This document shows, in pieces, positions 1 through 62,126 of a DNA stretch of 62,126 nucleotides; the stretch's first letter is position 1, and every line of letters starts with the position of its first letter. Made by a program: the position numbers and the translations under genes. Origin of the DNA: Thermoplasmata archaeon (GTDB lineage: Archaea > Thermoplasmatota > Thermoplasmata > Lutacidiplasmatales > UBA184); contig JASHSX010000087.1 in the NCBI GenBank assembly GCA_030040865.1, positions 1-62,126 of the forward strand, read 5' to 3'. The notes under the pieces were generated by a model. That model was not told the DNA's origin, ran no database searches, and saw nothing but the letters and a program-made list of their open reading frames with translations.

Positions 1-301
1 TCCCGACCAGGTTGATCGCCTCGGTCGCGTTCCGGACGAACACGACCCCCCGCGGGTCCGAGCGACCGAGGAATCGCGCATGCGCGGAGCGCGACGCCTC
101 GAAGCGACGTCCGACCTCCTCGGCGAACCGATGCAGGCTGCGGCCGGCGCACCCCGGAAAATCGCGGTAGTACTCCTCCATCGCCGCGAGAACGCTCCGG
201 GGGACCAGCGACATGCACGCCGAGTCGAGGTAGGCCGGCGCCGGTCGGCCCTCGCGCGGCGCGAGCGCGGGGAAATCGGAGCGAACGGATGCGGCCATCA
301 T
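1..301 (-). CDS. cysteine desulfurase / class-V aminotransferase (SufS/NifS-like), N-terminal ~100 aa only; continues beyond window edge
   Basis: Own translation of minus strand from ATG at 301: MMAASVRSDFPALAPREGRPAPAYLDSACMSLVPRSVLAAMEEYYRDFPGCAGRSLHRFAEEVGRRFEASRSAHARFLGRSDPRGVVFVRNATEAINLVG. This matches the conserved SufS/NifS N-terminus (FP.L...YLDSA; T.A.NLV). It is absent from the ORF track because no stop lies inside the window. ATGA overlap with the stop of the upstream M20 gene. Confidence 0.75.
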   Translation of the reverse strand, partial: MMAASVRSDFPALAPREGRPAPAYLDSACMSLVPRSVLAAMEEYYRDFPGCAGRSLHRFAEEVGRRFEASRSAHARFLGRSDPRGVVFVRNATEAINLVG

Positions 302-1491
302 GGTCGCGCCCGCTGCAGCCCCTCGGTCGCCGCGAGGAGCGCGGCCGCGCCGAGCACGAGCGACCGCTCATCGGGAAGGAAGGTGGCGCTGTGGAGCGAC
401 TCCGGCCGCTCCTCAACGCCGACCCCCAACCGCCAGAACGTACCGGGGACCCGTTCCAGATAGCGGGCGAAGTCCTCGGCGCCCATGATCGGATGTTCCA
501 TCTCGAGCACGCGGTTGCGGCCGAACTCCTCGGTCAGGCCGGCCACCGCACGCCGCGTGGCGTCCGGCGGGTTGATGAGCGCAGGGTAGCCCCGGTGGTA
601 CTGGATGCGTACCCGGGCCCCGAGGCTCGCCGCGATCGAAGCGACCCGTCGCTTGAGCGTCGACTCGATGAGGTCGCGGGTGGCCGGGCGGAGCGTGCGG
701 ACCGTTCCCTCGAGCACGACCTCGTCCGGTAGGATGTTGTTCCGCGTGCCGCCGTGGATCGACCCGACGGTGACGACGACCGGATCGAGCGGATTGCGCA
801 CCCGGCTCACGAGCGCCTGGAGCCCGGTCACGATCTCGCTGGCGATGAGCACCGCATCCGGACCCTGGTGCGGCGTGGCTGCGTGCCCGCCGCGGCCCAG
901 CACGGCGATGCGGAAGTGGTCCGCCGCGGCCATGAACGCCCCGGTTCGCCACCCGATCTGGCCGAGAGGGAGCCCCGGGAGGACGTGCTGGCCGACGACG
1001 TAATCGACGTGCGGCTTTTCGAGGCAACCCCGCTCGATGAGCGGGAGCGCCCCTCCCCGGTTGCCCTCCTCCTCCGCCGGCTGGAACAGGAGCTTCACGG
1101 GACCCCCGGCGAGGCGGGGCTGACGGGAGAGGACGGCGGCCGCCCCGAGAACGCACGCCATGTGCACGTCGTGCCCGCACGCGTGCATCCGACCGGGGAA
1201 CCGGGACTTGAACGCGGCGCCGGTCGCCTCAGTGAGCGGGAGGGCGTCCATGTCCGCCCGCAGCGCGACGACCGGTCCCGCCCGGTCCTCCCCGACGAGC
1301 CCGATCACTCCCGGAAAGTCGTGGAAGGTCCGATACGGGATCCCGAGCTCGTTCAGGGCCGCCACGATCTTCTCCCGGGTCTTCGTCTCCTCCCCCGAGA
1401 GCTCGGGCTCCTGGTGGATCGCCGTGCGCCAGGCGCGCATCGCCGGCAGCACCCGGCGTGCGTGGGCGGTCCACGACTCGCGCGTCGGCAT
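298..1491 (-). CDS. M20-family amidohydrolase (N-acyl-L-amino acid amidohydrolase / hippurate hydrolase-like peptidase M20D)
   Basis: 3' part of track ORF 298..2526. From ATG at 1491: MPTRESW...IHQEPELSGEE..T...I...L...GI; ALRADMDALP; MHACGHDVHM; LLFQPAEEEG; GRGGHAATPH. These are typical M20D metal-binding motifs. In frame, 397 aa. The upstream 345 aa of the track ORF is Arg/Pro-rich read-through over the HAD gene. Confidence 0.85.
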   Translation of the reverse strand: MPTRESWTAHARRVLPAMRAWRTAIHQEPELSGEETKTREKIVAALNELGIPYRTFHDFPGVIGLVGEDRAGPVVALRADMDALPLTEATGAAFKSRFPGRMHACGHDVHMACVLGAAAVLSRQPRLAGGPVKLLFQPAEEEGNRGGALPLIERGCLEKPHVDYVVGQHVLPGLPLGQIGWRTGAFMAAADHFRIAVLGRGGHAATPHQGPDAVLIASEIVTGLQALVSRVRNPLDPVVVTVGSIHGGTRNNILPDEVVLEGTVRTLRPATRDLIESTLKRRVASIAASLGARVRIQYHRGYPALINPPDATRRAVAGLTEEFGRNRVLEMEHPIMGAEDFARYLERVPGTFWRLGVGVEERPESLHSATFLPDERSLVLGAAALLAATEGLQRARP

Positions 1492-1550
1492 CGCCGTCGG
1501 AGAGCGCGCCGCGCTATATTGCGCGCTCGGCGGGGTGGCCTCCGTCGCCT

Positions 1551-2297
1551 TCAGGAGCGTGCGGCGAGCGCCCGCTCGAGCCGGGGAAGGGAACGGAACG
1601 AGTCGAGTTCGGTCACGCGGGAGCCGCCGGGGCGCGGCGCCCCGAACCGGTTGAACCAGATCGGCCGGATCGACGCGGAACGGGCGCCCTCCACGTCGTT
1701 CGTCCACGAGTCCCCGATCATCACGGCCTCGTCGGGGCCCGCTCCGAGCCGGTCGAGCGCGATCGCGAAGATCCGCGGGTCCGGCTTCGAGCACCCGACC
1801 GCGGCCGAGATCACCAGCGCATCGACCCGGTCCGCGATCCCGAGAAATCGAAGCTTCTCTTCCTGCTCGGCGACCTCGTTGTTCGTCACGACTCCGATGG
1901 CGGTGCGTCCGTGCAGACGCTCGAGCACGGCTCGCGCCCCGGGCACCGGTCGCCGGAGCGTCCGATAGAGGGTACGGTACGACCGGGAGAGTCCGGCGGC
2001 CTCCTCGGTACCGAGGCGGCGACCCGCGAGCTCGCCGAGCCGGCGGAAGCGTTCGGCACGTGCCTCGTCCGGCGTCCAGCGTCCCGCGAGAACGCCGGGA
2101 TGGACCTGCTCGAGCGCCGTCAGATATTCCCGCCAGAGCCGATCGAGCGGGACCCGGCGGAAGAAGGCATGTTCCCGGCGGAGTCGGCCCAGCGCGGCCC
2201 GACACGTCAGGGAGTGGTCGAAGAGCGTGTCGTCGAGATCGAACAGCACCGCCCGCGGCAGTCCCGGGCGACGCGCGAGCCCATGACCGGCGCCCAC
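1551..2297 (-). CDS. HAD-superfamily hydrolase (subfamily IA-like)
   Basis: AVLFDLDDTLF (DxDxT motif I), VVTNN (motif II), SKPDPRIF, MIGDSWTNDVEGA (motif IV). There is no ATG near the conserved core. I place the start at in-frame GTG 2297 (VGAGHGLARRPG...). Start is uncertain; the track ORF extends to 2432. Confidence 0.7.
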   Translation of the reverse strand: MGAGHGLARRPGLPRAVLFDLDDTLFDHSLTCRAALGRLRREHAFFRRVPLDRLWREYLTALEQVHPGVLAGRWTPDEARAERFRRLGELAGRRLGTEEAAGLSRSYRTLYRTLRRPVPGARAVLERLHGRTAIGVVTNNEVAEQEEKLRFLGIADRVDALVISAAVGCSKPDPRIFAIALDRLGAGPDEAVMIGDSWTNDVEGARSASIRPIWFNRFGAPRPGGSRVTELDSFRSLPRLERALAARS

Positions 2298-2416
2298 GCC
2301 TCCGCCAGGCGAGGGTCCGCCAAAGCGATTGGGGCCTCCGAACCCGGTCCGGCTCGAGAAGGTAGAAGAGCGCCTCCCCGCTCGGGATCGCCGCCGTCCG
2401 AGGGAGCGAGGCACCG

Positions 2417-2821
2417 ATGCGCGGAGTGTCACGTCGCCGAGAGGACCCCCGGAAGACCGTCCAGGACCTCGACACGGAGTACCAGTCGGCCGTCCGCCGG
2501 AACGACGCGGTCGTCATGGACCGCATCCTGGCCGACGACTTCGTCCTGGTCGTAGGGACCGGGAAGACCTTCTCGAAGGCGGACCTGCTCGAAGAGGCCC
2601 GCAGCGGTCGGATGCACTACGAGCATCAGGAGGACACGGACCAGGTCGTCCGGGTCTGGGGCGATACCGCGGTCGTGACGGCCAAGCTGTGGGCAAAGGG
2701 TACGGAGAACGGCGTCCCGTTCGAGTACCGGGTCTGGTTCAGCGACACGTACGTGCGCACGCCCGCCGGGTGGCGCTACGTCTTCGGCCAATCCGGCGTA
2801 CGGCTGCCCCCGGGGGCGTAG
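2417..2821 (+). CDS. SnoaL-like / DUF4440 (NTF2-fold) protein
   Basis: 134 aa; pattern ...YQSAVRRNDAVVMDRILADDFVLVVGTGKTFSKADLLEE...VTAKLW...YRVWFSDTYVRTPAGWRYVFGQ is typical of DUF4440/SnoaL_3 proteins. G/C-ending codon usage. Confidence 0.65.
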   Translation: MRGVSRRREDPRKTVQDLDTEYQSAVRRNDAVVMDRILADDFVLVVGTGKTFSKADLLEEARSGRMHYEHQEDTDQVVRVWGDTAVVTAKLWAKGTENGVPFEYRVWFSDTYVRTPAGWRYVFGQSGVRLPPGA

Positions 2822-2959
2822 GGCCGGCCGGCGGCGCTCGGGCCGTCCACCGCGAGCATCAACTACCCGGTCGCCTCGTCGGCGTGCCTTGGTGGCGGAG
2901 ACGAGCGGGGGACCGGGGATCGACGCCACGCTGCGACGTCTCCCCGCGGGAGGTCCGCG

Positions 2960-4297
2960 ATGAACCTCTTCGTGATCGGGGTGGAGTACCCCGTATCGAC
3001 CGTCGTCGGGACCCTCTGCTTCCTGCTGAGCCCGCTGGTCCTCGCCTACCGGTGGAAGCGGACGCCCAGCGCGCGTCGGCTCCTGGACGCGTTCCAGCGG
3101 AGGTTCACCGGCCGGCCGGATTGGCGGTGGCTCCGACTCTGGCACCTCATGCTGGGGCTCGTCCTCGTGACCGCCGCGAACATCGCCTGGCAGGTGGCCA
3201 CGCTCCACTGCGCAGACGACTCGCTCGCGATCCTGGCGTCGGGGCAGGCGGCCCTGCGGGGCCAGAACCCGTTCCTCGTCACGTACTGCGGCGGTACGTC
3301 CCCGGCGCAGATCCCGTACGGTACTGCCGAGGTCGCCCTGAACGCGCTCGGCGCGCTCTCCGGCGTGGTGCTGGGCATGTGGCTCGTCTGGCAGGTTCTC
3401 GCGCTCGCCGTGGTCCCGCTCGTCTGGTCGATCGCCGGCGAGGACCGTCGGTACGTGAGCGCCGTGGCCGCGACCTCCGTGCTGTACCTTCCGAACATCG
3501 CCACGAACATCGGAGTGGAGAACGCGGTAGTTCCTGTCGCCGTGCTGCTCATGCTCTACGCCGTGACCTTAGCGCCGCGGAGGCGGGGTGCGCTCACGGT
3601 CGTCGCCGCGTTCCTGAGCACGGCTCGATTTCCGGCCGTCTTCGGGCTGCTCGGAACGTCGGCCCCGTTACGCCGGAGCCGGGCGATCGCGCAAACCGCG
3701 CTCGTCCTAGGGACGTTCTTCGGAGCCGTTCTGCTGAGCTACCTCCTGTGGGGGTGGAGCGCGATCAGTATCGTCTACCTCGGCCAGTTCGCCCGGGCCT
3801 CGAACGAGTCGCTGAACTTCTTCGCCGTCGTTCTCGTTCAGGGCTGGCTGAGGTCCTCGCTGGTCTCGGCGGCCGTCCAGGGGGCGGCCCTGCTCGCGCT
3901 CGTCGTCTTCGTCAACTGGCGGGGGTACTCGGCCACCGCGGCGGCCGCGATCCCGCTCGTCGGCGTGCTGGCAGTCTCCCAGTACCTCACGTTCCACTTC
4001 GTGCTCTGGCTCGTCCCGCTCGTGCTTCTGGGCGGCTCGATCAACCGGTGGCTGTACGTGTACGGCGCCCTCGCGTGGTTCGACGAGAACGTTCCGCTGG
4101 GGTACCTCGGCCTGGGTCGGGGGATCTGGTGGCCGTACGAGGTCTGTGGCCTCGCGCTGTTCGCGATCCTGGCGTACGTTGGTTTCCTCATCGCGCGCGG
4201 CGAGGAGCGACGCCTACGGGGAACGGTCGGTTCGGCGGATGCAGCTCGGGCGGTGGGCGGTCCCGGACCGGTAGAGAAGTCCGCCACGACCCCGTGA
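2960..4297 (+). CDS. polytopic integral membrane protein, possibly GT-C-fold glycosyltransferase (DUF2029/GT87-like)
   Basis: 445 aa with about 10 or more hydrophobic helices. The first loop, CADDSLAILASGQAALRGQNPFLV, resembles the D...a..all.G.nPY loop of DUF2029/GT87 mannosyltransferase-like proteins. Functional call is weak. Confidence 0.6.
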   Translation: MNLFVIGVEYPVSTVVGTLCFLLSPLVLAYRWKRTPSARRLLDAFQRRFTGRPDWRWLRLWHLMLGLVLVTAANIAWQVATLHCADDSLAILASGQAALRGQNPFLVTYCGGTSPAQIPYGTAEVALNALGALSGVVLGMWLVWQVLALAVVPLVWSIAGEDRRYVSAVAATSVLYLPNIATNIGVENAVVPVAVLLMLYAVTLAPRRRGALTVVAAFLSTARFPAVFGLLGTSAPLRRSRAIAQTALVLGTFFGAVLLSYLLWGWSAISIVYLGQFARASNESLNFFAVVLVQGWLRSSLVSAAVQGAALLALVVFVNWRGYSATAAAAIPLVGVLAVSQYLTFHFVLWLVPLVLLGGSINRWLYVYGALAWFDENVPLGYLGLGRGIWWPYEVCGLALFAILAYVGFLIARGEERRLRGTVGSADAARAVGGPGPVEKSATTP

Positions 4298-4474
4298 CAG
4301 CGACCGAGTCCGGATTCCCCCGGACGCTCGGCGCGGGCGGGATCGGTCGGGAGCCCATGCCGGGCGGAGCCCTCGACCGGCGGGCCGAGGTTCCGGCACG
4401 GGCATCCTGCGCTCACCACCGGTGAGGTCGCAGGGTGCGTTGGCGTCGACTACCTCCCCGTCGTCCGGTCATCG

Positions 4475-5506
4475 ATGCGGGGAACGGACGGCGGAGCGGA
4501 GGGGATCGACCGGGTGTTCGCGAACGCGACCGAGCAGCGACGATTCGCCGGGACGGTCGCGTTCTCACGGCGAGGCCAGCGATCCTTCTCGAAAGCCTAC
4601 GGATACGCAGACGCGCTCGGCGAGGTCTCGTTCACCTCCGGCACGGTCTCCCAGATCGCCTCGGTCAGCAAACAATTCACGGCGGCCGCCGTGCTGCTCC
4701 TCGCCGAATCGGGAGACCTATCGATCGACGATCCGATCTCGCGTTGGGTGCGGACGGCGCCGGAGCACTGGGAACCGGTCCGGGTCCACCACCTGTTGAG
4801 CCACACCTCCGGCCTCCCCCATTGGAGGGATCTTCCTCAGCTGGACCTCTTCCGCCCAATGTCCGACGCAGAGATCGTCGCAGCGTTCGCGTCCCGGCCG
4901 CTAAAATTCTCACCGGGGGCAGGCTGGGCCTACAGTAGTCCGGGCTACCACCTGCTCGCCCGAGCGGTCGAGGCCGCGTCCGGTCAGCCCTACGGGGCGT
5001 TCGTCAGGGACCGCATCTTCGCCCCGCTCGGGATGCGACACACGTTCGTCGGAAGCCACTGGGCCGCGGGAGTCCCGCGGGCCGAAGGCTTCAGCGAAGC
5101 CGGGGCCGTCCCCTCCTTCGATCTCGACTCCACCGGACGGGGAGCGGGAGACGCGTGGTCCACCGCCGACGATCTTCTCCGATGGGACCACGGGCTTGCG
5201 GGGCCGGCCGGACTGCTTTCCCCGGGGTCCCTCGATGAGAGCTTCCGACCGCATGGCTGGATTCCGTCGGAGCACGTCTCGAACATCCCCCAGTTGAACG
5301 ACCTCGCGTACGGCTATGCATGGTATCTCGGCACCATCCGCGGGAGCGCCGTGCGCTTCCATAGCGGCGACAACCCGGGGTTCCGAGCATTGAACGTCTG
5401 GGTTCCGGACGCCGGACTGCAGTTCGCTTTTTGTTCGAATCTAGAAGCGACGGAAACGCTGCCTCTCGCCCTCAGCGTACTCGGCCAGTTGCTCGAGACG
5501 GCGTGA
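4475..5506 (+). CDS. serine hydrolase, beta-lactamase/transpeptidase-like (class C / PBP4*-like) family
   Basis: 343 aa. SxxK active-site motif in the expected context (FTSGTVSQIASVSKQFTAAAVLLL), followed by LLSHTSGLP and a YS.PGY segment, which is typical of the Beta-lactamase (PF00144) family. Confidence 0.85.
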   Translation: MRGTDGGAEGIDRVFANATEQRRFAGTVAFSRRGQRSFSKAYGYADALGEVSFTSGTVSQIASVSKQFTAAAVLLLAESGDLSIDDPISRWVRTAPEHWEPVRVHHLLSHTSGLPHWRDLPQLDLFRPMSDAEIVAAFASRPLKFSPGAGWAYSSPGYHLLARAVEAASGQPYGAFVRDRIFAPLGMRHTFVGSHWAAGVPRAEGFSEAGAVPSFDLDSTGRGAGDAWSTADDLLRWDHGLAGPAGLLSPGSLDESFRPHGWIPSEHVSNIPQLNDLAYGYAWYLGTIRGSAVRFHSGDNPGFRALNVWVPDAGLQFAFCSNLEATETLPLALSVLGQLLETA

Positions 5507-5678
5507 ATGGTCGCGCCACGCGAAACCGACGGTACCTCGCCGACCAGAGAGCCACCGGCTTTGGGACTTTGTCTGCGCCAACGCGGAGGAGGAATTGAAT
5601 GAAGCCGCTCCCCCCGGACTCACCTCTCGCGAGGGCGTGCCCTCGTGGGATCCAGAGTCACCCGCCCGGCCCTAGTGG

Positions 5679-6530
5679 CTAAGCGCACGGAAGATACGAG
5701 AAGGCCCAGCCGCCACCGAAACCCCCCGGCGCCGAGAGGTTGTCGATCTGCCACGTTCCAAAGTCGCCTGGGAACGAATAGGAGTATTGCTGTGCGAAGG
5801 GGAGTAAGTAGGGCAGTGTCACATTGCCGCTGTCGGTACGGAATGCGAACCTCACTTCCATGTTCTCTTCGGTCAACTCTACGGTCTGTGCGGGCTCCCC
5901 GCACGTAGAAACGATCGGTGCGTTCGCGGACTGGAAGCCGTTCTCGAACAATGGGGTCATGGAGGCCGTGGATTGGCCCGCGTGAATGATCACCGAAGTG
6001 GCCTCGCCGGCGTCGGACAAATTGGACTGAGTTGGAATACTTCCTGATGTCGCACCATAGTTGGGCGGGGCAGAGAGTTCGACCGCACGTGACTGAGAGC
6101 AGGGGGAATTCGTCCCGGGGCCGGGCGAAAGTACCGATTTCGTGTTCACAAGGGAAACGTTCACGGCGAAGAAAACCCCCCCCGCAGTACCATTAGTTGC
6201 GGACGTCCCCCATCCCACTTCGAAATTTTGCCCCGGGGTCGGTGGAGGACCATTCCAGGCACCCGGGAACGTCCAAGACATGAGTCCCCGGCCCGACGCA
6301 TTGCCACCGAATGGGGAGTTCAGCAGAACCGTGGGAATCCACTCCTCTTCTCGCCCGACGATCACGGACTGATCCGAGCAGGACCAATGTGCCACGACGC
6401 CCCAGCTCGCCACCAGGGTTGGAGTCAGAAGTGCGATCAGGATTGCGATCGAGGCCAATCCGGCTACCAGAATCATGCGACGAGGACGCGATCCGTGGGC
6501 CCTCGGGGCCGCTCCTGAATCATCGCTCAT
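5679..6530 (-). CDS. hypothetical N-terminally anchored exported protein (orphan, S/T/G/N-rich)
   Basis: 283 aa. Basic N-terminus followed by one TM helix (RRMILVAGLASIAILIALLTPTLVA). The ectodomain carries several N-X-S/T sequons (NAS, NGT, NVS, NLS, NVT). GC is lower than in the flanks. I recognise no family. Confidence 0.55.
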   Translation of the reverse strand: MSDDSGAAPRAHGSRPRRMILVAGLASIAILIALLTPTLVASWGVVAHWSCSDQSVIVGREEEWIPTVLLNSPFGGNASGRGLMSWTFPGAWNGPPPTPGQNFEVGWGTSATNGTAGGVFFAVNVSLVNTKSVLSPGPGTNSPCSQSRAVELSAPPNYGATSGSIPTQSNLSDAGEATSVIIHAGQSTASMTPLFENGFQSANAPIVSTCGEPAQTVELTEENMEVRFAFRTDSGNVTLPYLLPFAQQYSYSFPGDFGTWQIDNLSAPGGFGGGWAFSYLPCA

Positions 6531-7046
6531 GGGAGCGCGAGCGCGCTAACCCGATTAGGTTCAAAGGTCCGCCTAGGATGAACGCTCAGCAAACTTGCTC
6601 GCCGCGAGACCCGTCGCGCCAGCCTTCGAGCCGGACACGATCAATCCCCGTTGCCGGGTTGCCCGCAACAACGCGAAGACCCGCGGTCCCGTTCTCCAAA
6701 CTCGGATCGGAAACGTGGATGAACGTGCATTTCACTTTGTACTTGTTTGTCGTGGAAACGGAGGGCGTAGGATGGATCGGGCCTTCGGGATTGAGTATTT
6801 GCAGTTGCCTTCATCTTACAACAGGACAAGTGGCGGCCCGTTTCAAACTCTCCAGACTACTGATTACTGATGTGTGGGTAGGAGAAGTCTCTCTGTGGGG
6901 TGCTCGTTTTCAGTGTTTGGAGTTGAAGTTGACACAAATTCGAATGCACGGGCAGTGGCGGTCTTCGGTTTAGGATTCTCCATTCTGGGACTTTACACTT
7001 CGATCACCGAACTCTACGCAATCCATTCAGCAGTAGGCTAGGTACC

Positions 7047-7547
7047 ATGGCAAGTGGCTCGAAGACTCAGTTGATCATTCGCAAGCGGTCGTTGAGCCCG
7101 ATTGAGCAACTTTCCATTCTTGTGGCCGCGATGATTTTCGCGCTGGGTGTCGCCCTACTATGGCTATTTGACACGACTGGTCCAGCGCGCGCTACTGGGG
7201 GACTCTCACCAGTTCAGAATGCAGTAGCCCTCTCCTTACTCGCTCTCGCACTTGTGGCAACCCCACTGATTTTTTGGCTCAGGCAGGCACGCGCAGTCCA
7301 CCTGTCGGATGATGGGGTGAGAATCGATTACCCCCTTCGAACAAAGTCGTTCCCATGGCCGGAACTAATGAGAGTCGAAGGAGTGGGAATGGGGACGGTA
7401 ACCTTTCGTCCGATGTCATCGCCCGTCAACTCAATTGGCGGTTGGTTCAGCATTAGTCTTGAACAGGCTCGAGGAATTATTTCTGATCCTCGGTGTCCAC
7501 CCGTACAACTGAAGGAGGCCTTTCGTCGATCGATTTTCCAGGGGTAA
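7047..7547 (+). CDS. membrane protein with bacterial-type PH domain (bPH_2/DUF304-like)
   Basis: 166 aa. Two TM helices (LSILVAAMIFALGVALLWLF; AVALSLLALALVATPLIFWL), then VHLSDDGVRIDYPLRTKSFPWPELMRVEG, the classic YdbS/YdbT-like bPH_2 layout. Composition is distinctly AT-richer. Confidence 0.55.
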   Translation: MASGSKTQLIIRKRSLSPIEQLSILVAAMIFALGVALLWLFDTTGPARATGGLSPVQNAVALSLLALALVATPLIFWLRQARAVHLSDDGVRIDYPLRTKSFPWPELMRVEGVGMGTVTFRPMSSPVNSIGGWFSISLEQARGIISDPRCPPVQLKEAFRRSIFQG

Positions 7548-7692
7548 TTCTGGTCTGTGCCCTGTGCCGGTAGCGGCCTTGATCGTTAGGATGGGCGAAG
7601 TCAGAGAATGCTGGAATTTTCACAGGGTGACGATGTAAATCACAGGCCGCGGTCTTCTCGGCCAAAAATCCCAAAGCCCGGTCCTTCGCCTT

Positions 7693-7703
7693 CTTTTTAT
7701 ATG
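7693..7703 (+). promoter_or_regulatory. putative TATA box upstream of dnaK
   Basis: CTTTTTATATG lies 66-76 nt upstream of the dnaK ATG (7769). A GGAGG/GGGGA purine tract sits closer to the start. Confidence 0.4.
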
Positions 7704-7768
7704 AGTGCTTACTTACCAAATTCGTAAAATCCTGAGGAGGGACCGCGTCCCCCGAGGGGAGAATCTCC

Positions 7769-9664
7769 ATGGCGAAGATCATCGGAATCGACCTAGGAAC
7801 GAGCAATTCGGCGGCCGCGGTCCTGGAGGGCGGGCGCCCCGTCATCATCCCGAGCGCCGAGGGAACCACGGTCGGCGGCGGGAAGGCGTTCCCGTCGTAC
7901 GTCGCGTTCTCGAAGGACGGACAGCTGATCGTCGGCGAGCCGGCACGTCGCCAGGCGATCTCGAACCCCGAGGGGACCGTCACCGCGTTCAAGCGCAAGA
8001 TGGGTACCGACTACCACTACACGATCCACGGCAAGCAGTACACCCCGCAGCAGCTCTCCGCGTTCCTGCTCCAGAAGATCAAGCGCGACGCGGAGTCGTT
8101 CCTCGGCGAGAAGGTCGAGAAGGCCGTCATCACCGTCCCGGCGTACTTCAACGACAACCAGCGCCAGGCGACGAAGGACGCGGGCGCGATCGCGGGGCTC
8201 GAGGTCGTCCGGATCATCAACGAGCCGACGGCCGCGTCGCTCGCCTACGGCCTCGACAAGACCGGGAAGAACCAGAAGATCCTCGTCTTCGACCTGGGGG
8301 GCGGCACGCTCGACGTCACCGTGATGGAGTTCGGCGAGGGCGTCTTCGAGGTGCTCTCCACGAGCGGCGACACCCAGCTCGGCGGCACGGACATGGACAA
8401 CTCCGTCACCGAGTGGATCGCCGCGGAGTTCCAGAAGGAGTCCGGCGTCGACATCCGCAAGGACAAGATGGCGATGCAGCGGGTCCGCGACGCGGCGGAG
8501 AAGGCGAAGATCGAGCTCTCCTCCACCCTGGAGACCCAGATCAACCTCCCGTTCCTGACCGCCACCAGCGACGGGCCGAAGCACCTCGCGCTCCCGCTCT
8601 CCCGCGCGAAGCTGGAGGAGCTCGTCCGCCCGATCGTCGACCGCTGCAAGGCGCCGGTCGATCAGGCGATCTCCGACGCCAAGCTGTCGCGCGACCAGAT
8701 CTCGCGCATCGTCCTGGTCGGAGGTCCGACGCGGATGCCGGTCGTCCAGAAGTTCCTCGAGGGAGCGATCGGCCGCCCGATCGAACGCGGCGTCGACCCG
8801 ATGGAATGCGTGGCCGCCGGCGCCGCGATCCAGGGCGGCGTGCTCGCGGGCGAGGTGAAGGACGTCCTCCTCCTCGACGTGACGCCCCTCTCGCTCGGCG
8901 TCGAGACGATGGGCGGTGTGTTCACGCACCTGATCGAGCGCAACACGACGATCCCGACGCGCAAGAGCCAGATCTTCACCACGGCCGCCGACAACCAGTC
9001 GACGGTCGAGATCAAGGTCTTTCAGGGCGAACGACCGATGGCCGACGACAACGTCGCGCTCGGGAGCTTCCTCTTGACGGGCATCCCGCCGGCCCCGCGG
9101 GGACTTCCGCAGGTCGAGGTCGGCTTCGACATCGATGCGAACGGGATCCTGAACGTCTCCGCGAAGGACCTCGCCTCGGGCCGCAAGCAGGGGATCACGA
9201 TCGCCGCCTCGAACAAGCTCTCGAAGGACGAGGTCGCGAAGATGGTGAAGCAGGCCGAGGAGTTCGCCGACAAGGACCGGGAGCGCGCCGCGCTCGTCAC
9301 GGCGAAGAACCAGGCCGAGTCGCTCGCCTACGAGGCCGAGCGGCTGCTCGCCGACTCGAAGGAGAAGATCGAGACGACCGACGCGGACCGCCTCAAGGAG
9401 CAGGTGGCGACGGTGCGCGGGGTCCTCGAACGCAAGGACGCGACCCTGCCCCAGGTGAAGGCGGCGGCCGACGACCTCACGACGGCGCTCCACGCGATCG
9501 CACAGAAGCTCTACCAGTCGCAGGCTCCCCCGCCGTCCGGCGCCGCGACCGCCGAGTCCCCGCCCGAGGAGTCCGGGCCGAGCACGGGCCCGGCCTCGGG
9601 GGCCGTGGACGCCGACTTCAAGGTCGTCGACGAAAGCTCGGACGCGACGAAGGACCAGCCGTAG
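7769..9664 (+). CDS. dnaK: molecular chaperone DnaK (Hsp70)
   Basis: 631 aa; [24 protein letters not shown]-type [33 protein letters not shown], and a C-terminal lid/acidic tail. Confidence 0.97.
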
Positions 9665-9682
9665 GTCGCTGCTCGCGCCGCC

Positions 9683-10813
9683 CTACGGCCGGAGCACCGG
9701 CCGCGGCCAGCGCAGACCGGCCGCCGGCCCGGTGTATTCGATCTCCGGCCGGATGAGGCGGTTGTCCGTCGCCTGTTCGAGCGCGTGGGCCGCCCAACCC
9801 GCCGTGCGGGCGACCGCGAAGGTCGGGGTAAAGAGCGTCCGCGGGAGCCCGACGGCTTCGAGGACGACGGCGCTGTAGAACTCGACGTTCGTGAACAGAC
9901 GAGCACCGGGCTTGGCCGCCCGCAGCGCGGCCAAGGCGACCCGCTCTACCTCCTCCGCGAGCCTGAGGCGCTGGGGGTCCGCGACCCCCCGCGCGATGCG
10001 ATGCAGCAGCAGCCCGCGGGGGTCGTCGGTCTTGTAGACCCGGTGGCCGAATCCGTAGAGCACCTGCTTCTCGGCGAGGCGCGCCGCGATCCACTCCTCG
10101 GCCCGATCCGGCGTCCCGATCGCGTCGAGCATGTCGGCGACCCGGCTCGGAGCGCCGCCGTGGACCGGGCCCTTGAGGGTCCCGAACGCCGCGGTCGCCG
10201 CGCTCACGAGGTCGGACTGCGTCGAGATCGCGACCCGGAGGGCAAACGTCGATGCGTTCATTCCGTGGTCCGCGAGGAGGTCGAGGTACCCTTCGAGCGC
10301 CGCGATCTTCTCGGGGGCGGGAAGCTCCCCGGTAAGGCTCCACAGGAAGTGGGCCGCGTGCGACAGCTCGGAACGGAGGGGCACGGGGTCGAGACCGCGG
10401 GCACGCCGCACGAACCGGGCGAGGGCCAGCGGGGTACGAGCGATGAGCCGGAACCCGTCGTCCCGGGAGGGCGGATAGCCGAACGAACCGTCGCCGATCG
10501 CCGAGAGGATCGTTCGCAGCGCTTCCATCGGGGCAAGGTCCCGGGGGAGCGCGTCGATGGTCCGGCCGAGCGCCTCCGGGACCGTCCGGTGCGCTCCGAG
10601 CCGGCGGACCACCTCGGGAGACGGGTCCCGGTCCGGGGGCGTCCCTTCGAGGAGGAGGTGCACCATCGACTCGTACGGAAGGCCCGGCACGAGCTCCCGG
10701 ATGCCGTAGCCGCGATAGACGAGCTCGCCCGTCTCCCCGCCGACGTAGGTGATGGCGGACGTGCCGACGATCGCGTCGTCGAGGCCCTTCGCGACGCGGA
10801 CCGCCGGCGGCAT
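9683..10813 (-). CDS. gltA: citrate synthase
   Basis: 3' 376 aa of track ORF 9683..11107, from ATG 10813 (MPPAVRVAKGLDDAIVGTSAITYV...). GFGHRVYKTDDPR signature, HGGA, NVEFYSAV, ARTAGW. Confidence 0.93.
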   Translation of the reverse strand: MPPAVRVAKGLDDAIVGTSAITYVGGETGELVYRGYGIRELVPGLPYESMVHLLLEGTPPDRDPSPEVVRRLGAHRTVPEALGRTIDALPRDLAPMEALRTILSAIGDGSFGYPPSRDDGFRLIARTPLALARFVRRARGLDPVPLRSELSHAAHFLWSLTGELPAPEKIAALEGYLDLLADHGMNASTFALRVAISTQSDLVSAATAAFGTLKGPVHGGAPSRVADMLDAIGTPDRAEEWIAARLAEKQVLYGFGHRVYKTDDPRGLLLHRIARGVADPQRLRLAEEVERVALAALRAAKPGARLFTNVEFYSAVVLEAVGLPRTLFTPTFAVARTAGWAAHALEQATDNRLIRPEIEYTGPAAGLRWPRPVLRP

Positions 10814-10897
10814 GCCGGGCCGATGCCCGGCCGCGGGGATATCGTCAGCGCCTTCCGTCGGGAAAAAGGCTAAGGACCGTCGGTCGGTCGCGCGCCC

Positions 10898-11140
10898 GTG
10901 GCCGACCTGCCGGCGCACCTCCTCGACAAGGTCCTCCAGCAGCGCGTGACGTTGCTCCTCAAGGACGCCCGCCAGCTGAGCGGGAAGCTCCTCGGGGTCG
11001 ACGAGCATCTCAACCTCGTGCTGGACGACGCCGACGAGGCGACCGCCGAGCGCACCCGCCACCTGGGGAGGGTCGTGCTGCGCGGATCGAGCGTCGTCAC
11101 CCTCCACGCCCCTTCCGGGAGCGGAGGGAAGACCTCGTAA
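10898..11140 (+). CDS. Sm-like archaeal protein (SmAP/LSm)
   Basis: 80 aa, GTG start. Sm1 motif VTLLLKDARQLSGKLLGVDEHLNLVLDDADE and Sm2 motif RHLGRVVLRGSSVVTL. Confidence 0.85.
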   Translation: MADLPAHLLDKVLQQRVTLLLKDARQLSGKLLGVDEHLNLVLDDADEATAERTRHLGRVVLRGSSVVTLHAPSGSGGKTS

Positions 11141-11142
11141 CC

Positions 11143-11844
11143 GTGCCCGCCCGCCGGACCGCCGCCGACCCGGGGCGCCCCCGGACTAAGGGCGAGGCGC
11201 TCGCCGTGCTGAAGCTGCTCGCCGGACTCGGCGCCGGTCACAGCGAGGTGGTGCTGAGCTCGCGCGAGGTCGGCGAGCGGATCGGCATGAGTCAGCAGGC
11301 GGCCGACCGCTACCTCGTGGCCCTCGAGAAGCGCGGGCTGCTCGCCCGATCGCTCGCGCAGCGACGCCAGCGACTCGCGCTCACTCCCGCGGCCCTCGCG
11401 CTCCTGCGCGCCGAGTACCATAGCTACCGTCGCATCTTCGAGGGACCGGCGAACGTCTCCTTCTCGGGGGCGGTCGCGTCGGGGCTCGGCGAGGGTCGGT
11501 ACTACCTGAGCCAGCCCGGCTACGTCGTCCAGTTCACCGAGCGGCTCGGCTACTCGCCGTACCCGGGCACCCTCAACGTCCGGCTGTCGGGGGCGGCGCT
11601 CCGGAAGGTGTCGGTCGTCTCGGACTGGTCGGGCGTGCGGATCGACGGCTTCCAGGCGAGCGGGCGGACCTTCGGCGGGGCGACCTGCTTCGGCGGGCGG
11701 ATGAACGGACGGGCCTGCCACCTCATCCGGCCCGATCGGTCCCACTACCAGGACGTCGTCGAGTTCATCGCTCCGGTCCGCCTGAGGGACGCGCTCGCGC
11801 TCTCGGACGGCGACCGCGTCGAGATCGTGGTCGAGGAGTCATGA
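11143..11844 (+). CDS. rbkR: bifunctional wHTH regulator / CTP-dependent riboflavin kinase (RbkR-type RibK)
   Basis: 233 aa, GTG start 2 nt after the Sm stop. N-terminal MarR-like wHTH (SSREVGERIGMSQQAADRYLVALEKRGLL) fused to the archaeal CTP-dependent RFK domain (GLGEGRYYLSQPGY...LGYSPYPGTLNVRL). Confidence 0.85.
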   Translation: MPARRTAADPGRPRTKGEALAVLKLLAGLGAGHSEVVLSSREVGERIGMSQQAADRYLVALEKRGLLARSLAQRRQRLALTPAALALLRAEYHSYRRIFEGPANVSFSGAVASGLGEGRYYLSQPGYVVQFTERLGYSPYPGTLNVRLSGAALRKVSVVSDWSGVRIDGFQASGRTFGGATCFGGRMNGRACHLIRPDRSHYQDVVEFIAPVRLRDALALSDGDRVEIVVEES

Positions 11845-12863
11845 CGCCGGGATCGATCGCGCGGTCGGTGGCGCACGACCGCCGGCCCCCGCCGGCGCCG
11901 ACGGAGTCGGCGCGTCGCTACGTGAACCAGTGGGTCGAGCCGGAGGCGATCGGTTCCGATCGCGTGCCCGCGTTCGTGCTCATTCTGAGGACGCGCGGGT
12001 GCTACTGGGCGGACGCCAAAGGATGTTCCATGTGCGGGTACGCGAAGGACACCCTGGGGCGGTCCGCGACGCCCGCCGAGCTGGCCGAGCAGCTGGACCG
12101 GGCGCTCGCGCGCTACCACGAGGAGCCGTACGTGAAGGTCTACACGTCGGGGAGCTTCCTCGACGACCGCGAGGTCGATCCGGAGAGCCGGAAGGCCCTG
12201 GTCGAGTCGTTCTCGGGCCGCGCCCGCCGCCTCCTGTTCGAGACCCTCCCCGAGTTCGCGACCGCGGAGGCGCTCACGCCGCTCAAAGAAACGTTCGAGG
12301 GGGAGATCGAGGTCGCCCTGGGTCTCGAGTCCACGGACCCCCTCGTGCTGTCCCGGTACATCCACAAGAACGCCCCTCCCACCGAATACCTCCACGCCGG
12401 CGACCGAGTCCGAGCGCTCGGACTGCGCGCGAAGGCGTACCTGCTGCTGAAGCCGCCGTATCTCTCCGAAGGCGAGGCGATCGACGACGTCCGACGGTCG
12501 GTCGCCGAGGCGAGCTCGCGGTTCGATGCGCTCTCGATCAACCCCGTCCACATCCAGAACGGCACGGTGGTCGAGTGGCTGTTCCGGCGCGGTCGCTACC
12601 GGCCTCCGTGGCTGTGGTCGCTGGTCGCCGCCCTCAGGGACGGAGCGTCCCATCGGGCGGCGGCCCGGCTCGTCTCCTTCCCGACCGCGGGGGGGCTGGC
12701 CCGCGGACCCCACAATTGCGGTCGGTGCGACGCGACGGTGCTCGGGGCCATCGAGGAGGCCTCCCTTTCCCAGGAGTTCGGTCCGCTCGGGGATCTCGAT
12801 TGCGCATGCCGCGCCCGCTGGGAGGCCACCCTCGATTTCGAGCCGCTGGGGGTCGAGGCATGA
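11841..12863 (+). CDS. radical SAM protein, TIGR01210 family (archaeosine synthase partner RaSEA-like)
   Basis: 340 aa; LILRTRGCYWADAKGCSMCGY cluster motif, then VKVYTSGSFLDD and LGLESTD. ATGA overlap with the rbkR stop. Confidence 0.8.
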   Translation: MTPGSIARSVAHDRRPPPAPTESARRYVNQWVEPEAIGSDRVPAFVLILRTRGCYWADAKGCSMCGYAKDTLGRSATPAELAEQLDRALARYHEEPYVKVYTSGSFLDDREVDPESRKALVESFSGRARRLLFETLPEFATAEALTPLKETFEGEIEVALGLESTDPLVLSRYIHKNAPPTEYLHAGDRVRALGLRAKAYLLLKPPYLSEGEAIDDVRRSVAEASSRFDALSINPVHIQNGTVVEWLFRRGRYRPPWLWSLVAALRDGASHRAAARLVSFPTAGGLARGPHNCGRCDATVLGAIEEASLSQEFGPLGDLDCACRARWEATLDFEPLGVEA

Positions 12864-13669
12864 ACCCGCTCTCGCCGCGGCTCCCGTCGCACGCGCGCGA
12901 GACGATCCACCAGTTCCTGAGGGCGCACGCCCTCGCGGACCCGGCCCGGGGCGTCGTCGTCGGGCTCTCCGGCGGGATCGACAGCGCGCTCGCGGCCCGG
13001 CTCGCTCGGGACGCCCTCGGCGGCGACCGGGTGCTGGGGGTGCTCCTCCCCGACGCGGGGTACCCGCCGTCGCTGCTCCGGGAGACCGAGGAGTACGCGA
13101 CGTCCCTCGGGATCGCGCACCGTACGATCCCGATCGACGCCGCGGAGGCGGCCGTCCGCTCGCTCGTCCCCGAGCTCTCCGATCGCGTCGACCTCGGGAA
13201 CGTCAAGGCCCGCCTCCGGATGGTCGTGAGCTACGCCCTCGCCCGGCCGCGACAGTACCTCGTCGCGGGAGCGGGGAACAAGTCGGAGCTGCTCGTCGGC
13301 TACTTCACGAAGTACGGCGACGGCGGGGCCGACCTGTTGCCGCTGGGGGACCTCTACAAGACCGAGGTTCGGACCCTCGCGACGCAGCTCGAGCTTCCGT
13401 GGGGGTTCCTCGAGCGGGCGCCGACGGCCGGACTCTGGGAAGGGCAGACCGACGAGGCCGAGCTCGGGCTCCGCTACGACGAACTCGATCGGATCCTCTA
13501 CGGACTCGAGCAGTTGCTCGACCCCGAGGAGATCGCCCGACGGGGCGAGGTCCCGATCGAGAAGGTCCGGTCGGTGGAGGCGAGGATCCGGGCCACGCGG
13601 CACAAGAGGCGGATGCCGCCGATCCCGAAGCTCTCCCTGCGCACGGTCGGCCTCGACTGGCGTGAGTGA
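12860..13669 (+). CDS. nadE: NH3-dependent NAD+ synthetase
   Basis: 269 aa from ATG 12860 (ATGA overlap with the upstream stop). SGGIDS PP-loop (VVGLSGGIDSALAA), GAGNKSELLVGYFTKYGDGGADLLPLGDLYKTEV. Confidence 0.9.
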   Translation: MNPLSPRLPSHARETIHQFLRAHALADPARGVVVGLSGGIDSALAARLARDALGGDRVLGVLLPDAGYPPSLLRETEEYATSLGIAHRTIPIDAAEAAVRSLVPELSDRVDLGNVKARLRMVVSYALARPRQYLVAGAGNKSELLVGYFTKYGDGGADLLPLGDLYKTEVRTLATQLELPWGFLERAPTAGLWEGQTDEAELGLRYDELDRILYGLEQLLDPEEIARRGEVPIEKVRSVEARIRATRHKRRMPPIPKLSLRTVGLDWRE

Positions 13670-13769
13670 ACGCGCCCTCGCCCCGCGGCCTCCGGGCCGA
13701 CGGTCCCCTCGCCCCAACACTTTTACCCGCGCACGGCTCGGGAGGCCGTTGTTCTAGCGGGACTTCGTC

Positions 13770-14654
13770 ATGGACCGGGCCACCTACCAGCGTCTCTCCG
13801 ACCAGCTCGCCACCTTCGAGGACGTTCACCGCCTCGCCCACGAGGAGCACTGGGACGAGGAGCTGTTGTTCGTCATCCACACCCACCGGGTGACGCGCGA
13901 CGCGACGCGGCGGTTCTACGTCCTCAAACGTCAGATGCCGAGGCTCGCGGCGCAGTGGAAGCGCGGGCGCTCGATGCTCGACATCGCCCACGAATGGAAG
14001 TTCCCGCCGGTGCTCCTGGGCCAGCAGATGTTGGGCGAGCTCGGTCTCCCGAGGAAACGGATCTGGGGGACGTTCCTGGACCCGTCGGCCGCCCCCGATG
14101 CCCGGCTCCGCAAGGAGGTCGAGGGCCTCCTCGCCGCGGACATGATCTACTCGCCCCGGGGCATGGAGCTCCAGCGCGAGCGAGGCCGTAAGGGCGAGGA
14201 CCGGCTCGCCACCTGGCTCCAGAAGCACGGGATCGGCTACCGGACGGAGAAGGACCTGAGGGGCCGGTACGCGAAGACCCCGGACGCGCTCCTCGACGAG
14301 CCGATCATCCTCTTCGGCCAGAAGATCGCCTGGATCGAGTCGAAGGCGAACTTCGGCGACGACGTCGAGATGCGGAAGAACCTGAAGCGGCAGCTCGGAC
14401 CGTACACCGAGATGTTCGGCGAGGGAGCGGTCGTCTACTGGTACGGCTACGTCGAAGGGGCGGAGTCCCCGCCCGGCGTCCTCCTCTACGACGGCGATGC
14501 GTTCGAGGCGATCACGCCGGTCGTGCCGCCTCGCGCCGCGGGATCGTCCGCTGCGCACCACTCGCGAGATCCCGTTCGACGACCGCATCCGGCCCCGCTT
14601 CCTTCAGCCCCAGGATCAGCGCACGGCGGCAGCGGCGGCGCGCCGCCTCCTTGA
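13770..14654 (+). CDS. TPD-motif PD-(D/E)xK nuclease-like protein (CDIN1/C15orf41 family)
   Basis: 294 aa. HTH-like SMLDIAHEWKFPPVLLGQQML, then YAKTPDALLDEPIILFGQKIAWIESKANFGD (PD ... E-x-K), which is the hallmark of the TPD family. The low-complexity C-terminal 45 aa overlaps hisS on the opposite strand. Confidence 0.7.
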   Translation: MDRATYQRLSDQLATFEDVHRLAHEEHWDEELLFVIHTHRVTRDATRRFYVLKRQMPRLAAQWKRGRSMLDIAHEWKFPPVLLGQQMLGELGLPRKRIWGTFLDPSAAPDARLRKEVEGLLAADMIYSPRGMELQRERGRKGEDRLATWLQKHGIGYRTEKDLRGRYAKTPDALLDEPIILFGQKIAWIESKANFGDDVEMRKNLKRQLGPYTEMFGEGAVVYWYGYVEGAESPPGVLLYDGDAFEAITPVVPPRAAGSSAAHHSRDPVRRPHPAPLPSAPGSAHGGSGGAPPP

Positions 14655-15813
14655 GCTGCCGGGACATCGATCGCCCCAGCAGGTCCGCGTCGGCGCTCAC
14701 GCCGGCGCGCCGGAGCTCCTCGACGAGCGCGGTCGCGGCGAGCGCGTGCGTCCCGTCGACGACGACCACGTACGTGTCGAGCGGTGGCTCGCCGTCCGGC
14801 CATCGTCCGGCGCCCTTCAACAGGAGCTCGAGCGTCTGGTCGCCGATCGCGAGCCCGGCGGCCGCGGTCGCCGGACCTTCGAACAGCTCGATCAGGTGGT
14901 CGTAGCGGCCTCCGCCGAAGACCGACCGCCCGTCGCCGCCCCGGGCGTACGCCTCGAAGACGGTCGACGTGTAGTAGGCGAGACCGCGGACGACCGTGGG
15001 GTCGAAGACGATGCGGTCGGCGAGGCCCGCCCGCTCGAGGTGCTCGAACAATCCCTTGAGCCGCTCCACGCCGGTCCACGCGGTCGCGTCGAGCCCCTGG
15101 GCCCGGAGCGCCTCCGAGTAGGCGAGGAACTCCCGGGGGGCCACCCCGTGGCCCGCGTCCCGGAACAGCCGGCCGAGCGCGGCCGCGCGCTCCCGGGTGA
15201 CCCCGGCGGCCTCGAGCTCTCCCTCGAACTCGGCGGGAGGGACCTTGCGGTAGGTGTCCACGGCCCGGAAGAACCGTCCCACGTCGCGGGCGCCGAAGAC
15301 CCGGCCGATCCCCTCGGCGATCGCCCGGTCGTTGACCCGGAAGGCGTACAGTCCCTCCGCGCCGACGTCGTCCAGGATGAGCGCGGCGGTCGCGAGGAGG
15401 TCGCACTCGGCCTCGACGCCCGGGACCCCGAAGATGTCGAGGTTGAACTGGAGGAACTCGCGGGTCCGCCCGGCCTGGGGCTCCTCGTAGCGCCACGTCT
15501 TCGACACCGTGAACCACTTCACGGGGAGCGGCTCCGCCTTCCCGCGATCGGCGAAAATCCGCGCGAGGGACGGGGTGGTCTCGGGGACGAGGGCGACCGG
15601 CCGGTCGCCCTTGTCGTGGAACATCCACGCCTGGGCGGCGATCCCCTCGCCGCTCTTGCGCTGGTACAGCTCGAAGCTCTCGACGCACGGGACCTCGATC
15701 TCGACGTACCCCGCGCGGCGGGCGCCGGCCCGCATCCGGCGCAGGATCTCCGAGCGAGCCCCCGCGTCGGGAGGGAGGTAGTCGCGGAACCCGCGCAACG
15801 CCGAGGTGGGCAT
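14512..15813 (-). CDS. hisS: histidine--tRNA ligase
   Basis: 433 aa; class II motifs (RGFRDYLP, FHDKGDRPVALVPETTPS, WRYEEPQAGRTREFLQFNLDIFG, GGGRYD) and a C-terminal anticodon-binding domain. Confidence 0.95.
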   Translation of the reverse strand: MPTSALRGFRDYLPPDAGARSEILRRMRAGARRAGYVEIEVPCVESFELYQRKSGEGIAAQAWMFHDKGDRPVALVPETTPSLARIFADRGKAEPLPVKWFTVSKTWRYEEPQAGRTREFLQFNLDIFGVPGVEAECDLLATAALILDDVGAEGLYAFRVNDRAIAEGIGRVFGARDVGRFFRAVDTYRKVPPAEFEGELEAAGVTRERAAALGRLFRDAGHGVAPREFLAYSEALRAQGLDATAWTGVERLKGLFEHLERAGLADRIVFDPTVVRGLAYYTSTVFEAYARGGDGRSVFGGGRYDHLIELFEGPATAAAGLAIGDQTLELLLKGAGRWPDGEPPLDTYVVVVDGTHALAATALVEELRRAGVSADADLLGRSMSRQLKEAARRRCRRALILGLKEAGPDAVVERDLASGAQRTIPRREAARPA

Positions 15814-15844
15814 GGGCCGGCGGGACCCCGGGACGCCTTTTTAC

Positions 15845-16978
15845 CTATGCGGGCGGCACGGAGCGCAGCTCGATACCGCCGACCGGCACCGTGGTCCCAT
15901 CATCGCCCGGAACGCTCGTCCGATCGACGAACGCCCGCAGCCGTCGGTAGGCGACGATCGCCTCCGCGAAGTTGCGCTCCCGCAGCGCCACGGCGACGAT
16001 GCGCAGCTCGGCGAGCGCGGGCGCCACCTCGACTCCGGAGCCGCGGAACTCGCTGAGCCGGTCCCGCATCCGGTGGAGGTCCTCCAGGAAGCGGGGCTGC
16101 AGGACGGTCCAGACCGCGACGGCGGCGCGCGCGAGCAGGTCCTCGCCGGCCTTCCGCTGTCCCCGGGCGATGAGGCGGCGGCCCTCCTCGAGAGGGCCGA
16201 GGGCGGGGGTCGGGTCGCCGCCGAGCTCCCGGACCGTGGCCGCGAGGAGCTCACACTCGGTCACCAGGATCCGGCCGACCTGCCACTCTTCCTCGACGCG
16301 CCCGAGCTCGTCGCGGACGTGCGCGAGGCGCCGCTGGGCGCCGACCAGGTCGCCGGTCGCAACGGCCCGCTGGATCGCGGCGAGCTCGACGTCGGCGCTC
16401 CCGGTCCGGACGAGCTGCGCGAGCTCGTTGCGACGAGCGAGCGCGCTCTCGTACTCCTCGGCGAGCGCGCTCGAAACGTGGACGAACATCTCGCGGGAGA
16501 GGACCTCCATCGACGCGGTGTCGTCGACGAGCCGCGCGGCGTTCGCCCGCGCCTCGAAGTCGGTGAAGTCGAGGCCGAGGCGGCGGCCGATCGCGAAGTA
16601 CTCCTCGATCCGCCGGCGCATCTCGACCGCCGTCGGCGGCGCCGGCAGCGCGGGCAGGTTGCGGAGCGGGCTCAGAAGCTCGCCCCCCGCCGGGACCTTC
16701 GGCGGGGGGGCCGCCTCCGCGACCCCGAGCGCCGGGAACCTCGGGGGCCGGCTGAGGAGTCCCCGGGCGGGTTCGGCCGCCGGGGAGACGGGCTGGGAGA
16801 GGTCGACGGTGGCGAGCAGCTCCGCCACGGTGCGCACGTACGCGGGGTCGGCGGCGGCCACGTCCCCGGCCGCCTCGCGGACCGGTTGGAACAGGTCGGC
16901 GGCCAGGTGGCACGACGGGCACTCGCTCTCGCCGCTCGCCACGAGGGCCCCGCACGCGGGGCATCGGGGGGACTCCAT
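15845..16978 (-). CDS. hypothetical zinc-ribbon protein with Pro-rich linker and large alpha-helical domain
   Basis: 377 aa. N-terminal CPACG...CPSC ribbon, a Pro/Ala linker, then about 250 aa of predicted helices (E/R/A/L-rich). Strong G/C third-position bias supports coding. No family recognised. Confidence 0.6.
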   Translation of the reverse strand: MESPRCPACGALVASGESECPSCHLAADLFQPVREAAGDVAAADPAYVRTVAELLATVDLSQPVSPAAEPARGLLSRPPRFPALGVAEAAPPPKVPAGGELLSPLRNLPALPAPPTAVEMRRRIEEYFAIGRRLGLDFTDFEARANAARLVDDTASMEVLSREMFVHVSSALAEEYESALARRNELAQLVRTGSADVELAAIQRAVATGDLVGAQRRLAHVRDELGRVEEEWQVGRILVTECELLAATVRELGGDPTPALGPLEEGRRLIARGQRKAGEDLLARAAVAVWTVLQPRFLEDLHRMRDRLSEFRGSGVEVAPALAELRIVAVALRERNFAEAIVAYRRLRAFVDRTSVPGDDGTTVPVGGIELRSVPPA

Positions 16979-16985
16979 GGCGTCG

Positions 16986-17921
16986 CTAGCTCCGCAGGGG
17001 CTGGCCGGACGGAGCGGCCCGGGCCCCGGAGTTCCGCGTGCCGGGGCGGTAGCGGAAGTCGGCCCGCATCGCCCGGAGCCGACGGATCCGTTCCGGCGTC
17101 GGCGGGTGGGTGGAGAACAGGGACGCGAACGACGCCCCCCGGAACGGGTTCACGATGTAGAGGCTCGACTGGGCCGGGGAGCCGACGGTGATCGGACGCC
17201 GCTGGTTCGCGCTCTCGAGCTTCTGGAGGGCGCTCGCGAGCGACTCGGGATCCCCGAGGGTGACGGCCCCGACCTGGTCGGCGCGGAACTCGCGCGAACG
17301 GGAGATCGCGAGCTGGATCAGGATCGCCGCGATCGGCGCGGTGATCAGAGCGAGGATCAGGACGATCGGGTTCACGCTGCCGCGGCTGTTGCCGCTTCCG
17401 CCGAACAGCATCGAGAAGAAGACGATCTGCGCCGCGTAGGAGATCGCTCCCGCCAGCGTGGCGGCGAACGTCATGAGCAGGACGTCCCGGTCCTTGACGT
17501 GCGCGAGCTCGTGGGCGAGCACGCCGCGCAGCTCCCGGTCGTCGAGGACCTGGAGGATGCCTTCCGTCGCCGCGACGACGGCGTGCCGTTCGTTGCGTCC
17601 TGTCGCGAAGGCGTTCGGCGTGGCGGTGGGCACGATCGCGAGCCGCGGCGCCACGAGGCCGAACTGCGGGGCGAGCTCGTCGACGAGGCGGGCGAGCCGG
17701 GGGGCCTCGGCCGGGGTCACGATCTTCGCCTTCGTCGACCAGAGGACGAGCCGGTCGCAGGCGAAGAACGAGACGAGATTCAGGACCAGCGACAGGCCGA
17801 GCGCGATCACGAGGCCGAGCAGCCAGGAACCGAACAGGTACTCGCCGACGAGACCGCCGACGAGCACGAACAACCCCGCCACGACGGCGAAGAGGACCGC
17901 CGTCTTGACGCGCGGACCCAT
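16986..17921 (-). CDS. htpX: zinc metalloprotease HtpX
   Basis: 311 aa from ATG 17921 (MGPRVKTAVLF...). Two N-terminal TM helices, HELAHV (HExxH), NAFATG, REFRAD, STHPP. Confidence 0.9.
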   Translation of the reverse strand: MGPRVKTAVLFAVVAGLFVLVGGLVGEYLFGSWLLGLVIALGLSLVLNLVSFFACDRLVLWSTKAKIVTPAEAPRLARLVDELAPQFGLVAPRLAIVPTATPNAFATGRNERHAVVAATEGILQVLDDRELRGVLAHELAHVKDRDVLLMTFAATLAGAISYAAQIVFFSMLFGGSGNSRGSVNPIVLILALITAPIAAILIQLAISRSREFRADQVGAVTLGDPESLASALQKLESANQRRPITVGSPAQSSLYIVNPFRGASFASLFSTHPPTPERIRRLRAMRADFRYRPGTRNSGARAAPSGQPLRS

Positions 17922-17986
17922 GATCGAGAACCCCTCGCCGTAGACACCGGAATCCGGCTCAAAAGCTCTCGGAGGAGCCGCTCCCC

Positions 17987-19300
17987 TCACGGTTCGGGCC
18001 CGCGCGGCGCGAGGTGTCGACGCGCAGACGGCGTGGGGTGGAACGTTCCCGGACCGAACTCCGGGCGGGCCCATCGGGGACGCGCCGCCTCGGGCGGCCA
18101 GCGACGCCGGCACGACGGGCAGCGGAACCCCCGGCCTCGCCCGCGCGATCGGGCCCGTCGGTCGCACGTCGCGCATCGCGGGGGATCGAGGCCCGCGGCC
18201 CGCGGGGACAGTCGTACGAGCTGCATCCCCTCGAGGCGGAACACCGGGTCCGCGGCCCGGCTCCCCCAGATGCGCAGACGGTCTCCCGGAGCGAGCGTGC
18301 GGGCGACGGCGGGCAGGGTCTTCGTGGGCTCGAACGCGAGGCAGTCGAGAGGAACTCCGTTACGGTCGGCGAACGGGAGTTCCACGTGACCCCCCGCCAA
18401 GACCCTCGGCGGTCCGCGGACGGTGCCGAAAAGGACCGCGGACCGGTACGGCCCGATCGCGTCGGCGCCGAGGACCGCGAGGTGGTCCCCGGTGCCCTGG
18501 TTCGTGCGGAAGAGCATCCAGCGGTCTACCGGTTCGGAACGGACCGAGCGCAGGGCTCGCGTCGCGGCGAGGGGGCTCGTCGCCCGCATTCCGAACAAGA
18601 TCGGGCAATCGGTATGCGGCGTCACCAGGAGCCGCCGGGTGCGGACATCCTCGCAGAGGAACAGCCGGGGGTCAGCCGCCTGGGCGCGGCGCACGCTTCG
18701 CGCATCGACCGCACGACGGCGTCCGATCCGGGACGGGCGACGGTACGCGATCGCCTCCCACGTCGGATGGCCGGCGGGCCAGGCGACGGCGGCGGTGGCA
18801 CCGACGATCCCCCGGTCCGATCCGAGGGTCCGGACGAGCGCCCCCCCGCGCCTTAGGGCCGAGCGGACGTCCGCCGGGTCGACCACGTCCCGGACCGCCC
18901 GCCAGTACCAGTGGGCCGCCGGTCGGTGGTCGGTCACCACGAGCGCCGGATCGGTGCCGGCCGCGCCGACCGAGGCCGAGGCCCGCACCGCCGCCCACGC
19001 GACGTCGAGCAGCTCCGGCCCACGATCCGGACCTCTCGATCGGGCTCCAGAGAACGCCCAGACCGGTCGGCCCGCGACCCGTCCCACCGCGCGTCGGGGG
19101 CCCCGCCCGCGGCCGAACCGGGCCGATAGCGCGGCGTTCCCGCGCGTCTTCCACGGGACGTTCGGGTTGAGCCGGACGAGCCTCGGCTCGCCGATGAGAT
19201 CGAATCCGGCGTCCCCGGCCGCGCGGATCACCTCGGTGAGGACGTGCGTCGTGCAGCCGCCCCGGGGGCTGTCGGTGTCGTCGATCCCCAACCAGAGCAT
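17987..19300 (-). CDS. tiaS: tRNA(Ile2) 2-agmatinylcytidine synthetase TiaS
   Basis: 437 aa from ATG 19300. MLWLGIDDTDSPRGGCTTH N-terminus and a C-terminal Zn ribbon (CATCDRR...FRCPSC). Confidence 0.85.
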   Translation of the reverse strand: MLWLGIDDTDSPRGGCTTHVLTEVIRAAGDAGFDLIGEPRLVRLNPNVPWKTRGNAALSARFGRGRGPRRAVGRVAGRPVWAFSGARSRGPDRGPELLDVAWAAVRASASVGAAGTDPALVVTDHRPAAHWYWRAVRDVVDPADVRSALRRGGALVRTLGSDRGIVGATAAVAWPAGHPTWEAIAYRRPSRIGRRRAVDARSVRRAQAADPRLFLCEDVRTRRLLVTPHTDCPILFGMRATSPLAATRALRSVRSEPVDRWMLFRTNQGTGDHLAVLGADAIGPYRSAVLFGTVRGPPRVLAGGHVELPFADRNGVPLDCLAFEPTKTLPAVARTLAPGDRLRIWGSRAADPVFRLEGMQLVRLSPRAAGLDPPRCATCDRRARSRGRGRGFRCPSCRRRWPPEAARPRWARPEFGPGTFHPTPSARRHLAPRGPEP

Positions 19301-19347
19301 GGACGAGGAGCGGTCCTTTCGTACCGGCGGCGTCCGGGCGTCGCCCG

Positions 19348-20214
19348 TCAGACGACGGCGGCGAGGAGCTTCTCGTAGGCGGGACGGTTCGTCTCGAGGC
19401 CCAGGTCCGCGCCGAGCGGTCCCGTCCGGTCGGGCAGCAGCTTGAGCTCGAGTCCCTCGGGCTTCGTCTCCTTCGGCCGGTGCATGACGCCGATCGGGAT
19501 GCGGCCCGACTCGAGCGTCTCCAGGCAGAGGCGGAACATCGCCTTGCGGTCCGTCGGGTCGTAGCCCCCGAGCGTCGCGACGTCGACGACCTTCTCGCGC
19601 CACAGCTTGAACGTGTCGTTGTACGTCACGCACGGGGAGAGGTCCTCGACGAACGCGAAGCCGCGGTTCTCCCGGTTGAACCGGAGCCCCTCCTCGAGTA
19701 CCGCGGTCATCGTCTTGGGGTCCCCCGAGAACGTCCGCGCGATGAAGTTCGACGCGGGGATGGAGAGCGCGGTCAGGATCGCGTCGAACGGCGGCTCCAC
19801 GTTCCCCTCGAAGCCGATCGGGGCCGTCGGCGAGGGCTGGCCCTTCGTCAGTCCGTACGTCTCGTTGTTCATCACGAGGTAGAGGATCGACGCGTTCTTC
19901 TTGAACGCGTGCATGAAATGTCCCATCCCGATCGCGTAGCCGTCCCCGTCGCCGCCCGCCGCGACGACGGTGAGCGCGGGGTTCGCGAGCTTCACTCCGA
20001 CCGCCTGGGCGAGCAAGCGCCCGTGAAGAGCGTGGAGCCCGTTCACTTCCACGAAATTGTGGATCGATCCGGAGCAACCGATCCCGCCGACGAGGACGAG
20101 CTCGTGGTTCGCGATCTTCTGGTTCGCCGCCGCCTTCTTCACCGCGGCGAGCACACCGAAATCGCCGCAGCCGGGGCACCAGATCGAGGGGCGGGCCTTC
20201 GCGGACTGTACCAC
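19348..20214 (-). CDS. korB: 2-oxoacid:ferredoxin oxidoreductase, beta subunit
   Basis: 288 aa, GTG start. WCPGCGDFG, GGIGCSG, TPP motif GGDGDGYAIGMGH...NNETYGLTKGQ. Confidence 0.93.
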   Translation of the reverse strand: MVQSAKARPSIWCPGCGDFGVLAAVKKAAANQKIANHELVLVGGIGCSGSIHNFVEVNGLHALHGRLLAQAVGVKLANPALTVVAAGGDGDGYAIGMGHFMHAFKKNASILYLVMNNETYGLTKGQPSPTAPIGFEGNVEPPFDAILTALSIPASNFIARTFSGDPKTMTAVLEEGLRFNRENRGFAFVEDLSPCVTYNDTFKLWREKVVDVATLGGYDPTDRKAMFRLCLETLESGRIPIGVMHRPKETKPEGLELKLLPDRTGPLGADLGLETNRPAYEKLLAAVV

Positions 20215-20215
20215 G

Positions 20216-22009
20216 CTAGCTCACCTCTCGGATCTGCGCGATGATCTCGGGGGCTCGGAACGAGTTGCCGTCGTACTTGACGATGTTCCGGAGCTTGGAG
20301 TGGTACTGGGGGAGGGTCTCGCGCAGGAGCCGCGCGAACTGTCCCGTGTAGTTGTGCTCGACGACATAGGCGACGTCGACCCCCTCGAGGAATGGCCCGA
20401 TCTCGTGGGTCGGCACGGGGTAGACGGTGCGGGCCTGGTAGTAGCGCGTGGGAGTCCCGCGGGCCTCGAGGAGGGTCTGGGCCTCGCGGATCGGTCCGGA
20501 GGTGCTGCCGTAGCCGATGAGACCGACCCGGGCGGTCGCCGGGCCGAAGAGGCGACCGGCGGGGAGGTCGTCCCGAGCCTTCGCCATCTTCTCCATCCGC
20601 TTCTGCATCATTCGGATCCGGTTGGTCGGATTGACGGAGACATGGCCCCACTCGTCGTGCTCGTTCCCCGTCGATTGGGACCAGACGCCGGGCGTCCCGG
20701 GCGGGGCGACCGGGCTCACGCCGTCGTCCTGGAAGCTGTAGCCCTTGTACTCGGCGAACGCCGCCACGGCTTCGGCGGTCAGTCGCTTCCCCCGGTCAAT
20801 CCGCACCTTGGCGAGGTCGAACTTGGGGACGGTTACCGTGTTCTGGCAGAGCGCCTGATCGAGGAGCAGGATCACGGGCGCCCGCCACTTCTCGGCGAGG
20901 TTCAGGGCGTCGGCGGTCACGAGGAACGCGTCGTCGGCCGTTGCCGGCGCTACGATGAACCGGGGATACTCGCCGTGACCGAGGTTCGCGAGGTGCGAGA
21001 GGTCCGACTGTTCGTGACGGGTCGGTTCCCCTGTCGAGGGTCCCACCCGCTGGCAGTCGGCGACCACGATCGGGAGCTCGGCGGTGCCGGCCTGGCCGAT
21101 CCCCTCGGTCATCAGCGAGAGTCCCGGGCCGCTCGTGCTCGTCATCGCGCGGGCGCCCGCATAGGCCGCCCCGAGGATCATGTTGACGGCGGCGAGCTCG
21201 TCCTCGGCCTGCCGCACGACGCCGTGGAGCGGAGGCAGGTACCGCTGGAGGTACTCCATCACCTCGGTGGCCGGGGTGATCGGGTAGCCGGCGAAGAACC
21301 GACCGCCTCCCACGACGAATCCGAGGGCGACCGCCTGGTTCCCCGTCGTGAGGACGAGGTCGTGGGCGTCGCCGTCCACGAGGGAGAACCGGTCGGGCAC
21401 CCCCGCGGACTCGAGGGCGACCTTGCGGCCGATCTCGAGGGCCTTCAGGTTCTTCTCGAGGGCCTCTCCGCCCCTCCGCTTGAACCGCTCCTCGATGACC
21501 TGGCGGGTCATCGTGTGGTCGAAGCCGAAGATCACCGAGAGCGCCCCGTACGCGGCTGTGTTCTTGAAGATGGGTTGACCGAGCGGCCCTCCGACGAGCG
21601 TCGCGAACGGAAAGCCGGCCGAGTTCGGGAGGTCGAGCTTGAAGGTCGTGGAGTCGTACAGGACGAAGGCATGGGAGGCCAGCTCGGGTCCGCCCATCTC
21701 CACGGCCTCGTTGTCGAACGCGACGAGGACGTCCACCTGGGACTTCACCGCCGCGATCGGATCGCGGCTCGCGCGCACCGACGCGTCGGCATGGCCGCCA
21801 CGGATCCGCGAGAGGACGTTCCGCGAGGTGTAGACGTAGAGCCCTCGCTTGCGGAAGTACCGTCCGAGAAGATCGGAGACGGTGAGGGTGCCGTCGCCGC
21901 CCTGGCCCCCGATCATGACGCTCAGGTCGGCGAGTTCCATCGGCGGGCGGGACGAGCCGGGCGCCGCCTCGGGGGTGAGCGGGGTCGTGTGCGTCGCGGG
22001 GGTGGTCAT
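20216..22009 (-). CDS. korA: 2-oxoacid:ferredoxin oxidoreductase, alpha (gamma-alpha fused) subunit
   Basis: 597 aa from ATG 22009 (MTTPATHTTPL...). IGGQGGDGTLTV (gamma-like domain), YPITPATEV, GAAYAGARAMTSTSGPGLSLM. The track ORF extends 73 aa further upstream without support. Confidence 0.93.
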   Translation of the reverse strand: MTTPATHTTPLTPEAAPGSSRPPMELADLSVMIGGQGGDGTLTVSDLLGRYFRKRGLYVYTSRNVLSRIRGGHADASVRASRDPIAAVKSQVDVLVAFDNEAVEMGGPELASHAFVLYDSTTFKLDLPNSAGFPFATLVGGPLGQPIFKNTAAYGALSVIFGFDHTMTRQVIEERFKRRGGEALEKNLKALEIGRKVALESAGVPDRFSLVDGDAHDLVLTTGNQAVALGFVVGGGRFFAGYPITPATEVMEYLQRYLPPLHGVVRQAEDELAAVNMILGAAYAGARAMTSTSGPGLSLMTEGIGQAGTAELPIVVADCQRVGPSTGEPTRHEQSDLSHLANLGHGEYPRFIVAPATADDAFLVTADALNLAEKWRAPVILLLDQALCQNTVTVPKFDLAKVRIDRGKRLTAEAVAAFAEYKGYSFQDDGVSPVAPPGTPGVWSQSTGNEHDEWGHVSVNPTNRIRMMQKRMEKMAKARDDLPAGRLFGPATARVGLIGYGSTSGPIREAQTLLEARGTPTRYYQARTVYPVPTHEIGPFLEGVDVAYVVEHNYTGQFARLLRETLPQYHSKLRNIVKYDGNSFRAPEIIAQIREVS

Positions 22010-22064
22010 CGAAGATTCTCCGAACCGGGTCTCGCCGAGTAGCACGTCGTTCGAGAACCGGACG

Positions 22065-22072
22065 ATATTTAA
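22065..22072 (-). promoter_or_regulatory. putative TATA box for korAB
   Basis: Plus strand reads ATATTTAA (TTAAATAT on the minus strand), 56-63 nt upstream of the korA ATG. It is the only AT-rich patch in this GC-rich divergent spacer. Confidence 0.35.
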
Positions 22073-22243
22073 GGGGTCCTTTACGGAGTGGGGCGTTGCC
22101 CCTTTGCGAACCCCGCGGACTTCCGCGGAATTACGACCCGTGGCCGCGAAATACTCGCTAGCCCCGGCGGAACGTCGGCAGCATCTCCTGCGCGAGCCGG
22201 TCGGGGCTCGTAATCGATCGGAGAACAATCGTCCTCAGAAGTC

Positions 22244-22250
22244 ATATAAT
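22244..22250 (+). promoter_or_regulatory. putative TATA box, leaderless-type spacing to ATG 22273
   Basis: ATATAAT is centred about 26 nt upstream of the ATG and no purine-rich RBS lies between. This geometry is typical of archaeal leaderless mRNAs. Confidence 0.4.
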
Positions 22251-22272
22251 CTGTAGAGTTACTCAAAATCCC

Positions 22273-23877
22273 ATGATCGCTGATGAGGCGGTCAGAGCTC
22301 CACCACGTCGGAGACGATGGATTCCCTTCGTTGCGATTGCGGTGACGATCCTTGTGGTCGTTGCCTCCGCGGTGTACGTGCTTCGATCCCCGTCGCCCTC
22401 CACGAACCCGTCCGAAGGTCCGGGCATACAGATTTCCGTCGACCCGGCGTCGCTACCCAGTCTTTCGTCGACAGTCGCGGCGGACGAGCTGGAGAATGTG
22501 ACGATCCAGATATTTTCCGTGATGCCGTCCTCGGAGGGATACGCCGGGGTCAACCTGACCAGGGCCAACCTCTCATCGAACCCCTACCTCGATGAGTTGT
22601 TCCTAGGTACGCCGAGTCAGACTGGTGTTGCCGCCGGGAACCTCTCCGCCGAGTTCTATTCCATCGATCGCGCGTGGCTCGCGACCATGAGCCCGATGAC
22701 TCAGACCGTCAGCCTCCAGCTTTACGCCACTCTCTCGGTCACCGAAAGCGGAGTCTCTGACCAGTATACCTACTTCAACAATGTCCCCTACAACCCGAGA
22801 ACCCCCCCCGCGGACTTCTCCTCCTCGGTCTACTTCCCACCCCAGCCGACGTACTCCGGGCCCGCCGCCGCGGTCGCCAGAACCGGCATTTCTCCTTCCG
22901 AGAGGCCTCCCCCCTCCTGCGACCCTGGCGACTACTGGGAGCCGACCAACCTTACGTACATTTCCGATGGGTATGTGCCTCTCGCGATCGCCAACGCGGC
23001 GGGATCTCCGGCGGGAGCTCAACTCAGCTACGGCATCTCGTACGCCGACACTGCCCTGGAACTGAGCTTCACGAGCGCAACCTCCGAGGAGACCTCCACC
23101 GCGTACTCCGGCCTCCAGATGAGCGAAGACCCGTCGTGGTCAGGAACCGACACGAGCTTCCAGGGCGGGGAATATGCGGCAGGGGCGAATTCTGGTGGGG
23201 ACCCGACCTTCATCGGACTTTCGGGCGCGGAGCTCACGATCTGGGGATATCATGAGGCGGTGGAATACCTGTCGGGAGACACGTGCACTCAGGCTTGGGT
23301 CAACGCCTACTCCACTAGCGTTCAGCTCGATGGATTCGAGAGCGGCTCCAACTTCAACTTCACGGAAACCAGTCTTCCGGCGTACTTCGCCAGCTTGCTC
23401 GGCGACATGTCGGACTGGACAGCGCTCGACACCGCGACCCTTGACTACGGCGGGTCGGGCATCCAGTTCTACACGGTTCTCGAGACGGCGGCCGGTTATG
23501 ACAATGCCCAAGACGCCGAGGCTCAGGCCGAGACGGCGTTCACGACGCTCGACTTTGCCCTAGGGGCCGCCCTACTCGTATGTGACGTCTTGAACGTGAT
23601 CCCTGGTTTCGATGAGGTCGACTCCGCCCCTGAGGCCCTCGTGGTCCTCGGCGACGTCGCGGGTGTCGCGGCGGACTTGATGAACCTATTCAGTACCATC
23701 AGCTTCTCCACTAGCTCGCATACGTCGATTGAGCAATTCGGCGTCGATGTCAATCCGGCCGGTGCCCACGACAACTTGGAAGCGACGTTCTATGAGGCAT
23801 CGGTTGGGGAACAACTCTCGATCGGAAGCAGCACGTACGACCCGAACATGCCACTGCTTTACGTCGACGCGACCTAG
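22273..23877 (+). CDS. hypothetical N-terminally anchored exported protein (orphan)
   Basis: 534 aa. RRRRW plus a TM helix (IPFVAIAVTILVVVASAVYVL). S/T/A/G-rich ectodomain with sequons (NVT, NLT, NLS, NFT). C-terminal amphipathic/hydrophobic stretches (FALGAALLVCDVLNVIPGF; ALVVLGDVAGVAADLMNLF). Many A/T-ending codons, unlike the neighbours. Confidence 0.6.
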   Translation: MIADEAVRAPPRRRRWIPFVAIAVTILVVVASAVYVLRSPSPSTNPSEGPGIQISVDPASLPSLSSTVAADELENVTIQIFSVMPSSEGYAGVNLTRANLSSNPYLDELFLGTPSQTGVAAGNLSAEFYSIDRAWLATMSPMTQTVSLQLYATLSVTESGVSDQYTYFNNVPYNPRTPPADFSSSVYFPPQPTYSGPAAAVARTGISPSERPPPSCDPGDYWEPTNLTYISDGYVPLAIANAAGSPAGAQLSYGISYADTALELSFTSATSEETSTAYSGLQMSEDPSWSGTDTSFQGGEYAAGANSGGDPTFIGLSGAELTIWGYHEAVEYLSGDTCTQAWVNAYSTSVQLDGFESGSNFNFTETSLPAYFASLLGDMSDWTALDTATLDYGGSGIQFYTVLETAAGYDNAQDAEAQAETAFTTLDFALGAALLVCDVLNVIPGFDEVDSAPEALVVLGDVAGVAADLMNLFSTISFSTSSHTSIEQFGVDVNPAGAHDNLEATFYEASVGEQLSIGSSTYDPNMPLLYVDAT

Positions 23878-24071
23878 TCCGGCACCGAGGCGGTCACCCG
23901 AGAACCATCGCCCCCTGGATCAGCAACCCGCACGCGCCACAGCGGTCTGAGATACTAACGGTCTCAACCGAACAGTGTCCGGCGCGTGGCCTCCTGGCTG
24001 GAACGGCGACTTACCGAGTCCCCGGGGGCACAGCGCGAAAGGTTAACTCGGCCCCTCCGCTGGAACCGGGA

Positions 24072-25319
24072 GTGTCGGACGAGCGCCTTGTGGAGGACTA
24101 CCACCCGGCGACCGCCGCCCAGCGTCATCTCCCCGCGTCGATCGTGCTCTGGGACGAAACCCTGCGCGACGGGGAGCAGATGCCCGGCGTCCACTTCTCC
24201 CCCGAGGAGAAGCTCCGGATCGCCGAGAGGCTCTCGGACGCCGGTGTCCCGCTCCTGAACGCGGGTATCCCCGTCGTCTCCGAGGAAGAGGCGCGGGCCG
24301 TGAAGCTCGTCGCCGACGCAGGACTCCGGGCGAAGGTCCTGGCCGCCGGCCGGACGGTGGCGGGGGACGTGGACGCCGTAGTCCGGAGCGGGGCCACCCA
24401 CATCGCGATCTTCGTGGCCGCCAGCAACGTCCACCTCCGCTACAAGCTCAAGATGACCCAGGACGAGGTCCTGCAGGCCTCGGTCACGACGGTCCGCCAG
24501 GCGAAGGACGCCGGGCTGCACGTCGCCTACGTCACCGAGGACACCGTCCGGGCTCCGTTCGACTTCGTCGAGCGGCTGTACCGCGCCGTTCAGGAGGCGG
24601 GGGCGGACCGACTCGTGGTCGCGGACACGGTCGGGATCATGACGCCCCTCACCTTCCGCTGGTACCTCGAGGAGTTCGTCCGACGGGTCCGCCCGAAAGA
24701 CCTCTCGGTCCACTGTCACAACGATTTCGGCCTGGCCACCGCGAACACCCTCACGGCGGTCGAGTGCGGGGCCACCGCGCCCCACGTATGCGTGAACGGG
24801 CTCGGCGAGCGCGCCGGCAACGCGTCGCTCGAGGAGGTGGTGATGGGGCTCGAGTCGCTCTACGGCGTGAAGACGGGGATCCGCACCGAGTCGCTCTACG
24901 AGCTCTCCCAACTGGTCGAGGAGCTCTCGGGCGTCCCCATCGCCGCCAACAAGGCGCTGGTCGGCTACAACGCTTTCTCGCACGAGGCGGGTATCCACAC
25001 GCACGGCATTCTCGCGAACACGCTCACCTACGAACCGCTCCAGCCCGAGGTCGTCGGGCGCCGACGGCAGATGATCCTCGGCAAGCACACGGGAAAGGCC
25101 GCCCTCGTGGAGAAGCTCAAGGAGCGCGGGATCACGGCCCCCGACCCGCTTCTCCTCGAACTGCTCCGCCAGGTGAAGACCGAGACCGAATCCCGCTCGA
25201 AGGCGGACCTCCAGCGGTTCGTCGAGCAGTACCGCACGCTTTTCGGGCGGCCGGGCCTGTCGGATACGGAGTTCTGGGCGATCGTCGAGGCGGTCGGGAT
25301 CCGGACGGGGAAGGCATGA
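24072..25319 (+). CDS. 2-isopropylmalate synthase / homocitrate synthase family enzyme (short form without LeuA C-terminal regulatory domain)
   Basis: 415 aa, GTG start. LWDETLRDGEQ, HCHNDFGLATANTL, NGLGERAGNASLEE, SHEAGIH. The length and missing LeuA_dimer domain fit HCS/AksA/CimA-like enzymes as well as LeuA. Confidence 0.88.
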   Translation: MSDERLVEDYHPATAAQRHLPASIVLWDETLRDGEQMPGVHFSPEEKLRIAERLSDAGVPLLNAGIPVVSEEEARAVKLVADAGLRAKVLAAGRTVAGDVDAVVRSGATHIAIFVAASNVHLRYKLKMTQDEVLQASVTTVRQAKDAGLHVAYVTEDTVRAPFDFVERLYRAVQEAGADRLVVADTVGIMTPLTFRWYLEEFVRRVRPKDLSVHCHNDFGLATANTLTAVECGATAPHVCVNGLGERAGNASLEEVVMGLESLYGVKTGIRTESLYELSQLVEELSGVPIAANKALVGYNAFSHEAGIHTHGILANTLTYEPLQPEVVGRRRQMILGKHTGKAALVEKLKERGITAPDPLLLELLRQVKTETESRSKADLQRFVEQYRTLFGRPGLSDTEFWAIVEAVGIRTGKA

Positions 25320-26599
25320 CGCAGCGGAACGGCCACGGGATGACGCTCGCCGAGAAGGTGCTGGCGCGGGTCTCCGGCGAGGAGCACGTCGTGCCCGGGC
25401 AGATCGTCGAAGGCGCCGTCGACCTCGCGATGATGCACGAGCAAGGGGCCCAGACCGTCGGCCCGTTCCACCAGATGGGCGCCGAGAAGGTCTGGGACCC
25501 CGATCGCGTCGTGATCGCGATCGACCACTGGGTGCCGGCCTCCACGGAGGGCGCCGCGGTCCTGCACCGGATCCTGAGGAAGTTCGCCCAGGAGACTTCC
25601 CTGCCGCACTTCTACGACGTCGGGCAGCACGGGATCTGCCACCAGATCCTCGCCGAGAACGGGTGGGTCGTCCCGGGGGACCTCGCCGTCGGTACCGACT
25701 CGCACACGAACATGCTCGGCGCGATGGGGGCGCTCGCCACGGGGATCGGGCCGACCGAGATGGCCGCGGTCCTGGCATTGGGTCGGCTGTGGCTCAAGGT
25801 CCCGTCGACGATCCAGATCCGGGTCCGCGGCACGTTCGGCGACGGCGTCACGGCGAAGGACCTCGTCCTTCGCGTCCTGGGCGAGGTGAAGACGACCGGC
25901 GCGACCTACAAGTCCGTGGAGTTCACCGGTCCGACGATCGCGGGGCTCTCGATGCCCGAGCGGTTCACGATCTGCAACATGACGACCGAGATGGGAGCGA
26001 AGACGGGGATGATCGCGCCGGACGAGGCGACGTTCGACTACCTCCGTCCGATCGCCAAGCACGCGATGCATCCGCTCGCCGCCGATGCCGACGCGGCGTA
26101 CGAAAAGACGATCGACGTCGATGTGACGGGGATGCCGCCGATGGTGGCGTGCCCGTACTCCCCGGACAACGTCCGTCCGCTCCCCGACGTCGCGCGGGAG
26201 CACGTCAAGGTCGACCAGGTGTTCCTGGGTTCCTGCACGAACGCCCGGATCGAGGACCTCCGCGAGGGGGCCGCGCTCATGAAGGGTTCGAAGGTCGCGA
26301 AAGGGGTGCGGTTCATCGTCTCCCCCGCGTCGACGAAGATCTACGACCAGTGCCTGCGCGAGGGGATCATCGAGACGTTCACCGACGCCGGCGCCGTTTT
26401 CACTAACTCGAGCTGCTCGGCGTGCTTCGGCGGCAACATGGGGATCCTCGCGCCCGACGAGGTCTGCGCGTCGTCGTCGAACCGCAACTTCCCCGGACGG
26501 ATGGGGGCCAAGGAGGCCCGGATCTACCTGATGTCCCCCGCCGCGGTCGTCGCGACGGCGATCCGGGGCGAGATCACCGATCCGCGCACCATGCGCTAG
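25316..26599 (+). CDS. leuC: 3-isopropylmalate / homoaconitate dehydratase large subunit (aconitase family)
   Basis: 427 aa from ATG 25316 (ATGA overlap). MTLAEKVLAR, DHWVPA, GICHQ, VGTDSHT, GSCTNARIEDL, CSACFG. Confidence 0.92.
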   Translation: MTQRNGHGMTLAEKVLARVSGEEHVVPGQIVEGAVDLAMMHEQGAQTVGPFHQMGAEKVWDPDRVVIAIDHWVPASTEGAAVLHRILRKFAQETSLPHFYDVGQHGICHQILAENGWVVPGDLAVGTDSHTNMLGAMGALATGIGPTEMAAVLALGRLWLKVPSTIQIRVRGTFGDGVTAKDLVLRVLGEVKTTGATYKSVEFTGPTIAGLSMPERFTICNMTTEMGAKTGMIAPDEATFDYLRPIAKHAMHPLAADADAAYEKTIDVDVTGMPPMVACPYSPDNVRPLPDVAREHVKVDQVFLGSCTNARIEDLREGAALMKGSKVAKGVRFIVSPASTKIYDQCLREGIIETFTDAGAVFTNSSCSACFGGNMGILAPDEVCASSSNRNFPGRMGAKEARIYLMSPAAVVATAIRGEITDPRTMR

Positions 26600-26613
26600 G
26601 CGAACGAGGTCCC

Positions 26614-27153
26614 GTGCAGGAGATCATCGAGGGGAGGGTCTGGACGCTCGGTCGCGACGTCGACACGGACCAGATCATCTCCGGCAAGTACCTCACGATC
26701 ATCGACCCGAACGAGCTCAAGAAGCACGTCTTCGAGATCGCCCTGCCCGAATTCGCGAGCGAAGCCCGGGCGGGCGACATCCTCGTCGCCGACGAGAACT
26801 TTGGCTCCGGCTCGAGCCGCGAGCACGCCCCGCAGGCGATGCGCGCGATCGGAGTGGGCGCCGTCGTGGCCGACTCGTTCGCGCGAATCTTCTACCGGAA
26901 CGCGATCAACCTCGGCATCCCGACGATCGAAGCGCGCGGGGTCCGGGCGATCTTCGAGAAGGGCGACACCGCCCGGATCGAGATGCGCGGCGGCCGTGTG
27001 ACGAACGTTCGGACCGGCGCGTCGATCGCTTTCCCGCCGATCCCGGCCCATCTCCTCGGTCTCCTCGAGGCGGGGGGGCTCGTCGAGAAGGTCCGTCAGG
27101 AACTCGCGTCGCGGAAGGCGGCCGCGTCACCCCCGCCGCCTCCGGTGCCATGA
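26614..27153 (+). CDS. leuD: 3-isopropylmalate / homoaconitate dehydratase small subunit
   Basis: 179 aa from GTG 26614, preceded by GAGG. VDTDQIISGKYL, NFGSGSSREHAPQA, FARIFYRNAINLG. Confidence 0.88.
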   Translation: MQEIIEGRVWTLGRDVDTDQIISGKYLTIIDPNELKKHVFEIALPEFASEARAGDILVADENFGSGSSREHAPQAMRAIGVGAVVADSFARIFYRNAINLGIPTIEARGVRAIFEKGDTARIEMRGGRVTNVRTGASIAFPPIPAHLLGLLEAGGLVEKVRQELASRKAAASPPPPPVP

Positions 27154-28283
27154 GGGCGGCCGGCTACACGATCGCCGCGTTCCCGGGCGACGGGACGGGA
27201 CCCGAGGTCGTCCGAGAGGGGCAGAAGGTGCTGGACGCCCTGGCGGAAGGGGGCCCGGCGCCCTGGACGGTCACGACCTATCCCGGCGGAGGGCAGTACT
27301 ACCTCGCGAAGGGCCGGGAGTGGGATCCGGAGAGCGAGGCGGCCGCGCACGCAGCGGACGCGATCCTCCTCGGTGCCGTCGGGTGGCCGGGCGCGACGCT
27401 TCCGAACGGCGACATCGCCGGTCGTGCCCTCGTCCTGGGACTCCGCGAGGGTCTCGACCTCTACTCGAACGTTCGACCGTGCCGGCTGTACCCGGGCGTC
27501 AAGCACCGTATCAGCGGCGAGTACCGGTCGGTCTGGTCGCCGGACCGGGTCGACATGGTCATCGTGCGGGAGAACACCGAGGACCTGTACACTCCGGCCC
27601 GCGGACGGCTGAGCCGGGGCGGGGAGACCGAGGTCGCCGTGGACACCCGACTGATCACGCGGAAGGGTTCCGAGCGCGTGGTCCGACGGGCGTTCGAGAT
27701 CGCGACCGCACGGAACCGCGGGGCTCCCGACGACGGAGTGAAGCGGGTGACGTGCGTCGACAAGTCGAACGTCCTCGAGGGGTGCCGATTCTTCCGGGAG
27801 ACATTCGACCGGGTCGCCGCCGAGTTCCCCCGGATCGAGAGGGACTACGCGTACGTCGACGCCTTCACGCAGTGGCTGATCCGGAACCCGGAGCGGTACA
27901 ACGTGGTCGTCACGACCAACATGATGGGGGACATCGTGACCGACCTCGCCGCCGTCCTTCAGGGCGGCATGGGGTTCGCGTCGGGGGGCAACATCGGGGA
28001 CGCGCACGGCATGTTCGAGCCCGTCCACGGGAGCGCCCCCAAGTACGCCGGCAAGAACCAGGTGAATCCGTACGCGACGTTCTTCGCGGTCGAGCAGATG
28101 CTCCGCTGGCTCGCGGACCGGCATCACGACGACGGACTGCGCCGACAGGCGGATCGCCTCGAGCGCGCCCTCGCCCGCACTCTCGCCGACGGGGGTTCCG
28201 GCACGTACGACCAGGGAGGGTCGGCGACGACCCGAGAGGCCGGGGACCGCGTGGCGGCGGCGGTCCGGTCCGAGGCGCGATGA
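27150..28283 (+). CDS. leuB: 3-isopropylmalate / homoisocitrate dehydrogenase family
   Basis: 377 aa (ATGA overlap). PGDGTGPEV, LYSNVRPC, VRENTEDLY, DKSNVL, NMMGDIVTDLAA, GSAPKYAGKN. Confidence 0.9.
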   Translation: MRAAGYTIAAFPGDGTGPEVVREGQKVLDALAEGGPAPWTVTTYPGGGQYYLAKGREWDPESEAAAHAADAILLGAVGWPGATLPNGDIAGRALVLGLREGLDLYSNVRPCRLYPGVKHRISGEYRSVWSPDRVDMVIVRENTEDLYTPARGRLSRGGETEVAVDTRLITRKGSERVVRRAFEIATARNRGAPDDGVKRVTCVDKSNVLEGCRFFRETFDRVAAEFPRIERDYAYVDAFTQWLIRNPERYNVVVTTNMMGDIVTDLAAVLQGGMGFASGGNIGDAHGMFEPVHGSAPKYAGKNQVNPYATFFAVEQMLRWLADRHHDDGLRRQADRLERALARTLADGGSGTYDQGGSATTREAGDRVAAAVRSEAR

Positions 28284-29464
28284 TCGGCCGGCGCGTCGCG
28301 CTCGTGGGAGGGGCCTCCACGCCGTTCGGCGTCCGGCCGACGACGTGGACCGAGCTGGCCCAGGAGGTGGGAGCTGCCCTGTTCCGGGCGATGCCCGAGC
28401 TCCGGGCCGAGGACGTCGATTCGCTCTTCGTCGGCGCGGCCGAGCCGGAACGGTTCGCCTTCCAGTCGCACGTCGCCCCGTTGGTCGCGGAACAGATGGG
28501 ACTGCAGCCGCGCCGGATCCTCCAGCGGACCGAGCTCGCCTGCGCCTCGGGCCAGTCCGCCATCCGTTCCGCGTACGCCGCGATCGCGGCCGGACTCTCG
28601 GACGTCGCCGTCGCGGTCGGCGTGGAGAAGATGAACCTTCCCGATATGGCCGAGGCGAACAGCGCAATGGGTTGCGTCCTCGACCGGGCGTGGGACGGAC
28701 CGCACGGGGCGACGGCTCCGCCGTTCTTCGCGATGGTCGCCCAGCGTCACATGCTCGAGTACGGGACCACGGAGGAGCAACTCGCGGCGGTCTCGGAGAA
28801 GAACCATCGATTCGCCAACTCCAACCCCAACGCCCAGTTCTACGCGAAGACGTTCGCCCGCGACAAGCTCCTGCGGCTGCCGGTCGTGGCGCCCCCGCTT
28901 CGTCTGGGGGACTGCTCTTCGATGACGGACGGGGCCGCAGCCGTGGTGCTGGTCGCCGAGGATCTCGCGCGGAAGTATACCGCGACGCCCGGGTGGGTGC
29001 GCGGGACCGGTCAGTACTCGGACTTCCACAATCTCGCGAACGCCGGGTCGCTCACCGACTGGGTCGGGATGAAGCACGCCGTACGCGAGGCGCTCCGCAG
29101 CGCGAAGATCGAGACGGCCGACCTCGACCTTGCCGAGCTCCACGACTGCTTCACGATCTCGGAGATCATCGAGTATGAGGCGCTCGGGCTGTGCGGTCCC
29201 GGCGAGGGCGGTCGGTTCGCGGCGGACGGTCGCGGGGAGCTGGGCGGTGATCTCGCCGTGAACACCCGGGGGGGACTGCTCGGATGCGGTCACCCGCTCG
29301 GGGCGACCGGGATCTCCCAGGCGCTCGAGGTCTACCAGCAGTTCGCCGGAACCGTCCCTCCCGTCCGTCAGGTGAGCTCGCCCGAGTGGGCGCTCGTCCA
29401 CAACCTGTCCGGAAGCGCGAACGTGCACTCGGTGATGGTCTATCAACGGGGGCAAGGCTCCTGA
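28280..29464 (+). CDS. thiolase-domain protein (archaeal acetoacetyl-CoA thiolase / SCP-x type)
   Basis: 394 aa from ATG 28280 (ATGA overlap with the leuB stop). ACASGQSAIRSA (Cys nucleophile), HDCFTISE, GGLLGCGHPLGATG. Confidence 0.9.
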   Translation: MIGRRVALVGGASTPFGVRPTTWTELAQEVGAALFRAMPELRAEDVDSLFVGAAEPERFAFQSHVAPLVAEQMGLQPRRILQRTELACASGQSAIRSAYAAIAAGLSDVAVAVGVEKMNLPDMAEANSAMGCVLDRAWDGPHGATAPPFFAMVAQRHMLEYGTTEEQLAAVSEKNHRFANSNPNAQFYAKTFARDKLLRLPVVAPPLRLGDCSSMTDGAAAVVLVAEDLARKYTATPGWVRGTGQYSDFHNLANAGSLTDWVGMKHAVREALRSAKIETADLDLAELHDCFTISEIIEYEALGLCGPGEGGRFAADGRGELGGDLAVNTRGGLLGCGHPLGATGISQALEVYQQFAGTVPPVRQVSSPEWALVHNLSGSANVHSVMVYQRGQGS

Positions 29465-29496
29465 GCGCGCCGGCGAAACCCCGCCGACCTACCGCG

Positions 29497-29982
29497 GTGA
29501 TCCCGGCCGCCGAAACGGGGCCCGCCCCGGTCTCGTCCCCACCGAAGAAGGAGCGGGGAACGCCGTTCCTGCTCGACTTCGTTCCGCTCGAGGGAGAGAA
29601 GGAGACCCGACTGAAGCCGTTCTTCGATCGCCTGCGGGAGGGTCGCCTTTCCACCACGAAATGCCCTCGGGACGGTCGGATCGACTGGCCGCCGCGGGTC
29701 ACCTGTCCCCGATGCCACACCGAGTCGCTCGAGTGGATCGACCTCCCGGACCAGGGTCGCTTGTATGCGTTCAGCGCGGTGCTCGGGGGCGCCCCGCTGG
29801 GGATGGAGTCCGAGGTCCCGTTCGCCGTGGGGCTCGTCGACCTCGACGGGGCACCGCTCCGCCTGTACGGTCGGATCGAGGGTCGGCCGTGGAACGAGCT
29901 CGCCGTCGGGGAGCCGGTCCGCGTGGAAACGTACGACGTCGGCGACGGGCGCTTCTTCTACCGGTTCCGTACGGTGCGATAG
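29497..29982 (+). CDS. DUF35 OB-fold/Zn-ribbon protein (thiolase/HMG-CoA synthase scaffold type)
   Basis: FFDRLREGRLSTTKCPRDGRIDWPPRVTCPRCH, then the OB-fold (GRLYAFSAV...VGLVDLDG...GEPVRVE). GTG 29497 is the only canonical start after the thiolase stop, so the start is moderately uncertain. Confidence 0.8.
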   Translation: MIPAAETGPAPVSSPPKKERGTPFLLDFVPLEGEKETRLKPFFDRLREGRLSTTKCPRDGRIDWPPRVTCPRCHTESLEWIDLPDQGRLYAFSAVLGGAPLGMESEVPFAVGLVDLDGAPLRLYGRIEGRPWNELAVGEPVRVETYDVGDGRFFYRFRTVR

Positions 29983-30066
29983 GCGAGGAGCGACGCACGC
30001 GGAAACTCGGTCGTCCCGTAGTTCCGGAGTCCCGAAGACCGACCGCGGCGTCTCTCGGTAACAGCC

Positions 30067-30075
30067 TATTTATAG
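30067..30075 (+). promoter_or_regulatory. putative TATA box upstream of aglB
   Basis: TATTTATAG, 47-55 nt upstream of ATG 30122, in an otherwise GC-rich spacer. Confidence 0.4.
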
Positions 30076-30121
30076 AGCCCGTCGGTCTCGCGCGCCGCCA
30101 ATAGCAGGGTATACGCCGTCC

Positions 30122-33100
30122 ATGGAGTCGTCGCGAACGGGTTGGTGGCACCGCCACGGTTGGACCGTGGCGATCCTGCTCGCGGCGTTCGGGATCGCGT
30201 TCGCGATCCGGACGGTCTGGACGTACCCCATCGTCGCGCAGTACGGACCGCTCTACACGTACGCGGGCGGCTCGGACTCCTACTACCACTCGCGCGTGAT
30301 GTCGTACATCATCCTCAACCATACGAATCTCGTGAAGGACCCGCTCCTTCGGTTTCCGGTCGGCGCGATCAACCCGCGCGAGCCGCTGTTCGACTGGATG
30401 AACGCGCTGCTCGGCCTCGTCTTCGCTCCGTTCTTCGGCGGCAACGCCGTCGTGGCGGGCGCGTGGTTCCTCGACCTCCAGGCCCCGCTGTGGGCGGCGC
30501 TCAGCGTGTTTCCGATCTACTGGATCGGCAAGGAGGTCAGCAACCGACGGATGGGCCTCATCGCGGCGCTGATCTACCCGTTCCTCTCCGCGAGCATCGA
30601 CTCGTCGATCTTCGGCTATGCGAACTATCTCTCGTTCTACACGTTCATCATCTTAGTCGCCCTGTATTCGTACCTCCGCACGGTCCGGGCCGTCGGGAGC
30701 CGGAAGTGGATCGCGAGCTACCGGCACCCGCGCCAGTACTGGCCCGGCCTGAGGGCGTTCCTTAGGACCGAGCGGACGGCGGTCAAGTGGGCGGTCTTCA
30801 CGGGGGTCTGTCTGGGCGCGACCGCGCTCGCGTGGCAGGGATACACGTACGTCGTCGTCGTGATCGTCCTCGCCCTCGTCATCTCCGTCGTCGCCGAGCG
30901 GATCCGCAAGGTCGATTCGTTCGGGATGTACGTCTGCGCCTGGATCGTGGGGGCCGTCGGCTTTCCGATGGAGCTGCCGTACTACCTCGTCCAGTACCAC
31001 TCGGACATCTACGGGTTCGAGTCGTTCTTCCTGCTCCAGTTCTTGATTTACTTCGGCGCGCTCCTCCTCCTGCTCCCGTTCGTCATGCTGCGGGACGTTC
31101 CGTGGGTCTTCTCGATCCCGCTCATGGTCGGGGTGATGGGGGCCGGGATCGCCGGCCTCGCGATCGTGAACCCGAGCCTGTTCACGACGATCGTCACGGG
31201 CCAGGGCTACTTCGTGAAGACCCTGATCTACTCGACCGTCGCCGAGGCCCAGGCGCCGACCGTCGACGAGCTCGTGATCGGCTACGGGGTCGTCACGTTC
31301 TTCCTCGCCTTCGCCGGCGTCGGGATCTTCCTGTACCTGCTCGTAAAAGGGCGGTTCAAGCGGGTCCACGTCGTCTTCCTCGTCTTCGCGATCCTCTCGA
31401 TCTACCTGCCCGTCTCCGCGACCAAGTTCTTCCTGTTGGGGTCCCCCGCGTTCGCGCTCCTGCCGGCCGAGGCGATCCGGCGGGCGCTCGACGTGGGCTC
31501 GTATCCCGAGCTGCGCCGTACCGTCGCCTCCCTCTCGGACCGACGCAGCCAGTTCGCCGCGTTCCGCAAGGCGTTCAAGGCGCGTCACGTCCTCGTCATG
31601 CTGCTCGTTCTCGTGATCCTGCTCCCGAACGTCTGGGTCTCGATCGACGCGGGGATCCCGGGGAACACGAAGTCCGGCTACGCCGCCCAGGTCGGCGCCA
31701 CGCTCCCGCCGTGGCTCCAGCTCAACACCACGAGCCCGTCGTCGTACTACTTCGGCGCTGCGGGCTCGTCGCTCGACACGCCCAACCAGTACGATAGCGC
31801 CGGATACAATTGGCTCGCGACGTTAGACACGAACATCCCCGAGCCCGATCGTCCCGCCTTCGTGAGCTGGTGGGACTACGGGTTCCAGGCGATCGACCAG
31901 GGTCAGCATCCGAGCGTCGCGGACAACTTCCAGAACGGGATCGACCCGGCCGGTCAGTTCCTCCTCGCGCAGAACGAGTCGATCGCCATCGGCGTGCTCG
32001 CGACGACGCTGCTCACCGGGATCCCCGCGCAGAGCGCCACCACGTACCTCCCGGCGAACCTGAACCAGATCCTCGCGGCCGACGGCCTCAATACCTCCCG
32101 GCTCAACGGCTACCTCCTCAATCAGGGCAGCGATTACACTACGGTGGTCAACAACCCGACGCTCTACCTCCCCGTCGACGCCAGCACCCTGACCGCCGAG
32201 AACGCGATGTACATGGTCGTCTCGTACTACATCGCCGGCAAGCTGCCGCTCTCGGGCGTCGCGAAGGTCTACAACGACGTCCAGGCGTACACGGGCAACT
32301 CGATCCGCTACGCGATGAGCGACACCCGACTGTTCCCCTTCAGCGGTACCGACACCGGCATCTACTACGCGCCGGCCGACCTCACGGGTCGGGTCATCGA
32401 CGGCGCGGGGAACCCGTCGACGTACTTCAACGTCACCGTGCTCGGCAGCGACGGCAACACCTACCCCGAGGGCCAGGTGCCCGCGGACGTGAGCGCGGTC
32501 AACTACAACATCAATTATTTCGCACCGTTCTACGACTCGATGATCTACCACATCTACATCGGCTACAACGGGACCGATGTCGGGGCGGGTTCGGGCATCC
32601 CGTGCATCAGCTTGAACTGCACGAGCTACCCGCTCGAACCCGGCTGGATGCTCCAGCACTTCCAAGTCATCTACGAGACCGCCTACCTCTGCCCCTCCCA
32701 GACCGACACGGCGGCCTGCTCGGCCACCAACCGCCCGACCGCGATCTCCCAGGCGGCGGCGACCGGTGCCTACGCCGACCTCTCGGCGGACAACTACTTC
32801 AACGGCGGCGAGAGCTTCCTTCAGTACTACCCCGGCCAGACCCTCCTCGGCGAGGTGGTACTCCCCGACGGGACGCCGGTCGCCGGGGCACGCGTGACCG
32901 TCGACGACGGCTGGGGGATCCCGCACATGACGGCCGTCACGGCCAAGGACGGCTCGTTCTCCCTGGTGCTACCCCCGGGAAACGACACCGTCAACGTGAC
33001 GATCGGGACCGTGAACGGGCTCTCGCAGCAGGGGGCCACGCTCCTCAAGTCCGTGAAGATCGACGTGCCGAACGCGATCGGTCTCTCCTACGACGCGCCG

Positions 33101-36100
33101 AATCTCGCCGAGACGTTCACGATCCCGGCGGCGACGGTCTCGGGGAACGTCTACTGGAAGCTCGGCGACAACACGTCGTACGAGAGCGGGGAGCCGCTCA
33201 TCTCGGGGGCCCAGGTCGTGCTGTGGGGCGCGGGTCTGGGCACCCGCACCGCCACGACCGATCCCAGCGGGACGTTCGCGCTCGCCAACGTCCCGTCGGG
33301 CGTCTACAACGCGAGCGTGCTGTACGCGGGGCACAACTTCACGATGACCGCGATCACGGTGACGCCTTCCTCGAGCACCACGCCCCAATCGTTCGGCCTG
33401 CCGGCGTCGAAGGTCGTCGGTCGTGTGATGCAGGGCGAGCAGGGGGTCGCGAACGTGACGGTGACGGCCTCCGCTCCCGGCTTCACGATCTCCAACCTGA
33501 GCGCGTCGAACGGAAACATCACCCTGCCGACGCTGGGACCCGGTAACTACTCGATCGTCGCCAGCCTGCCCGGGACCGGCCTGCGGTCGGCCGGTGCGTT
33601 CGTCCAGATCACGTCCCCCGGCACGACGGTCCACCTCAACTTCACCCTCGCCGCGACCGCGGCCGCCTCGGTCACGCTCGTGGCGAACGGAGCTCCGGTC
33701 TCGGGCATCCCCGTGCGGTTCGTCGCCCTCCCCGACCTCACGAGCAGCAATATGTCCCCGATCGCGGCGTACTCGAGCGTCGCCACGAACGGCACGGTCG
33801 TCACGAGCAGTTCTACCGGCCTCGCGAGCGTCGTCCTGCCGGTCGGGACGTACGAGGCGTACGCGCTCGGCTACGTGGCGGGCACGCTCGACGCGGGCAT
33901 CGGCACCGTGACCACCACGGCTTCGGTCGTCCCCCCGCCCGTGCCGATCGTCCTCACGCCGGCGTACCGTTTATCCGGATCGGTGAACCTGGTCGGAGCA
34001 GTCGGCAGCGAGAGCCAGAGCGCGGTGGTCGCGTACACGAGCGCCGGGGACCCCGTGATCTCCTGGGCCGGGACGAACAGCACGTACGTCCTCTACCTTC
34101 CGTCGGGCACGTACTCCCTCTACGCGGTCCAGGGTACGACCGCCGCGACCGGGCCGTTCTACGCGGCGCTCAGCTCCGTCACGCTCACCGGGCCCGCCTC
34201 GGTCTCCCTCTCGCCGTCGGTCGCGGTCTACGCGCGCTTCTCGACGGGCTCCCACCTCGCCAACGGGTCTCTGTTCCCAGCCCCGACCTCCCGGGCCGTC
34301 ATCTCGTACGGCGCGACCGGCCCCTCGATTCCGCTGGTCGGTTCGGCGAGCGGTGTCCTGGCCGGTTACCTCCCGTCCGCCCTCCCGCTCAGTGTGCCGT
34401 CGTACTGCCTCGCCGTCTCGGCCCCGGGGTTCGCCTCGTCGAACGAGTGCGGGATCTCCCCGAGCGGGCTCGCCGCACTCTCGACGGTGCCGCTCACCCT
34501 GACCCCCGTCTCCGTGACGGTCCGGCTCGTCGGACTCCCCCGCGGCATGTCGGCCGCCGTCAACCTGACGGCGCAGAGCGCGACCGCGGTCACCCGCACG
34601 CTCACCGGCGGCCCGAACGTCGTCTTCTCGACGACCCCGGGAAGCTACGCCGTCAGCGGGTGGACGAGCACCGACAACGGTACCGTCCTCTACGAGCCCT
34701 CCAACCCGGTCTCCGCGACGTTCCCGCTCGGCACGGTCAGCGCGGCCGTCACGCTCCGGGTCGTCGCCACGATCAACGCGACCGGGACCCTCGCGTTGCC
34801 GAAGGACGGAGCGCTCAACGCCACGCTCGTGTCGCTCTCCTCGCCGCAGCTCAACAAGACCGTCAACGGCACGGTGTTCGAGGACGGATTCTTCGCCGCG
34901 GTCGGTAGCTACTCGGTCTACTCGAACGTCACCGTCAACTCGGTGCTCTACACCAACGTGACGACGGCGAGCGTCTCCGCGAACGGCACGATCTCCCCGA
35001 AGATCACGATCGACACCGTCGGCCTACGGGTGAGCGGGACGCTCGAGCGACCGAGCGGCGCCCTCCTGAACGCCAACGCCACGCTCACGATCACCACGCC
35101 CGGCGGGGCCGTCCTTCGGACCTACGCGGCCAACGGAACGTTCACGGTCTACCTGCCGCCGAACGCGACGTACCGGGTGAGCACGTCGACCGCGACCAAC
35201 GTCGTGGGACCGAACGGGACGTACGTGGCGACCTGGACCACCCCGACGAACAGCGCCTGCACGGTCTCTCCGAATTCGCCGAGTTGCCCGGTCCCGCTCG
35301 AACCGACGACGGTGCGCGTCTGGCTGAACGGCACGCTCGTCGCCCCCGGCGTCCCGGGGCTCGTCCCCGGAGCGGTCCGCCTCATCGGTCCGTACCCCTA
35401 CACGAACCTCACGATCGTGAACACCACCTCGGGGGCGTTCTCGGCGCAGGTCCTCCCGGGGAGCTACTCGGTCTACGCGTCGGGGGGCGGGGTCTCCGAT
35501 CTCCTGGCGAACTTCACCGAACTCCTGGCGCTGCCGACCACGAACGGGTCCTCGACGATCTCGCTTCTACCGGCCTGGGTGGCGACGCTCGGGGTCGCTC
35601 CGGCGAACGTGTCGCTCGCGCCGCCGGGACCGGCGAACGTGACGGTCCGCAACGCGTTCGGCCTCACTACGGTCCTTCCGGGGGTTCGCGGCTCCGCGTC
35701 CCAATCGATCGCCCTTCCCGTCGGGACGTACGTCGTCAGCGGCGCCTCGAGCGGGTACCCGTACGGCCTCAAGACCGCGGCGAACGGCGCCCTGAACCTC
35801 ACGATCGTTTCGGGGAACGTCGGCGCCACCGTGCCGCTCGCCTACGCGTTCGTGCCGTCGGTCACCGGCACGCTCACCGGTCGGGGCTCCGTCCTCGTGA
35901 ACGCCGGTACGCAGGTCAGCTTCTCGTTCACCGTGAAGAACACGGGGAACGTACCGGTGACGATCCATCCGACCGGCGGCCCGTCGTACTGGCCGTTCAA
36001 CTTCACGCTTCAGAACGTGACGGTCCCGGTCGGTGTCCAGCTGGGCGGCGTGGCGATGATCACGGTGCCGGCGGGCACGATCGTCGACCACCCGGGAGTC

Positions 36101-36715
36101 ACCATCTCCTTCGCGCTCCCGAACGGCACGATCGTCGGCTCCGTCGCGCCGGACCCGAAGGTGAATATCATCGGATTCTTCGGCGTGAAGGTGAGCTCCA
36201 CCTCGTCGGTCCCCGCCGAGATCGGGCCGAACCAGGCGCGGATCCCGTTCAACATCAGCAACACCGGCAACCAGGGCGAGACGGTCGCGATCACCGCCGT
36301 CGATGAGCCGCGGATCAACGCGCTCGGGTGGACGGTCACCTTCGTTCAAGAAGGGCTCGAGACCCCGATGACGACGACCTTCCTGTCGGCGGGTCAGAAC
36401 CAGACGTGGTACGAACAGCTCAACGCGACCGGCGCGATCTTCGTTCCGGCGGGGACCGTCACGGTGGCCGGGACCGTCCTCAACTCTACGACCTCCCCGC
36501 AGTCGTTCGTCACGATCCGCGTTCCCTCCGCGTCGGTCGGCCCCGCCTCGAACGGGACGGGTTCGTTCACGGTGACGGGACCGCAGGTCGGCCCGGCCCC
36601 GTCGAACCTCCCCGATTGGCTCGTGCCGGCGCTCGTCTTCGTGCCGGCGCTCGCCCTCGTGGTCCTGATCCTCGTCTACCGGTGGAACCGCTCGCGGCGG
36701 TGGAGGCGCCGGTGA
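30122..36715 (+). CDS. aglB: giant AglB dolichyl-phosphooligosaccharide-protein glycotransferase (STT3 homologue) fused to a ~1300-aa tandem beta-sandwich surface domain with C-terminal TM anchor
   Basis: 2197 aa, a single uninterrupted ORF. N-terminal multi-TM region with GGSDSYYHSR (first-loop acidic motif), LIYSTVAEAQ (TIxE-type motif) and VSWWDYGFQ (WWDYG catalytic motif, nt 31868-31882). From about aa 900 there are repeated G.V..PDG.P..GA.V...G...T.DGSF.L.LPPG-type (CarboxypepD_reg-like) and CARDB-like (FSFTVKNTGNVPVTI) modules. The protein ends with LVPALVFVPALALVVLILVYRWNRSRRWRRR. Confidence 0.9.
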   Translation: MESSRTGWWHRHGWTVAILLAAFGIAFAIRTVWTYPIVAQYGPLYTYAGGSDSYYHSRVMSYIILNHTNLVKDPLLRFPVGAINPREPLFDWMNALLGLVFAPFFGGNAVVAGAWFLDLQAPLWAALSVFPIYWIGKEVSNRRMGLIAALIYPFLSASIDSSIFGYANYLSFYTFIILVALYSYLRTVRAVGSRKWIASYRHPRQYWPGLRAFLRTERTAVKWAVFTGVCLGATALAWQGYTYVVVVIVLALVISVVAERIRKVDSFGMYVCAWIVGAVGFPMELPYYLVQYHSDIYGFESFFLLQFLIYFGALLLLLPFVMLRDVPWVFSIPLMVGVMGAGIAGLAIVNPSLFTTIVTGQGYFVKTLIYSTVAEAQAPTVDELVIGYGVVTFFLAFAGVGIFLYLLVKGRFKRVHVVFLVFAILSIYLPVSATKFFLLGSPAFALLPAEAIRRALDVGSYPELRRTVASLSDRRSQFAAFRKAFKARHVLVMLLVLVILLPNVWVSIDAGIPGNTKSGYAAQVGATLPPWLQLNTTSPSSYYFGAAGSSLDTPNQYDSAGYNWLATLDTNIPEPDRPAFVSWWDYGFQAIDQGQHPSVADNFQNGIDPAGQFLLAQNESIAIGVLATTLLTGIPAQSATTYLPANLNQILAADGLNTSRLNGYLLNQGSDYTTVVNNPTLYLPVDASTLTAENAMYMVVSYYIAGKLPLSGVAKVYNDVQAYTGNSIRYAMSDTRLFPFSGTDTGIYYAPADLTGRVIDGAGNPSTYFNVTVLGSDGNTYPEGQVPADVSAVNYNINYFAPFYDSMIYHIYIGYNGTDVGAGSGIPCISLNCTSYPLEPGWMLQHFQVIYETAYLCPSQTDTAACSATNRPTAISQAAATGAYADLSADNYFNGGESFLQYYPGQTLLGEVVLPDGTPVAGARVTVDDGWGIPHMTAVTAKDGSFSLVLPPGNDTVNVTIGTVNGLSQQGATLLKSVKIDVPNAIGLSYDAPNLAETFTIPAATVSGNVYWKLGDNTSYESGEPLISGAQVVLWGAGLGTRTATTDPSGTFALANVPSGVYNASVLYAGHNFTMTAITVTPSSSTTPQSFGLPASKVVGRVMQGEQGVANVTVTASAPGFTISNLSASNGNITLPTLGPGNYSIVASLPGTGLRSAGAFVQITSPGTTVHLNFTLAATAAASVTLVANGAPVSGIPVRFVALPDLTSSNMSPIAAYSSVATNGTVVTSSSTGLASVVLPVGTYEAYALGYVAGTLDAGIGTVTTTASVVPPPVPIVLTPAYRLSGSVNLVGAVGSESQSAVVAYTSAGDPVISWAGTNSTYVLYLPSGTYSLYAVQGTTAATGPFYAALSSVTLTGPASVSLSPSVAVYARFSTGSHLANGSLFPAPTSRAVISYGATGPSIPLVGSASGVLAGYLPSALPLSVPSYCLAVSAPGFASSNECGISPSGLAALSTVPLTLTPVSVTVRLVGLPRGMSAAVNLTAQSATAVTRTLTGGPNVVFSTTPGSYAVSGWTSTDNGTVLYEPSNPVSATFPLGTVSAAVTLRVVATINATGTLALPKDGALNATLVSLSSPQLNKTVNGTVFEDGFFAAVGSYSVYSNVTVNSVLYTNVTTASVSANGTISPKITIDTVGLRVSGTLERPSGALLNANATLTITTPGGAVLRTYAANGTFTVYLPPNATYRVSTSTATNVVGPNGTYVATWTTPTNSACTVSPNSPSCPVPLEPTTVRVWLNGTLVAPGVPGLVPGAVRLIGPYPYTNLTIVNTTSGAFSAQVLPGSYSVYASGGGVSDLLANFTELLALPTTNGSSTISLLPAWVATLGVAPANVSLAPPGPANVTVRNAFGLTTVLPGVRGSASQSIALPVGTYVVSGASSGYPYGLKTAANGALNLTIVSGNVGATVPLAYAFVPSVTGTLTGRGSVLVNAGTQVSFSFTVKNTGNVPVTIHPTGGPSYWPFNFTLQNVTVPVGVQLGGVAMITVPAGTIVDHPGVTISFALPNGTIVGSVAPDPKVNIIGFFGVKVSSTSSVPAEIGPNQARIPFNISNTGNQGETVAITAVDEPRINALGWTVTFVQEGLETPMTTTFLSAGQNQTWYEQLNATGAIFVPAGTVTVAGTVLNSTTSPQSFVTIRVPSASVGPASNGTGSFTVTGPQVGPAPSNLPDWLVPALVFVPALALVVLILVYRWNRSRRWRRR
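32822..36540 (+). repeat. protein-level tandem array of roughly a dozen ~85-100-aa beta-sandwich modules inside aglB
   Basis: Recurrent degenerate pattern (e.g. GEVVLPDGTPVAGARVTV...DGSFSLVLPPGN; SGNVYW...SGAQVVLWG...DPSGTFALANVPSGVYNASV; VGRVMQGEQGVANVTVTA...NGNITLPTLGPGNYSIV; RVSGTLERPSG...ANGTFTVYLPPNATYRV). Module boundaries were estimated by eye only. Confidence 0.5.
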
Positions 36716-37548
36716 GCGCGGTCCGTCGACTTCCGGTCCTGCTCGCGATCGTCGTCCTCCTCGGGGCGGCGTTCGCGATGGGGCCGAGGGTGGCGGCCGC
36801 CGCGCCACCCGCCTCTCTCACGGCGGCCGCGTCGTCGTCCGTCACCGGGTCGGTGTACGGCCCGACGGTGCTCGGAGTGAACGGCCACGGCGCCTACACG
36901 ATCAACGCGACGGGCGGACCCGCGTACGCCCCGAACGGCACCGAGGTCGGCAACATCACGTTCTACGCTTCGCTGCAGGCGAGCAACACGACCGGGATGA
37001 ACATCACCCCGGCGGAGTTCGTGATCACGAACGGCACGTTCACCCCGGCTCGGCTGTCCACGAACGGCTTCGCCCAGGTCGTCACGATCCTGGTGATGAT
37101 CTCGTCGACCAACGCGACGGCCAACGACACGATCAACGTCACCTACGCGGTGAACGTCGTCACACCGTACTCGCTGACCGCCACGATCGTGAACCAGACG
37201 AACGCGACGGTCCTCGCGTTCGTCGTGTACGTGGCGCTCGACGGGACGATGGTCGGCAACGTGTCGGTCCCGTCGATCACGCCGAGCGCGAACTACGCCT
37301 TCTCCTTCCAGTACGTGACCCTGAGCCTCGGCACCGGATGGCATACGTTCACGGTCTCGCTCGCGAACGAGCACGGGCTGGTCGCCTTCTCGAACGGCGC
37401 CCTCAGCTACTCCGTGTCGTTCTACGTCCCGGGCCCCGCCCCCAACTACACGCTCTGGTACGTCGTCGGCGTCGTCGCGTTTTTCGGGGTACTGTTTATA
37501 TACGCCACCCGAGTGGCCGCTCGCCGACGCGGCGCCCTGCGCAAGTAG
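36712..37548 (+). CDS. secreted sequon-dense protein with signal peptide and C-terminal TM anchor (putative surface glycoprotein)
   Basis: 278 aa from GTG 36712 (GTGA overlap with the aglB stop). Signal-like VSAVRRLPVLLAIVVLLGAAFAMGPRVAAA. 13 N-X-S/T sequons by manual count. C-terminal LWYVVGVVAFFGVLFIYATRVAARRRGALRK. The upstream 128 aa of track ORF 36328 lies inside aglB. Confidence 0.7.
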   Translation: MSAVRRLPVLLAIVVLLGAAFAMGPRVAAAAPPASLTAAASSSVTGSVYGPTVLGVNGHGAYTINATGGPAYAPNGTEVGNITFYASLQASNTTGMNITPAEFVITNGTFTPARLSTNGFAQVVTILVMISSTNATANDTINVTYAVNVVTPYSLTATIVNQTNATVLAFVVYVALDGTMVGNVSVPSITPSANYAFSFQYVTLSLGTGWHTFTVSLANEHGLVAFSNGALSYSVSFYVPGPAPNYTLWYVVGVVAFFGVLFIYATRVAARRRGALRK

Positions 37549-37569
37549 GCGCGCGGAGGCGAGTTACCG

Positions 37570-37743
37570 ATGGAGTCCCGGGTCGACGTGCGGTGCCGTT
37601 CCTGCGGCCGGGCGCTCCCCGCGCCCGGCGGGACCCAGTTCCTCTGTCCGCAGTGCGGGACCGAGACGATCGGCCGGTGCACGCGGTGCCGGGACCAGAG
37701 CGTGACGTACCGCTGCTCGAAGTGCGGGTTCGTGGGACCGTAG
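37570..37743 (+). CDS. small double Zn-ribbon protein (COG2888/DUF1610, translation-associated)
   Basis: Not in the ORF track (57 aa). Own translation: MESRVDVRCRSCGRALPAPGGTQFLCPQCGTETIGRCTRCRDQSVTYRCSKCGFVGP. Four CxxC pairs, and the conserved archaeal position immediately upstream of EF-1beta. Confidence 0.75.
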   Translation: MESRVDVRCRSCGRALPAPGGTQFLCPQCGTETIGRCTRCRDQSVTYRCSKCGFVGP

Positions 37744-37759
37744 GAGCCGGGGTCGGCGC

Positions 37760-38026
37760 ATGGGTCAGGTGGCTGTCCTCTTCCGTCTGATGCCCCAGGG
37801 CGTCGAGACCGACATGCAGGCGCTCGGCGCCGGGGTGCGGTCGGTAGTGCCGAAGGGGGTCACGATCCGCGGCATGCAGGTGAAGGACATCGCCTTCGGG
37901 CTCAAGTCCCTGCTCGTGTCGGTCGTCATGGACGACACCGGCGGGGTCCTCGATTCGGTCGAGCAGGCGCTCGCGAAGGTGCCCCACGTCGAGTCGGTGG
38001 AAGTGATGGAGGAGGGGCTCCTCTAG
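37760..38026 (+). CDS. ef1b: translation elongation factor aEF-1 beta
   Basis: 88 aa; MGQVAVLFRLMP...IAFGLKSLLVSVVMDD..GG.LDSVE..L..V..VESVEV is typical of aEF-1beta. Confidence 0.9.
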   Translation: MGQVAVLFRLMPQGVETDMQALGAGVRSVVPKGVTIRGMQVKDIAFGLKSLLVSVVMDDTGGVLDSVEQALAKVPHVESVEVMEEGLL

Positions 38027-38041
38027 GCGCGCGGGGAGACC

Positions 38042-39025
38042 GTGGACCTCTTCTCGCACGTCCTCGTCGCCTACCTCGTCACCTACGGCATTGTCGGCTT
38101 CCAGCCGTCGTACCTCGCGGCCGGAGCGCTCGCGGGAGGGCTCCCCGACGCCGACGCCCTGTTCTTCCCGCTCGCCCGCCGCTTTCCGCTGCTGCAGCAT
38201 CACGGGATCACGCACTCGCTCACGGGCGTCACGGTCGTGGCCGTGGCCGGGGCGTTCCTGGCCCCGCTGCTCGCGCCCGGCTCCGCCCTCGTCTACTTCC
38301 TCGTGATGGAGGTCGGCGGGATCTGCCACATCCTACAGGACGGGTTCACCCACTTCTCGGTCCCGCCGCTCGCGCCGTTCTCCGACCGCCGGCTCGAGCT
38401 CGACGCCGACCGGGCGATCAACTTCGTCACGATGGCGTTCTCGATCGCCGCGTTCTACCTGCTCCTCGTGGTCGAGCGCAACCACGTGCCGTTCGCGACG
38501 TACGTGCTCACGGTCTACCTCCTGATGGCGTTCTTCGCGGCGTACTTCGGCATCCGACTGGCGGGCCGGTTCGCGATCGGCCGGCACCGCACGGCCGTCG
38601 GGCCCAAGGCCGTCCCCGTCCCCACGGGGAACCCGTTCAAGTGGGTCCTCCTCTCGGAGGAGCTCGCGGACGGCCGGGTCCGGACGACGTGGGCGCGCTA
38701 CGTGCTGGGGAAGGGCCTGGTCGACGGGCCGTACTCCGTCGAGGCCCCGGTCGAACCCCCGGCGCACACCGGGGCCCCGACCACCGCGCAGGAGGCGCTC
38801 GACTGGTCGTACGGGCCGGCCCGCAAGGCGAGCCGCGTGCTGCTCATGACCTACCACTTCGGCGAGGCGTTCCGGACCGCCGCCGGCGCTTGGGTCGCCG
38901 TATGGTATTCCCTCGAGTTCACTGCCTTCGGGCGGGCCTCCGGGGTCCGGGTGAGCTTCCCGGCCGACGGCGGGGTCCCCGAGGTGCACACGACGTTCTA
39001 CCGTCCGATCCACCGGGTCGTCTAG
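38042..39025 (+). CDS. membrane-bound metal-dependent hydrolase (YdjM/DUF457 family) with C-terminal extension
   Basis: 327 aa, GTG start. MDLFSHVLVAYLV, HHGITHSL, HILQDGFTH motifs, several TM helices. Confidence 0.8.
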   Translation: MDLFSHVLVAYLVTYGIVGFQPSYLAAGALAGGLPDADALFFPLARRFPLLQHHGITHSLTGVTVVAVAGAFLAPLLAPGSALVYFLVMEVGGICHILQDGFTHFSVPPLAPFSDRRLELDADRAINFVTMAFSIAAFYLLLVVERNHVPFATYVLTVYLLMAFFAAYFGIRLAGRFAIGRHRTAVGPKAVPVPTGNPFKWVLLSEELADGRVRTTWARYVLGKGLVDGPYSVEAPVEPPAHTGAPTTAQEALDWSYGPARKASRVLLMTYHFGEAFRTAAGAWVAVWYSLEFTAFGRASGVRVSFPADGGVPEVHTTFYRPIHRVV

Positions 39026-39049
39026 CGCCCGCGGGCGCCGCCGGTCCGG

Positions 39050-39901
39050 TCAGGGGATCGTCGCCGGGTCCCACTTCGTGACCCGCGCTCCGCTGCGCAG
39101 GGCGTCGAGCCGGTCCATGTCGGCCGGCGTGAGGGCGAAGTCGAAGACCCGGGCGTTCTCCTCGATCCGCTCGCGGTGGACGGACTTCGGGATCTCGACG
39201 ATCCCGTGCTGGAGACCCCAGCGGATCAACACCTGTGCCGGGGAGCGGCCGTGGGCCCGCGCGATCTCGCCGACCGTCGGATCGCCGAGGCTCCGGGACC
39301 GGGTGAGCGGCGAGTACGCCTCGGGGCGGATCCCGTGCTGGGCGGCGTAGGCGAGGAACTCGGGGTCGTAGATCCACGGGTGGAACTCTACCTGGTCGAC
39401 CGCCGGCACGATCGTCGACGCCGCCCGAAGCTCCTCGAGGTGTCGGATCGTGAAGTTGCTCACGCCGATCGCGCGGCAGACGCCCTCGTCGCGTAGCTCC
39501 GCGAGCGCCCTCCACGTGTCGATCCGGACCTGGGGGCTCGGCGCCCGTGGCCAGTGGATCAGGTAGAGGTCGATGTAGTCGAGGCCGAGGCGGTCCCGAC
39601 TGGCGCGTCCGGCCTTGAGCGCGCTCGCGTAGCCGAGGTCCTCGAACCACAGCTTCGTGGTGACAAAGACCTGGTCACGGGGCACGCCGCTCGCGCGGAC
39701 GGCCCGGCCGACGTCCGCCTCGTTCTCGTACATCGCCGCGGTGTCGAGCAGCCGGTAGCCGGCGTCGAGCGCCCACCGGACCGCCTGCTCGGTCACACGC
39801 CCGGGCTCGCTCAGGAAGACGCCGAGCCCGAGCCACGGGATCGGGGACCCCTGGTTGAGCGGGACCCGGGCCCCGAGGTTCTCGGGCATCGCGTCGGCCA
39901 T
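39050..39901 (-). CDS. aldo/keto reductase (2,5-diketo-D-gluconate reductase-like)
   Basis: 283 aa; LGLGVF, LLDTAAMYENE, VFVTTKLW, LDYIDLYLIHWP, IGVSNF, IPKS..RERIEEN. Confidence 0.93.
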   Translation of the reverse strand: MADAMPENLGARVPLNQGSPIPWLGLGVFLSEPGRVTEQAVRWALDAGYRLLDTAAMYENEADVGRAVRASGVPRDQVFVTTKLWFEDLGYASALKAGRASRDRLGLDYIDLYLIHWPRAPSPQVRIDTWRALAELRDEGVCRAIGVSNFTIRHLEELRAASTIVPAVDQVEFHPWIYDPEFLAYAAQHGIRPEAYSPLTRSRSLGDPTVGEIARAHGRSPAQVLIRWGLQHGIVEIPKSVHRERIEENARVFDFALTPADMDRLDALRSGARVTKWDPATIP

Positions 39902-39964
39902 CGGCTCTCGAAGGGTCCGGTGCCTTGTAACGGATTCGACCCGGCAGGCGGACGGTACCGGGGC

Positions 39965-40246
39965 TCACGCGGGACGGCCGCGGAATCGGCTCTCGAACCG
40001 CCCGTCGCGGACCGCACGGGCGTCGATCGTCCGCAGCTGCTGCTCGTGTTCGTCGCAGAGCCCGAACGGCTGCCAGGGCGACGTCGGCACGCGCGGGTCG
40101 GCCGTTGCGGACCACAGTTCGACCCGATGCGGTCGGGTGTCGCAGCCCCCGCCGAACCCGGGCTCGGGCTCGCCGAGGGCCGGGCGGAACGCGAAGTCGT
40201 ACGCCCGCCCCATCTCGCAGAGGGGCCGCTGGAAGATCGCGCTCAT
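39965..40246 (-). CDS. hypothetical small Cys-containing protein
   Basis: 93 aa from ATG 40246 (MSAIFQRPLCEMGRAYDF...FGLCDEHEQQLRTIDARAV...). About 90% G/C at third codon positions by manual reading, which supports coding. No family recognised. Confidence 0.5.
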   Translation of the reverse strand: MSAIFQRPLCEMGRAYDFAFRPALGEPEPGFGGGCDTRPHRVELWSATADPRVPTSPWQPFGLCDEHEQQLRTIDARAVRDGRFESRFRGRPA

Positions 40247-40289
40247 CGAGATCGCCCGGACCGACCGGCCCCAGTCGGGGCGAGGGGAA

Positions 40290-41207
40290 ATCGCTGTCGC
40301 GACGTCACCGTTAAGCCCGCCCTCCCGGTCCGCGGCCGGTTCCCGGACCCCGGCGGTCGCGGGAGGCGAGGTTCCCCTGCCGATCGCGAAGTCGGGCGCC
40401 GTCGACATCCACTACGCGACGCACGGCGCGGGAGGCGACCCCGCGGTCTTGGTCCACGGGTCGTTCGAGGACGCCTCTACCTGGGACCTCGTCGTCCCTG
40501 GCTTCGCGCAGGCGCTCGCCGTGGTGACGTACGACCGAAGAGGGTACGGGCGCAGCGCCTCCGGGCCTCGGACGCACCCGGTCGCCGACGACGTCGCGGA
40601 CCTGGCGGCGGTACTGGAGGCCGCGGACCATTTCCCGGCCCACGTGATCGGGCACGCGTACGGCGGCGCCGTGGCGGTAGGCGTGGCACGGGAGCGCCCG
40701 GAGCTGGTCCGGAGCATGGTTCTGCACGAACCGCCGTTCTTCGACCTGCTCGAGGCGGACCCGGGGACCGCGGGCGACGCCGGCCGAGCCCGCGGGCAGC
40801 TGCGCCGACTCCGCGAGACCACGGGCCCCGGGGCGGCCTTCGAGATCGCCCGACAGGTGACGGACGGTATCGGTGCAGAATCCGGGGCGTGGGAACGGAT
40901 GACGACGGTCGAGCGCGACCGCGCCGCACGCTACGTCGATCGGTGGCGGGAAGAGAGCGAGGACCCGACGAAGTCCCGCCCGGATCGGGAGGCCCTCCGG
41001 GAGACGCTCGTGCCCGCCCTCGTCACCTACGGCGAGGAGAGTCCGGCGATCGAACGCCGCGTCGCGGAGACTCTCGCCGCCGAACTACCGTACGCGCGTG
41101 TCCAGCGCCTCCCGGAGTGCGGTCACGCCCCACACCGCACGCGTCCGGATCTGTACGTCGCGGTCGTGGGAACGTTCCTCTTGGAGCGCGACGTGCCGTC
41201 GACCTGA
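40290..41207 (+). CDS. alpha/beta-fold hydrolase-like protein, nucleophile Ser replaced by Ala; 5' end unresolved
   Basis: Core AVDIHYATHGAGGDPAVLVHGSFED...YDRRGYGRS...VIGHAYGGAVAV...LPECGHAPH. There is no ATG/GTG/TTG in frame between the end of the minus-strand gene (40246) and the conserved core. The nearest upstream canonical start (GTG ~40137) overlaps that gene. The 40290 coordinate is a placeholder, not a demonstrated start. Confidence 0.65.
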   Translation: MAVATSPLSPPSRSAAGSRTPAVAGGEVPLPIAKSGAVDIHYATHGAGGDPAVLVHGSFEDASTWDLVVPGFAQALAVVTYDRRGYGRSASGPRTHPVADDVADLAAVLEAADHFPAHVIGHAYGGAVAVGVARERPELVRSMVLHEPPFFDLLEADPGTAGDAGRARGQLRRLRETTGPGAAFEIARQVTDGIGAESGAWERMTTVERDRAARYVDRWREESEDPTKSRPDREALRETLVPALVTYGEESPAIERRVAETLAAELPYARVQRLPECGHAPHRTRPDLYVAVVGTFLLERDVPST

Positions 41208-41320
41208 AGGAAGCCCGCCCACGCCGGGGGCGGGCCGAGGCGTTTATAGCCGGACGCCCTTCGAGGGACGTGGACCCGACGCGGGGCCCGGCCGAAGCGG
41301 CGGACCCCCAACCCCGATGG

Positions 41321-41689
41321 GTGAGCGTGGCCCCCGGCGTGGCGGTGCGACGGCTCGCCGAAGGCGGGGGTACCGCGATGATGCTGTACCGGATCGACGC
41401 CGGCACCCGGTTCGATCTCCACCGCCATGGCTTTCCGGAGCTGGGCGTGATCCTTTCGGGCGAGGCCCGAGTGTCGCTCGCGGGCGAGGAGCGACCGGTG
41501 CGTCCCGGGGATTCGTACTACATCCCGCCCGACACGCCCCATGGGTTCCTCCTACCGGACGTGGGGGAGCCCGTGCTGCTGATCGACGTGAGCTCGGAGC
41601 TCTCCAAAGACGCGGAGGCGATCTCCCCCGACGCGATCCTGGAGCTCGCACGCACGGTTACACGACGGCTCGTCGCGCCCGAGCCGTGA
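41321..41689 (+). CDS. cupin-domain protein
   Basis: 122 aa from GTG 41321; ATG 41377 is an alternative start. FDLHRHGFPELGVILSGE and GDSYYIPPDTPHGF cupin motifs. This is only the last part of the 711-aa track ORF. Confidence 0.75.
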   Translation: MSVAPGVAVRRLAEGGGTAMMLYRIDAGTRFDLHRHGFPELGVILSGEARVSLAGEERPVRPGDSYYIPPDTPHGFLLPDVGEPVLLIDVSSELSKDAEAISPDAILELARTVTRRLVAPEP

Positions 41690-41713
41690 GCGGTCCATCG
41701 CCCCGAGCGCGGG

Positions 41714-42520
41714 TCACTCGGGACCGGCGCGGTCGAGTAGGTGTAGCGCGCCTTTCCCGAGCCACTGACCGCCGTCCACGACGAGTACCTGCCCCGTGAT
41801 GTAGCTCGCGCGGGCGCTGACCAGGAACCGCACGCTCTCCGCGATCTCCTCGGGCGTGCCGAACCGTCCCATCGGGACGTCGTCGCTCACGGCACGCACG
41901 ATCGCGTCGGACGTCCACAGTTGCCGGTCGGTGCCGTCGGTGCGGACCGGCCCCGGCGCCACAGCGTTCACCCGGATGCCGAAGCGCGCCCACTCCACGG
42001 CGAGCGTCCGGGTGAGGGCGAGCACCCCGGCCTTCGCGGCGGCGGAGTGGACCGTTCCGGGCCCGGCGGTCCAAGCGTACGACGCGACGAGATTGACGAT
42101 CGACGGCGCCGGGGACTCCCGGAGAAGCGGGAAGGCGGCCCGGGAGCAAAAGAACGTCCCGTCGAGGACGATGCCGACGACCGCGCGCCAGCCGTTCGGA
42201 GAGAGCCGTTCGGCCGGGATGGGAAAGTTACCCGCAGCGTTGTTGACGAGCACGTCGAGACGACCGTACTCCGCGGTCACCGCCGCGACCATTCGGTCGA
42301 CCTGATCGGGCAAACGAACGTCGACCGGCACCGTCCGAACGGTCGCGCCCCGACGGCGGAGCTCGGCCGCTCCGTCGGCGAGGTGGGCCTCCGAACGGCT
42401 CGCGATCGCCAGTCGGTACCCGTCCGCGGCGAGCGCGCCCGCGATGGCGCGACCCAGACCGGTCCCCCCGCCCGTCACAAGGGCGACGGGTGATCCTCCG
42501 TCGGCCGATGCGGTCGCCAT
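41714..42520 (-). CDS. short-chain dehydrogenase/reductase (enoyl/dienoyl-CoA reductase-like SDR)
   Basis: 268 aa; VTGGGTGLGRAIA, NNAAG, SAAAKAG (the YxxxK position reads S-A-A-A-K), IRVNAVAPGP. Confidence 0.9.
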   Translation of the reverse strand: MATASADGGSPVALVTGGGTGLGRAIAGALAADGYRLAIASRSEAHLADGAAELRRRGATVRTVPVDVRLPDQVDRMVAAVTAEYGRLDVLVNNAAGNFPIPAERLSPNGWRAVVGIVLDGTFFCSRAAFPLLRESPAPSIVNLVASYAWTAGPGTVHSAAAKAGVLALTRTLAVEWARFGIRVNAVAPGPVRTDGTDRQLWTSDAIVRAVSDDVPMGRFGTPEEIAESVRFLVSARASYITGQVLVVDGGQWLGKGALHLLDRAGPE

Positions 42521-42556
42521 CGCCCTCGCTGACGAGGATCGGGTGTAAAAGAACCT

Positions 42557-42943
42557 TCACGCGGAGGAGGTCGACGCGCTGCCGAGACGGCGCATCTCGG
42601 TGCGGATCGCCGCGAGGTCCTCGTCGAGCAGGCCGACCCCACGGACCCCGTTCCGGCGGTACACCGCTCGCCCGTCACGGAAGCCGAGGACCGTCGGGAC
42701 GACCTCGATGCGGAAGTCGTCCCAGAGCGGGGACTCCTCGTCCGTGACGTCGCCGAAGGCGATCTCGAACGGACCCGCACCGCGAAGTTCCGAGAACGGG
42801 GCGAGGAACGCCCGGCAGAAGGGACACCAGTCGGCCACGAACGCCACCGCCCACACGCCCGACCGTACGAGTCGGCCCTCCGCAAAGTCACGGGCCCCGA
42901 GTCGTTGGACCGCCGCCGTACCGGAGTCCGCCCTTCGGGTCAC
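42557..42943 (-). CDS. thioredoxin-fold protein (WCPFC)
   Basis: 128 aa from GTG 42943, 5 nt after the upstream gene's stop. AFVADWCPFCRAF active site; VPTVLGF. Confidence 0.8.
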   Translation of the reverse strand: MTRRADSGTAAVQRLGARDFAEGRLVRSGVWAVAFVADWCPFCRAFLAPFSELRGAGPFEIAFGDVTDEESPLWDDFRIEVVPTVLGFRDGRAVYRRNGVRGVGLLDEDLAAIRTEMRRLGSASTSSA

Positions 42944-42947
42944 GAGA

Positions 42948-43868
42948 TCACCGTCGCCGAAGTCGAAGCCGCAAGGGCGCTTCCCGTTGACGCTGCTTGT
43001 CGGGGGGTCGGCGCGGCACCGGACGTACGACGCCGAGATCGGTCCAGTACTCGCGGACCCATGCGGCCGGCGTCCGATCGAACTCCGGGGGAAGCCGGCG
43101 CGGGACCCAGAGTCGTGGCACCCACTTCGAGGAACCCGCGAGGACGAACACCGGCACCCGCGCCCGGTGGGCCTCCGCCGCGAGCGCACGGGTACCGACC
43201 TTGTGGACGACGTCGCCGGACCCGTAGACCGAGTCCGCCCCGATGACGACCGCATCGGACGCGGCGAGGGCCCGAAGCGCGCTGCCGTCCCGGACCCATC
43301 GGGCACGAACTCCCGCCGTCCGCAGATCCCGCGCCATCCTCCGCCCCTCTCCGCCCGGCAGACTCTCAAGGACGACGACCTCGGCCGGCCGACGGGCCGG
43401 ACGAGCCGTCGCGAGGGCGCGGAGCACGGTGTCGCTGCGACTCAGGGTCAGGAGACGGGCCCGGGCAGGGAGGCGGGTCACCGCGATCCGCGCGATCCGG
43501 GCCGGCTCGTCGGCAAGCCGCTGCTCCTCCTCCCCGATCCACCCGAGGAGGCGGCGGCCACGGGACGTCGTCCCGCGGACCGCGGAGATCCGCCGGAGGT
43601 CGAAGGCCCAGCGCCGGAAGGGGCCCATCGCGGGCTGGGTGCGTCCGAGCTGGCCCGCGAGCCGACGCAGCTCGGCGGCCGAGACGGAGTTCGGCGTTCT
43701 CCCGTCCCGACGGATCCTCTGTCGCAAGGCCCCGAGGGTCCGCCGAGCGAGCGCCGACGCGCTCGACGATCGGTCGGACGCGACCCGGGACAGGGCCGCC
43801 GCCAGCCGATCTTGTGGCGATCCTCGACGCCGTCGGGGGACCCCGACCATCTCGGAGCCGACCCCCAT
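42948..43868 (-). CDS. eIF-2B alpha/beta/delta-family protein (aIF-2B / ribose-1,5-bisphosphate isomerase-like)
   Basis: 306 aa; LTLSRSDTVLRAL, VVVLESLPGGEGRRMARDL, VVIGADSVYGSGDVVHKVGT, VPVFVLAGSSK. Confidence 0.8.
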   Translation of the reverse strand: MGVGSEMVGVPRRRRGSPQDRLAAALSRVASDRSSSASALARRTLGALRQRIRRDGRTPNSVSAAELRRLAGQLGRTQPAMGPFRRWAFDLRRISAVRGTTSRGRRLLGWIGEEEQRLADEPARIARIAVTRLPARARLLTLSRSDTVLRALATARPARRPAEVVVLESLPGGEGRRMARDLRTAGVRARWVRDGSALRALAASDAVVIGADSVYGSGDVVHKVGTRALAAEAHRARVPVFVLAGSSKWVPRLWVPRRLPPEFDRTPAAWVREYWTDLGVVRPVPRRPPDKQRQREAPLRLRLRRR

Positions 43869-43911
43869 GCGGTATTGAACTGCGCCGGGCTGCCGAGGAC
43901 GAGGGATTTCG

Positions 43912-44994
43912 ATGTCGTGGCGTGTCCCCCTCGAGGCCCGTAGCGAACGCGTCTTCCCGAGCCGGATGCGGGGCTCGACGGTGACCCACCGGTTTTCGAG
44001 TCGCGTCCTTGAGGGGAACCCCTGGGGCGACCCGGTCGAGCGGGACCTCCCGGTCTATCTGCCCCCGTCCGGCACGACCGAAGGGAAGCCGCTCCTCGTG
44101 CTCCTCTCCGGGTACACCGGGGCGGGGTACTACCACTTCCAGCGCCCTCGTTACCTTCAGGACACGCACATCGGGCGCCTTGATCGGTTGATCCGGACCG
44201 GCATCGCGGCGGAGGCGGTCGCCGTCGCTCCCGACTGCCTCACGACCCTGGGCGGTAGCCAGTACCTCAACTCCAGCGCCACCGGTCGGTACGAGGACTA
44301 CGTCGTGGAGGAGATCGTCCCGTGGATCCGGGAGAAGTATCGGACCGGCCCGTGCGCCGTGCTCGGCACGTCCAGCGGAGGATACGGCGCCATGGTCCTG
44401 GCGCTCCGGCACCCCGATCTCTTTCGGGCGGCCGCATCGAACGCGGGGGACTGCGGCTTCGAGTACTGCTACCTCCCCGAGTTCCCGCCCGTCTTCCGTA
44501 CCGTCCGCAAAGCCGGCGGACCCGAGGCGCTCCTCCGGAGGGTCCTCTCGGAGCCCGTCAGTGACTACGGGCCCCACCAACCCGAGGTCCAGGCGCTTGA
44601 GACGATGGCCTACGCGTCGTGCTACTCGCCCCGGGTCGAAGAGCCCGGGCGATTCGATCTTCCGTTCGACCTCGAGAGCGGCCGGCTGCGGGAGGATGTC
44701 TGGGCCCGCTGGCTCGCCTGGGACCCGCTTCGGATGATCGCGACCGACCGGTATCGAGACGCGTTGCGTCGTCTCGCCTACCTCTACGTGGACGGCGGGA
44801 CCCGCGACGAGTGGTTCCTCGACGTCGGGGCACGGATGTTCGCGGCCGAGGCCCTCCGTCAGGGGGCTAAGGTCGAGGGACAGGAGTTCGACGGCGTACA
44901 CGGCGACAGCGGGCCCCGGTACGAGGTGATGATCCCCCGGCTGCTCGCCGCGCTCGGGTCCCCGGCCCCGAACGCGGGCCACCGAGCGGTTTAG
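43912..44994 (+). CDS. putative esterase (esterase D / enterochelin-esterase-like alpha/beta hydrolase)
   Basis: 360 aa; LPVYLPP, PLLVLLSGY, nucleophile elbow AVLGTSSGGYGA, DGGTRDE. ATG 43966 is an alternative start. Confidence 0.85.
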   Translation: MSWRVPLEARSERVFPSRMRGSTVTHRFSSRVLEGNPWGDPVERDLPVYLPPSGTTEGKPLLVLLSGYTGAGYYHFQRPRYLQDTHIGRLDRLIRTGIAAEAVAVAPDCLTTLGGSQYLNSSATGRYEDYVVEEIVPWIREKYRTGPCAVLGTSSGGYGAMVLALRHPDLFRAAASNAGDCGFEYCYLPEFPPVFRTVRKAGGPEALLRRVLSEPVSDYGPHQPEVQALETMAYASCYSPRVEEPGRFDLPFDLESGRLREDVWARWLAWDPLRMIATDRYRDALRRLAYLYVDGGTRDEWFLDVGARMFAAEALRQGAKVEGQEFDGVHGDSGPRYEVMIPRLLAALGSPAPNAGHRAV

Positions 44995-45041
44995 TACGCC
45001 GCCCGCGTCGACCCCCGGTCGAGCGCACGGGACGGGAGCCG

Positions 45042-45191
45042 ATGCTGAAGGGGGACGAGATGGTCTGCGACAGTTGCCAGAAGGTCATCTCCCGGGTCAC
45101 GCCGTTGCCGGCCGACGGGTGGCCGCGGCTCCACAGCCTCTGTTCCTCGTGCTTCTCCGCCCTCTGGCAGAAGTCGATCCCTCCGGCGTGA
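45042..45191 (+). CDS. hypothetical 49-aa CxxC...CxxC zinc-ribbon-like protein
   Basis: Not in the ORF track. Own translation: MLKGDEMVCDSCQKVISRVTPLPADGWPRLHSLCSSCFSALWQKSIPPA. Preceded by GGGAG. G/C third-position bias. Confidence 0.45.
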   Translation: MLKGDEMVCDSCQKVISRVTPLPADGWPRLHSLCSSCFSALWQKSIPPA

Positions 45192-45197
45192 GCGGGG

Positions 45198-45746
45198 CTA
45201 CGGGCCGACGTTCCGGTCCTCGAACGGGACCAGTGCCTCGTCCTCGAACCAGGCGAGGGTGATGAACGTCCAGGTGAGCGCGAGCAGCAGCACGAGCTCC
45301 GGCCGTTTCGCCGCGGCCGGCGCGACGATCACCGCCCCGCCCGCGAGCGTCCGACCCTCGCGCACCGGTTCGATGTGGAGGCACTCGGCGTTCGCCGCGT
45401 CGACGACCTTCCACGCCGGGAGGAGAAGACCCGCCCTGCGGAATCGGTACGAAGCTCCCCCCTCGACGTCGATCGCGTGGTGGCTCAAGTGGACCGAAAG
45501 GCGACCGAGGGAGGCCGGGGGGTCCGCCGACCGTGCGAGGAGGTGCGGATTGAGGAAGCCGGCGCGCGTGATCGTCCAGGAGCCGCCCGCGGACTCGGCC
45601 GTCGCGGTCGAGCCTCCGTCCCGCGGCCACCGCAGGAGCAGCACCGGGGCCTCCCCGGCCGAGAGGCGGAACTCGGTGGGGGAATCGCCCGTCTTCCACC
45701 AGCGCAGCGAGCTCACGTCGAGCGACGCGAGCGGAGGGAACTCCAT
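45198..45746 (-). CDS. hypothetical protein with C-terminal hydrophobic helix
   Basis: 182 aa. Beta-rich N-terminal part, then a C-terminal helix, PELVLLLALTWTFITLAWF. Strong G/C third-position bias. No family recognised. Confidence 0.6.
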   Translation of the reverse strand: MEFPPLASLDVSSLRWWKTGDSPTEFRLSAGEAPVLLLRWPRDGGSTATAESAGGSWTITRAGFLNPHLLARSADPPASLGRLSVHLSHHAIDVEGGASYRFRRAGLLLPAWKVVDAANAECLHIEPVREGRTLAGGAVIVAPAAAKRPELVLLLALTWTFITLAWFEDEALVPFEDRNVGP

Positions 45747-45796
45747 CGACGGCGCACCGGACCGAGCCCTCTTAACGGCGCGGTGGACGGGCGGAC

Positions 45797-46441
45797 CTAC
45801 GGTGACGCGACCCGCCCGCCGGCGCGGCGAGGACTGGTGTCGCGTTGGATCTCGTCGAGCTCCGCGAGCGCGCTCTCGATGGCGGCCCGACTCTGGGCCG
45901 TCGACGCGGGCGACGGGGGCGGGGTGACCGGCTCGGGCGGACGGACGGAGGGGCGCGGCGTAGCGGTCGCCGGAGCCTCCCGGATCGACGGTCGCGCGGA
46001 GGGACGGGGTGCCAAGATCACCGGGGCGATGGGGGCCAGCGGACGAGCGAGCGGTCGGGGCGCCGGGAGCGGGAGCTCATCCTCCGACCAATCGGCGGGA
46101 GAGGCCGGTCGGGAGGCGAACGGGGCCATCGCGACGGCGAGCCCGCCGCTCGGGGTGGGTACGGGCGCCGGGGTCGCTTCGGGCCGGGGGCGGCCGAAAT
46201 CCGCCCGGGGCGCCGAGGGTGGCCTCCGCGCATCGACCGAAGGGTCCGCCCGGTCCTCGGGCGACCGACCGTCCGAGACCACGAACGAGACGATCGCACC
46301 GGCCGCCGCGACGAACCCCAGGATCACGAGAAGGACCCAGAGCGGGAAGATCGGCGGGCCCGCGGTCGGCGCGTCGCTCCAGGTCACGTAGCCGCCGACC
46401 AACAGGGCGACGGCGGACAGGACGAGCGGAAAGCTGTGCAC
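45797..46441 (-). CDS. hypothetical membrane protein with long Pro-rich tail
   Basis: Start placed at GVG-free in-frame GTG 46441 (VHSFPLVLSAVALLVGGYVTW...) so that it does not overlap the upstream gene. Two TM helices, about 110 aa of P/A/R-rich sequence, then a C-terminal helix, AAIESALAELDEIQ. Start is uncertain. Confidence 0.5.
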   Translation of the reverse strand: MHSFPLVLSAVALLVGGYVTWSDAPTAGPPIFPLWVLLVILGFVAAAGAIVSFVVSDGRSPEDRADPSVDARRPPSAPRADFGRPRPEATPAPVPTPSGGLAVAMAPFASRPASPADWSEDELPLPAPRPLARPLAPIAPVILAPRPSARPSIREAPATATPRPSVRPPEPVTPPPSPASTAQSRAAIESALAELDEIQRDTSPRRAGGRVASP

Positions 46442-46577
46442 GAGCGCGTCCCCCCCTCGTTCACGGACGGACGAAGGGGAGCCGGCCGCTTCCTCACGGT
46501 CCACGGATGCTCCCGAAATCGGACGTACAAGGTTTCTCGTGGGATTTTTGACTATCGGAGGCTCCGAGGGGGCCGCC

Positions 46578-46946
46578 TCAGCGACCGGCCACGAGGAAGA
46601 AGACACCGGCCAGCAGGGCGAAGAGGGCCGCCAGGATGCCGAGCAGACCGGCCCCGAGCCCGAGGACCAGCCAGCCGACAACGGCCAGGACGAGGAGCGC
46701 CACGCCCGAGACCAGGGACCGGTCCTCCCCGCGCGAGCGGCCGTAGAGCGCCAGGAATCCGACCACCAGTCCGAGCACGATGAACAGGATCGACTGGCCG
46801 AGTTCCGCGCGAACGAGCCGGAAGCCGTAGCCGAGCGCGAGGAACAGGAAGCCGCGGACGATCGAGACGATCCCGTCGAGCACGAGGAGCACGGCGGAGA
46901 TCACCCCGAAGACCATCCCGATCCGTCGATTCCCCTCCGTCGTCAC
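46578..46946 (-). CDS. small four-TM membrane protein
   Basis: 122 aa, GTG start. Four Gly/Leu/Val-rich helices. Confidence 0.7.
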   Translation of the reverse strand: MTTEGNRRIGMVFGVISAVLLVLDGIVSIVRGFLFLALGYGFRLVRAELGQSILFIVLGLVVGFLALYGRSRGEDRSLVSGVALLVLAVVGWLVLGLGAGLLGILAALFALLAGVFFLVAGR

Positions 46947-47029
46947 CCGATGACCCCCGGCGTGCCGTGTTCCCGTGCCGACCGTTCGGGATTAGGCTTG
47001 CGCGGCGCGCCGCCGGCGGGTACGCCTAA

Positions 47030-47755
47030 GTGGCGCGGCGCTTCGGGGCCGGGATGGCGCGGGCGACCGTCGGGACGTCCCTACGACGGGAATTCGACCG
47101 GGAGGCCCGGGGGTACGACCGGACGGCGACGGCCTCGATGCCCGGGTACATGGACCTCCACCGGACGTTGATCGGCGGGATCCCGTACCTGCCGACCCGC
47201 CGCTTCCGGATCCTCGAACTCGGGGTCGGCACCGGCACGCTGACCGCGCAGGTCCTCCATCGGTTCCCCCAGGCGGAGCTCCGGGGGATCGACATCTCCC
47301 CCCGGATGATCGCGGCCGCCCGCCGCAAGCTCGTGGCGTACCGCGATCGCGTCGAGCTGATCGCGGGCGACTTGGAGGAGTTCGACGAGCGTCCGTACGA
47401 CGTCGTGCTCTCGGCCCTCGCGATCCACCACCTCCCGGACGCCGCGAAGTGGCGGTTGTTCCGGCGTATCCGACGGAACCTTCCCCGGGGAGGGTACTTC
47501 GGAGACGCCGATGACCACCTCCCCGAGGATCCGATCTTCGACCACCGCTACACCGAGATCGCAGTGGCCCTGCGACCCCGGGGAGTCCGCCCGGGTCGGT
47601 GGTCCAGCCCCCAGCAGGTCTGGCACGACCACGAGCGGTTCGATCATCCGACGACGGTCGCTGCGGAGACGGATGCGCTCGACCGCGCCGGCTTCGACCA
47701 CGTCGGGGTCCCGTGGCGGTTCTTCGGGCAGGCCGTGATCTGGGCCTACCGGTGA
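47030..47755 (+). CDS. class I SAM-dependent methyltransferase
   Basis: ILELGVGTGTLT (motif I), GIDISPRMI, VVLSALAIHHL. GTG 47030 or ATG 47054 could be the start. Confidence 0.85.
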   Translation: MARRFGAGMARATVGTSLRREFDREARGYDRTATASMPGYMDLHRTLIGGIPYLPTRRFRILELGVGTGTLTAQVLHRFPQAELRGIDISPRMIAAARRKLVAYRDRVELIAGDLEEFDERPYDVVLSALAIHHLPDAAKWRLFRRIRRNLPRGGYFGDADDHLPEDPIFDHRYTEIAVALRPRGVRPGRWSSPQQVWHDHERFDHPTTVAAETDALDRAGFDHVGVPWRFFGQAVIWAYR

Positions 47756-47798
47756 GTCGCCGGACCGGACGGGACCGGGCCGACCGGAGGACTCCCCG

Positions 47799-48053
47799 AT
47801 GCTCCGGGAGACGCAGTTCCTGGTGGGAGGGGCGGTCGTCCTCGGCGCCGGGCTCGCCTTCGCGGGACTCCTCGTCTGGAGCGCGGCCGGGGTCGCGTAC
47901 TTCGGCAGCTGGATCGGCGCGTTGCTGGCGATCGGGTTCGGTGCGTTCTTCGTGCACGTCGGCCGCGACGAGGGACGGGCGCGCCGCCGGTTCCTCGCCG
48001 AGGAGGGGACCGATCCGGGCCGTGCCCCGGAGTCGGGGCGGGAGTCCCGCTGA
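47799..48053 (+). CDS. small two-TM membrane protein
   Basis: 84 aa. Two hydrophobic helices followed by a charged tail. G/C third-position bias. Confidence 0.55.
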   Translation: MLRETQFLVGGAVVLGAGLAFAGLLVWSAAGVAYFGSWIGALLAIGFGAFFVHVGRDEGRARRRFLAEEGTDPGRAPESGRESR

Positions 48054-48100
48054 TCGTCCCGGGCAAACCTTTTGGTAGGAAGGCACGCTCCCTCCGTCGT

Positions 48101-48207
48101 GGCCGGGATGGGGTAGCTTGGCCTATCCTGGGGGACTGTGGATCCCTCGACCCGGGTTCAAAGGGGGACGGGGACGTGCCCCGACCCTGAGACTCTCGGT
48201 CCCGGCC
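48101..48207 (+). tRNA. tRNA-His(GUG): tRNA-His (anticodon GUG) with encoded G-1 and a 31-nt intron in the T-loop (position 59/60)
   Basis: Manual fold:
- G-1 (48101) pairs with C73 (48207).
- Acceptor GCCGGGA / TCCCGGC.
- U8; D-arm GGGU-AGCUUGGCCUA-UCCU.
- Anticodon stem GGGGA/UCCCU with loop CUGUGGA (GUG at 48138-48140).
- T-stem CCGGG (48152-56) / CUCGG (48195-99).
- T-loop is interrupted.
- No encoded CCA. Confidence 0.88.
48163..48193 (+). other. archaeal BHB (bulge-helix-bulge) tRNA intron, non-canonical position 59/60
   Basis: - Outer helix h1 is the T-stem.
- 3-nt bulge ACU (48192-94).
- 4-bp central helix: U57-A60 (48157-60) pairs with U88-G91 (48188-91), i.e. U.G, U-A, C-G, A-U.
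- 3-nt bulge AAG (48161-63).
- Inner helix GGG/CCC (48164-66 / 48185-87) and a terminal hairpin, CGGGG-ACGUG-CCCCG.
- Removing the intron restores the consensus 7-nt T-loop UUCAAAU. Confidence 0.8.
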
Positions 48208-48969
48208 CTACCGTTTCCGGCGCGAGCCCGTTGAGGTCGGGCGCCGCCGGGACGTCGGCGGCCGGGTGAGCCGCGCGAGGACCGCCGGGAGCTCCCCCAG
48301 CCCATAGTCGGCCCATGCGGCCCCCCACTGCTCGAGGTCGGAGGGGGTCAGCGTCCACCCGCGGACGCGAGAGGCCCGCGCGATCGCCCGCACTCCCTCG
48401 ACCGCGAGCGTCGCCTCCATGTCGAATCGAGAGTCGCCGACCAGGAAGATCGGCACGCCGGGATACCGTCGACGGTATTCGTGCAGGTGTTCCCGCTTCG
48501 TTCCCTGGGCGGAACCGAGCACCTCGTCAAACCAGTACCGGAGCCCCTCCCGCTCGAGGAGGATCTCCGCCATCTCCGTCTCGGCCCCGGTGGAGACCGC
48601 GAGGGTCCACCGTTCCTGGCCGAGCCGCTTCAGGAGCTTCGGGATCTCGGGGAACGGGTGCGCCCGGGCGTACGCCTCCGTCACCTTCCGCTGGTGGAAG
48701 GTCCGGGCGGTCGCGGCCCGCAGCGGGGCGGGGGCCGTCGGGTACAGCTGCGCGAGCTGGGCCTCGAACGGCATGCCGGTCGTCGCGAAGTAGTGGACCC
48801 GTCCCTCCTCCTCCGGCGTCCCGAAGGCCTCGTGTAGAACACTCGCCGCGACGTCGCCGATGAGCTCGAGGTCGTCGAGCAGGGTGCCGTCCAGGTCGAA
48901 GACGACGACTCCGCGCTCCACGTCGCGGGGGGGGACGTCGGTCCGCGGAAGGCCCGCGACGTGGGCCAT
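48208..48969 (-). CDS. HAD-superfamily hydrolase (phosphoglycolate phosphatase-like)
   Basis: VVVFDLDGTLLDD (motif I), VSTG (motif II), LVGDSRFDMEA (motif IV). Start is at ATG 48969; in-frame ATG 49068 is an alternative. The stop codon directly abuts the tRNA-His 3' end. Confidence 0.8.
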   Translation of the reverse strand: MAHVAGLPRTDVPPRDVERGVVVFDLDGTLLDDLELIGDVAASVLHEAFGTPEEEGRVHYFATTGMPFEAQLAQLYPTAPAPLRAATARTFHQRKVTEAYARAHPFPEIPKLLKRLGQERWTLAVSTGAETEMAEILLEREGLRYWFDEVLGSAQGTKREHLHEYRRRYPGVPIFLVGDSRFDMEATLAVEGVRAIARASRVRGWTLTPSDLEQWGAAWADYGLGELPAVLARLTRPPTSRRRPTSTGSRRKR

Positions 48970-49162
48970 CTCCGCGAACTGGCTCGTCGACGGGACCACG
49001 GGCAACGGGACGTCGCCGTCGTCCGGAGGAGCACGTTCCGATCCTCCCGCCGGCGCCCCGCGTCCCATCGGCCGGGGGAGGAGCGGGACCTCCTCTTTAG
49101 CTCGGCGCGGTTGAGTCGGCCATAAGAGGGACGCCGGCGTGGGCCGGACCGACGGAGATCCG

Positions 49163-50470
49163 ATGCACCCGAGCCGGGCGATCCAGGGCCGCACGACCCA
49201 ATTGCTCGCCGGCCGGAGGATCTGGATCGGGATCTCCGGGTCGATCGCCGCGATCGAGGTGCCCCGGATCGTCCGCGAGCTCCTCCGGCACGGGGCGGAG
49301 GTCCGAGCGGTGATGAGCCCGGAGGCCACACGCCTCGTCACGCCGGAGACGGTCGAGTTCGCGACCGGTCATGCCCCGGTCCTCCAGCTCACCGGGCGCG
49401 TCGAGCACGTGAGCGAGCTCGGGCCCGGCCCGGAGCGTGCCGACCTCTATCTCATCGCCCCGGCCACGGCGAACACGATATCGAAGATCGCCCACGGAAT
49501 CGACGACACGCCCGTGACCTCGTTCGCGTCGGTCGCGCTCGGAGGGCACGTGCCGATGATGATCGCGCCGGCGATGCACGCGCACATGGGGCTGAACCCC
49601 GCGATCCAGGAGAACCTCGCCAAGCTGAGGAGCTGGGGCGTCGACGTGATCGCCTCCACGAGCGCGGAAGGGGAGGAGAAACTGGCTCCGCCCGACGAGG
49701 TGGCGGCGGCAGTCCTCCATCGCCTCGGGGCCGGACCGTGGGCGGGTCGAACCGTGATCGTCATCGGCGGAGCGTCCCGCGAGCCGATCGATGCGGTCCG
49801 TTCCGTGACCAACGAGAGCTCGGGGGCCAGCGCGATCGCCTTCGCCAACCAGGCGTACTATCGGGGCGCCCGGGTCGAACTGTGGGCCGGAGCCCTCCAG
49901 CTCGTCGTCCCGCCGTGGATCCCCGTGCGCCGCTGGGTTCGGGTCGAGGACCTCCTGGCCCTCGCCCGCGAACAGAGCTCCGGACTCGCCTCGGCCGACG
50001 CGGTCATCGTGCCCGCCGCGCTCGCCGACTTCACGCTCGACCCCCACGCGGGTAAGATCGCTTCGAGGGAGCACAGCACGCTCACGCTCACGCTGCGCCG
50101 TGCTCCCAAGGTGCTGCCGGAGCTGCGCCGCCTGGCTCCGCCTCCGTCGCGCCTCATCGCGTTCAAGCTCGATGCGGGACGAGGTGCCGAGGAGCTCGAG
50201 AAGGGGGCGCGTCGCCTCCGGGACGAGACCGGCGCCGACTGGGTGGTCGCCAACGACGTCGCGACGATGGGCAGCGAGACCACGAACGCGCTCGTCCTGC
50301 CGCCGGGCGGAGGACGCCACTGGATCCGGGGATCGAAGCCCGAATTCGCCGGCAAGCTGCTCGACGATGTGGGCCGCGACCTGGTGAACCGGGCGGCCGC
50401 CCGGACCCCGCGCGGCCCGAGCCGGACGGTTCGACGCTCGCGGGCCCGCGCCCGCCGCTCGCGCGCGTAG
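49163..50470 (+). CDS. coaBC: bifunctional phosphopantothenoylcysteine decarboxylase / phosphopantothenate--cysteine ligase
   Basis: IWIGISGSIAAIEVPRIVREL (flavoprotein domain), PATANTISKIAHGIDD, then the CoaB-like half (IDAVRSVTNESSG, AALADF). GTG 49139 is an alternative start. Confidence 0.9.
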   Translation: MHPSRAIQGRTTQLLAGRRIWIGISGSIAAIEVPRIVRELLRHGAEVRAVMSPEATRLVTPETVEFATGHAPVLQLTGRVEHVSELGPGPERADLYLIAPATANTISKIAHGIDDTPVTSFASVALGGHVPMMIAPAMHAHMGLNPAIQENLAKLRSWGVDVIASTSAEGEEKLAPPDEVAAAVLHRLGAGPWAGRTVIVIGGASREPIDAVRSVTNESSGASAIAFANQAYYRGARVELWAGALQLVVPPWIPVRRWVRVEDLLALAREQSSGLASADAVIVPAALADFTLDPHAGKIASREHSTLTLTLRRAPKVLPELRRLAPPPSRLIAFKLDAGRGAEELEKGARRLRDETGADWVVANDVATMGSETTNALVLPPGGGRHWIRGSKPEFAGKLLDDVGRDLVNRAAARTPRGPSRTVRRSRARARRSRA

Positions 50471-50502
50471 GGCGACCGGCCCGCGAGGGCGGAGTCCTGC
50501 CC

Positions 50503-51267
50503 CTAGATCGCGTTGACGACGAAACCAAGCACGAAGCCGGCCAGGATCCCGAGGTAGGTCAGCTGCTGCTTCAGGTACGTCGTTTCCGGGCTCTCCGCCG
50601 GCCGGAACGCCGTGCGCAGCATCGGAAGCACGCAGTACAGGATCGCCCCGATCGCGAGCGCATCGAAGACCACGAGGAGGAGCGGACTCGTGTAATAGTA
50701 CCCGGCCACGCTGCCGACGATCGTCGGCAGCCCGCCGATGAGGAAGAACATCGCCAGGAGCCCGAGACGGCGCTCGCCCTTGCCGAGGAGCGGTGCGGCG
50801 ATCGGGAACCCTTCGGTCACGTTCTGCAAGAAGAAGCCCACGAAGACGACGGTGAGCGGACCGACCGCTCCGAGGGCCCAGAACGCCCCGAAGACCAGTC
50901 CCTCCGTCAGGTTCTGGAAACCGATCGCGAGGGCCACGATGAGCGCGGTCGTCATCGGCGTGAGCCGTCCGCCGCGCGAGCGGTGTTCCACGCCGAACAG
51001 GAGCAGGTAGCAGAGCGCGAGTGCGAGACCGAAGGCGAGCGCGTACTCGCCGTTCGCGAGATACGGACTTGCCGGATTGGTGTAGAGGATCGTCGCTGCG
51101 TCCGAGAAGACGTCGGCGAGGAGGAACAGGAGGATCCCGATCGCGGCCGCCGTGAGCAGGTGCGTCGTGCGCGACGCCGGCGACTTCGCGAGCACGACCG
51201 GGAGCGACAGGAAGATCGAAAGCCCCATGGCCGAGGCGAACAGGACGAGCTCGACGAAGTTCTCCAT
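50503..51267 (-). CDS. ZIP-family divalent metal (zinc) transporter
   Basis: 254 aa, about 8 TM helices. IGFQNLTEGL and FLQNVTEGFPIAAPL motifs are typical of ZupT/GufA-like ZIP proteins. Confidence 0.85.
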   Translation of the reverse strand: MENFVELVLFASAMGLSIFLSLPVVLAKSPASRTTHLLTAAAIGILLFLLADVFSDAATILYTNPASPYLANGEYALAFGLALALCYLLLFGVEHRSRGGRLTPMTTALIVALAIGFQNLTEGLVFGAFWALGAVGPLTVVFVGFFLQNVTEGFPIAAPLLGKGERRLGLLAMFFLIGGLPTIVGSVAGYYYTSPLLLVVFDALAIGAILYCVLPMLRTAFRPAESPETTYLKQQLTYLGILAGFVLGFVVNAI

Positions 51268-51306
51268 CGGGGCCGAGCCGTTCCGCCGGCGGGACTACTT
51301 AAGTCT

Positions 51307-51350
51307 CGCTGTGAGGGAGACGGCTCTCGACTTCACAGCGTGAATTTCAC
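51307..51350. promoter_or_regulatory. nested inverted repeats in the ZIP/sucC divergent spacer (candidate operator)
   Basis: CGCTGTGA (51307-14) and TCACAGCG (51333-40) form a perfect 8-bp inverted repeat with an 18-nt spacer. It is immediately followed by the palindrome GTGAATTTCAC (51340-50). Confidence 0.3.
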
Positions 51351-51408
51351 GGTCCGACCCGCGCGCAGCGCGTTCCGGCCCGCTCGGGGCGCCGCGCGTC
51401 CCGCCGCC

Positions 51409-51416
51409 CTTAATAG
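51409..51416 (+). promoter_or_regulatory. putative TATA-like element upstream of sucC
   Basis: CTTAATAG, 32-39 nt upstream of ATG 51448. A GAGG lies 8-11 nt upstream of the ATG. Confidence 0.3.
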
Positions 51417-51447
51417 TGGTCCCGTTTGCGCGCCCCGAGGTTCCTCG

Positions 51448-52581
51448 ATGGTGAAGCTCGCGGAATGGCGGGGGAAGGAGATGTTCCGGAAGTACGGCGT
51501 CCCGCTGCCGCGCGGCGCCGTCGCCCGCTCTCCCGAGGAGGCCGAGTCCCTGACGGCGAAGGGCGCAGTACCTCTGCCGTGTGTCGTCAAGGCACAGGTG
51601 CTCGCCGGCGGCCGGGGGAAGGGAGGTGCCGTCAAGTTCGCGAGCTCGCCGGCGGAAGCGCGGGCTGCGGCCGCCTCGATCCTCGGTCTCGAGTTCAAGG
51701 GGGAGGTCGTCCGGGAGGTGCTCCTCGAGGAGAAGCTCGCGATCGGGCACGAGTTCTACGTCTCGTTCACGCTCGACCGGGCCGCCCGGATCCCGATCCT
51801 CATCTCGAGCGCCAAGGGCGGCATCGAGATCGAATCGGTGGACGACGCGGCGATCGACCGTCAGCCGGTCCATCCGTTCCCAGGGCTCACGTCGTTCGAG
51901 CGACGCAGGGCGGCCCGTTCGCTGGGCGTGTCGGGATCGGTGGCGAAGTCGCTCGACCGGGTCCTCGGTGCCCTCTGGCAGGCGTTCCAGGCCGAAGATG
52001 CCGAACTCATCGAGGTGAACCCGCTCGCGCAAGTCGGCGACGGCGTGGTCGCGCTCGACGCGAAAGTGATCATCGAGGACGATGCGGCGTTCCGGCACCC
52101 CGAGTACGCCGAGATCCGCGACGACCGGACCCCGCTCGAGGAGATCGCGCGGGAGAAGGAGATCGCGTTCGTCCAGCTGGACGGCAACATCGGCGTGATC
52201 GCGAACGGGGCCGGGCTCACGATGGCCACGCTCGACGTGCTCAAGGAGTTCGGGGGAGACCCGGGGGTCTTCCTCGACCTGGGCGGCACCGACGACCCGA
52301 ACAAGGTCACGGAGGCGTTCCTGCTGATGGCGAAGGCGAAACCCCGGGCGGTCTTCCTGAACATCTTCGGCGGCGTCACCCGGTGCGATACGGTCGCCAC
52401 GGGTCTCGTCGCGGCGATGAAGCAGGTACCCGCGTCCGATCGGTTCCCGCTCGTCGCCCGGATCCGCGGCAACAACGAGAAGGAAGGGATCGCGATCCTC
52501 GAGGCGGCCGGCATCACCGCGACCCCCGGCCTCAAGGAGTCCGCCCAGGCGGTCGTCGCCGCCGCGAAGGGGGCGGCATGA
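51448..52581 (+). CDS. sucC: succinate--CoA ligase (ADP-forming) beta subunit
   Basis: 377 aa from ATG 51448; MVKLAEWRGKEMFRKYGVP, VVKAQVLAGGRGKGG, EVNPL, NGAGLTMATLD, NIFGG..RCD. Confidence 0.93.
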   Translation: MVKLAEWRGKEMFRKYGVPLPRGAVARSPEEAESLTAKGAVPLPCVVKAQVLAGGRGKGGAVKFASSPAEARAAAASILGLEFKGEVVREVLLEEKLAIGHEFYVSFTLDRAARIPILISSAKGGIEIESVDDAAIDRQPVHPFPGLTSFERRRAARSLGVSGSVAKSLDRVLGALWQAFQAEDAELIEVNPLAQVGDGVVALDAKVIIEDDAAFRHPEYAEIRDDRTPLEEIAREKEIAFVQLDGNIGVIANGAGLTMATLDVLKEFGGDPGVFLDLGGTDDPNKVTEAFLLMAKAKPRAVFLNIFGGVTRCDTVATGLVAAMKQVPASDRFPLVARIRGNNEKEGIAILEAAGITATPGLKESAQAVVAAAKGAA

Positions 52582-53462
52582 CGGTCCTCGTCGACGCCGA
52601 TACGCGGGTCGTGGTGCAGGGGATCACCGGACACCAGGGGACGGTGCACACGCGCCAGATGAAACTGTTCGGGACCCAGGTGGTCGCCGGGGTCACGCCG
52701 GGCAAGGCCGGCAGCGAGGTCGAGGGCGTCCCGGTCTTCGACTCGGTGAAGGACGCCGTCGCGGCGTCGCGCGCGAACGCCGCGTGCATCTTCGTGCCGG
52801 CGCCGTACGCCCGGGACGCGCTCCTCGAGACCGTCGACGCCGGGATCCGGCTCGCCGTGATCGTGACGGAGCACATCCCGTTCCACGACATGCTCGTCAT
52901 GTACCACTACGCCCGCGAGAAGGGCGCGCGGATCATCGGACCGAACTGCCCGGGCATCGCGGCCCCGGGCAAGGCGAAGGTCGGCATCATCCCGAACGTC
53001 GTCTTCCGTCCGGGCCGCGTGGGCGTGATCTCGCGCAGCGGGACGTTGACCTACGAGATCGTGAACGGCATCAAGGAAGTCGGGCTGGGCCAATCGACGT
53101 GCATCGGGCTTGGAGGGGACCCGGTGGTCGGGACGTCGTTCGTCGACGCGCTCCCGCTCTTCCAGGCCGACCCGGAGACGGACGTGCTCGTCATGGTCGG
53201 CGAGATCGGGGGCACGGCCGAGGAGGACGGTGCGGAGTTCATCGGCCAGCATTTCACGAAGCCGGTCGTCGCGTACATCGCCGGGCGCAGCGCGCCTCCG
53301 GGAAAGCGAATGGGTCACGCCGGCGCCATCATCTCGCGGGGGAAAGGGACGGCCGAGACCAAGGTCGCCGCGCTCGAAGCGGCCGGCGCGACGGTCGCCC
53401 GATTCCCGTACGAGATCCCGGCCCTGGTCGCCGACCTCGTGAAGCAGCAGGCCCGTCGATGA
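52578..53462 (+). CDS. sucD: succinate--CoA ligase alpha subunit
   Basis: 294 aa (ATGA overlap). VVVQGITGHQGT, GPNCPG, SRSGTLTYE, GIGGDP, GHAGAIIS (phosphohistidine loop). Confidence 0.95.
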   Translation: MTVLVDADTRVVVQGITGHQGTVHTRQMKLFGTQVVAGVTPGKAGSEVEGVPVFDSVKDAVAASRANAACIFVPAPYARDALLETVDAGIRLAVIVTEHIPFHDMLVMYHYAREKGARIIGPNCPGIAAPGKAKVGIIPNVVFRPGRVGVISRSGTLTYEIVNGIKEVGLGQSTCIGLGGDPVVGTSFVDALPLFQADPETDVLVMVGEIGGTAEEDGAEFIGQHFTKPVVAYIAGRSAPPGKRMGHAGAIISRGKGTAETKVAALEAAGATVARFPYEIPALVADLVKQQARR

Positions 53463-53671
53463 GCCCCGCGGATCCCCCGGAGGACGCCGAGCCGTGCCTC
53501 GTGCCGGGGTGCGGGGCCCCCTCCGTCCGGCACCTGGCCCTCGCCGAGGCCCGCAAGGCGTTCGACCGGTTGCCCGACAAGGGTCGTCGGGCCCCCTTGT
53601 GTCGCGACCACTATCGCGCGTGGAAGAAGGCCACGAAAGAAGCGCGCAAGCTCGATCGGCTCGCGTGGTAG
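53459..53671 (+). CDS. hypothetical 70-aa Cys/His protein translationally coupled to sucD
   Basis: ATG 53459 overlaps the sucD TGA (ATGA). MSPADPPEDAEPCLVPGCGAPSVRHLALAEARKAFDRLPDKGRRAPLCRDHYRAWKKATKEARKLDRLAW. G/C third-position bias. It sits hidden inside the 295-aa track ORF 52784..53671. Confidence 0.55.
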   Translation: MSPADPPEDAEPCLVPGCGAPSVRHLALAEARKAFDRLPDKGRRAPLCRDHYRAWKKATKEARKLDRLAW

Positions 53672-53700
53672 GGCGGTCCGCCCGGAACCCGCGGGTCGCC

Positions 53701-53808
53701 CTACTGCTTGCGCATCTTCTGGGCCCTCATGCGGCGGCGCATCCGCTTCTTGCGCCACTTCCAGCGCATGTGGCCGCGCTTTTTCCAGACTCGCGAGGAC
53801 CGTTTCAT
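53701..53808 (-). CDS. rpl41e: ribosomal protein eL41 (L41e)
   Basis: Not in the ORF track (35 aa). Own translation: MKRSSRVWKKRGHMRWKWRKKRMRRRMRAQKMRKQ. It closely matches the eL41 core MR.KWRKKRMRRLKRKRRKMR and the archaeal KRSSR.WKKKG N-terminal extension. Confidence 0.85.
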   Translation of the reverse strand: MKRSSRVWKKRGHMRWKWRKKRMRRRMRAQKMRKQ

Positions 53809-53850
53809 TCCGGATGAGCTCGGACGCGCGGGGGGAGGGGAGACCGTTTA

Positions 53851-54576
53851 TTAGCGTTCCGCCGAGAAACGCCGGTCCTCCGTGACGGAGTCGACGCGGA
53901 CGAGCGCGAACCCATCGTACCCCTTGGTTCCGACGGTCTGGATCGCCGTGGCCGACACCCGGCGGTCGCGCGCGATCCGCTCGTTCATCTGACGCACGCC
54001 CACGACCTGGGGATCGACCGAGCCTGCCTCCGCCACGTCTCCGCGGCGTACGACGTTGTCCGCGACCACGAGCGTTCCCGGATGCGAGAGCCGGACCGCG
54101 GACTCGTAGTAGACAGGGTACGAAGCCTTGTCCGCGTCGATGAAGACGAGGTCGAACGCCGGGTCGCTCGCGCGGACGAGTTTCTCGAGCGACTCGGTCG
54201 CCGGTCCCACCCGGATCTCGACACGGTCGGAGAGTCCCGCGCGACGCAGGTTCGCGGTCGCGACGTCCGCGTGCTTCGGATCGAGCTCCAGCGAGAGGAG
54301 GCGTCCGTCGTCCGGGAGGGCCCGGGCGAGCCAGATCGCGCTGTATCCGCCGAGCGTGCCGATCTCGAGGATGCGCCGGGCCCCGATCGACCGGGCCAGG
54401 AGGTGGAGCAGTTTCCCCTGCAGCGGCGAGACCTGGATCTCCGGAAGTCCGGCGGCGCGGCTAGCCTCGAGGGCGGCGGTGAGCACGGGATCGCCGGCCC
54501 CCACGATCCCCTCGTAGTACCGATCGACGAGGGACCACCGCGCGAGGTCCTCGGGCGGGGACGAACGTTGGGTCAT
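53851..54576 (-). CDS. class I SAM-dependent O-methyltransferase (caffeoyl-CoA OMT-like, Methyltransf_3/24)
   Basis: 241 aa; ILEIGTLGGYSAIWLA, LLSLELDP, FDLVFIDADK, GTLVVADNV. Confidence 0.88.
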   Translation of the reverse strand: MTQRSSPPEDLARWSLVDRYYEGIVGAGDPVLTAALEASRAAGLPEIQVSPLQGKLLHLLARSIGARRILEIGTLGGYSAIWLARALPDDGRLLSLELDPKHADVATANLRRAGLSDRVEIRVGPATESLEKLVRASDPAFDLVFIDADKASYPVYYESAVRLSHPGTLVVADNVVRRGDVAEAGSVDPQVVGVRQMNERIARDRRVSATAIQTVGTKGYDGFALVRVDSVTEDRRFSAER

Positions 54577-54653
54577 GCCGGGGCAGGACCGCCCGAGCTC
54601 AAGTCCGTTGGCCCGCCTCCCCGCTTAACTAGCCCGCGCGGCTCGCGCGGGCG

Positions 54654-55070
54654 ATGCTGGAGGTCTCCGACCTCGAGGTGAACGTCCTCGAGTTCCGACA
54701 GCGGGCGTTCTCGTTCGAGCGGCTCGCGACCGTCGGGGACCGCGGGATCGCGGTGTTCGGTCGGACCGAGACGGAGAGCGAGAGCCAGTTCCGGCCCAAG
54801 CTCCTCCACCTGAAGCTCGCGATCCCGCAGGCGTGGGTCGTGCACGACGAACCGAACGACGTGCTCCGGATCGCCCGGGACGGGAGCACGATCCCCGTCC
54901 GTCTCTCGGAGCCCGTGGTCGAGGTCGCCGCCGAGCCGCCCGAGTTCCAGGAACAGGGGCTCGCGTGGCGCCGCGCGCCGGGGCCCGGCGGCACCTGGGT
55001 CTACGCTCCCGCCGAGCTGGCGGGAACGCTCCTCACACCGGCGGGGTTCGCGGAGCTCGGACTCGGCTAG
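54654..55070 (+). CDS. hypothetical protein
   Basis: 138 aa. Manual codon reading shows strong G/C third-position bias. No family recognised. Confidence 0.55.
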   Translation: MLEVSDLEVNVLEFRQRAFSFERLATVGDRGIAVFGRTETESESQFRPKLLHLKLAIPQAWVVHDEPNDVLRIARDGSTIPVRLSEPVVEVAAEPPEFQEQGLAWRRAPGPGGTWVYAPAELAGTLLTPAGFAELGLG

Positions 55071-55075
55071 CCGCC

Positions 55076-55822
55076 CTACCCGGGGGACGGGCGGAGGAAC
55101 CGCTCGATCACCGCGGCAAGGACCCCGCCGACGATCGGGGCCACCCAGAAGAGCCAGTCCTGCTGGATCGCCCACTGGGAGCCGGACCAGCCGGCCGAGA
55201 GGATCGCGGGAGCGAAGCTCCGGGCGGGGTTCACCGAGGCGCCGTCGATCGGGATCGCGACGAAGTTCGTCATCGCCAGGGTGAGCGCGATGCCGACCGG
55301 GGCGAGGTTCTTCGAGAAGCCCTCGGAGCGCGTCGCGAGGAGGACCACGAACACGAGGAAGAACGTCATCGCGACCTCCAGGAGGAACACCGACCCGAGC
55401 GCTACCGTGTAGGGCGAGCCGTTGCCCGAGTACCCCTGGGCGGCGATCGCGATCTTCTGCGTGTTCCCCCAGAGCGTGGAGTTCCCGTACGCCACACCGG
55501 CGATCGTCGCGACGGCGACGACGCCCCCCGCGACCTGGGCCACGATGTAGGGGACGACGTCGCGGGCCTTCATCCGGCCGGCCACGAAGACCCCGAGGGT
55601 GATGGCCGGGTTGAAGTGGCCTCCCGAGACGTCCCCGAGGGCGTAGGCCATCCCGAGCACGCCGAGTCCCAGCGAGAAGCTGATGAGCATCACGCGCGAG
55701 TCGGCCGAGAACTCCCCGGTGTCGACGTTGAGCGAGAGGACCGCCGCCCCGGTGACCGAGATCAGCAGACCGAACGTTCCCAAAAATTCCGCGAGGTACT
55801 TCTGGCCGGACGACCACGCCAT
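55076..55822 (-). CDS. aquaporin (MIP family)
   Basis: 248 aa. Two NPA boxes (SGGHFNPAITLG; GASVNPARSF), six TM helices. Confidence 0.93.
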   Translation of the reverse strand: MAWSSGQKYLAEFLGTFGLLISVTGAAVLSLNVDTGEFSADSRVMLISFSLGLGVLGMAYALGDVSGGHFNPAITLGVFVAGRMKARDVVPYIVAQVAGGVVAVATIAGVAYGNSTLWGNTQKIAIAAQGYSGNGSPYTVALGSVFLLEVAMTFFLVFVVLLATRSEGFSKNLAPVGIALTLAMTNFVAIPIDGASVNPARSFAPAILSAGWSGSQWAIQQDWLFWVAPIVGGVLAAVIERFLRPSPG

Positions 55823-55917
55823 CGGCGGGGCACGCGCCTAGACGTTTCTTAATCTTTCGTTCGAGGGTGGGACGGAGAGATCCGGGGGGCCGAACGGGGT
55901 CCCGAGCCGTTCGAGGG

Positions 55918-57057
55918 TCACAGCACGCCCATCTCGGTGAGTTTCTCCGGTAGGTAGTGGTCGGTCACGTAGTTGAGACCGTACTTCGCGAGCGACTGCT
56001 GCTCCGCCTTCTTGCCGTTCTTGAGCATCAGCTCGATCTCGGCGCGCCAATCGGCCGTGCCGAACCGGGGATCGGTGAGCTCCGCCTGGAGCGCCCGCAC
56101 GTCCTGGTCGGAGAGCTGGTCGTGGGGGAGGTCGTAGTTCTCGATGTCGGACGCGGTGACGCCCAGGAACTCGGCCGACGGGGTCGCGAGGTAGCTCGAG
56201 AGGTGGGCGGTCTTGATCGCCCCGTACGCGACGCTCGCGTAGATCCGGAACGACCAGGGGTCGCCGTCCGTGAAGACCACGACCGGGAGCTTCAACTCCT
56301 CCGTGATCCGCTTCAGGAATCGACGCGTCGAGCGCGCCGGCTGACCCTTGAGGTGGACGAGGATCGCCTTCTGCTTCTCGTCGAAATTGTTCTCCGCGAG
56401 GCGATCGACCATGCCGCCGCACTCGATCGCGATCACGAACTTCGCGTTCGTCCCGACGAACGAGATCTTCTCCTTCTCGACGTTGAACGGCAGCGAGTAC
56501 CCGCCGTCGCCGACGTCGTCCTTGCAGTTGATCGTCTTCACGACGCCCTTGCGGTTCTTCTCCTTGATCGTGAGGTCGCCGATGACCGACGCGCCGTTCT
56601 CCTCGGGATGGAGCCGGAAATCCTCGCGCAACCGCTCGCACATCACCTCCAGGTCCTCGATGAGGAGGTTCGACTCGTCCTCGCTGTGGAACTTCGCGTC
56701 CTCCCAGCCCTCGCTGATGTAGTACAGCTCCCGCAGGGTCGACGTCTTCTTGTCGACCGCCATCTCGTTGATGAAGTCGACGAGGTAGAACGTCCGCAGC
56801 AGCATGAGCGCCCCGTCGAGCTTTCGGGCGCTGCGGGTCCCCATCGCCTTCCCGAGCCGCCAGACCCCGTCCCGGGCCTGGAACGTCAGGTTCTGCTTGG
56901 TGCGGAGCGGAAGCCGCATGCGCGGGATCTCGCCGTTCCCGAGCTGTTCGTAGATCTGCCCGGCGAGGTCGAGGGTGGGGCGGAGGGCGTCCGCCCGGAC
57001 CTTGGGGAGGTCGTCGTCACTCTTCTTCGCTGGCGCGCGCGCCCGTTTCGGCGGCAT
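55918..57057 (-). CDS. top6A: DNA topoisomerase VI subunit A (Spo11 homologue)
   Basis: 379 aa. Catalytic-Tyr region LRELYYISE. Toprim region VIAIECGGM...VVFTDGDPW. Confidence 0.95.
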
Positions 57058-59041
57058 CGTAGTCCACCTCCCCTTCGGGCGTCTCGCCCGTCGCGGCCGC
57101 TTCCTGGGCGGCCGCCTCCGCCGCCTCGACGATCGTCCGGGGCAGTCGCACGTCCCAGTCCCCGGGCAGCGGGTCGGCCCCGAGCACGTGCGCCTCGTCG
57201 ATCCCGGCGACGTACCAGTCGAAGTCGCTCGCGTCGATGTCGGACTTGGCGGGGAAGGTGACGGAGATCTCGGTCTTCCCGTTCGGGAGCAGCTTCGGCA
57301 GGGTCCACCACGCCCGTCCCAGCTCGGTCTCCGAACCCTCGGGAGCCGGATCGAACGTCGCCGTCGCGAAGACGTCCGGCGGGATCTCCACGAACAGTTC
57401 GAGGACGCGGGCGCGGGGCGTGTAGTTCGTGACGGTGACCGGGACCCGCACGCCGCTCGGCTCCTTCGCGATCTGCGTGTCGACGTTCACCACGTCCATG
57501 ATGCGGGTGATGACAGGGGTCAGGTCGGGTACGGGCTTCCCCACGAGACCGCTCGTCTTCTCGGCGAGCTTCGGGAGGATCCTCAGGATGATCTCGAACT
57601 TGTCGCTGGCGAACGACCGGCGGCTCATGCGCGAGAGGTGGGTCTTCAGGTGCCGGGCCGACGCCTGGAGGGCGAGGGTGAGCTCCTTGTCGATCTCCGG
57701 ATCCTCGGCGATCGCTTCCTTGGCCTCGCTGGTGAACGGGATCTTTGTCGAGGCGACGTGGACGAGGACGAGCGCCGGACCGGACGGGATCCCGGAGCCC
57801 CCCTTCTGGTCGAGGCCGTAGCGGCGCCAGTCCATCGTCGAGATCGCGTTCGTGATCGCACACGCGCCTTGCTGGAACAGGAGCGGAACGCGGTTCGCGA
57901 AGCGGAGGATCTGGACCGGTTGGTCGACCGGGAGCCCTCCGCCGTAGACGAGGCCGACCTCGACCATGAACGGGAATCCCCCCCGCACCTTCGGCGGGCG
58001 GGAGATCGGAGGCGCATAGAACTCCGGACGCAGCTCCCCGAGCACGTTCCGCAAGCCCCGCTTGATCAGCATCGAGCCGATCGGCGAGAGGCAGTCGGCG
58101 CTGGGCGCGACGAGCGACACCCCGTGGAGGGCCGCGAGGAGCCGTTCTTGCTCCTCGCCCTGGATCGACGCTGGTTTCTCCGAGGCTTTGCGCCGGGACG
58201 TGTCGAGGACCTCCCGGACCGCCCGGGCGCTCACGCCCTGGAGGTCCTTCGCGAGGAACTCTCCGAGGGTCGGCCGGCGCGTCCCCTTGAGCAGGTAACC
58301 GAGCTCCCCGAGCTCGAGGCCGTAGGGATGAGGCAGTGTCTCCTTCGAGACCGGTGGGAGCTCGGAGCTGGCGCGCTCGAACGTCACGCGGGTGCCGTCG
58401 GGCTCGACCAGGACGAGCCGGACGTGAGGGTTCACGATCGCGGTGCCGCGGAGGTATTCGTACGGCGACTGGCGGGCGCGCACGTAGCGGGCCTTGAGGA
58501 CGAGCTCGACGCGCGTGCCGTGCGGCCGGTCCCACAGCTCGAGGTCGTCGAGCGTCACCCGGGGGAGGTTCTTCTGGGTGTCCAGGAACAGCTCGAGCAC
58601 GTGGGCCGCCTCCTCCTCCTCGACCTTGGAGACGATCCGCGCGGGACGTGCCGTGGTCAGGTTCGCGTAGAGGACGGCCGCGGAGATGCCGATCCCCTGC
58701 TGCCCTCGCGCCTGGCGGTTCGCGTGGAACCGGGAGCCGTAGAGGAGTCGGGCGAAGACGTTCGGGATCTCGCGGCGAAGGATCCCGGGCCCGTTGTCGG
58801 TAACGGCGACCTTCAGCCGCTCGTCGGTCTCCTTCGAGATCTCGACCTGCACCTCGGGGAGGACCGACGCCTCCTCGCAGGAGTCGATGGAGTTGTCGAC
58901 AGCCTCCTTGACCGTCGTGAGCAGCGCACGCTGCGGGTTGTCGAAGCCGAGGATCTGCCGGTTGCGTTCGAAGAACTCGGCGACGGAGATCTCGCGCTGC
59001 TTCGCCGCCAGCTGCTGGGCGATGGTGGGAGCCTTCGGCAC
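57017..59041 (-). CDS. top6B: DNA topoisomerase VI subunit B (GHKL ATPase)
   Basis: 674 aa, GTG start. [30 protein letters not shown] (Bergerat N box), DNGPGI, GQQGIG. Its 3' end overlaps the top6A start by 41 nt. Confidence 0.95.
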
Positions 59042-59065
59042 CGAGGAGACCGGGCCCGCCCCTCG

Positions 59066-59902
59066 CTATAAGTCCCGTGTTCGAGTTGCGAGGGGTTCCG
59101 ACGTCGCCGGGCGGGTCGCGATGTCCCGGAGGACCGGCCGGAACGGCCGCCATCGAGCGGTGTCCGCGGGATCGAGCTCGACCACGGTGAGCGACTCCTC
59201 CGGCGCTCCGCCGGGAACCTCCAGGGATCGGAGCGCGATCGGCTCACCGCGGACGTCCCAAGCCCCCGACCCTCCCCCGAAGACGATCCCGTCCTCGACC
59301 CCGACCCGATTCACGAAGACGGCCGCGAGGCCGTTCTCGATCGCCCGCGCGGGGAGGAGCCGCTCGAACAGTCGGCGGCTCGTCACCGGCGACGCGGAGA
59401 TCACGACCAGGAGCTCCGCGCCGGCGAGGGCGAGGTCCCGGGAGACCTCCGGGAAGAAGGCGTCGTAGCAGATCTCGAAGCCGACCGGACGACCGGCGAC
59501 GCCGATCGGTCGGCTCGTCTCGGTCGGCGTGAAAACGGAACCCTCCTCGAACGGACCGAACGTGGGCAGGTACCGCTTCACCTGCTGCGCGACCGAGCCA
59601 TCGGGCCGAACCAGAAGGACCGTATTGTGAAGCTCGCCGGGTCGCTCGGTCGACGCGACCGGTGCACCAACCGCGATCGTCGTCCCCGCCTCGCGCGCGA
59701 TCGCGCGGAGCGACTCGGTCGCAGAGTCGCCCGGACGGAGCGCGTGGCGGTGGAACCGGTCGCCGATCCGGTACCCGCTCAGGAACAGCTCGGGAAAGAC
59801 CGCGAGGTCGCTGGGGCCGACCTTCACACAGGCCCGGATCCGTTCGACGTTGCGCTCGACATCCCCGGGAAACGGGGCGAGCTGGCCGAGCAGGAGGCGC
59901 AT
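59066..59902 (-). CDS. carbon-nitrogen hydrolase (nitrilase superfamily)
   Basis: 278 aa from ATG 59902. FPELFLSGY (Glu), KRYLP (Lys), FEICYD (Cys) catalytic triad contexts. Confidence 0.88.
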   Translation of the reverse strand: MRLLLGQLAPFPGDVERNVERIRACVKVGPSDLAVFPELFLSGYRIGDRFHRHALRPGDSATESLRAIAREAGTTIAVGAPVASTERPGELHNTVLLVRPDGSVAQQVKRYLPTFGPFEEGSVFTPTETSRPIGVAGRPVGFEICYDAFFPEVSRDLALAGAELLVVISASPVTSRRLFERLLPARAIENGLAAVFVNRVGVEDGIVFGGGSGAWDVRGEPIALRSLEVPGGAPEESLTVVELDPADTARWRPFRPVLRDIATRPATSEPLATRTRDL

Positions 59903-60366
59903 CAGTAGAAGTACCGGCGGACCGCGAGCAGGTAGACGAAGAGGATCACGAAGAGCAGGAAGAGCACAGTGATCGACCCGGTGAAGAACAGGTAGGCGGT
60001 CGTCGCGAACACGAGGACGATCGTCGTCCACAGGGCCCAGGTCTCCTGGCGCCAAAGCGCCGTCGCGATCACGAGCAGCGCGACGCCGAGCACCGACAGG
60101 ATCGCGGCTCCCAACAGATCGATCGTGGGTACGAGCTCGAAGACCGGAGGGACGACGTTCCCCACGATCGTGTTGATCAGGAAGAGGATGCCGGCCAGGA
60201 CCAGCACGATGGCGAGCAGCGCCAGGAGAACGGCGACGATCGCGACGCCGATCGGGAGCCGGGGGCGGACCGGGGTCGGCTCCCATCGTGGGGGAAGGTG
60301 ATCGTACTCGACCGTCCCGGCAGGAGAGGCGACGGCCGAACTGGCCGATGCGTTCGAGGACGACAC
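59902..60366 (-). CDS. small four-TM membrane protein
   Basis: 154 aa, GTG start. Its stop overlaps the start of the C-N hydrolase gene by 1 nt. Confidence 0.7.
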   Translation of the reverse strand: MSSSNASASSAVASPAGTVEYDHLPPRWEPTPVRPRLPIGVAIVAVLLALLAIVLVLAGILFLINTIVGNVVPPVFELVPTIDLLGAAILSVLGVALLVIATALWRQETWALWTTIVLVFATTAYLFFTGSITVLFLLFVILFVYLLAVRRYFY

Positions 60367-60650
60367 GGGCGGGTGGCCTCCGACTCGCGAGCCCGAGTCC
60401 GGAAGATGTAGCTTTCGCTCGAAACGTATCGATCCCGGCGACGGGACGGTTCTCGACGGTCGGCGGAGGCCTCGAACAGCCGACCGGAGATTCTCCGGCG
60501 CGCCGAAGGGTAGACCACTCGAGGGGGCCGTCCCGTCCCGCTCGGGGACCGACGCGTCGCCCTAACGGGCCCTAGCCCGAACCGGAGACGACCGCTCGGT
60601 CCGGAGCGCCCGGTCCGGGGTCATCGCCCGAAAAAATGGCTGGATGAGCC

Positions 60651-60658
60651 TATAAATA
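60651..60658 (+). promoter_or_regulatory. putative TATA box for ABC transporter operon
   Basis: TATAAATA, 34-41 nt upstream of GTG 60692, preceded by an A-rich tract (GAAAAAATGG). Confidence 0.45.
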
Positions 60659-60691
60659 CCACTCTTCCGAGTCGCGCGCCGGGGAGCCGCA

Positions 60692-61918
60692 GTGGGGGCG
60701 GTGCGCCGCGCGGTCCTGAACACCGTCCGCAAGCCTGCCCGCACCGCCACGGTCGTCGTCGTTATCGGGTTCGCGATCGCCATCTTCCTCACCATGTCGC
60801 TGGTGAGCAGCTCGATCGCGGGGCAGGGGAACTTCCTCTCGGGCAACGCCGCGAATCTCATCGAGATCGTGCCGGCCGGCTCCGGCGCGGGCGCCTTCTT
60901 CGGCGGAGGACCGGGGAACTCGATGAGCACCAGCGTGCTCTCGGAGATCCAGGGGACGTCGCAGGCGGCCGCGATCCAGCCGGTGGTGCAGTTCGTGAAC
61001 GGGACGTTCGGCGGGGGCGGGTCGCCGTCGACGTTCCCGACGATCGTCTACGGGGAGTACGCCAACCTGCCCCTGGTCGTGGGCACGACCATCAATCCGA
61101 CCATCACCGCCGGCCGAGCGCTCAACGGCAACGACGCGTCGGCGATGGTCGCCGAGGTCGGGAGCACCTTCGCGACCGATCACTCGGTGTCGGTCGGCAG
61201 CACGCTCGGGCTGAACGGCACGACCGTCACGGTCGTGGGGATCTTCTCCACGGGCGCACCGTTCCTGTCCTCCAGCGTGGTCGTCCCGTTCCAGGCCGGC
61301 CAGACGATCGCAGCGACGAGCGACATGCACGAAGTGTTCGTGACGGCCGCCGCGGCCGGGGACGTGAACTCCGTCGCCGCGGCGCTCCAGGCGAAGGTCG
61401 GGGACTCCTACGAGGTCGAGCCGCTCTCGTCGATCGCGAGCCAGATCCAGAGCTCGCTCGACAGCATCTACGACAGCAGCCAGACGGGGCTGTACCTCTC
61501 GCTGCTCACGGGCGCGGTCGTGATGGTGTTCGTGATGGTCCTCGCGATGCGCGAGCGGACGAAAGAGATCGGGGTGATGAAGGCGATCGGGTTCCGCAAC
61601 CGGAGCATCATCACCCAGTTCGCGGTCGAGTCGATGGTCGTCGCCGTCGTGGGGTTCGGGGTCGGGGTCGGCCTCGCCGACCTGCTCGCGCCCACGATCA
61701 GCGATCTCGTCCTCGGTCAGGGCGGCGCGTTCGGGGGCGGACCCGGGGGCGGCGGCGGACGCTTCGGCCTGTTCGGCCGGGGCTTCCCTTTCAATCCCTC
61801 GCCGGAACTGATCGTCGGGACGCTCGCGGTCGCGGTGGGACTGGGAGTCCTGGGCGCCCTGTACCCGATCGTTCGGGCGATCCGGCTCCGACCGGCGGAG
61901 GCGCTGCGGTATGAGTGA
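60692..61918 (+). CDS. ABC transporter permease, FtsX/MacB-like
   Basis: 408 aa. N-terminal TM helix, a large extracytoplasmic domain, then the C-terminal FtsX domain ([13 protein letters not shown]...[10 protein letters not shown]...[19 protein letters not shown]). Confidence 0.85.
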
Positions 61919-62126
61919 CGTTGCCGTAGCCGGACCGGCCGCGCCGGCGAACGGCTCGCCGATCATCTCCCTGATCGACGTGAGGAAGGAGTTCCGGATC
62001 CGGGGCAAGCCGCCCGTCGAGGCGCTGCGGGGCGCGAACCTCTCCGTCCCCCGCGGCTCGATGGTGGCGATCAAGGGGCCGAGCGGGAGCGGCAAGACGA
62101 CGCTGCTCCACCTGATCGGCGCCCTC
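61911..62126 (+). CDS. ABC transporter ATP-binding protein (MacB/LolD-like), 5' part only; runs off window
   Basis: Own translation from ATG 61911, which overlaps the permease stop: [72 protein letters not shown]. Walker A is GPSGSGKTT. Confidence 0.85.

Follow-up and report, generated by a model that had tools for sequence, protein, structure and literature searches.

A giant AglB-family protein of a Thermoplasmata archaeon, its membrane-anchored β-sandwich arm and its conserved small neighbour

The window analysed here is a stretch of 62,126 nucleotides from a Thermoplasmata archaeon (GCA_030040865.1, JASHSX010000087.1:1-62126), a soil organism of the Lutacidiplasmatales type. The window contains on its plus strand a giant gene of the AglB family, directly followed by a small gene, which we call the partner. 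The rest of the window is housekeeping: Hsp70, citrate synthase, HisRS, POR, homocitrate/isopropylmalate-type genes, topoisomerase VI and others. Within the window, no N-glycosylation gene cluster was seen near the giant gene, and neither Rfam families nor tRNAs were found. At the locus itself lie:

30067..30077, plus strand: TATA-box-like element TATTTATAGAG, read from the sequence ~45-55 nt before the ATG; a putative archaeal promoter
30122..36715, plus strand: giant AglB-family gene, ATG start, 2197 codons plus stop, predicted product 229 kDa (ORF reading, full-length homologues)
36712..37548, plus strand: partner gene, 278 aa, GTG start overlapping the AglB stop codon as GTGA (sequence, conserved adjacency)

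An initial annotation of this DNA had read the giant gene as one uninterrupted frame for 2197 amino acids, and comparison with relatives confirms it. The 120 homologue clusters among the matches listed comprise 1949-2211 aa at 52-66% identity, and 118 of these 120 cover 99-100% of the query. The frame is unbroken, with 2186-2218 codons, in 66 of 72 related species-level loci where it could be traced. In a few related loci the frame is shortened (to 457, 954, 1950 or 2119 codons), apparently through errors in the individual assemblies. GC3 is uniformly high (0.93) across the whole ORF, as is typical for genes of this window of ~70% GC.

The usual view of archaeal AglB is that of an enzyme with one subunit, roughly 600-1050 aa long. 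The first reading of the locus had therefore stressed that the protein is at least twice as large as known AglBs, and had proposed it as something not described. The size contrast as such holds, since the AglB chains of Archaeoglobus fulgidus in the PDB have ~790-870 residues. As a special feature it does not, for AglBs of roughly 2100 aa are the norm in Thermoplasmatota. The giant architecture occurs at at least 581 loci in species-representative genomes of the lineage, and throughout Thermoplasmatota the proteins related in the catalytic domain mostly have 2000-3200 aa and the same C-terminal anchor. They include the proteins of Thermoplasma volcanium GSS1 (2076 aa), Ferroplasma, Cuniculiplasma and Oxyplasma. 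The T. volcanium homologue P0202 (locus name TVG1271204) is listed in UniRef as dolichyl-phosphooligosaccharide-protein glycotransferase; to our knowledge it, too, is without experimental characterisation. NCBI has given the name AglB to a giant homologue in a Thermoplasmatales genome of 1.96 Mb. The design is lineage-wide and phylum-wide, and the locus in the window is an ordinary member of the giant-AglB class, not a singular oddity. Shorter relatives of 1100-1200 aa also exist; they have 3-4 β-sandwich domains as their integral C-terminus and no anchor. Where named, these short forms carry the labels “Candidatus Thermoplasmatota archaeon” or “Euryarchaeota archaeon”. The accessible literature that was searched yielded no description of giant or fused AglBs, and the Lutacidiplasmatales paper does not discuss envelope or glycosylation.

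The first 900 residues make up the AglB part of the protein:

30122..31651, plus strand: N-terminal membrane domain, aa 1-510, ~13 TM helices, GT-C fold (AlphaFold2 helices, Foldseek, TIGR04154)
30266..30289, plus strand: first DXD-type motif region GGSDSYYH, aa 49-56, with the catalytic Asp D52 (alignment)
30371..30403, plus strand: EL1 block NPREPLFDWMN, aa 84-94, unchanged throughout the family, with the clade-specific E87 (alignment)
30596..30631, plus strand: EL2 region IDSSIFGYANYL, aa 159-170, in which N168-Y169-L170 replaces the second DXD (alignments)
31235..31246, plus strand: TIXE motif in EL5, here T-V-A-E, aa 372-375 (E375 invariant)
31652..32821, plus strand: extracytoplasmic AglB globular region, aa 511-900, a WWDYG core plus lineage-specific α and β units (Pfam, PDB sequence matches; low model confidence)
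31868..31882, plus strand: WWDYG motif, aa 583-587 (invariant)

The best structural match of the N-terminal model is AglB-L of A. fulgidus (AfAglB; 7E9S, 3WAK, 5GMY and 3WAJ, E 2e-14 to 4e-11), followed by STT3 and PglB; the top 21 Foldseek matches span E 2e-14 to 5e-4. The globular region gave a Pfam AglB_core-like match at aa 572-624 and PDB sequence matches to 3vu0 and 3vgp, i.e., the C-terminal domains of AglB-S. The N-terminal AlphaFold2 model has a moderate pLDDT of 63, with the external catalytic core modelled poorly (<50 for aa 460-611), and was kept out of residue-level claims. At a sequence identity of ~14%, AfAglB and the window protein have in common a GT-C domain of 13 TM helices with an external globular domain behind it, and also the Asp of the first DXD, the Glu of TIXE and the WWDYG motif. 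AfAglB differs in that its ~868 aa end after the globular domain; it has no β-sandwich array, C-terminal TM helix or known partner. The best curated family match is TIGR04154, the archaeosortase A system-associated oligosaccharyltransferase (OST), alias haloarchaeal AglB, which covers aa 17-787 (E 7.5e-62) with a score of 209.8, far under the cut-off of 450. Its haloarchaeal members are distant matches to relatives of the window protein; in contrast to the latter, their ~1020-1070 aa include an AglB_L1 domain (PF18079), but neither a CarboxypepD_reg array nor a C-terminal TM helix. Pfam STT3 (PF02516) scores 13.5 bits with the window protein and thus stays below its cut-off of 24.5, and precomputed PF02516 matches are present on many homologues.

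The motifs GGSDSYYH, TVAE and WWDYG are borne out at the positions first assigned to them. That the protein has every STT3/AglB hallmark, as was claimed, is true of the first DXD Asp, T-V-A-E and WWDYG, but not of the second DXD, which is absent in this clade. G50-S51-D52 is the counterpart of Gly-Asn-Asp47 in AfAglB (PMC8342417). D52 is invariant in family and superfamily; of 142 representatives, 127 have G-[SN]-D, 140 have an Asp at the aligned position and all 142 have T-[IV]-x-E. D52, T-V-A-E375, WWDYG and HP..ADNFQ are invariant in the alignments, and 286 positions within aa 1-900 are at least 98% conserved. The second DXD of AfAglB is Asp161-His-His163, of which Asp161 and His163 are metal ligands (PMC8342417). 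Most relatives have D-H-D at this site, Thermoplasmatales have D-G-R-x-H, and the clade of the window protein has N168-Y169-L170. The replacement is itself conserved in the family, Y166, A167, Y169 and L170 being invariant and N168 at least 90% conserved. The EL1 variant NPREP is found in 7 of the 142 representatives versus NPRPP in 63. At the position of the DK (D-x-x-K-x-x-x-M/I) or MI motif downstream of WWDYG the protein reads G-I-D608-P-A-G-Q612-F-L-L, without Lys, and aligns to DDAAKFF of AglB-S2. Judging from these alignments, the active site of the clade is rewired: the second DXD is lost, and the clade-specific acidic residues E87 and D160 are nearby. That E87 and D160 compensate for the loss is speculation.

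Beyond the AglB part the chain continues as follows:

32822..36526, plus strand: array of ~13 β-sandwich domains (the arm), aa 901-2135, low in charge, rich in T, V, A, G and S, with 43 N-x-S/T sequons (AlphaFold2, Pfam)
35861..36526, plus strand: last two β-sandwich domains, aa 1914-2135, with NTGN motifs, CARDB/DUF11-like (weak matches only)
36620..36685, plus strand: C-terminal (14th) TM helix, aa 2167-2188 (hydropathy 3.03, helix in the model)
36686..36712, plus strand: Arg-rich cytoplasmic tail NRSRRWRRR, aa 2189-2197 (sequence reading; a basic tail is near-universal in giant relatives)

The AlphaFold2 model of aa 990-2189 is all-β up to the terminal helix (aa 2167-2188), with a mean pLDDT of 82; the domain boundaries are approximate, being taken from its strand pattern. 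The extension had been described as tandem CarboxypepD_reg-like and CARDB-like modules. As to the former, Pfam CarboxypepD_reg matches in three stretches (E 4e-16, best at aa 907-962), which correspond to the first ~3 domains of the arm. Related β-sandwich families of Pfam extend to ~aa 1090, and a fragment scanned separately gave a weaker match at ~aa 1108-1176. For CARDB/DUF11 there are weak matches only, near the C-terminus (DUF7507, E 0.002; CARDB, 0.12; TIGR01451, 0.09; choice_anch_T, 2e-5). The alignment of the arm is nearly gap-free over the 120 listed homologues. Its 43 sequons compare with 15.1 ± 3.2 expected from shuffles (z 8.6); the enrichment is confined to the arm, and many of the sequons are conserved in position. 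At ~40% identity to homologues versus ~75% in the catalytic half, the arm is the less constrained part of the protein. Conservation within the arm is highest in the first β-sandwich domain (aa 901-1000, 62-74% identity), which comes immediately after the globular region of AglB. Within the N-terminal half, conservation is lowest and gaps are most frequent at the junction, aa 851-900.

A search for a specific structural relative of the arm failed: Foldseek against the PDB returned generic multi-Ig chains only (α2-macroglobulin, hydin, pilins, integrins) with TM-scores of ~0.1, and phmmer found no match of the arm among PDB sequences. The best PDB sequence match of the family profile of the arm is NOMO, the Nodal modulator of the BOS complex (9C7V_B, E 3.9e-17, ~aa 1025-1250), and many homologues carry precomputed matches to Pfam NOMO1-like_2nd. 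Like the arm, NOMO is a string of CarboxypepD_reg/Ig-like domains that ends in a single C-terminal TM helix. Unlike the window protein, it stands alone as a protein of the eukaryotic ER, has a signal peptide and carries no enzyme domain. The likeness is that of a common repeat domain and no evidence of orthology.

The protein ends with LVPALVFVPALALVVLILV followed by YRWNRSRRWRRR. At the C-terminal helix, LPDW.VP...FVPA is conserved in a sequence-specific manner, and a C-terminal TM helix plus basic tail is found in 82 of 91 giant representatives. Of the archaeosortase CTERM models (e.g., PGF-CTERM), none matched the 80 C-terminal residues with an E-value of 10 or less. Six of the 91 giant relatives, all of them distant, have a PGF motif close to their C-terminus. 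What the initial annotation had described as an AglB fused without break to a long β-sandwich ectodomain, which ends in its own hydrophobic helix and Arg-rich tail, is supported in this core. So is the membrane embedding of both ends, by ~13 N-terminal helices and one C-terminal helix.

The partner protein has an N-terminal signal/TM segment, a CARDB domain (E 5e-6; 27.0 bits, above the cut-off of 22.7), 13 sequons, a C-terminal TM helix and a tail RRRGALRK. Its gene lies directly 3' of the giant AglB gene in all 64 of 64 related loci, mostly with an ATGA or GTGA overlap. Across lineages the partner remains a sequon-rich membrane protein of ~255-280 aa. In T. volcanium and CP060531.1 a partner gene for ~255-260 aa also follows with a 4-nt overlap, while the remaining neighbourhood is different; homology to these two Thermoplasmatales counterparts is detected by BLASTP (2e-7 and 2e-11). 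The profile of the partner matches the appended C-terminal module of relatives of 2400-2775 aa (hhalign probability 96-97%), so that by profile comparison the partner is fused to AglB in these longer proteins. T. volcanium GSS1 repeats the whole design: an AglB followed by a collinear β-sandwich array and a TM helix with basic tail, 62 sequons in a sequon-rich arm, and a CARDB partner gene of ~259 aa. The differences are the low identity (~31% in the catalytic domain, ~28% in the first part of the arm), the EL2 motif D-G-R-x-H instead of N-Y-L, and the host, a low-GC acidophile.

How can these observations be understood? We consider it fairly probable that the protein is an active OST which carries a glycosylated accessory arm in its own chain and has a partner subunit. 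It would be the N-oligosaccharyltransferase of the host, in the giant form usual for Thermoplasmatota. The GT-C domain (aa 1-510) and the external WWDYG core (to ~aa 900) would form the catalytic part. As fold and motifs suggest, it would transfer a dolichol-phosphate-linked glycan to the Asn of N-x-S/T sequons in proteins at the outer face of the membrane. The chain would then run on as the ~13 β-sandwich domains with their ~43 sequons and re-enter the membrane by the 14th helix; AglB topology and the positive-inside rule put the Arg-rich tail into the cytoplasm. The arm would be an accessory module that is self-glycosylated and always attached, and it would act together with the partner, a small type-I membrane glycoprotein whose gene is adjacent and whose translation would be coupled to that of AglB. 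The net result would be an OST of two components in which non-catalytic ectodomains are built in. Eukaryotic OST follows a comparable logic: it combines the catalytic GT-C protein STT3, which is also a fold match of the window protein, with single-pass type-I subunits that have luminal β-sandwich domains. The likeness is one of concept only, and no kinship of arm or partner to ribophorins, OST48 or Swp1 in sequence or fold is claimed; also, the accessory part is fused in cis in the window protein.

Alternatively, the chain might be a polyprotein that is cleaved after export near aa ~860-905 to release a C-terminally anchored, heavily glycosylated surface glycoprotein of ~130 kDa, the AglB fusion serving only glycosylation in cis and a fixed stoichiometry. 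The variable, gapped junction would suit this idea, as would an arm of 130.6 kDa by itself with its own anchor and with a composition and sequon density like those of an archaeal surface glycoprotein. T. acidophilum is also said to have a major membrane glycoprotein of ~152 kDa. However, a conserved cleavage motif was not identified, the best conserved domain of the arm is precisely the one that abuts the AglB globular region, and the 1100-1200 aa relatives retain such domains as their integral C-terminus without any anchor. We therefore regard processing of this kind as unlikely.

The loss of the second DXD, together with the Pfam and NCBIfam scores below their cut-offs, raises the suspicion that the AglB domain is non-catalytic in this clade. 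It would then serve a structural surface protein as its foot in the membrane or as a module for binding sequons, and N-glycosylation would be done by a different enzyme. This is quite unlikely in view of the strong constraint on the enzyme half, manifest in D52, E375, WWDYG and the 286 nearly invariant positions, and of the conservation of the replacement motif itself. Further, Thermoplasmatales, which do N-glycosylate, likewise carry a non-canonical version. Thermoplasma is known to N-glycosylate membrane proteins (PMC2952790; PMC11407970). A second, canonical AglB was not seen among the relatives retrieved, and no contig of a 1100-1200 aa form agreed in length with a contig of a giant gene, which is a weak negative.

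It had also been proposed that the enzyme may be integrated into the cell envelope or an S-layer-like coat, or may constitute part of it. In the strong version of this idea, the arm would be a lattice-forming S-layer protein and the OST physically built into the wall. The C-terminal anchor, the richness in sequons, the terminal CARDB/DUF11 folds of the “S-layer domain” type and the PGF motif of the six distant relatives, which is placed as in S-layer glycoproteins, speak in favour. Yet the window protein is membrane-bound at both ends, its C-terminus fits no sorting-signal model, and the Foldseek matches of the arm are generic multi-Ig chains. Moreover, Thermoplasmatales are reported to be generally wall-less and bounded by a single membrane, and Cuniculiplasma isolates to be S-layer-deficient; because Thermoplasma and Cuniculiplasma nevertheless carry giant forms, the idea is weakened and must be considered very improbable. 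An artefact, i.e., a missed stop codon, frameshift or assembly chimera that joins a normal AglB to a separate surface-protein gene, can be dismissed: apart from the few truncated frames of relatives nothing was found in its favour, and it is excluded by the independent full-length clusters, the unbroken loci, the GC3 that is high throughout and the identical fusion in complete genomes of cultured species.

To return to the preferred reading, an active OST with accessory arm and partner: the arm may add to the glycoprotein coat of the mostly wall-less cells, which would not be a crystalline S-layer. That glycosylation and assembly of a surface coat are coupled in one polypeptide, another early suggestion, is possible and is helped by the sequon enrichment. 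One may go further and regard the OST of Thermoplasmatota as the foot by which a self-glycosylating surface module of two proteins stands in the membrane. This module would be composed of the doubly anchored ~13-domain arm with 30-60 N-glycans and the coupled, sometimes fused, type-I partner, and would be a major part of a wall-replacing glycoprotein coat. This extension is rather doubtful. If true, coat assembly and N-glycosylation would be coupled in cis, and this would be the first case of a prokaryotic OST that has a non-catalytic subunit of its own.

A phylum-wide form of AglB that is 2-3 times larger would represent a distinct architectural class of OST, characterised by a conserved, sequon-laden ectodomain array, a second anchor in the membrane and a partner protein to which it is obligatorily linked. 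As the second DXD varies between D-H-D, D-G-R-x-H and N-Y-L, the class bears on the limits of rewiring an OST active site. It is directly amenable to experiment, since cultured Thermoplasma volcanium, Ferroplasma and Cuniculiplasma carry the giant form, and it may be relevant to the way in which Thermoplasmata without a wall construct their surface of glycoproteins.

Two genes deserve a joint discussion:

30122..36715, + strand: giant AglB gene, a single ORF with ATG start and 2197 codons
~45-55 nt upstream of its start codon: TATA-like element TATTTATAGAG
start at nt 36712: partner ORF, 278 aa, its GTG start overlapping the AglB stop (GTGA)

In our view it is reasonably likely that they encode an active AglB, which would bear a permanent, self-glycosylated accessory ectodomain, and a partner that would act as its coupled subunit.

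The C-terminal arm is a string of β-sandwiches. The initial annotation had expected CarboxypepD_reg, STT3 and CARDB/DUF11-type domains in the product. Pfam indeed recognizes CarboxypepD_reg-type domains at ~aa 907-1176; the CARDB/DUF11-type signals near the C-terminal end are weak, as are the STT3 and AglB_core-like matches. The AlphaFold2 model of aa 990-2189 is confident (pLDDT 82) and all β except for a terminal helix (aa 2167-2188), and about 13 β-sandwich domains can be counted from the modelled strand pattern between aa 905 and 2135. Foldseek retrieved generic multi-Ig chains only. Among PDB sequences, NOMO2, which is also a string of β-domains with a single terminal TM helix, matches the family profile best. 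The arm's charge is very low (D+E 3.1%, K+R 2.9%). It carries 43 N-x-S/T sequons; shuffles of matched composition give 15.1 ± 3.2 (z 8.6), and they reveal no enrichment in the enzyme half. The arms of the 120 homologues contain 27-50 sequons each, many at conserved positions. The arm has diverged more rapidly than the enzyme half (identity to homologues ~40% versus ~75%). It is, however, almost free of indels, and its domain number is therefore fixed.

The chain terminates, as first read, with a hydrophobic stretch and then YRWNRSRRWRRR; conservation of helix and tail extends to their sequence, beyond mere hydrophobicity. Both membrane anchors and the fusion to a β-sandwich arm are confirmed. 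AglB has its N-terminus inside and its globular domain outside; the arm is thus expected to be extracellular and the Arg-rich tail cytoplasmic. Alternatively, the chain might be cleaved after translation into the enzyme and a surface glycoprotein of ~130 kDa, which we consider rather unlikely.

The N-terminal half is an AglB-type oligosaccharyltransferase (OST). Residues 17-787 match NCBIfam TIGR04154 (archaeal STT3) with E 7.5e-62, though under the curated cut-off, and in the region of WWDYG PDB sequence searches match AglB-S of A. fulgidus (C-terminal domains). The AlphaFold2 model of aa 1-1000 (mean pLDDT 63), good in its membrane part and poor in the external core, displays ~13 TM helices. 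In a Foldseek search with this model the four A. fulgidus AglB-L structures rank first (E 2e-14 to 4e-11); yeast and human STT3 come next, together with PglB. GGSDSYYH (aa 49-56), TVAE (aa 372-375) and WWDYG (aa 583-587; nt 31868-31882) lie where they had been placed. Motifs were defined according to PMC8342417 and followed in alignments of 44 close and 25 distant homologues and in 142 representatives. The Asp of the first DXD motif, D52, does not vary in either curated alignment, and 140 of the 142 representatives have an aligned Asp. Nor do E375, the Glu of TIXE, and WWDYG vary in the curated alignments; T-[IV]-x-E is found in 142/142 representatives. The DK/MI position is non-canonical throughout the superfamily.

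The second DXD motif, in contrast, is variable. In A. fulgidus AglB it supplies two metal ligands (PMC8342417); most relatives have D-H-D, the Thermoplasmatales D-G-R-x-H, and the window's clade N168-Y169-L170 instead. Close to the motif this clade has acidic residues of its own: E87, within an invariant NPREPLFDWMN block, and D/E/Q at position 160. The enzyme is probably active, since the remainder of the site does not vary, conservation is higher in the catalytic half than in the arm and the replacement motif is itself conserved. As judged from sequence, the absence of the second DXD motif is a genuine reservation. That the protein is catalytically dead and purely structural is unlikely.

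The partner has an N-terminal signal/TM segment, a CARDB domain above the Pfam cut-off, a C-terminal TM segment with a basic tail, and 13 sequons versus 3.4 ± 1.7 expected. A homologue lies directly downstream in all 64 related loci with sufficient sequence, nearly always with the ATGA/GTGA overlap. In T. volcanium GSS1 and a 1.96-Mb Thermoplasmatales genome, where the giant protein of the latter is annotated as AglB, the surrounding genes differ from the window's. In both, a 4-nt-overlapping gene (259 or 256 aa) follows the giant gene and is homologous to the partner (BLASTP 2e-7 and 2e-11). T. volcanium keeps only this pair of the window's neighbourhood. In hhalign comparisons, a profile of 53 partner sequences matches the additional module at the C-terminus of a 2667-aa relative (probability 96.2%, E 2.4e-9, 214 columns) as well as the last ~230 aa of forms with 2400-2775 aa (probability 96.8%, E 2.9e-10); elsewhere, therefore, enzyme and partner are fused into one chain. 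Taken together, these observations are good genomic evidence that the two proteins would form a functional unit.

When 1.84 billion cluster representatives were scanned exhaustively with aa 1-640 (HMMER), 242 clusters reached E ≤ 1e-30. Full-length representatives that share 30-42% identity mostly have 2000-2800 aa. A few of ~3150-3185 aa have an additional N-terminal membrane domain; in P0260, P0262, P0266 and P0269 AglB begins near residue 360, after this multi-TM domain. Minority forms of 1100-1200 aa, labelled "Candidatus Thermoplasmatota archaeon" or "Euryarchaeota archaeon" where named, have just 3-4 β-sandwich domains and no anchor. More than 1350 aa follow WWDYG in 91 of the best 150 representatives, and 82 of these 91 end in a hydrophobic segment and basic residues. 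Six of the 91 have a PGF motif in the last 45 aa, just before the hydrophobic segment (P0146, P0163, P0165, P0176 and P0199 among them). It resembles the PGF-CTERM archaeosortase signal of S-layer glycoproteins. The window's clade carries LPDW.VP...FVPA at this place, and no archaeosortase-type sorting-signal model matches the C-terminus of the giant AglB. In P0170 a PGF-like TM segment lies further inside, before an appended partner-like module. Giant forms are also present in cultured Thermoplasmatales:

Giant forms by organism
T. volcanium GSS1: 2076 aa
Thermoplasma sp.: 2081 aa
Oxyplasma meridianum: 2113 aa
Caldiplasma sukawensis: 2093 aa
Cuniculiplasma: 2091-2111 aa
Ferroplasma: 2056 aa

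The T. volcanium arm is collinear with the window's and has 62 sequons. The occurrence of giant forms in Thermoplasma and Cuniculiplasma disfavours the strong proposal that the protein constitutes an S-layer. Thermoplasmatales except Picrophilus are described as bounded by a single membrane (PMC3750248), and cultured Cuniculiplasma, whose AglB gene was noted, has no S-layer (PMC5155288). A true S-layer protein is thus very improbable; the giant AglB may contribute to a non-crystalline glycoprotein coat.

The gene is intact. Its GC3 is 0.93 along the entire length, the codon signature of real genes in the window. A search of ~5.8 billion proteins listed, among its matches, 120 clusters of 1949-2211 aa at 52-66% identity. 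At least 581 loci encode a relative (one genome per GTDB species); the best 80 all belong to Thermoplasmata from soil or peat, among them Candidatus Lutacidiplasma silvani. The window's GC of ~70% agrees with the description of Lutacidiplasmatales (~69% GC, ~2.1 Mb; PMC9287336). An assembly or annotation artefact, be it a chimera or a missed stop or frameshift, is practically out of the question, as 118 of the 120 listed clusters cover 99-100% of the query and the ORF is uninterrupted (2186-2218 codons) in 66 of the 72 best-80 loci traceable to a stop. Nor is the protein peculiar to one genome. It is present in public genomes under automatic names: the named listed homologues, all "Thermoplasmata archaeon" MAGs, are mostly "carboxypeptidase regulatory-like domain-containing protein" in PGAP; JGI labels read dolichyl-phosphooligosaccharide-protein glycotransferase or Stt3.

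The neighbourhood may be described briefly. Upstream (24072-30104) lie genes for homocitrate/isopropylmalate-synthase-like, aconitase large and small subunit, isopropylmalate-dehydrogenase-like, thiolase and DUF35/ChsH2-type OB-fold proteins. The block is syntenic with 3984-9888 of L001, the locus of a relative at 55% protein identity; downstream, the YdjM, aldo-keto reductase and hydrolase genes share this synteny. Related loci have aS21 (57 aa) and EF-1β (88 aa) genes between partner and YdjM (L002 17428-17876, compared with window 37600-38040); the aS21 call is absent from one of two near-identical assemblies. Two stretches of lower GC contain ORFs without Pfam match:

22162-23871, + strand: 570-aa ORF, GC3 0.75
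5682-6545, - strand: 288-aa ORF

The first stretch (~1.8 kb within 22.2-24.0 kb, GC 0.60-0.64), between the POR alpha and homocitrate-synthase-like genes, looks like an insertion, because these genes are just ~160 nt apart in L001. The second, immediately upstream of the Hsp70/DnaK gene (7769-9664), spans ~5700-7700 with markedly lower GC (0.50-0.62). None of its ORFs shows the high GC3 usual in this genome, and it yielded no Rfam family and no tRNA.

In the literature covered, no mention of the giant size, the arm or the partner was found, and "undescribed" is provisional. What is well supported is a conserved architectural variant of a known enzyme, apparently under-described, of which the window's copy is a typical member. 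Direct evidence covers the integrity of the gene, its fold and motifs, the enrichment in sequons, the spread of the architecture and the linkage to the partner; catalysis, topology, self-glycosylation, association of the subunits and a role in the coat are deduced. It is the class that makes the window's locus interesting: giant OSTs, probably of two components, whose active-site wiring varies.

Follow-up and report, generated by a model that had tools for sequence, protein, structure and literature searches.

A tRNA-His(GUG) gene with a bulge-helix-bulge intron between T-loop positions 59 and 60, and a family-wide set of such introns, in Thermoplasmata with a predicted alpha'2 splicing endonuclease

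The window analysed here is a 62,126-nucleotide stretch of DNA from a Thermoplasmata archaeon (GenBank assembly GCA_030040865.1, contig JASHSX010000087.1). At 48101-48207 on its forward strand lies a tRNA-His(GUG) gene with an encoded G-1, identified by reading the sequence and by the ARAGORN call obtained after in-silico splicing (Table 1). The anticodon is GUG, the encoded G-1 pairs with C73, and the remainder folds into a cloverleaf; the G-1:C73 pair is invariant across 21 species. Of the first 20 distinct 3' trailers listed, most begin with CTAC directly after C73 (48208-48211 in the window). The HAD-like gene downstream is syntenic in 109 of the 119 loci listed, with 73-74% identity in UBA184 and AcS1-36. 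Together with base composition, this synteny suggests a soil lineage of Thermoplasmata related closely to UBA184/Lutacidiplasmatales.

The host is represented by a draft genome of 1.75 Mb in 205 contigs, with 70% GC and an estimated completeness of 79.65%. No archaeal SSU rRNA was found in this draft. Several tRNA loci or flanks occur as near-identical duplicates on small contigs: C45/C60 (Gln-UUG), C101/C202 (Ser-UGA), C110/C205 (Ala-UGC), and C20 687-870 with C113 470-653. This suggests strain-level redundancy in the bin despite a low contamination estimate.

Table 1. Features of the interrupted tRNA-His gene in the window, followed by the further 59/60 introns of the draft genome (positions on the contig named)
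Feature	Position	Strand	Basis or remark
BRE-like AAA (48065-48067) and TATA-like TTTT (48070-48073) of the archaeal promoter	48065-48073	+	28-36 nt upstream of G-1
Complete tRNA-His(GUG) gene, intron included, no CCA encoded	48101-48207	+	Sequence; ARAGORN post-splicing; full-length conservation in genus
5' exon: G-1, acceptor 5' strand, D-arm, anticodon arm, variable loop, T-stem 5' strand, T-loop nt 54-59	48101-48162	+	
G-1	48101	+	Sequence
Acceptor stem, GCCGGGA with TCCCGGC	48102-48108 with 48200-48206	+	Sequence
Anticodon GTG	48138-48140	+	Anticodon arm GGGGA-CTGTGGA-TCCCT, then 4-nt variable loop
T-stem, CCGGG with CTCGG	48152-48156 with 48195-48199	+	Sequence
Central helix, TTCA (T54 T55 C56 A57) with TGAG	48157-48160 with 48188-48191	+	U.G, U-A, C-G, A-U
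5' bulge AAG	48161-48163	+	Sequence; predicted cut 48162/48163
Intron, 31 nt, between T-loop positions 59 and 60	48163-48193	+	Removal yields tRNA-His
Intron hairpin	48164-48187	+	Inner helix and apical stem
Inner helix GGG/CCC	48164-48166 with 48185-48187	+	
Apical hairpin CGGGG-ACGTG-CCCCG	48169-48183	+	Stem 48169-48173 with 48179-48183, loop ACGTG
3' bulge ACT	48192-48194	+	Sequence; predicted cut 48193/48194; 48194 (T) then serves as nt 60
3' exon: nt 60, T-stem 3' strand, acceptor 3' strand, discriminator C73	48194-48207	+	Invariant in 21 species; colinear with uninterrupted orthologues
C73	48207	+	Sequence
Further 59/60 intron, C27	6197-6229		
Further 59/60 intron, C67	2451-2481		
Further 59/60 intron, C71	15821-15852		
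Further 59/60 intron, C89	490-515		
Further 59/60 intron, C101	162-190		
Further 59/60 intron, C109	4742-4770		
Further 59/60 intron, C124	7531-7562		
Further 59/60 intron, C125	14488-14520		
Further 59/60 intron, C132	3012-3049		Lys-UUU
Further 59/60 intron, C153	3938-3971		
Further 59/60 introns (two), C161	7555-7588 and 7380-7414		Including Leu-UAG

As it stands in the genome, the gene goes unrecognised. ARAGORN called no tRNA anywhere in the unspliced window, and Rfam returned no tRNA at gathering thresholds, nor at E<=10 on 47900-48400. RAGATH-31 and other weak Rfam matches at the locus (E<=10) were set aside as chance matches to a GC-rich hairpin. Run on the whole genome in its intron mode (-i), ARAGORN produced dozens of false genes with 'introns' of 100-2800 nt, which were discarded; its calls in the window at 35922-38344, 44429-44686, 45652-47708 and 60683-61890 (introns of 165-2331 nt) are artefacts of this mode in GC-rich DNA. 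Once 48163-48193 is deleted exactly, plain ARAGORN calls tRNA-His(gtg) with a regular cloverleaf and the T-loop TTCAAAT. The intron was also recovered, with identical boundaries, by a blind genome-wide scan for bulge-helix-bulge (BHB) motifs, in which each strict 3-4-3 motif in the whole draft was spliced in silico and then passed to ARAGORN.

An earlier note, made from the sequence alone, had described this gene as tRNA-His(GUG) with an encoded G-1 and a 31-nt BHB intron at 59/60, excision of which would restore the T-loop UUCAAAU. The identity and all coordinates given there agree with the sequence and with the ARAGORN call after splicing; the position, length and BHB geometry are borne out by the sequence and by the blind scan, and the spliced T-loop reads as predicted. 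The note was also right that tRNA finders could miss the gene, as ARAGORN and Rfam both do. Its suggestion that this may be the only tRNA-His gene is in line with our searches, as neither ARAGORN nor the blind BHB scan found a second tRNA-His gene in the 79.65%-complete draft. The same holds for five relatives that are 96-100% complete, each of which has one tRNA-His locus, where the match to the spliced query ends at 62-64.

Although the position of the intron in this gene is non-canonical, the motif itself is canonical. Two 3-nt bulges lie on opposite strands with four standard pairs between them, one of which is U.G, in the strict hBHBh' (3-4-3) arrangement. The flanking helices, for which the criterion is at least 2 bp, are both present: the outer one is the 5-bp T-stem, and the inner one is GGG/CCC, continuing into a 5-bp apical stem. 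With both bulges and both flanking helices in place, assignment of the window gene to a relaxed class (HBh', hBH or BHL) could be ruled out. In geometry the motif matches that of canonical introns at 37/38, except that it is built on the T-arm and not on the anticodon arm: the stem has 5 bp, the loop has 7 nt, and the intron follows the sixth of these nucleotides. The ViennaRNA z-score of the whole precursor is only -1.1. In the minimum free energy (MFE) fold the T-stem and the intron hairpin are kept and the 4-bp central helix is open, and for the minihelix the BHB conformer costs 2.6 kcal/mol relative to the MFE. We take the motif to be within energetic reach, though thermodynamics does not predict it.

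The interrupted gene is widely conserved. In a BLAST search of the 107 nt against 40 relatives, it was found at full length in 20 of the 24 genomes of the same genus, at 87-94% identity, and matches in other families stopped at query position ~62, which is the 5' splice site. Every genus member among the sequences compared has a T-loop insert of 31-32 nt. A pattern scan of the named genome collection extended the interrupted gene to at least 119 species-level Thermoplasmata genomes. Nearly all of these records are Thermoplasmata archaeon metagenome-assembled genomes (MAGs), and most seem to stem from soil surveys; UBA184, UBA61 and the AcS/SubAcS acid-soil MAGs are among them. The matches listed comprise 112 distinct orthologues with introns of 28-33 nt (32 nt in 81 cases), no two of them identical. 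All 112 have AAN as the 5' bulge, and 98 have ACT or AGT as the 3' bulge. Four perfect pairs make up the central helix in 67 of them; in another 44 (39%), a group to which the window gene does not belong, three pairs are accompanied by a mismatch at A57.

Exons and intron differ in how they vary. In an alignment of 21 genes from the genus, variation in the exons is confined to two D-loop columns, whereas the intron varies. Five pairs of the intron stem have changed on both sides (23 cells), an extent of covariation reached in none of 500 shuffles and by no slid register. In the central helix, the partners opposite both U alternate between G and A across the 21 species, and C56:G is invariant. 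Among the matches listed, stem pairs in the 81 ungapped introns are 72-95% paired, compared to 40-88% when shuffled. The exons thus appear to be under purifying selection and the intron under selection for structure only. The apex of the hairpin, four G-C pairs (GGGG/CCCC; 48169-48183 in the window), is nearly invariant in the 81 species, and the rest of the intron varies freely.

The region upstream of the gene is conserved as well. Among the matches listed, the 120 distinct sequences upstream of orthologous genes have 91% A/T at -36/-35, with A predominating, and 85-100% A/T at -31 to -28, there mostly T, against a background of ~20%. They share AAA at -36 to -34 and TTTT at -31 to -28 in surroundings that are otherwise GC-rich. 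We take this to be a typical archaeal BRE/TATA arrangement.

Comparison with other families shows what the uninterrupted gene looks like. The joined exons align over positions 1-76, across the junction, with eight uninterrupted tRNA-His genes of neighbouring families, with 59-69 of 76 positions identical. These eight score 48-58 bits on Rfam RF00005 and have the T-loop TTCAAAT or TTCAA(T/C)T; more distant members of the class likewise have a tRNA-His without intron and with one of these T-loops. Within the same order, one low-GC genome of another family (G028, L027) carries a 19-nt insert at the same 59/60 site. The sister family f2, also of this order (L028, L030-L032), and G036 (L035) have instead a canonical 37/38 intron in tRNA-His. 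Given that the intron state of this one gene differs among families (59/60 long, 59/60 of 19 nt, 37/38, or none), repeated gain, loss or relocation is implied.

In our view it is very probable that 48101-48207 is a single functional tRNA-His(GUG) gene with a conserved BRE/TATA promoter, a precursor of 107 nt or somewhat more, and a 31-nt intron between positions 59 and 60. In this precursor, the 5-bp T-stem would stack on a 4-bp helix formed by T-loop nucleotides 54-57 and the 3' end of the intron. The genome's single splicing endonuclease, an EndA of predicted alpha'2 type, would cut after the second nucleotide of each bulge, that is at 48162/48163 and 48193/48194. RtcB would then ligate the exons with restoration of the T-loop UUCAAAU, and the 31-nt intron would probably be released and circularised.

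Alternatively, the insert could be retained, and the tRNA could work with an extra hairpin arm projecting from the T-loop. The nearly invariant GGGG/CCCC apex in 81 species could hint at a function of the arm itself. Counter to this, a retained arm would disrupt the elbow between T-loop and D-loop, on which every elongator tRNA depends, and the interior of the insert is free to vary. Moreover, two 3-nt bulges held 4 bp apart in 112 of the 112 orthologues listed and in 12 other tRNAs are the signature of EndA recognition. We therefore regard retention as very unlikely. An equally improbable case is that the intron is removed, but in another register (for example 58/59 or 60/61) or by relaxed recognition and not through the strict 3-4-3 motif. 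It draws on the failure of thermodynamic folding alone to fix the central helix, on the 39% of orthologues listed that have only three standard central pairs, and on the 19-nt T-loop intron of L027 in another family, which has junction repeats and an ambiguous register. However, a shift of one base would alter the T-loop of the window gene, for example to TTCAACT, whereas uninterrupted orthologues read TTCAAAT, the outcome of splicing at 59/60; the BHB rule that cuts fall after the second bulge nucleotide predicts 59/60 independently. We give almost no credence to a pseudogene disrupted by insertion, with a working tRNA-His gene in the unassembled 20% of a genome that is only 79.65% complete, as more than 100 species share invariant exons and a conserved promoter, and the five relatives that are 96-100% complete have the interrupted locus alone, with the same break point.

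The tRNA-His intron, read as one that is spliced at 59/60, appears to be one instance of a lineage-wide habit. A dedicated T-arm search, followed by a covariance model (R1) built on its hits, identified 13 tRNA genes in this genome with an intron exactly at 59/60: His, Ala-GGC, Arg-UCU, Arg-UCG, Gly-UCC, Glu-CUC, Asn, Gln-CUG, Lys-UUU, Leu-UAG, Ser-CGA, Ser-GGA and Ser-GCU. Their introns range from 26 to 38 nt, and each of the 13 motifs has both 3-nt bulges; six of the central helices have four perfect pairs and seven have three pairs plus A57xG. At the fourth central pair, G57 is matched by C (5 genes), and A57 faces U (His, Ala) or forms an AxG mismatch (7 genes). The 13 introns score 37-53 bits with R1, and everything else in the genome scores 22.6 bits or less. 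For several of these genes the plain ARAGORN calls are mis-folds.

The pattern extends to the family. R1 gave 6-12 matches per genome in 24 of 24 genomes of the genus. Across seven genera of the family and 111 genomes with a completeness of 85% or more, all but one genome (110 of 111) had 1-12 matches. Outside the family R1 had no matches, a result to be read with the model's training on GC-rich introns in mind: it misses the 19-nt intron of G028 and is blind to short AT-rich introns. Copying of introns from gene to gene was considered and not upheld, in that similarity among the 13 intron interiors does not exceed that of shuffled sequences (maximum 0.44 vs 0.44), a comparison that has low power for short GC-rich hairpins.

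Two further observations concern sequence and position. In the orthologues listed and the 13 introns of this genome, the partner of A57 is very often G, not U, and the partner of G57 is always C. The preference for AxG next to the 5' bulge looks non-random, and may reflect a non-standard pair that is tolerated or even preferred. Inserts also occur in the D-arm, in an initiator-like tRNA-Met (C22 10841-10943, minus strand), in Arg-GCG (C150 5391-5414), and in the 5' parts of Lys-UUU (C132) and Leu-UAG (C161). A hand folding of the insert in tRNA-Met shows a helix of 4 bp, a pair of 3-nt bulges and an inner helix of 6 bp, with no directly stacked outer helix. This would make the motif a relaxed one, in a tRNA that is essential and in an organism with alpha'2.

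The enzyme that would process these introns is encoded by the sole PF01974 locus in the genome (contig C74). This is an EndA of 354 aa with two tandem repeats of N-domain plus catalytic domain, to which PF02778 and PF01974 each match twice. Residues 77-336 align to the Archaeoglobus fulgidus alpha'2 enzyme (1R0V/2GJW), and the conserved Tyr/His/Lys are kept in the C-terminal repeat. The catalytic repeat is colinear with the loop-less Methanocaldococcus jannaschii 1A79 (query 7-174 against 4-171 of 171), without a sizeable insertion, and the Pfam N-domain match at 186-249 covers profile positions 2-64 of 67. From these alignments we infer an EndA of the alpha'2 (homodimeric) type that is without a specificity loop of the CSL or ASL kind. 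Two adjacent EndA domains in one frame, and no others, were found in 39 of 40 high-quality family genomes. The ligase RtcB was not found in this ~80%-complete draft; we attribute this to an assembly gap, because all 25 of the near-complete family genomes examined have RtcB.

These results bear on two further points of the earlier note. The type of splicing endonuclease, which it had proposed to check, turns out to be plain alpha'2, a type that fits the strict motif and is not the one that the literature ties to non-canonical positions. The note had also placed introns outside 37/38 mainly in Thermoproteales-type crenarchaea and held them to be much rarer elsewhere. This view needs qualification in its second part, as the host belongs to Thermoplasmata, where 59/60 introns are family-wide and not rare.

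The kind of intron is already known, from 59/60 in ARMAN-2; what is unusual is the lineage and the load. An alpha'2 enzyme would be expected to accept a strict motif at 59/60. Looking across the family, we lean somewhat towards a broader reading, in which the whole soil Thermoplasmata family (Lutacidiplasmatales-like) would carry 59/60 introns in about a quarter of its tRNA genes, together with some D-arm introns, and would process all of them, those with A57 mismatches included, with nothing but an ordinary loop-less alpha'2 enzyme. If this is true, the rule that the spread of introns to non-canonical positions needs (alpha-beta)2 or epsilon2 is wrong as stated. In addition, alpha'2 would tolerate more than the strict motif, as the A57 mismatch is found in ~40% of tRNA-His introns and in 7 of the 13 introns here. 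The case is a test of the model in which tRNA introns and splicing endonucleases co-evolve: introns at non-canonical positions would have spread in a lineage with only a 'strict' alpha'2, and the two-bulge geometry would accordingly have been kept.

There are also consequences for annotation. In this lineage the only tRNA-His gene escapes ARAGORN and Rfam, and a dozen other tRNA genes are either overlooked or folded wrongly by them. Automated annotation and tRNA-based completeness checks would consequently under-count tRNAs unless an intron-aware archaeal mode is used, and the under-counting affects abundant soil archaea. The order TMEG/GTDB UBA184/Lutacidiplasmatales has been described with ~69% GC and genomes of ~2.1 Mb (Sheridan et al. 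2022). In that study tRNAs were annotated with tRNAscan-SE -A, and introns are not mentioned (Sheridan et al. 2022). A search of the literature on Thermoplasmatota, Lutacidiplasmatales and Methanomassiliicoccales found no paper describing 59/60 tRNA introns in these groups.

How the present case relates to known systems depends on the position of the intron, on the motif and on the enzyme. Alpha4 and alpha2 EndA need the strict 3-4-3 hBHBh' motif, and lineages with many introns at non-canonical positions are those with (alpha-beta)2 or epsilon2 EndA (Fujishima 2011, PMC3239211). Only (alpha-beta)2 and epsilon2 cut 'non-canonical', that is relaxed, introns, and the remaining Euryarchaeota (Cluster II) have exclusively alpha'2 (Kaneta et al. 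2018, PMC5829648). The host lineage, as part of Thermoplasmata, belongs to this Cluster II.

The closest precedent by position is ARMAN-2, where tRNA-Pro carries strict introns at both 53/54 and 59/60, and tRNA-Cys one of hBH type at 59/60 (Fujishima 2011, PMC3239211). The T-loop position is the same, and the tRNA-Pro gene shares the strict two-bulge motif on the T-arm. In contrast to the plain alpha'2 enzyme predicted here and the two bulges present in all 13 introns, ARMAN-2 has a three-unit epsilon2 EndA with a specificity loop, and relaxed motifs in addition. By intron load, the comparison is with lineages that have the Crenarchaea-specific loop, where multiple BHB-type introns outside 37/38 likewise occur per genome. 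Such introns, several per genome and sometimes two per gene, were reportedly described by Marck & Grosjean in 2003 and Sugahara in 2008. Unlike the Thermoplasmata considered here, the lineages with this loop have heterotetrameric EndA, and many of their motifs are relaxed (HBh'/hBH).

Among Euryarchaeota, Methanopyrus kandleri pre-tRNA-Glu(UUC) has an HBh' intron in the D-loop together with a 37/38 intron (Kaneta et al. 2018, PMC5829648). As here, a euryarchaeal tRNA gene is interrupted away from 37/38, and the EndA has no specificity loop. However, the M. kandleri EndA is (alpha-beta)2 and the relaxed intron is poorly cut in vitro, whereas here the motif of the tRNA-His gene is strict and the intron load is far higher. 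By motif and enzyme, a counterpart is found in the canonical 37/38 introns of Euryarchaeota that are cut by alpha'2, as in A. fulgidus (1R0V/2GJW). Motif geometry, predicted cut rule and enzyme architecture are the same; the difference lies in the supporting arm, which is the anticodon arm there and the T-arm here.
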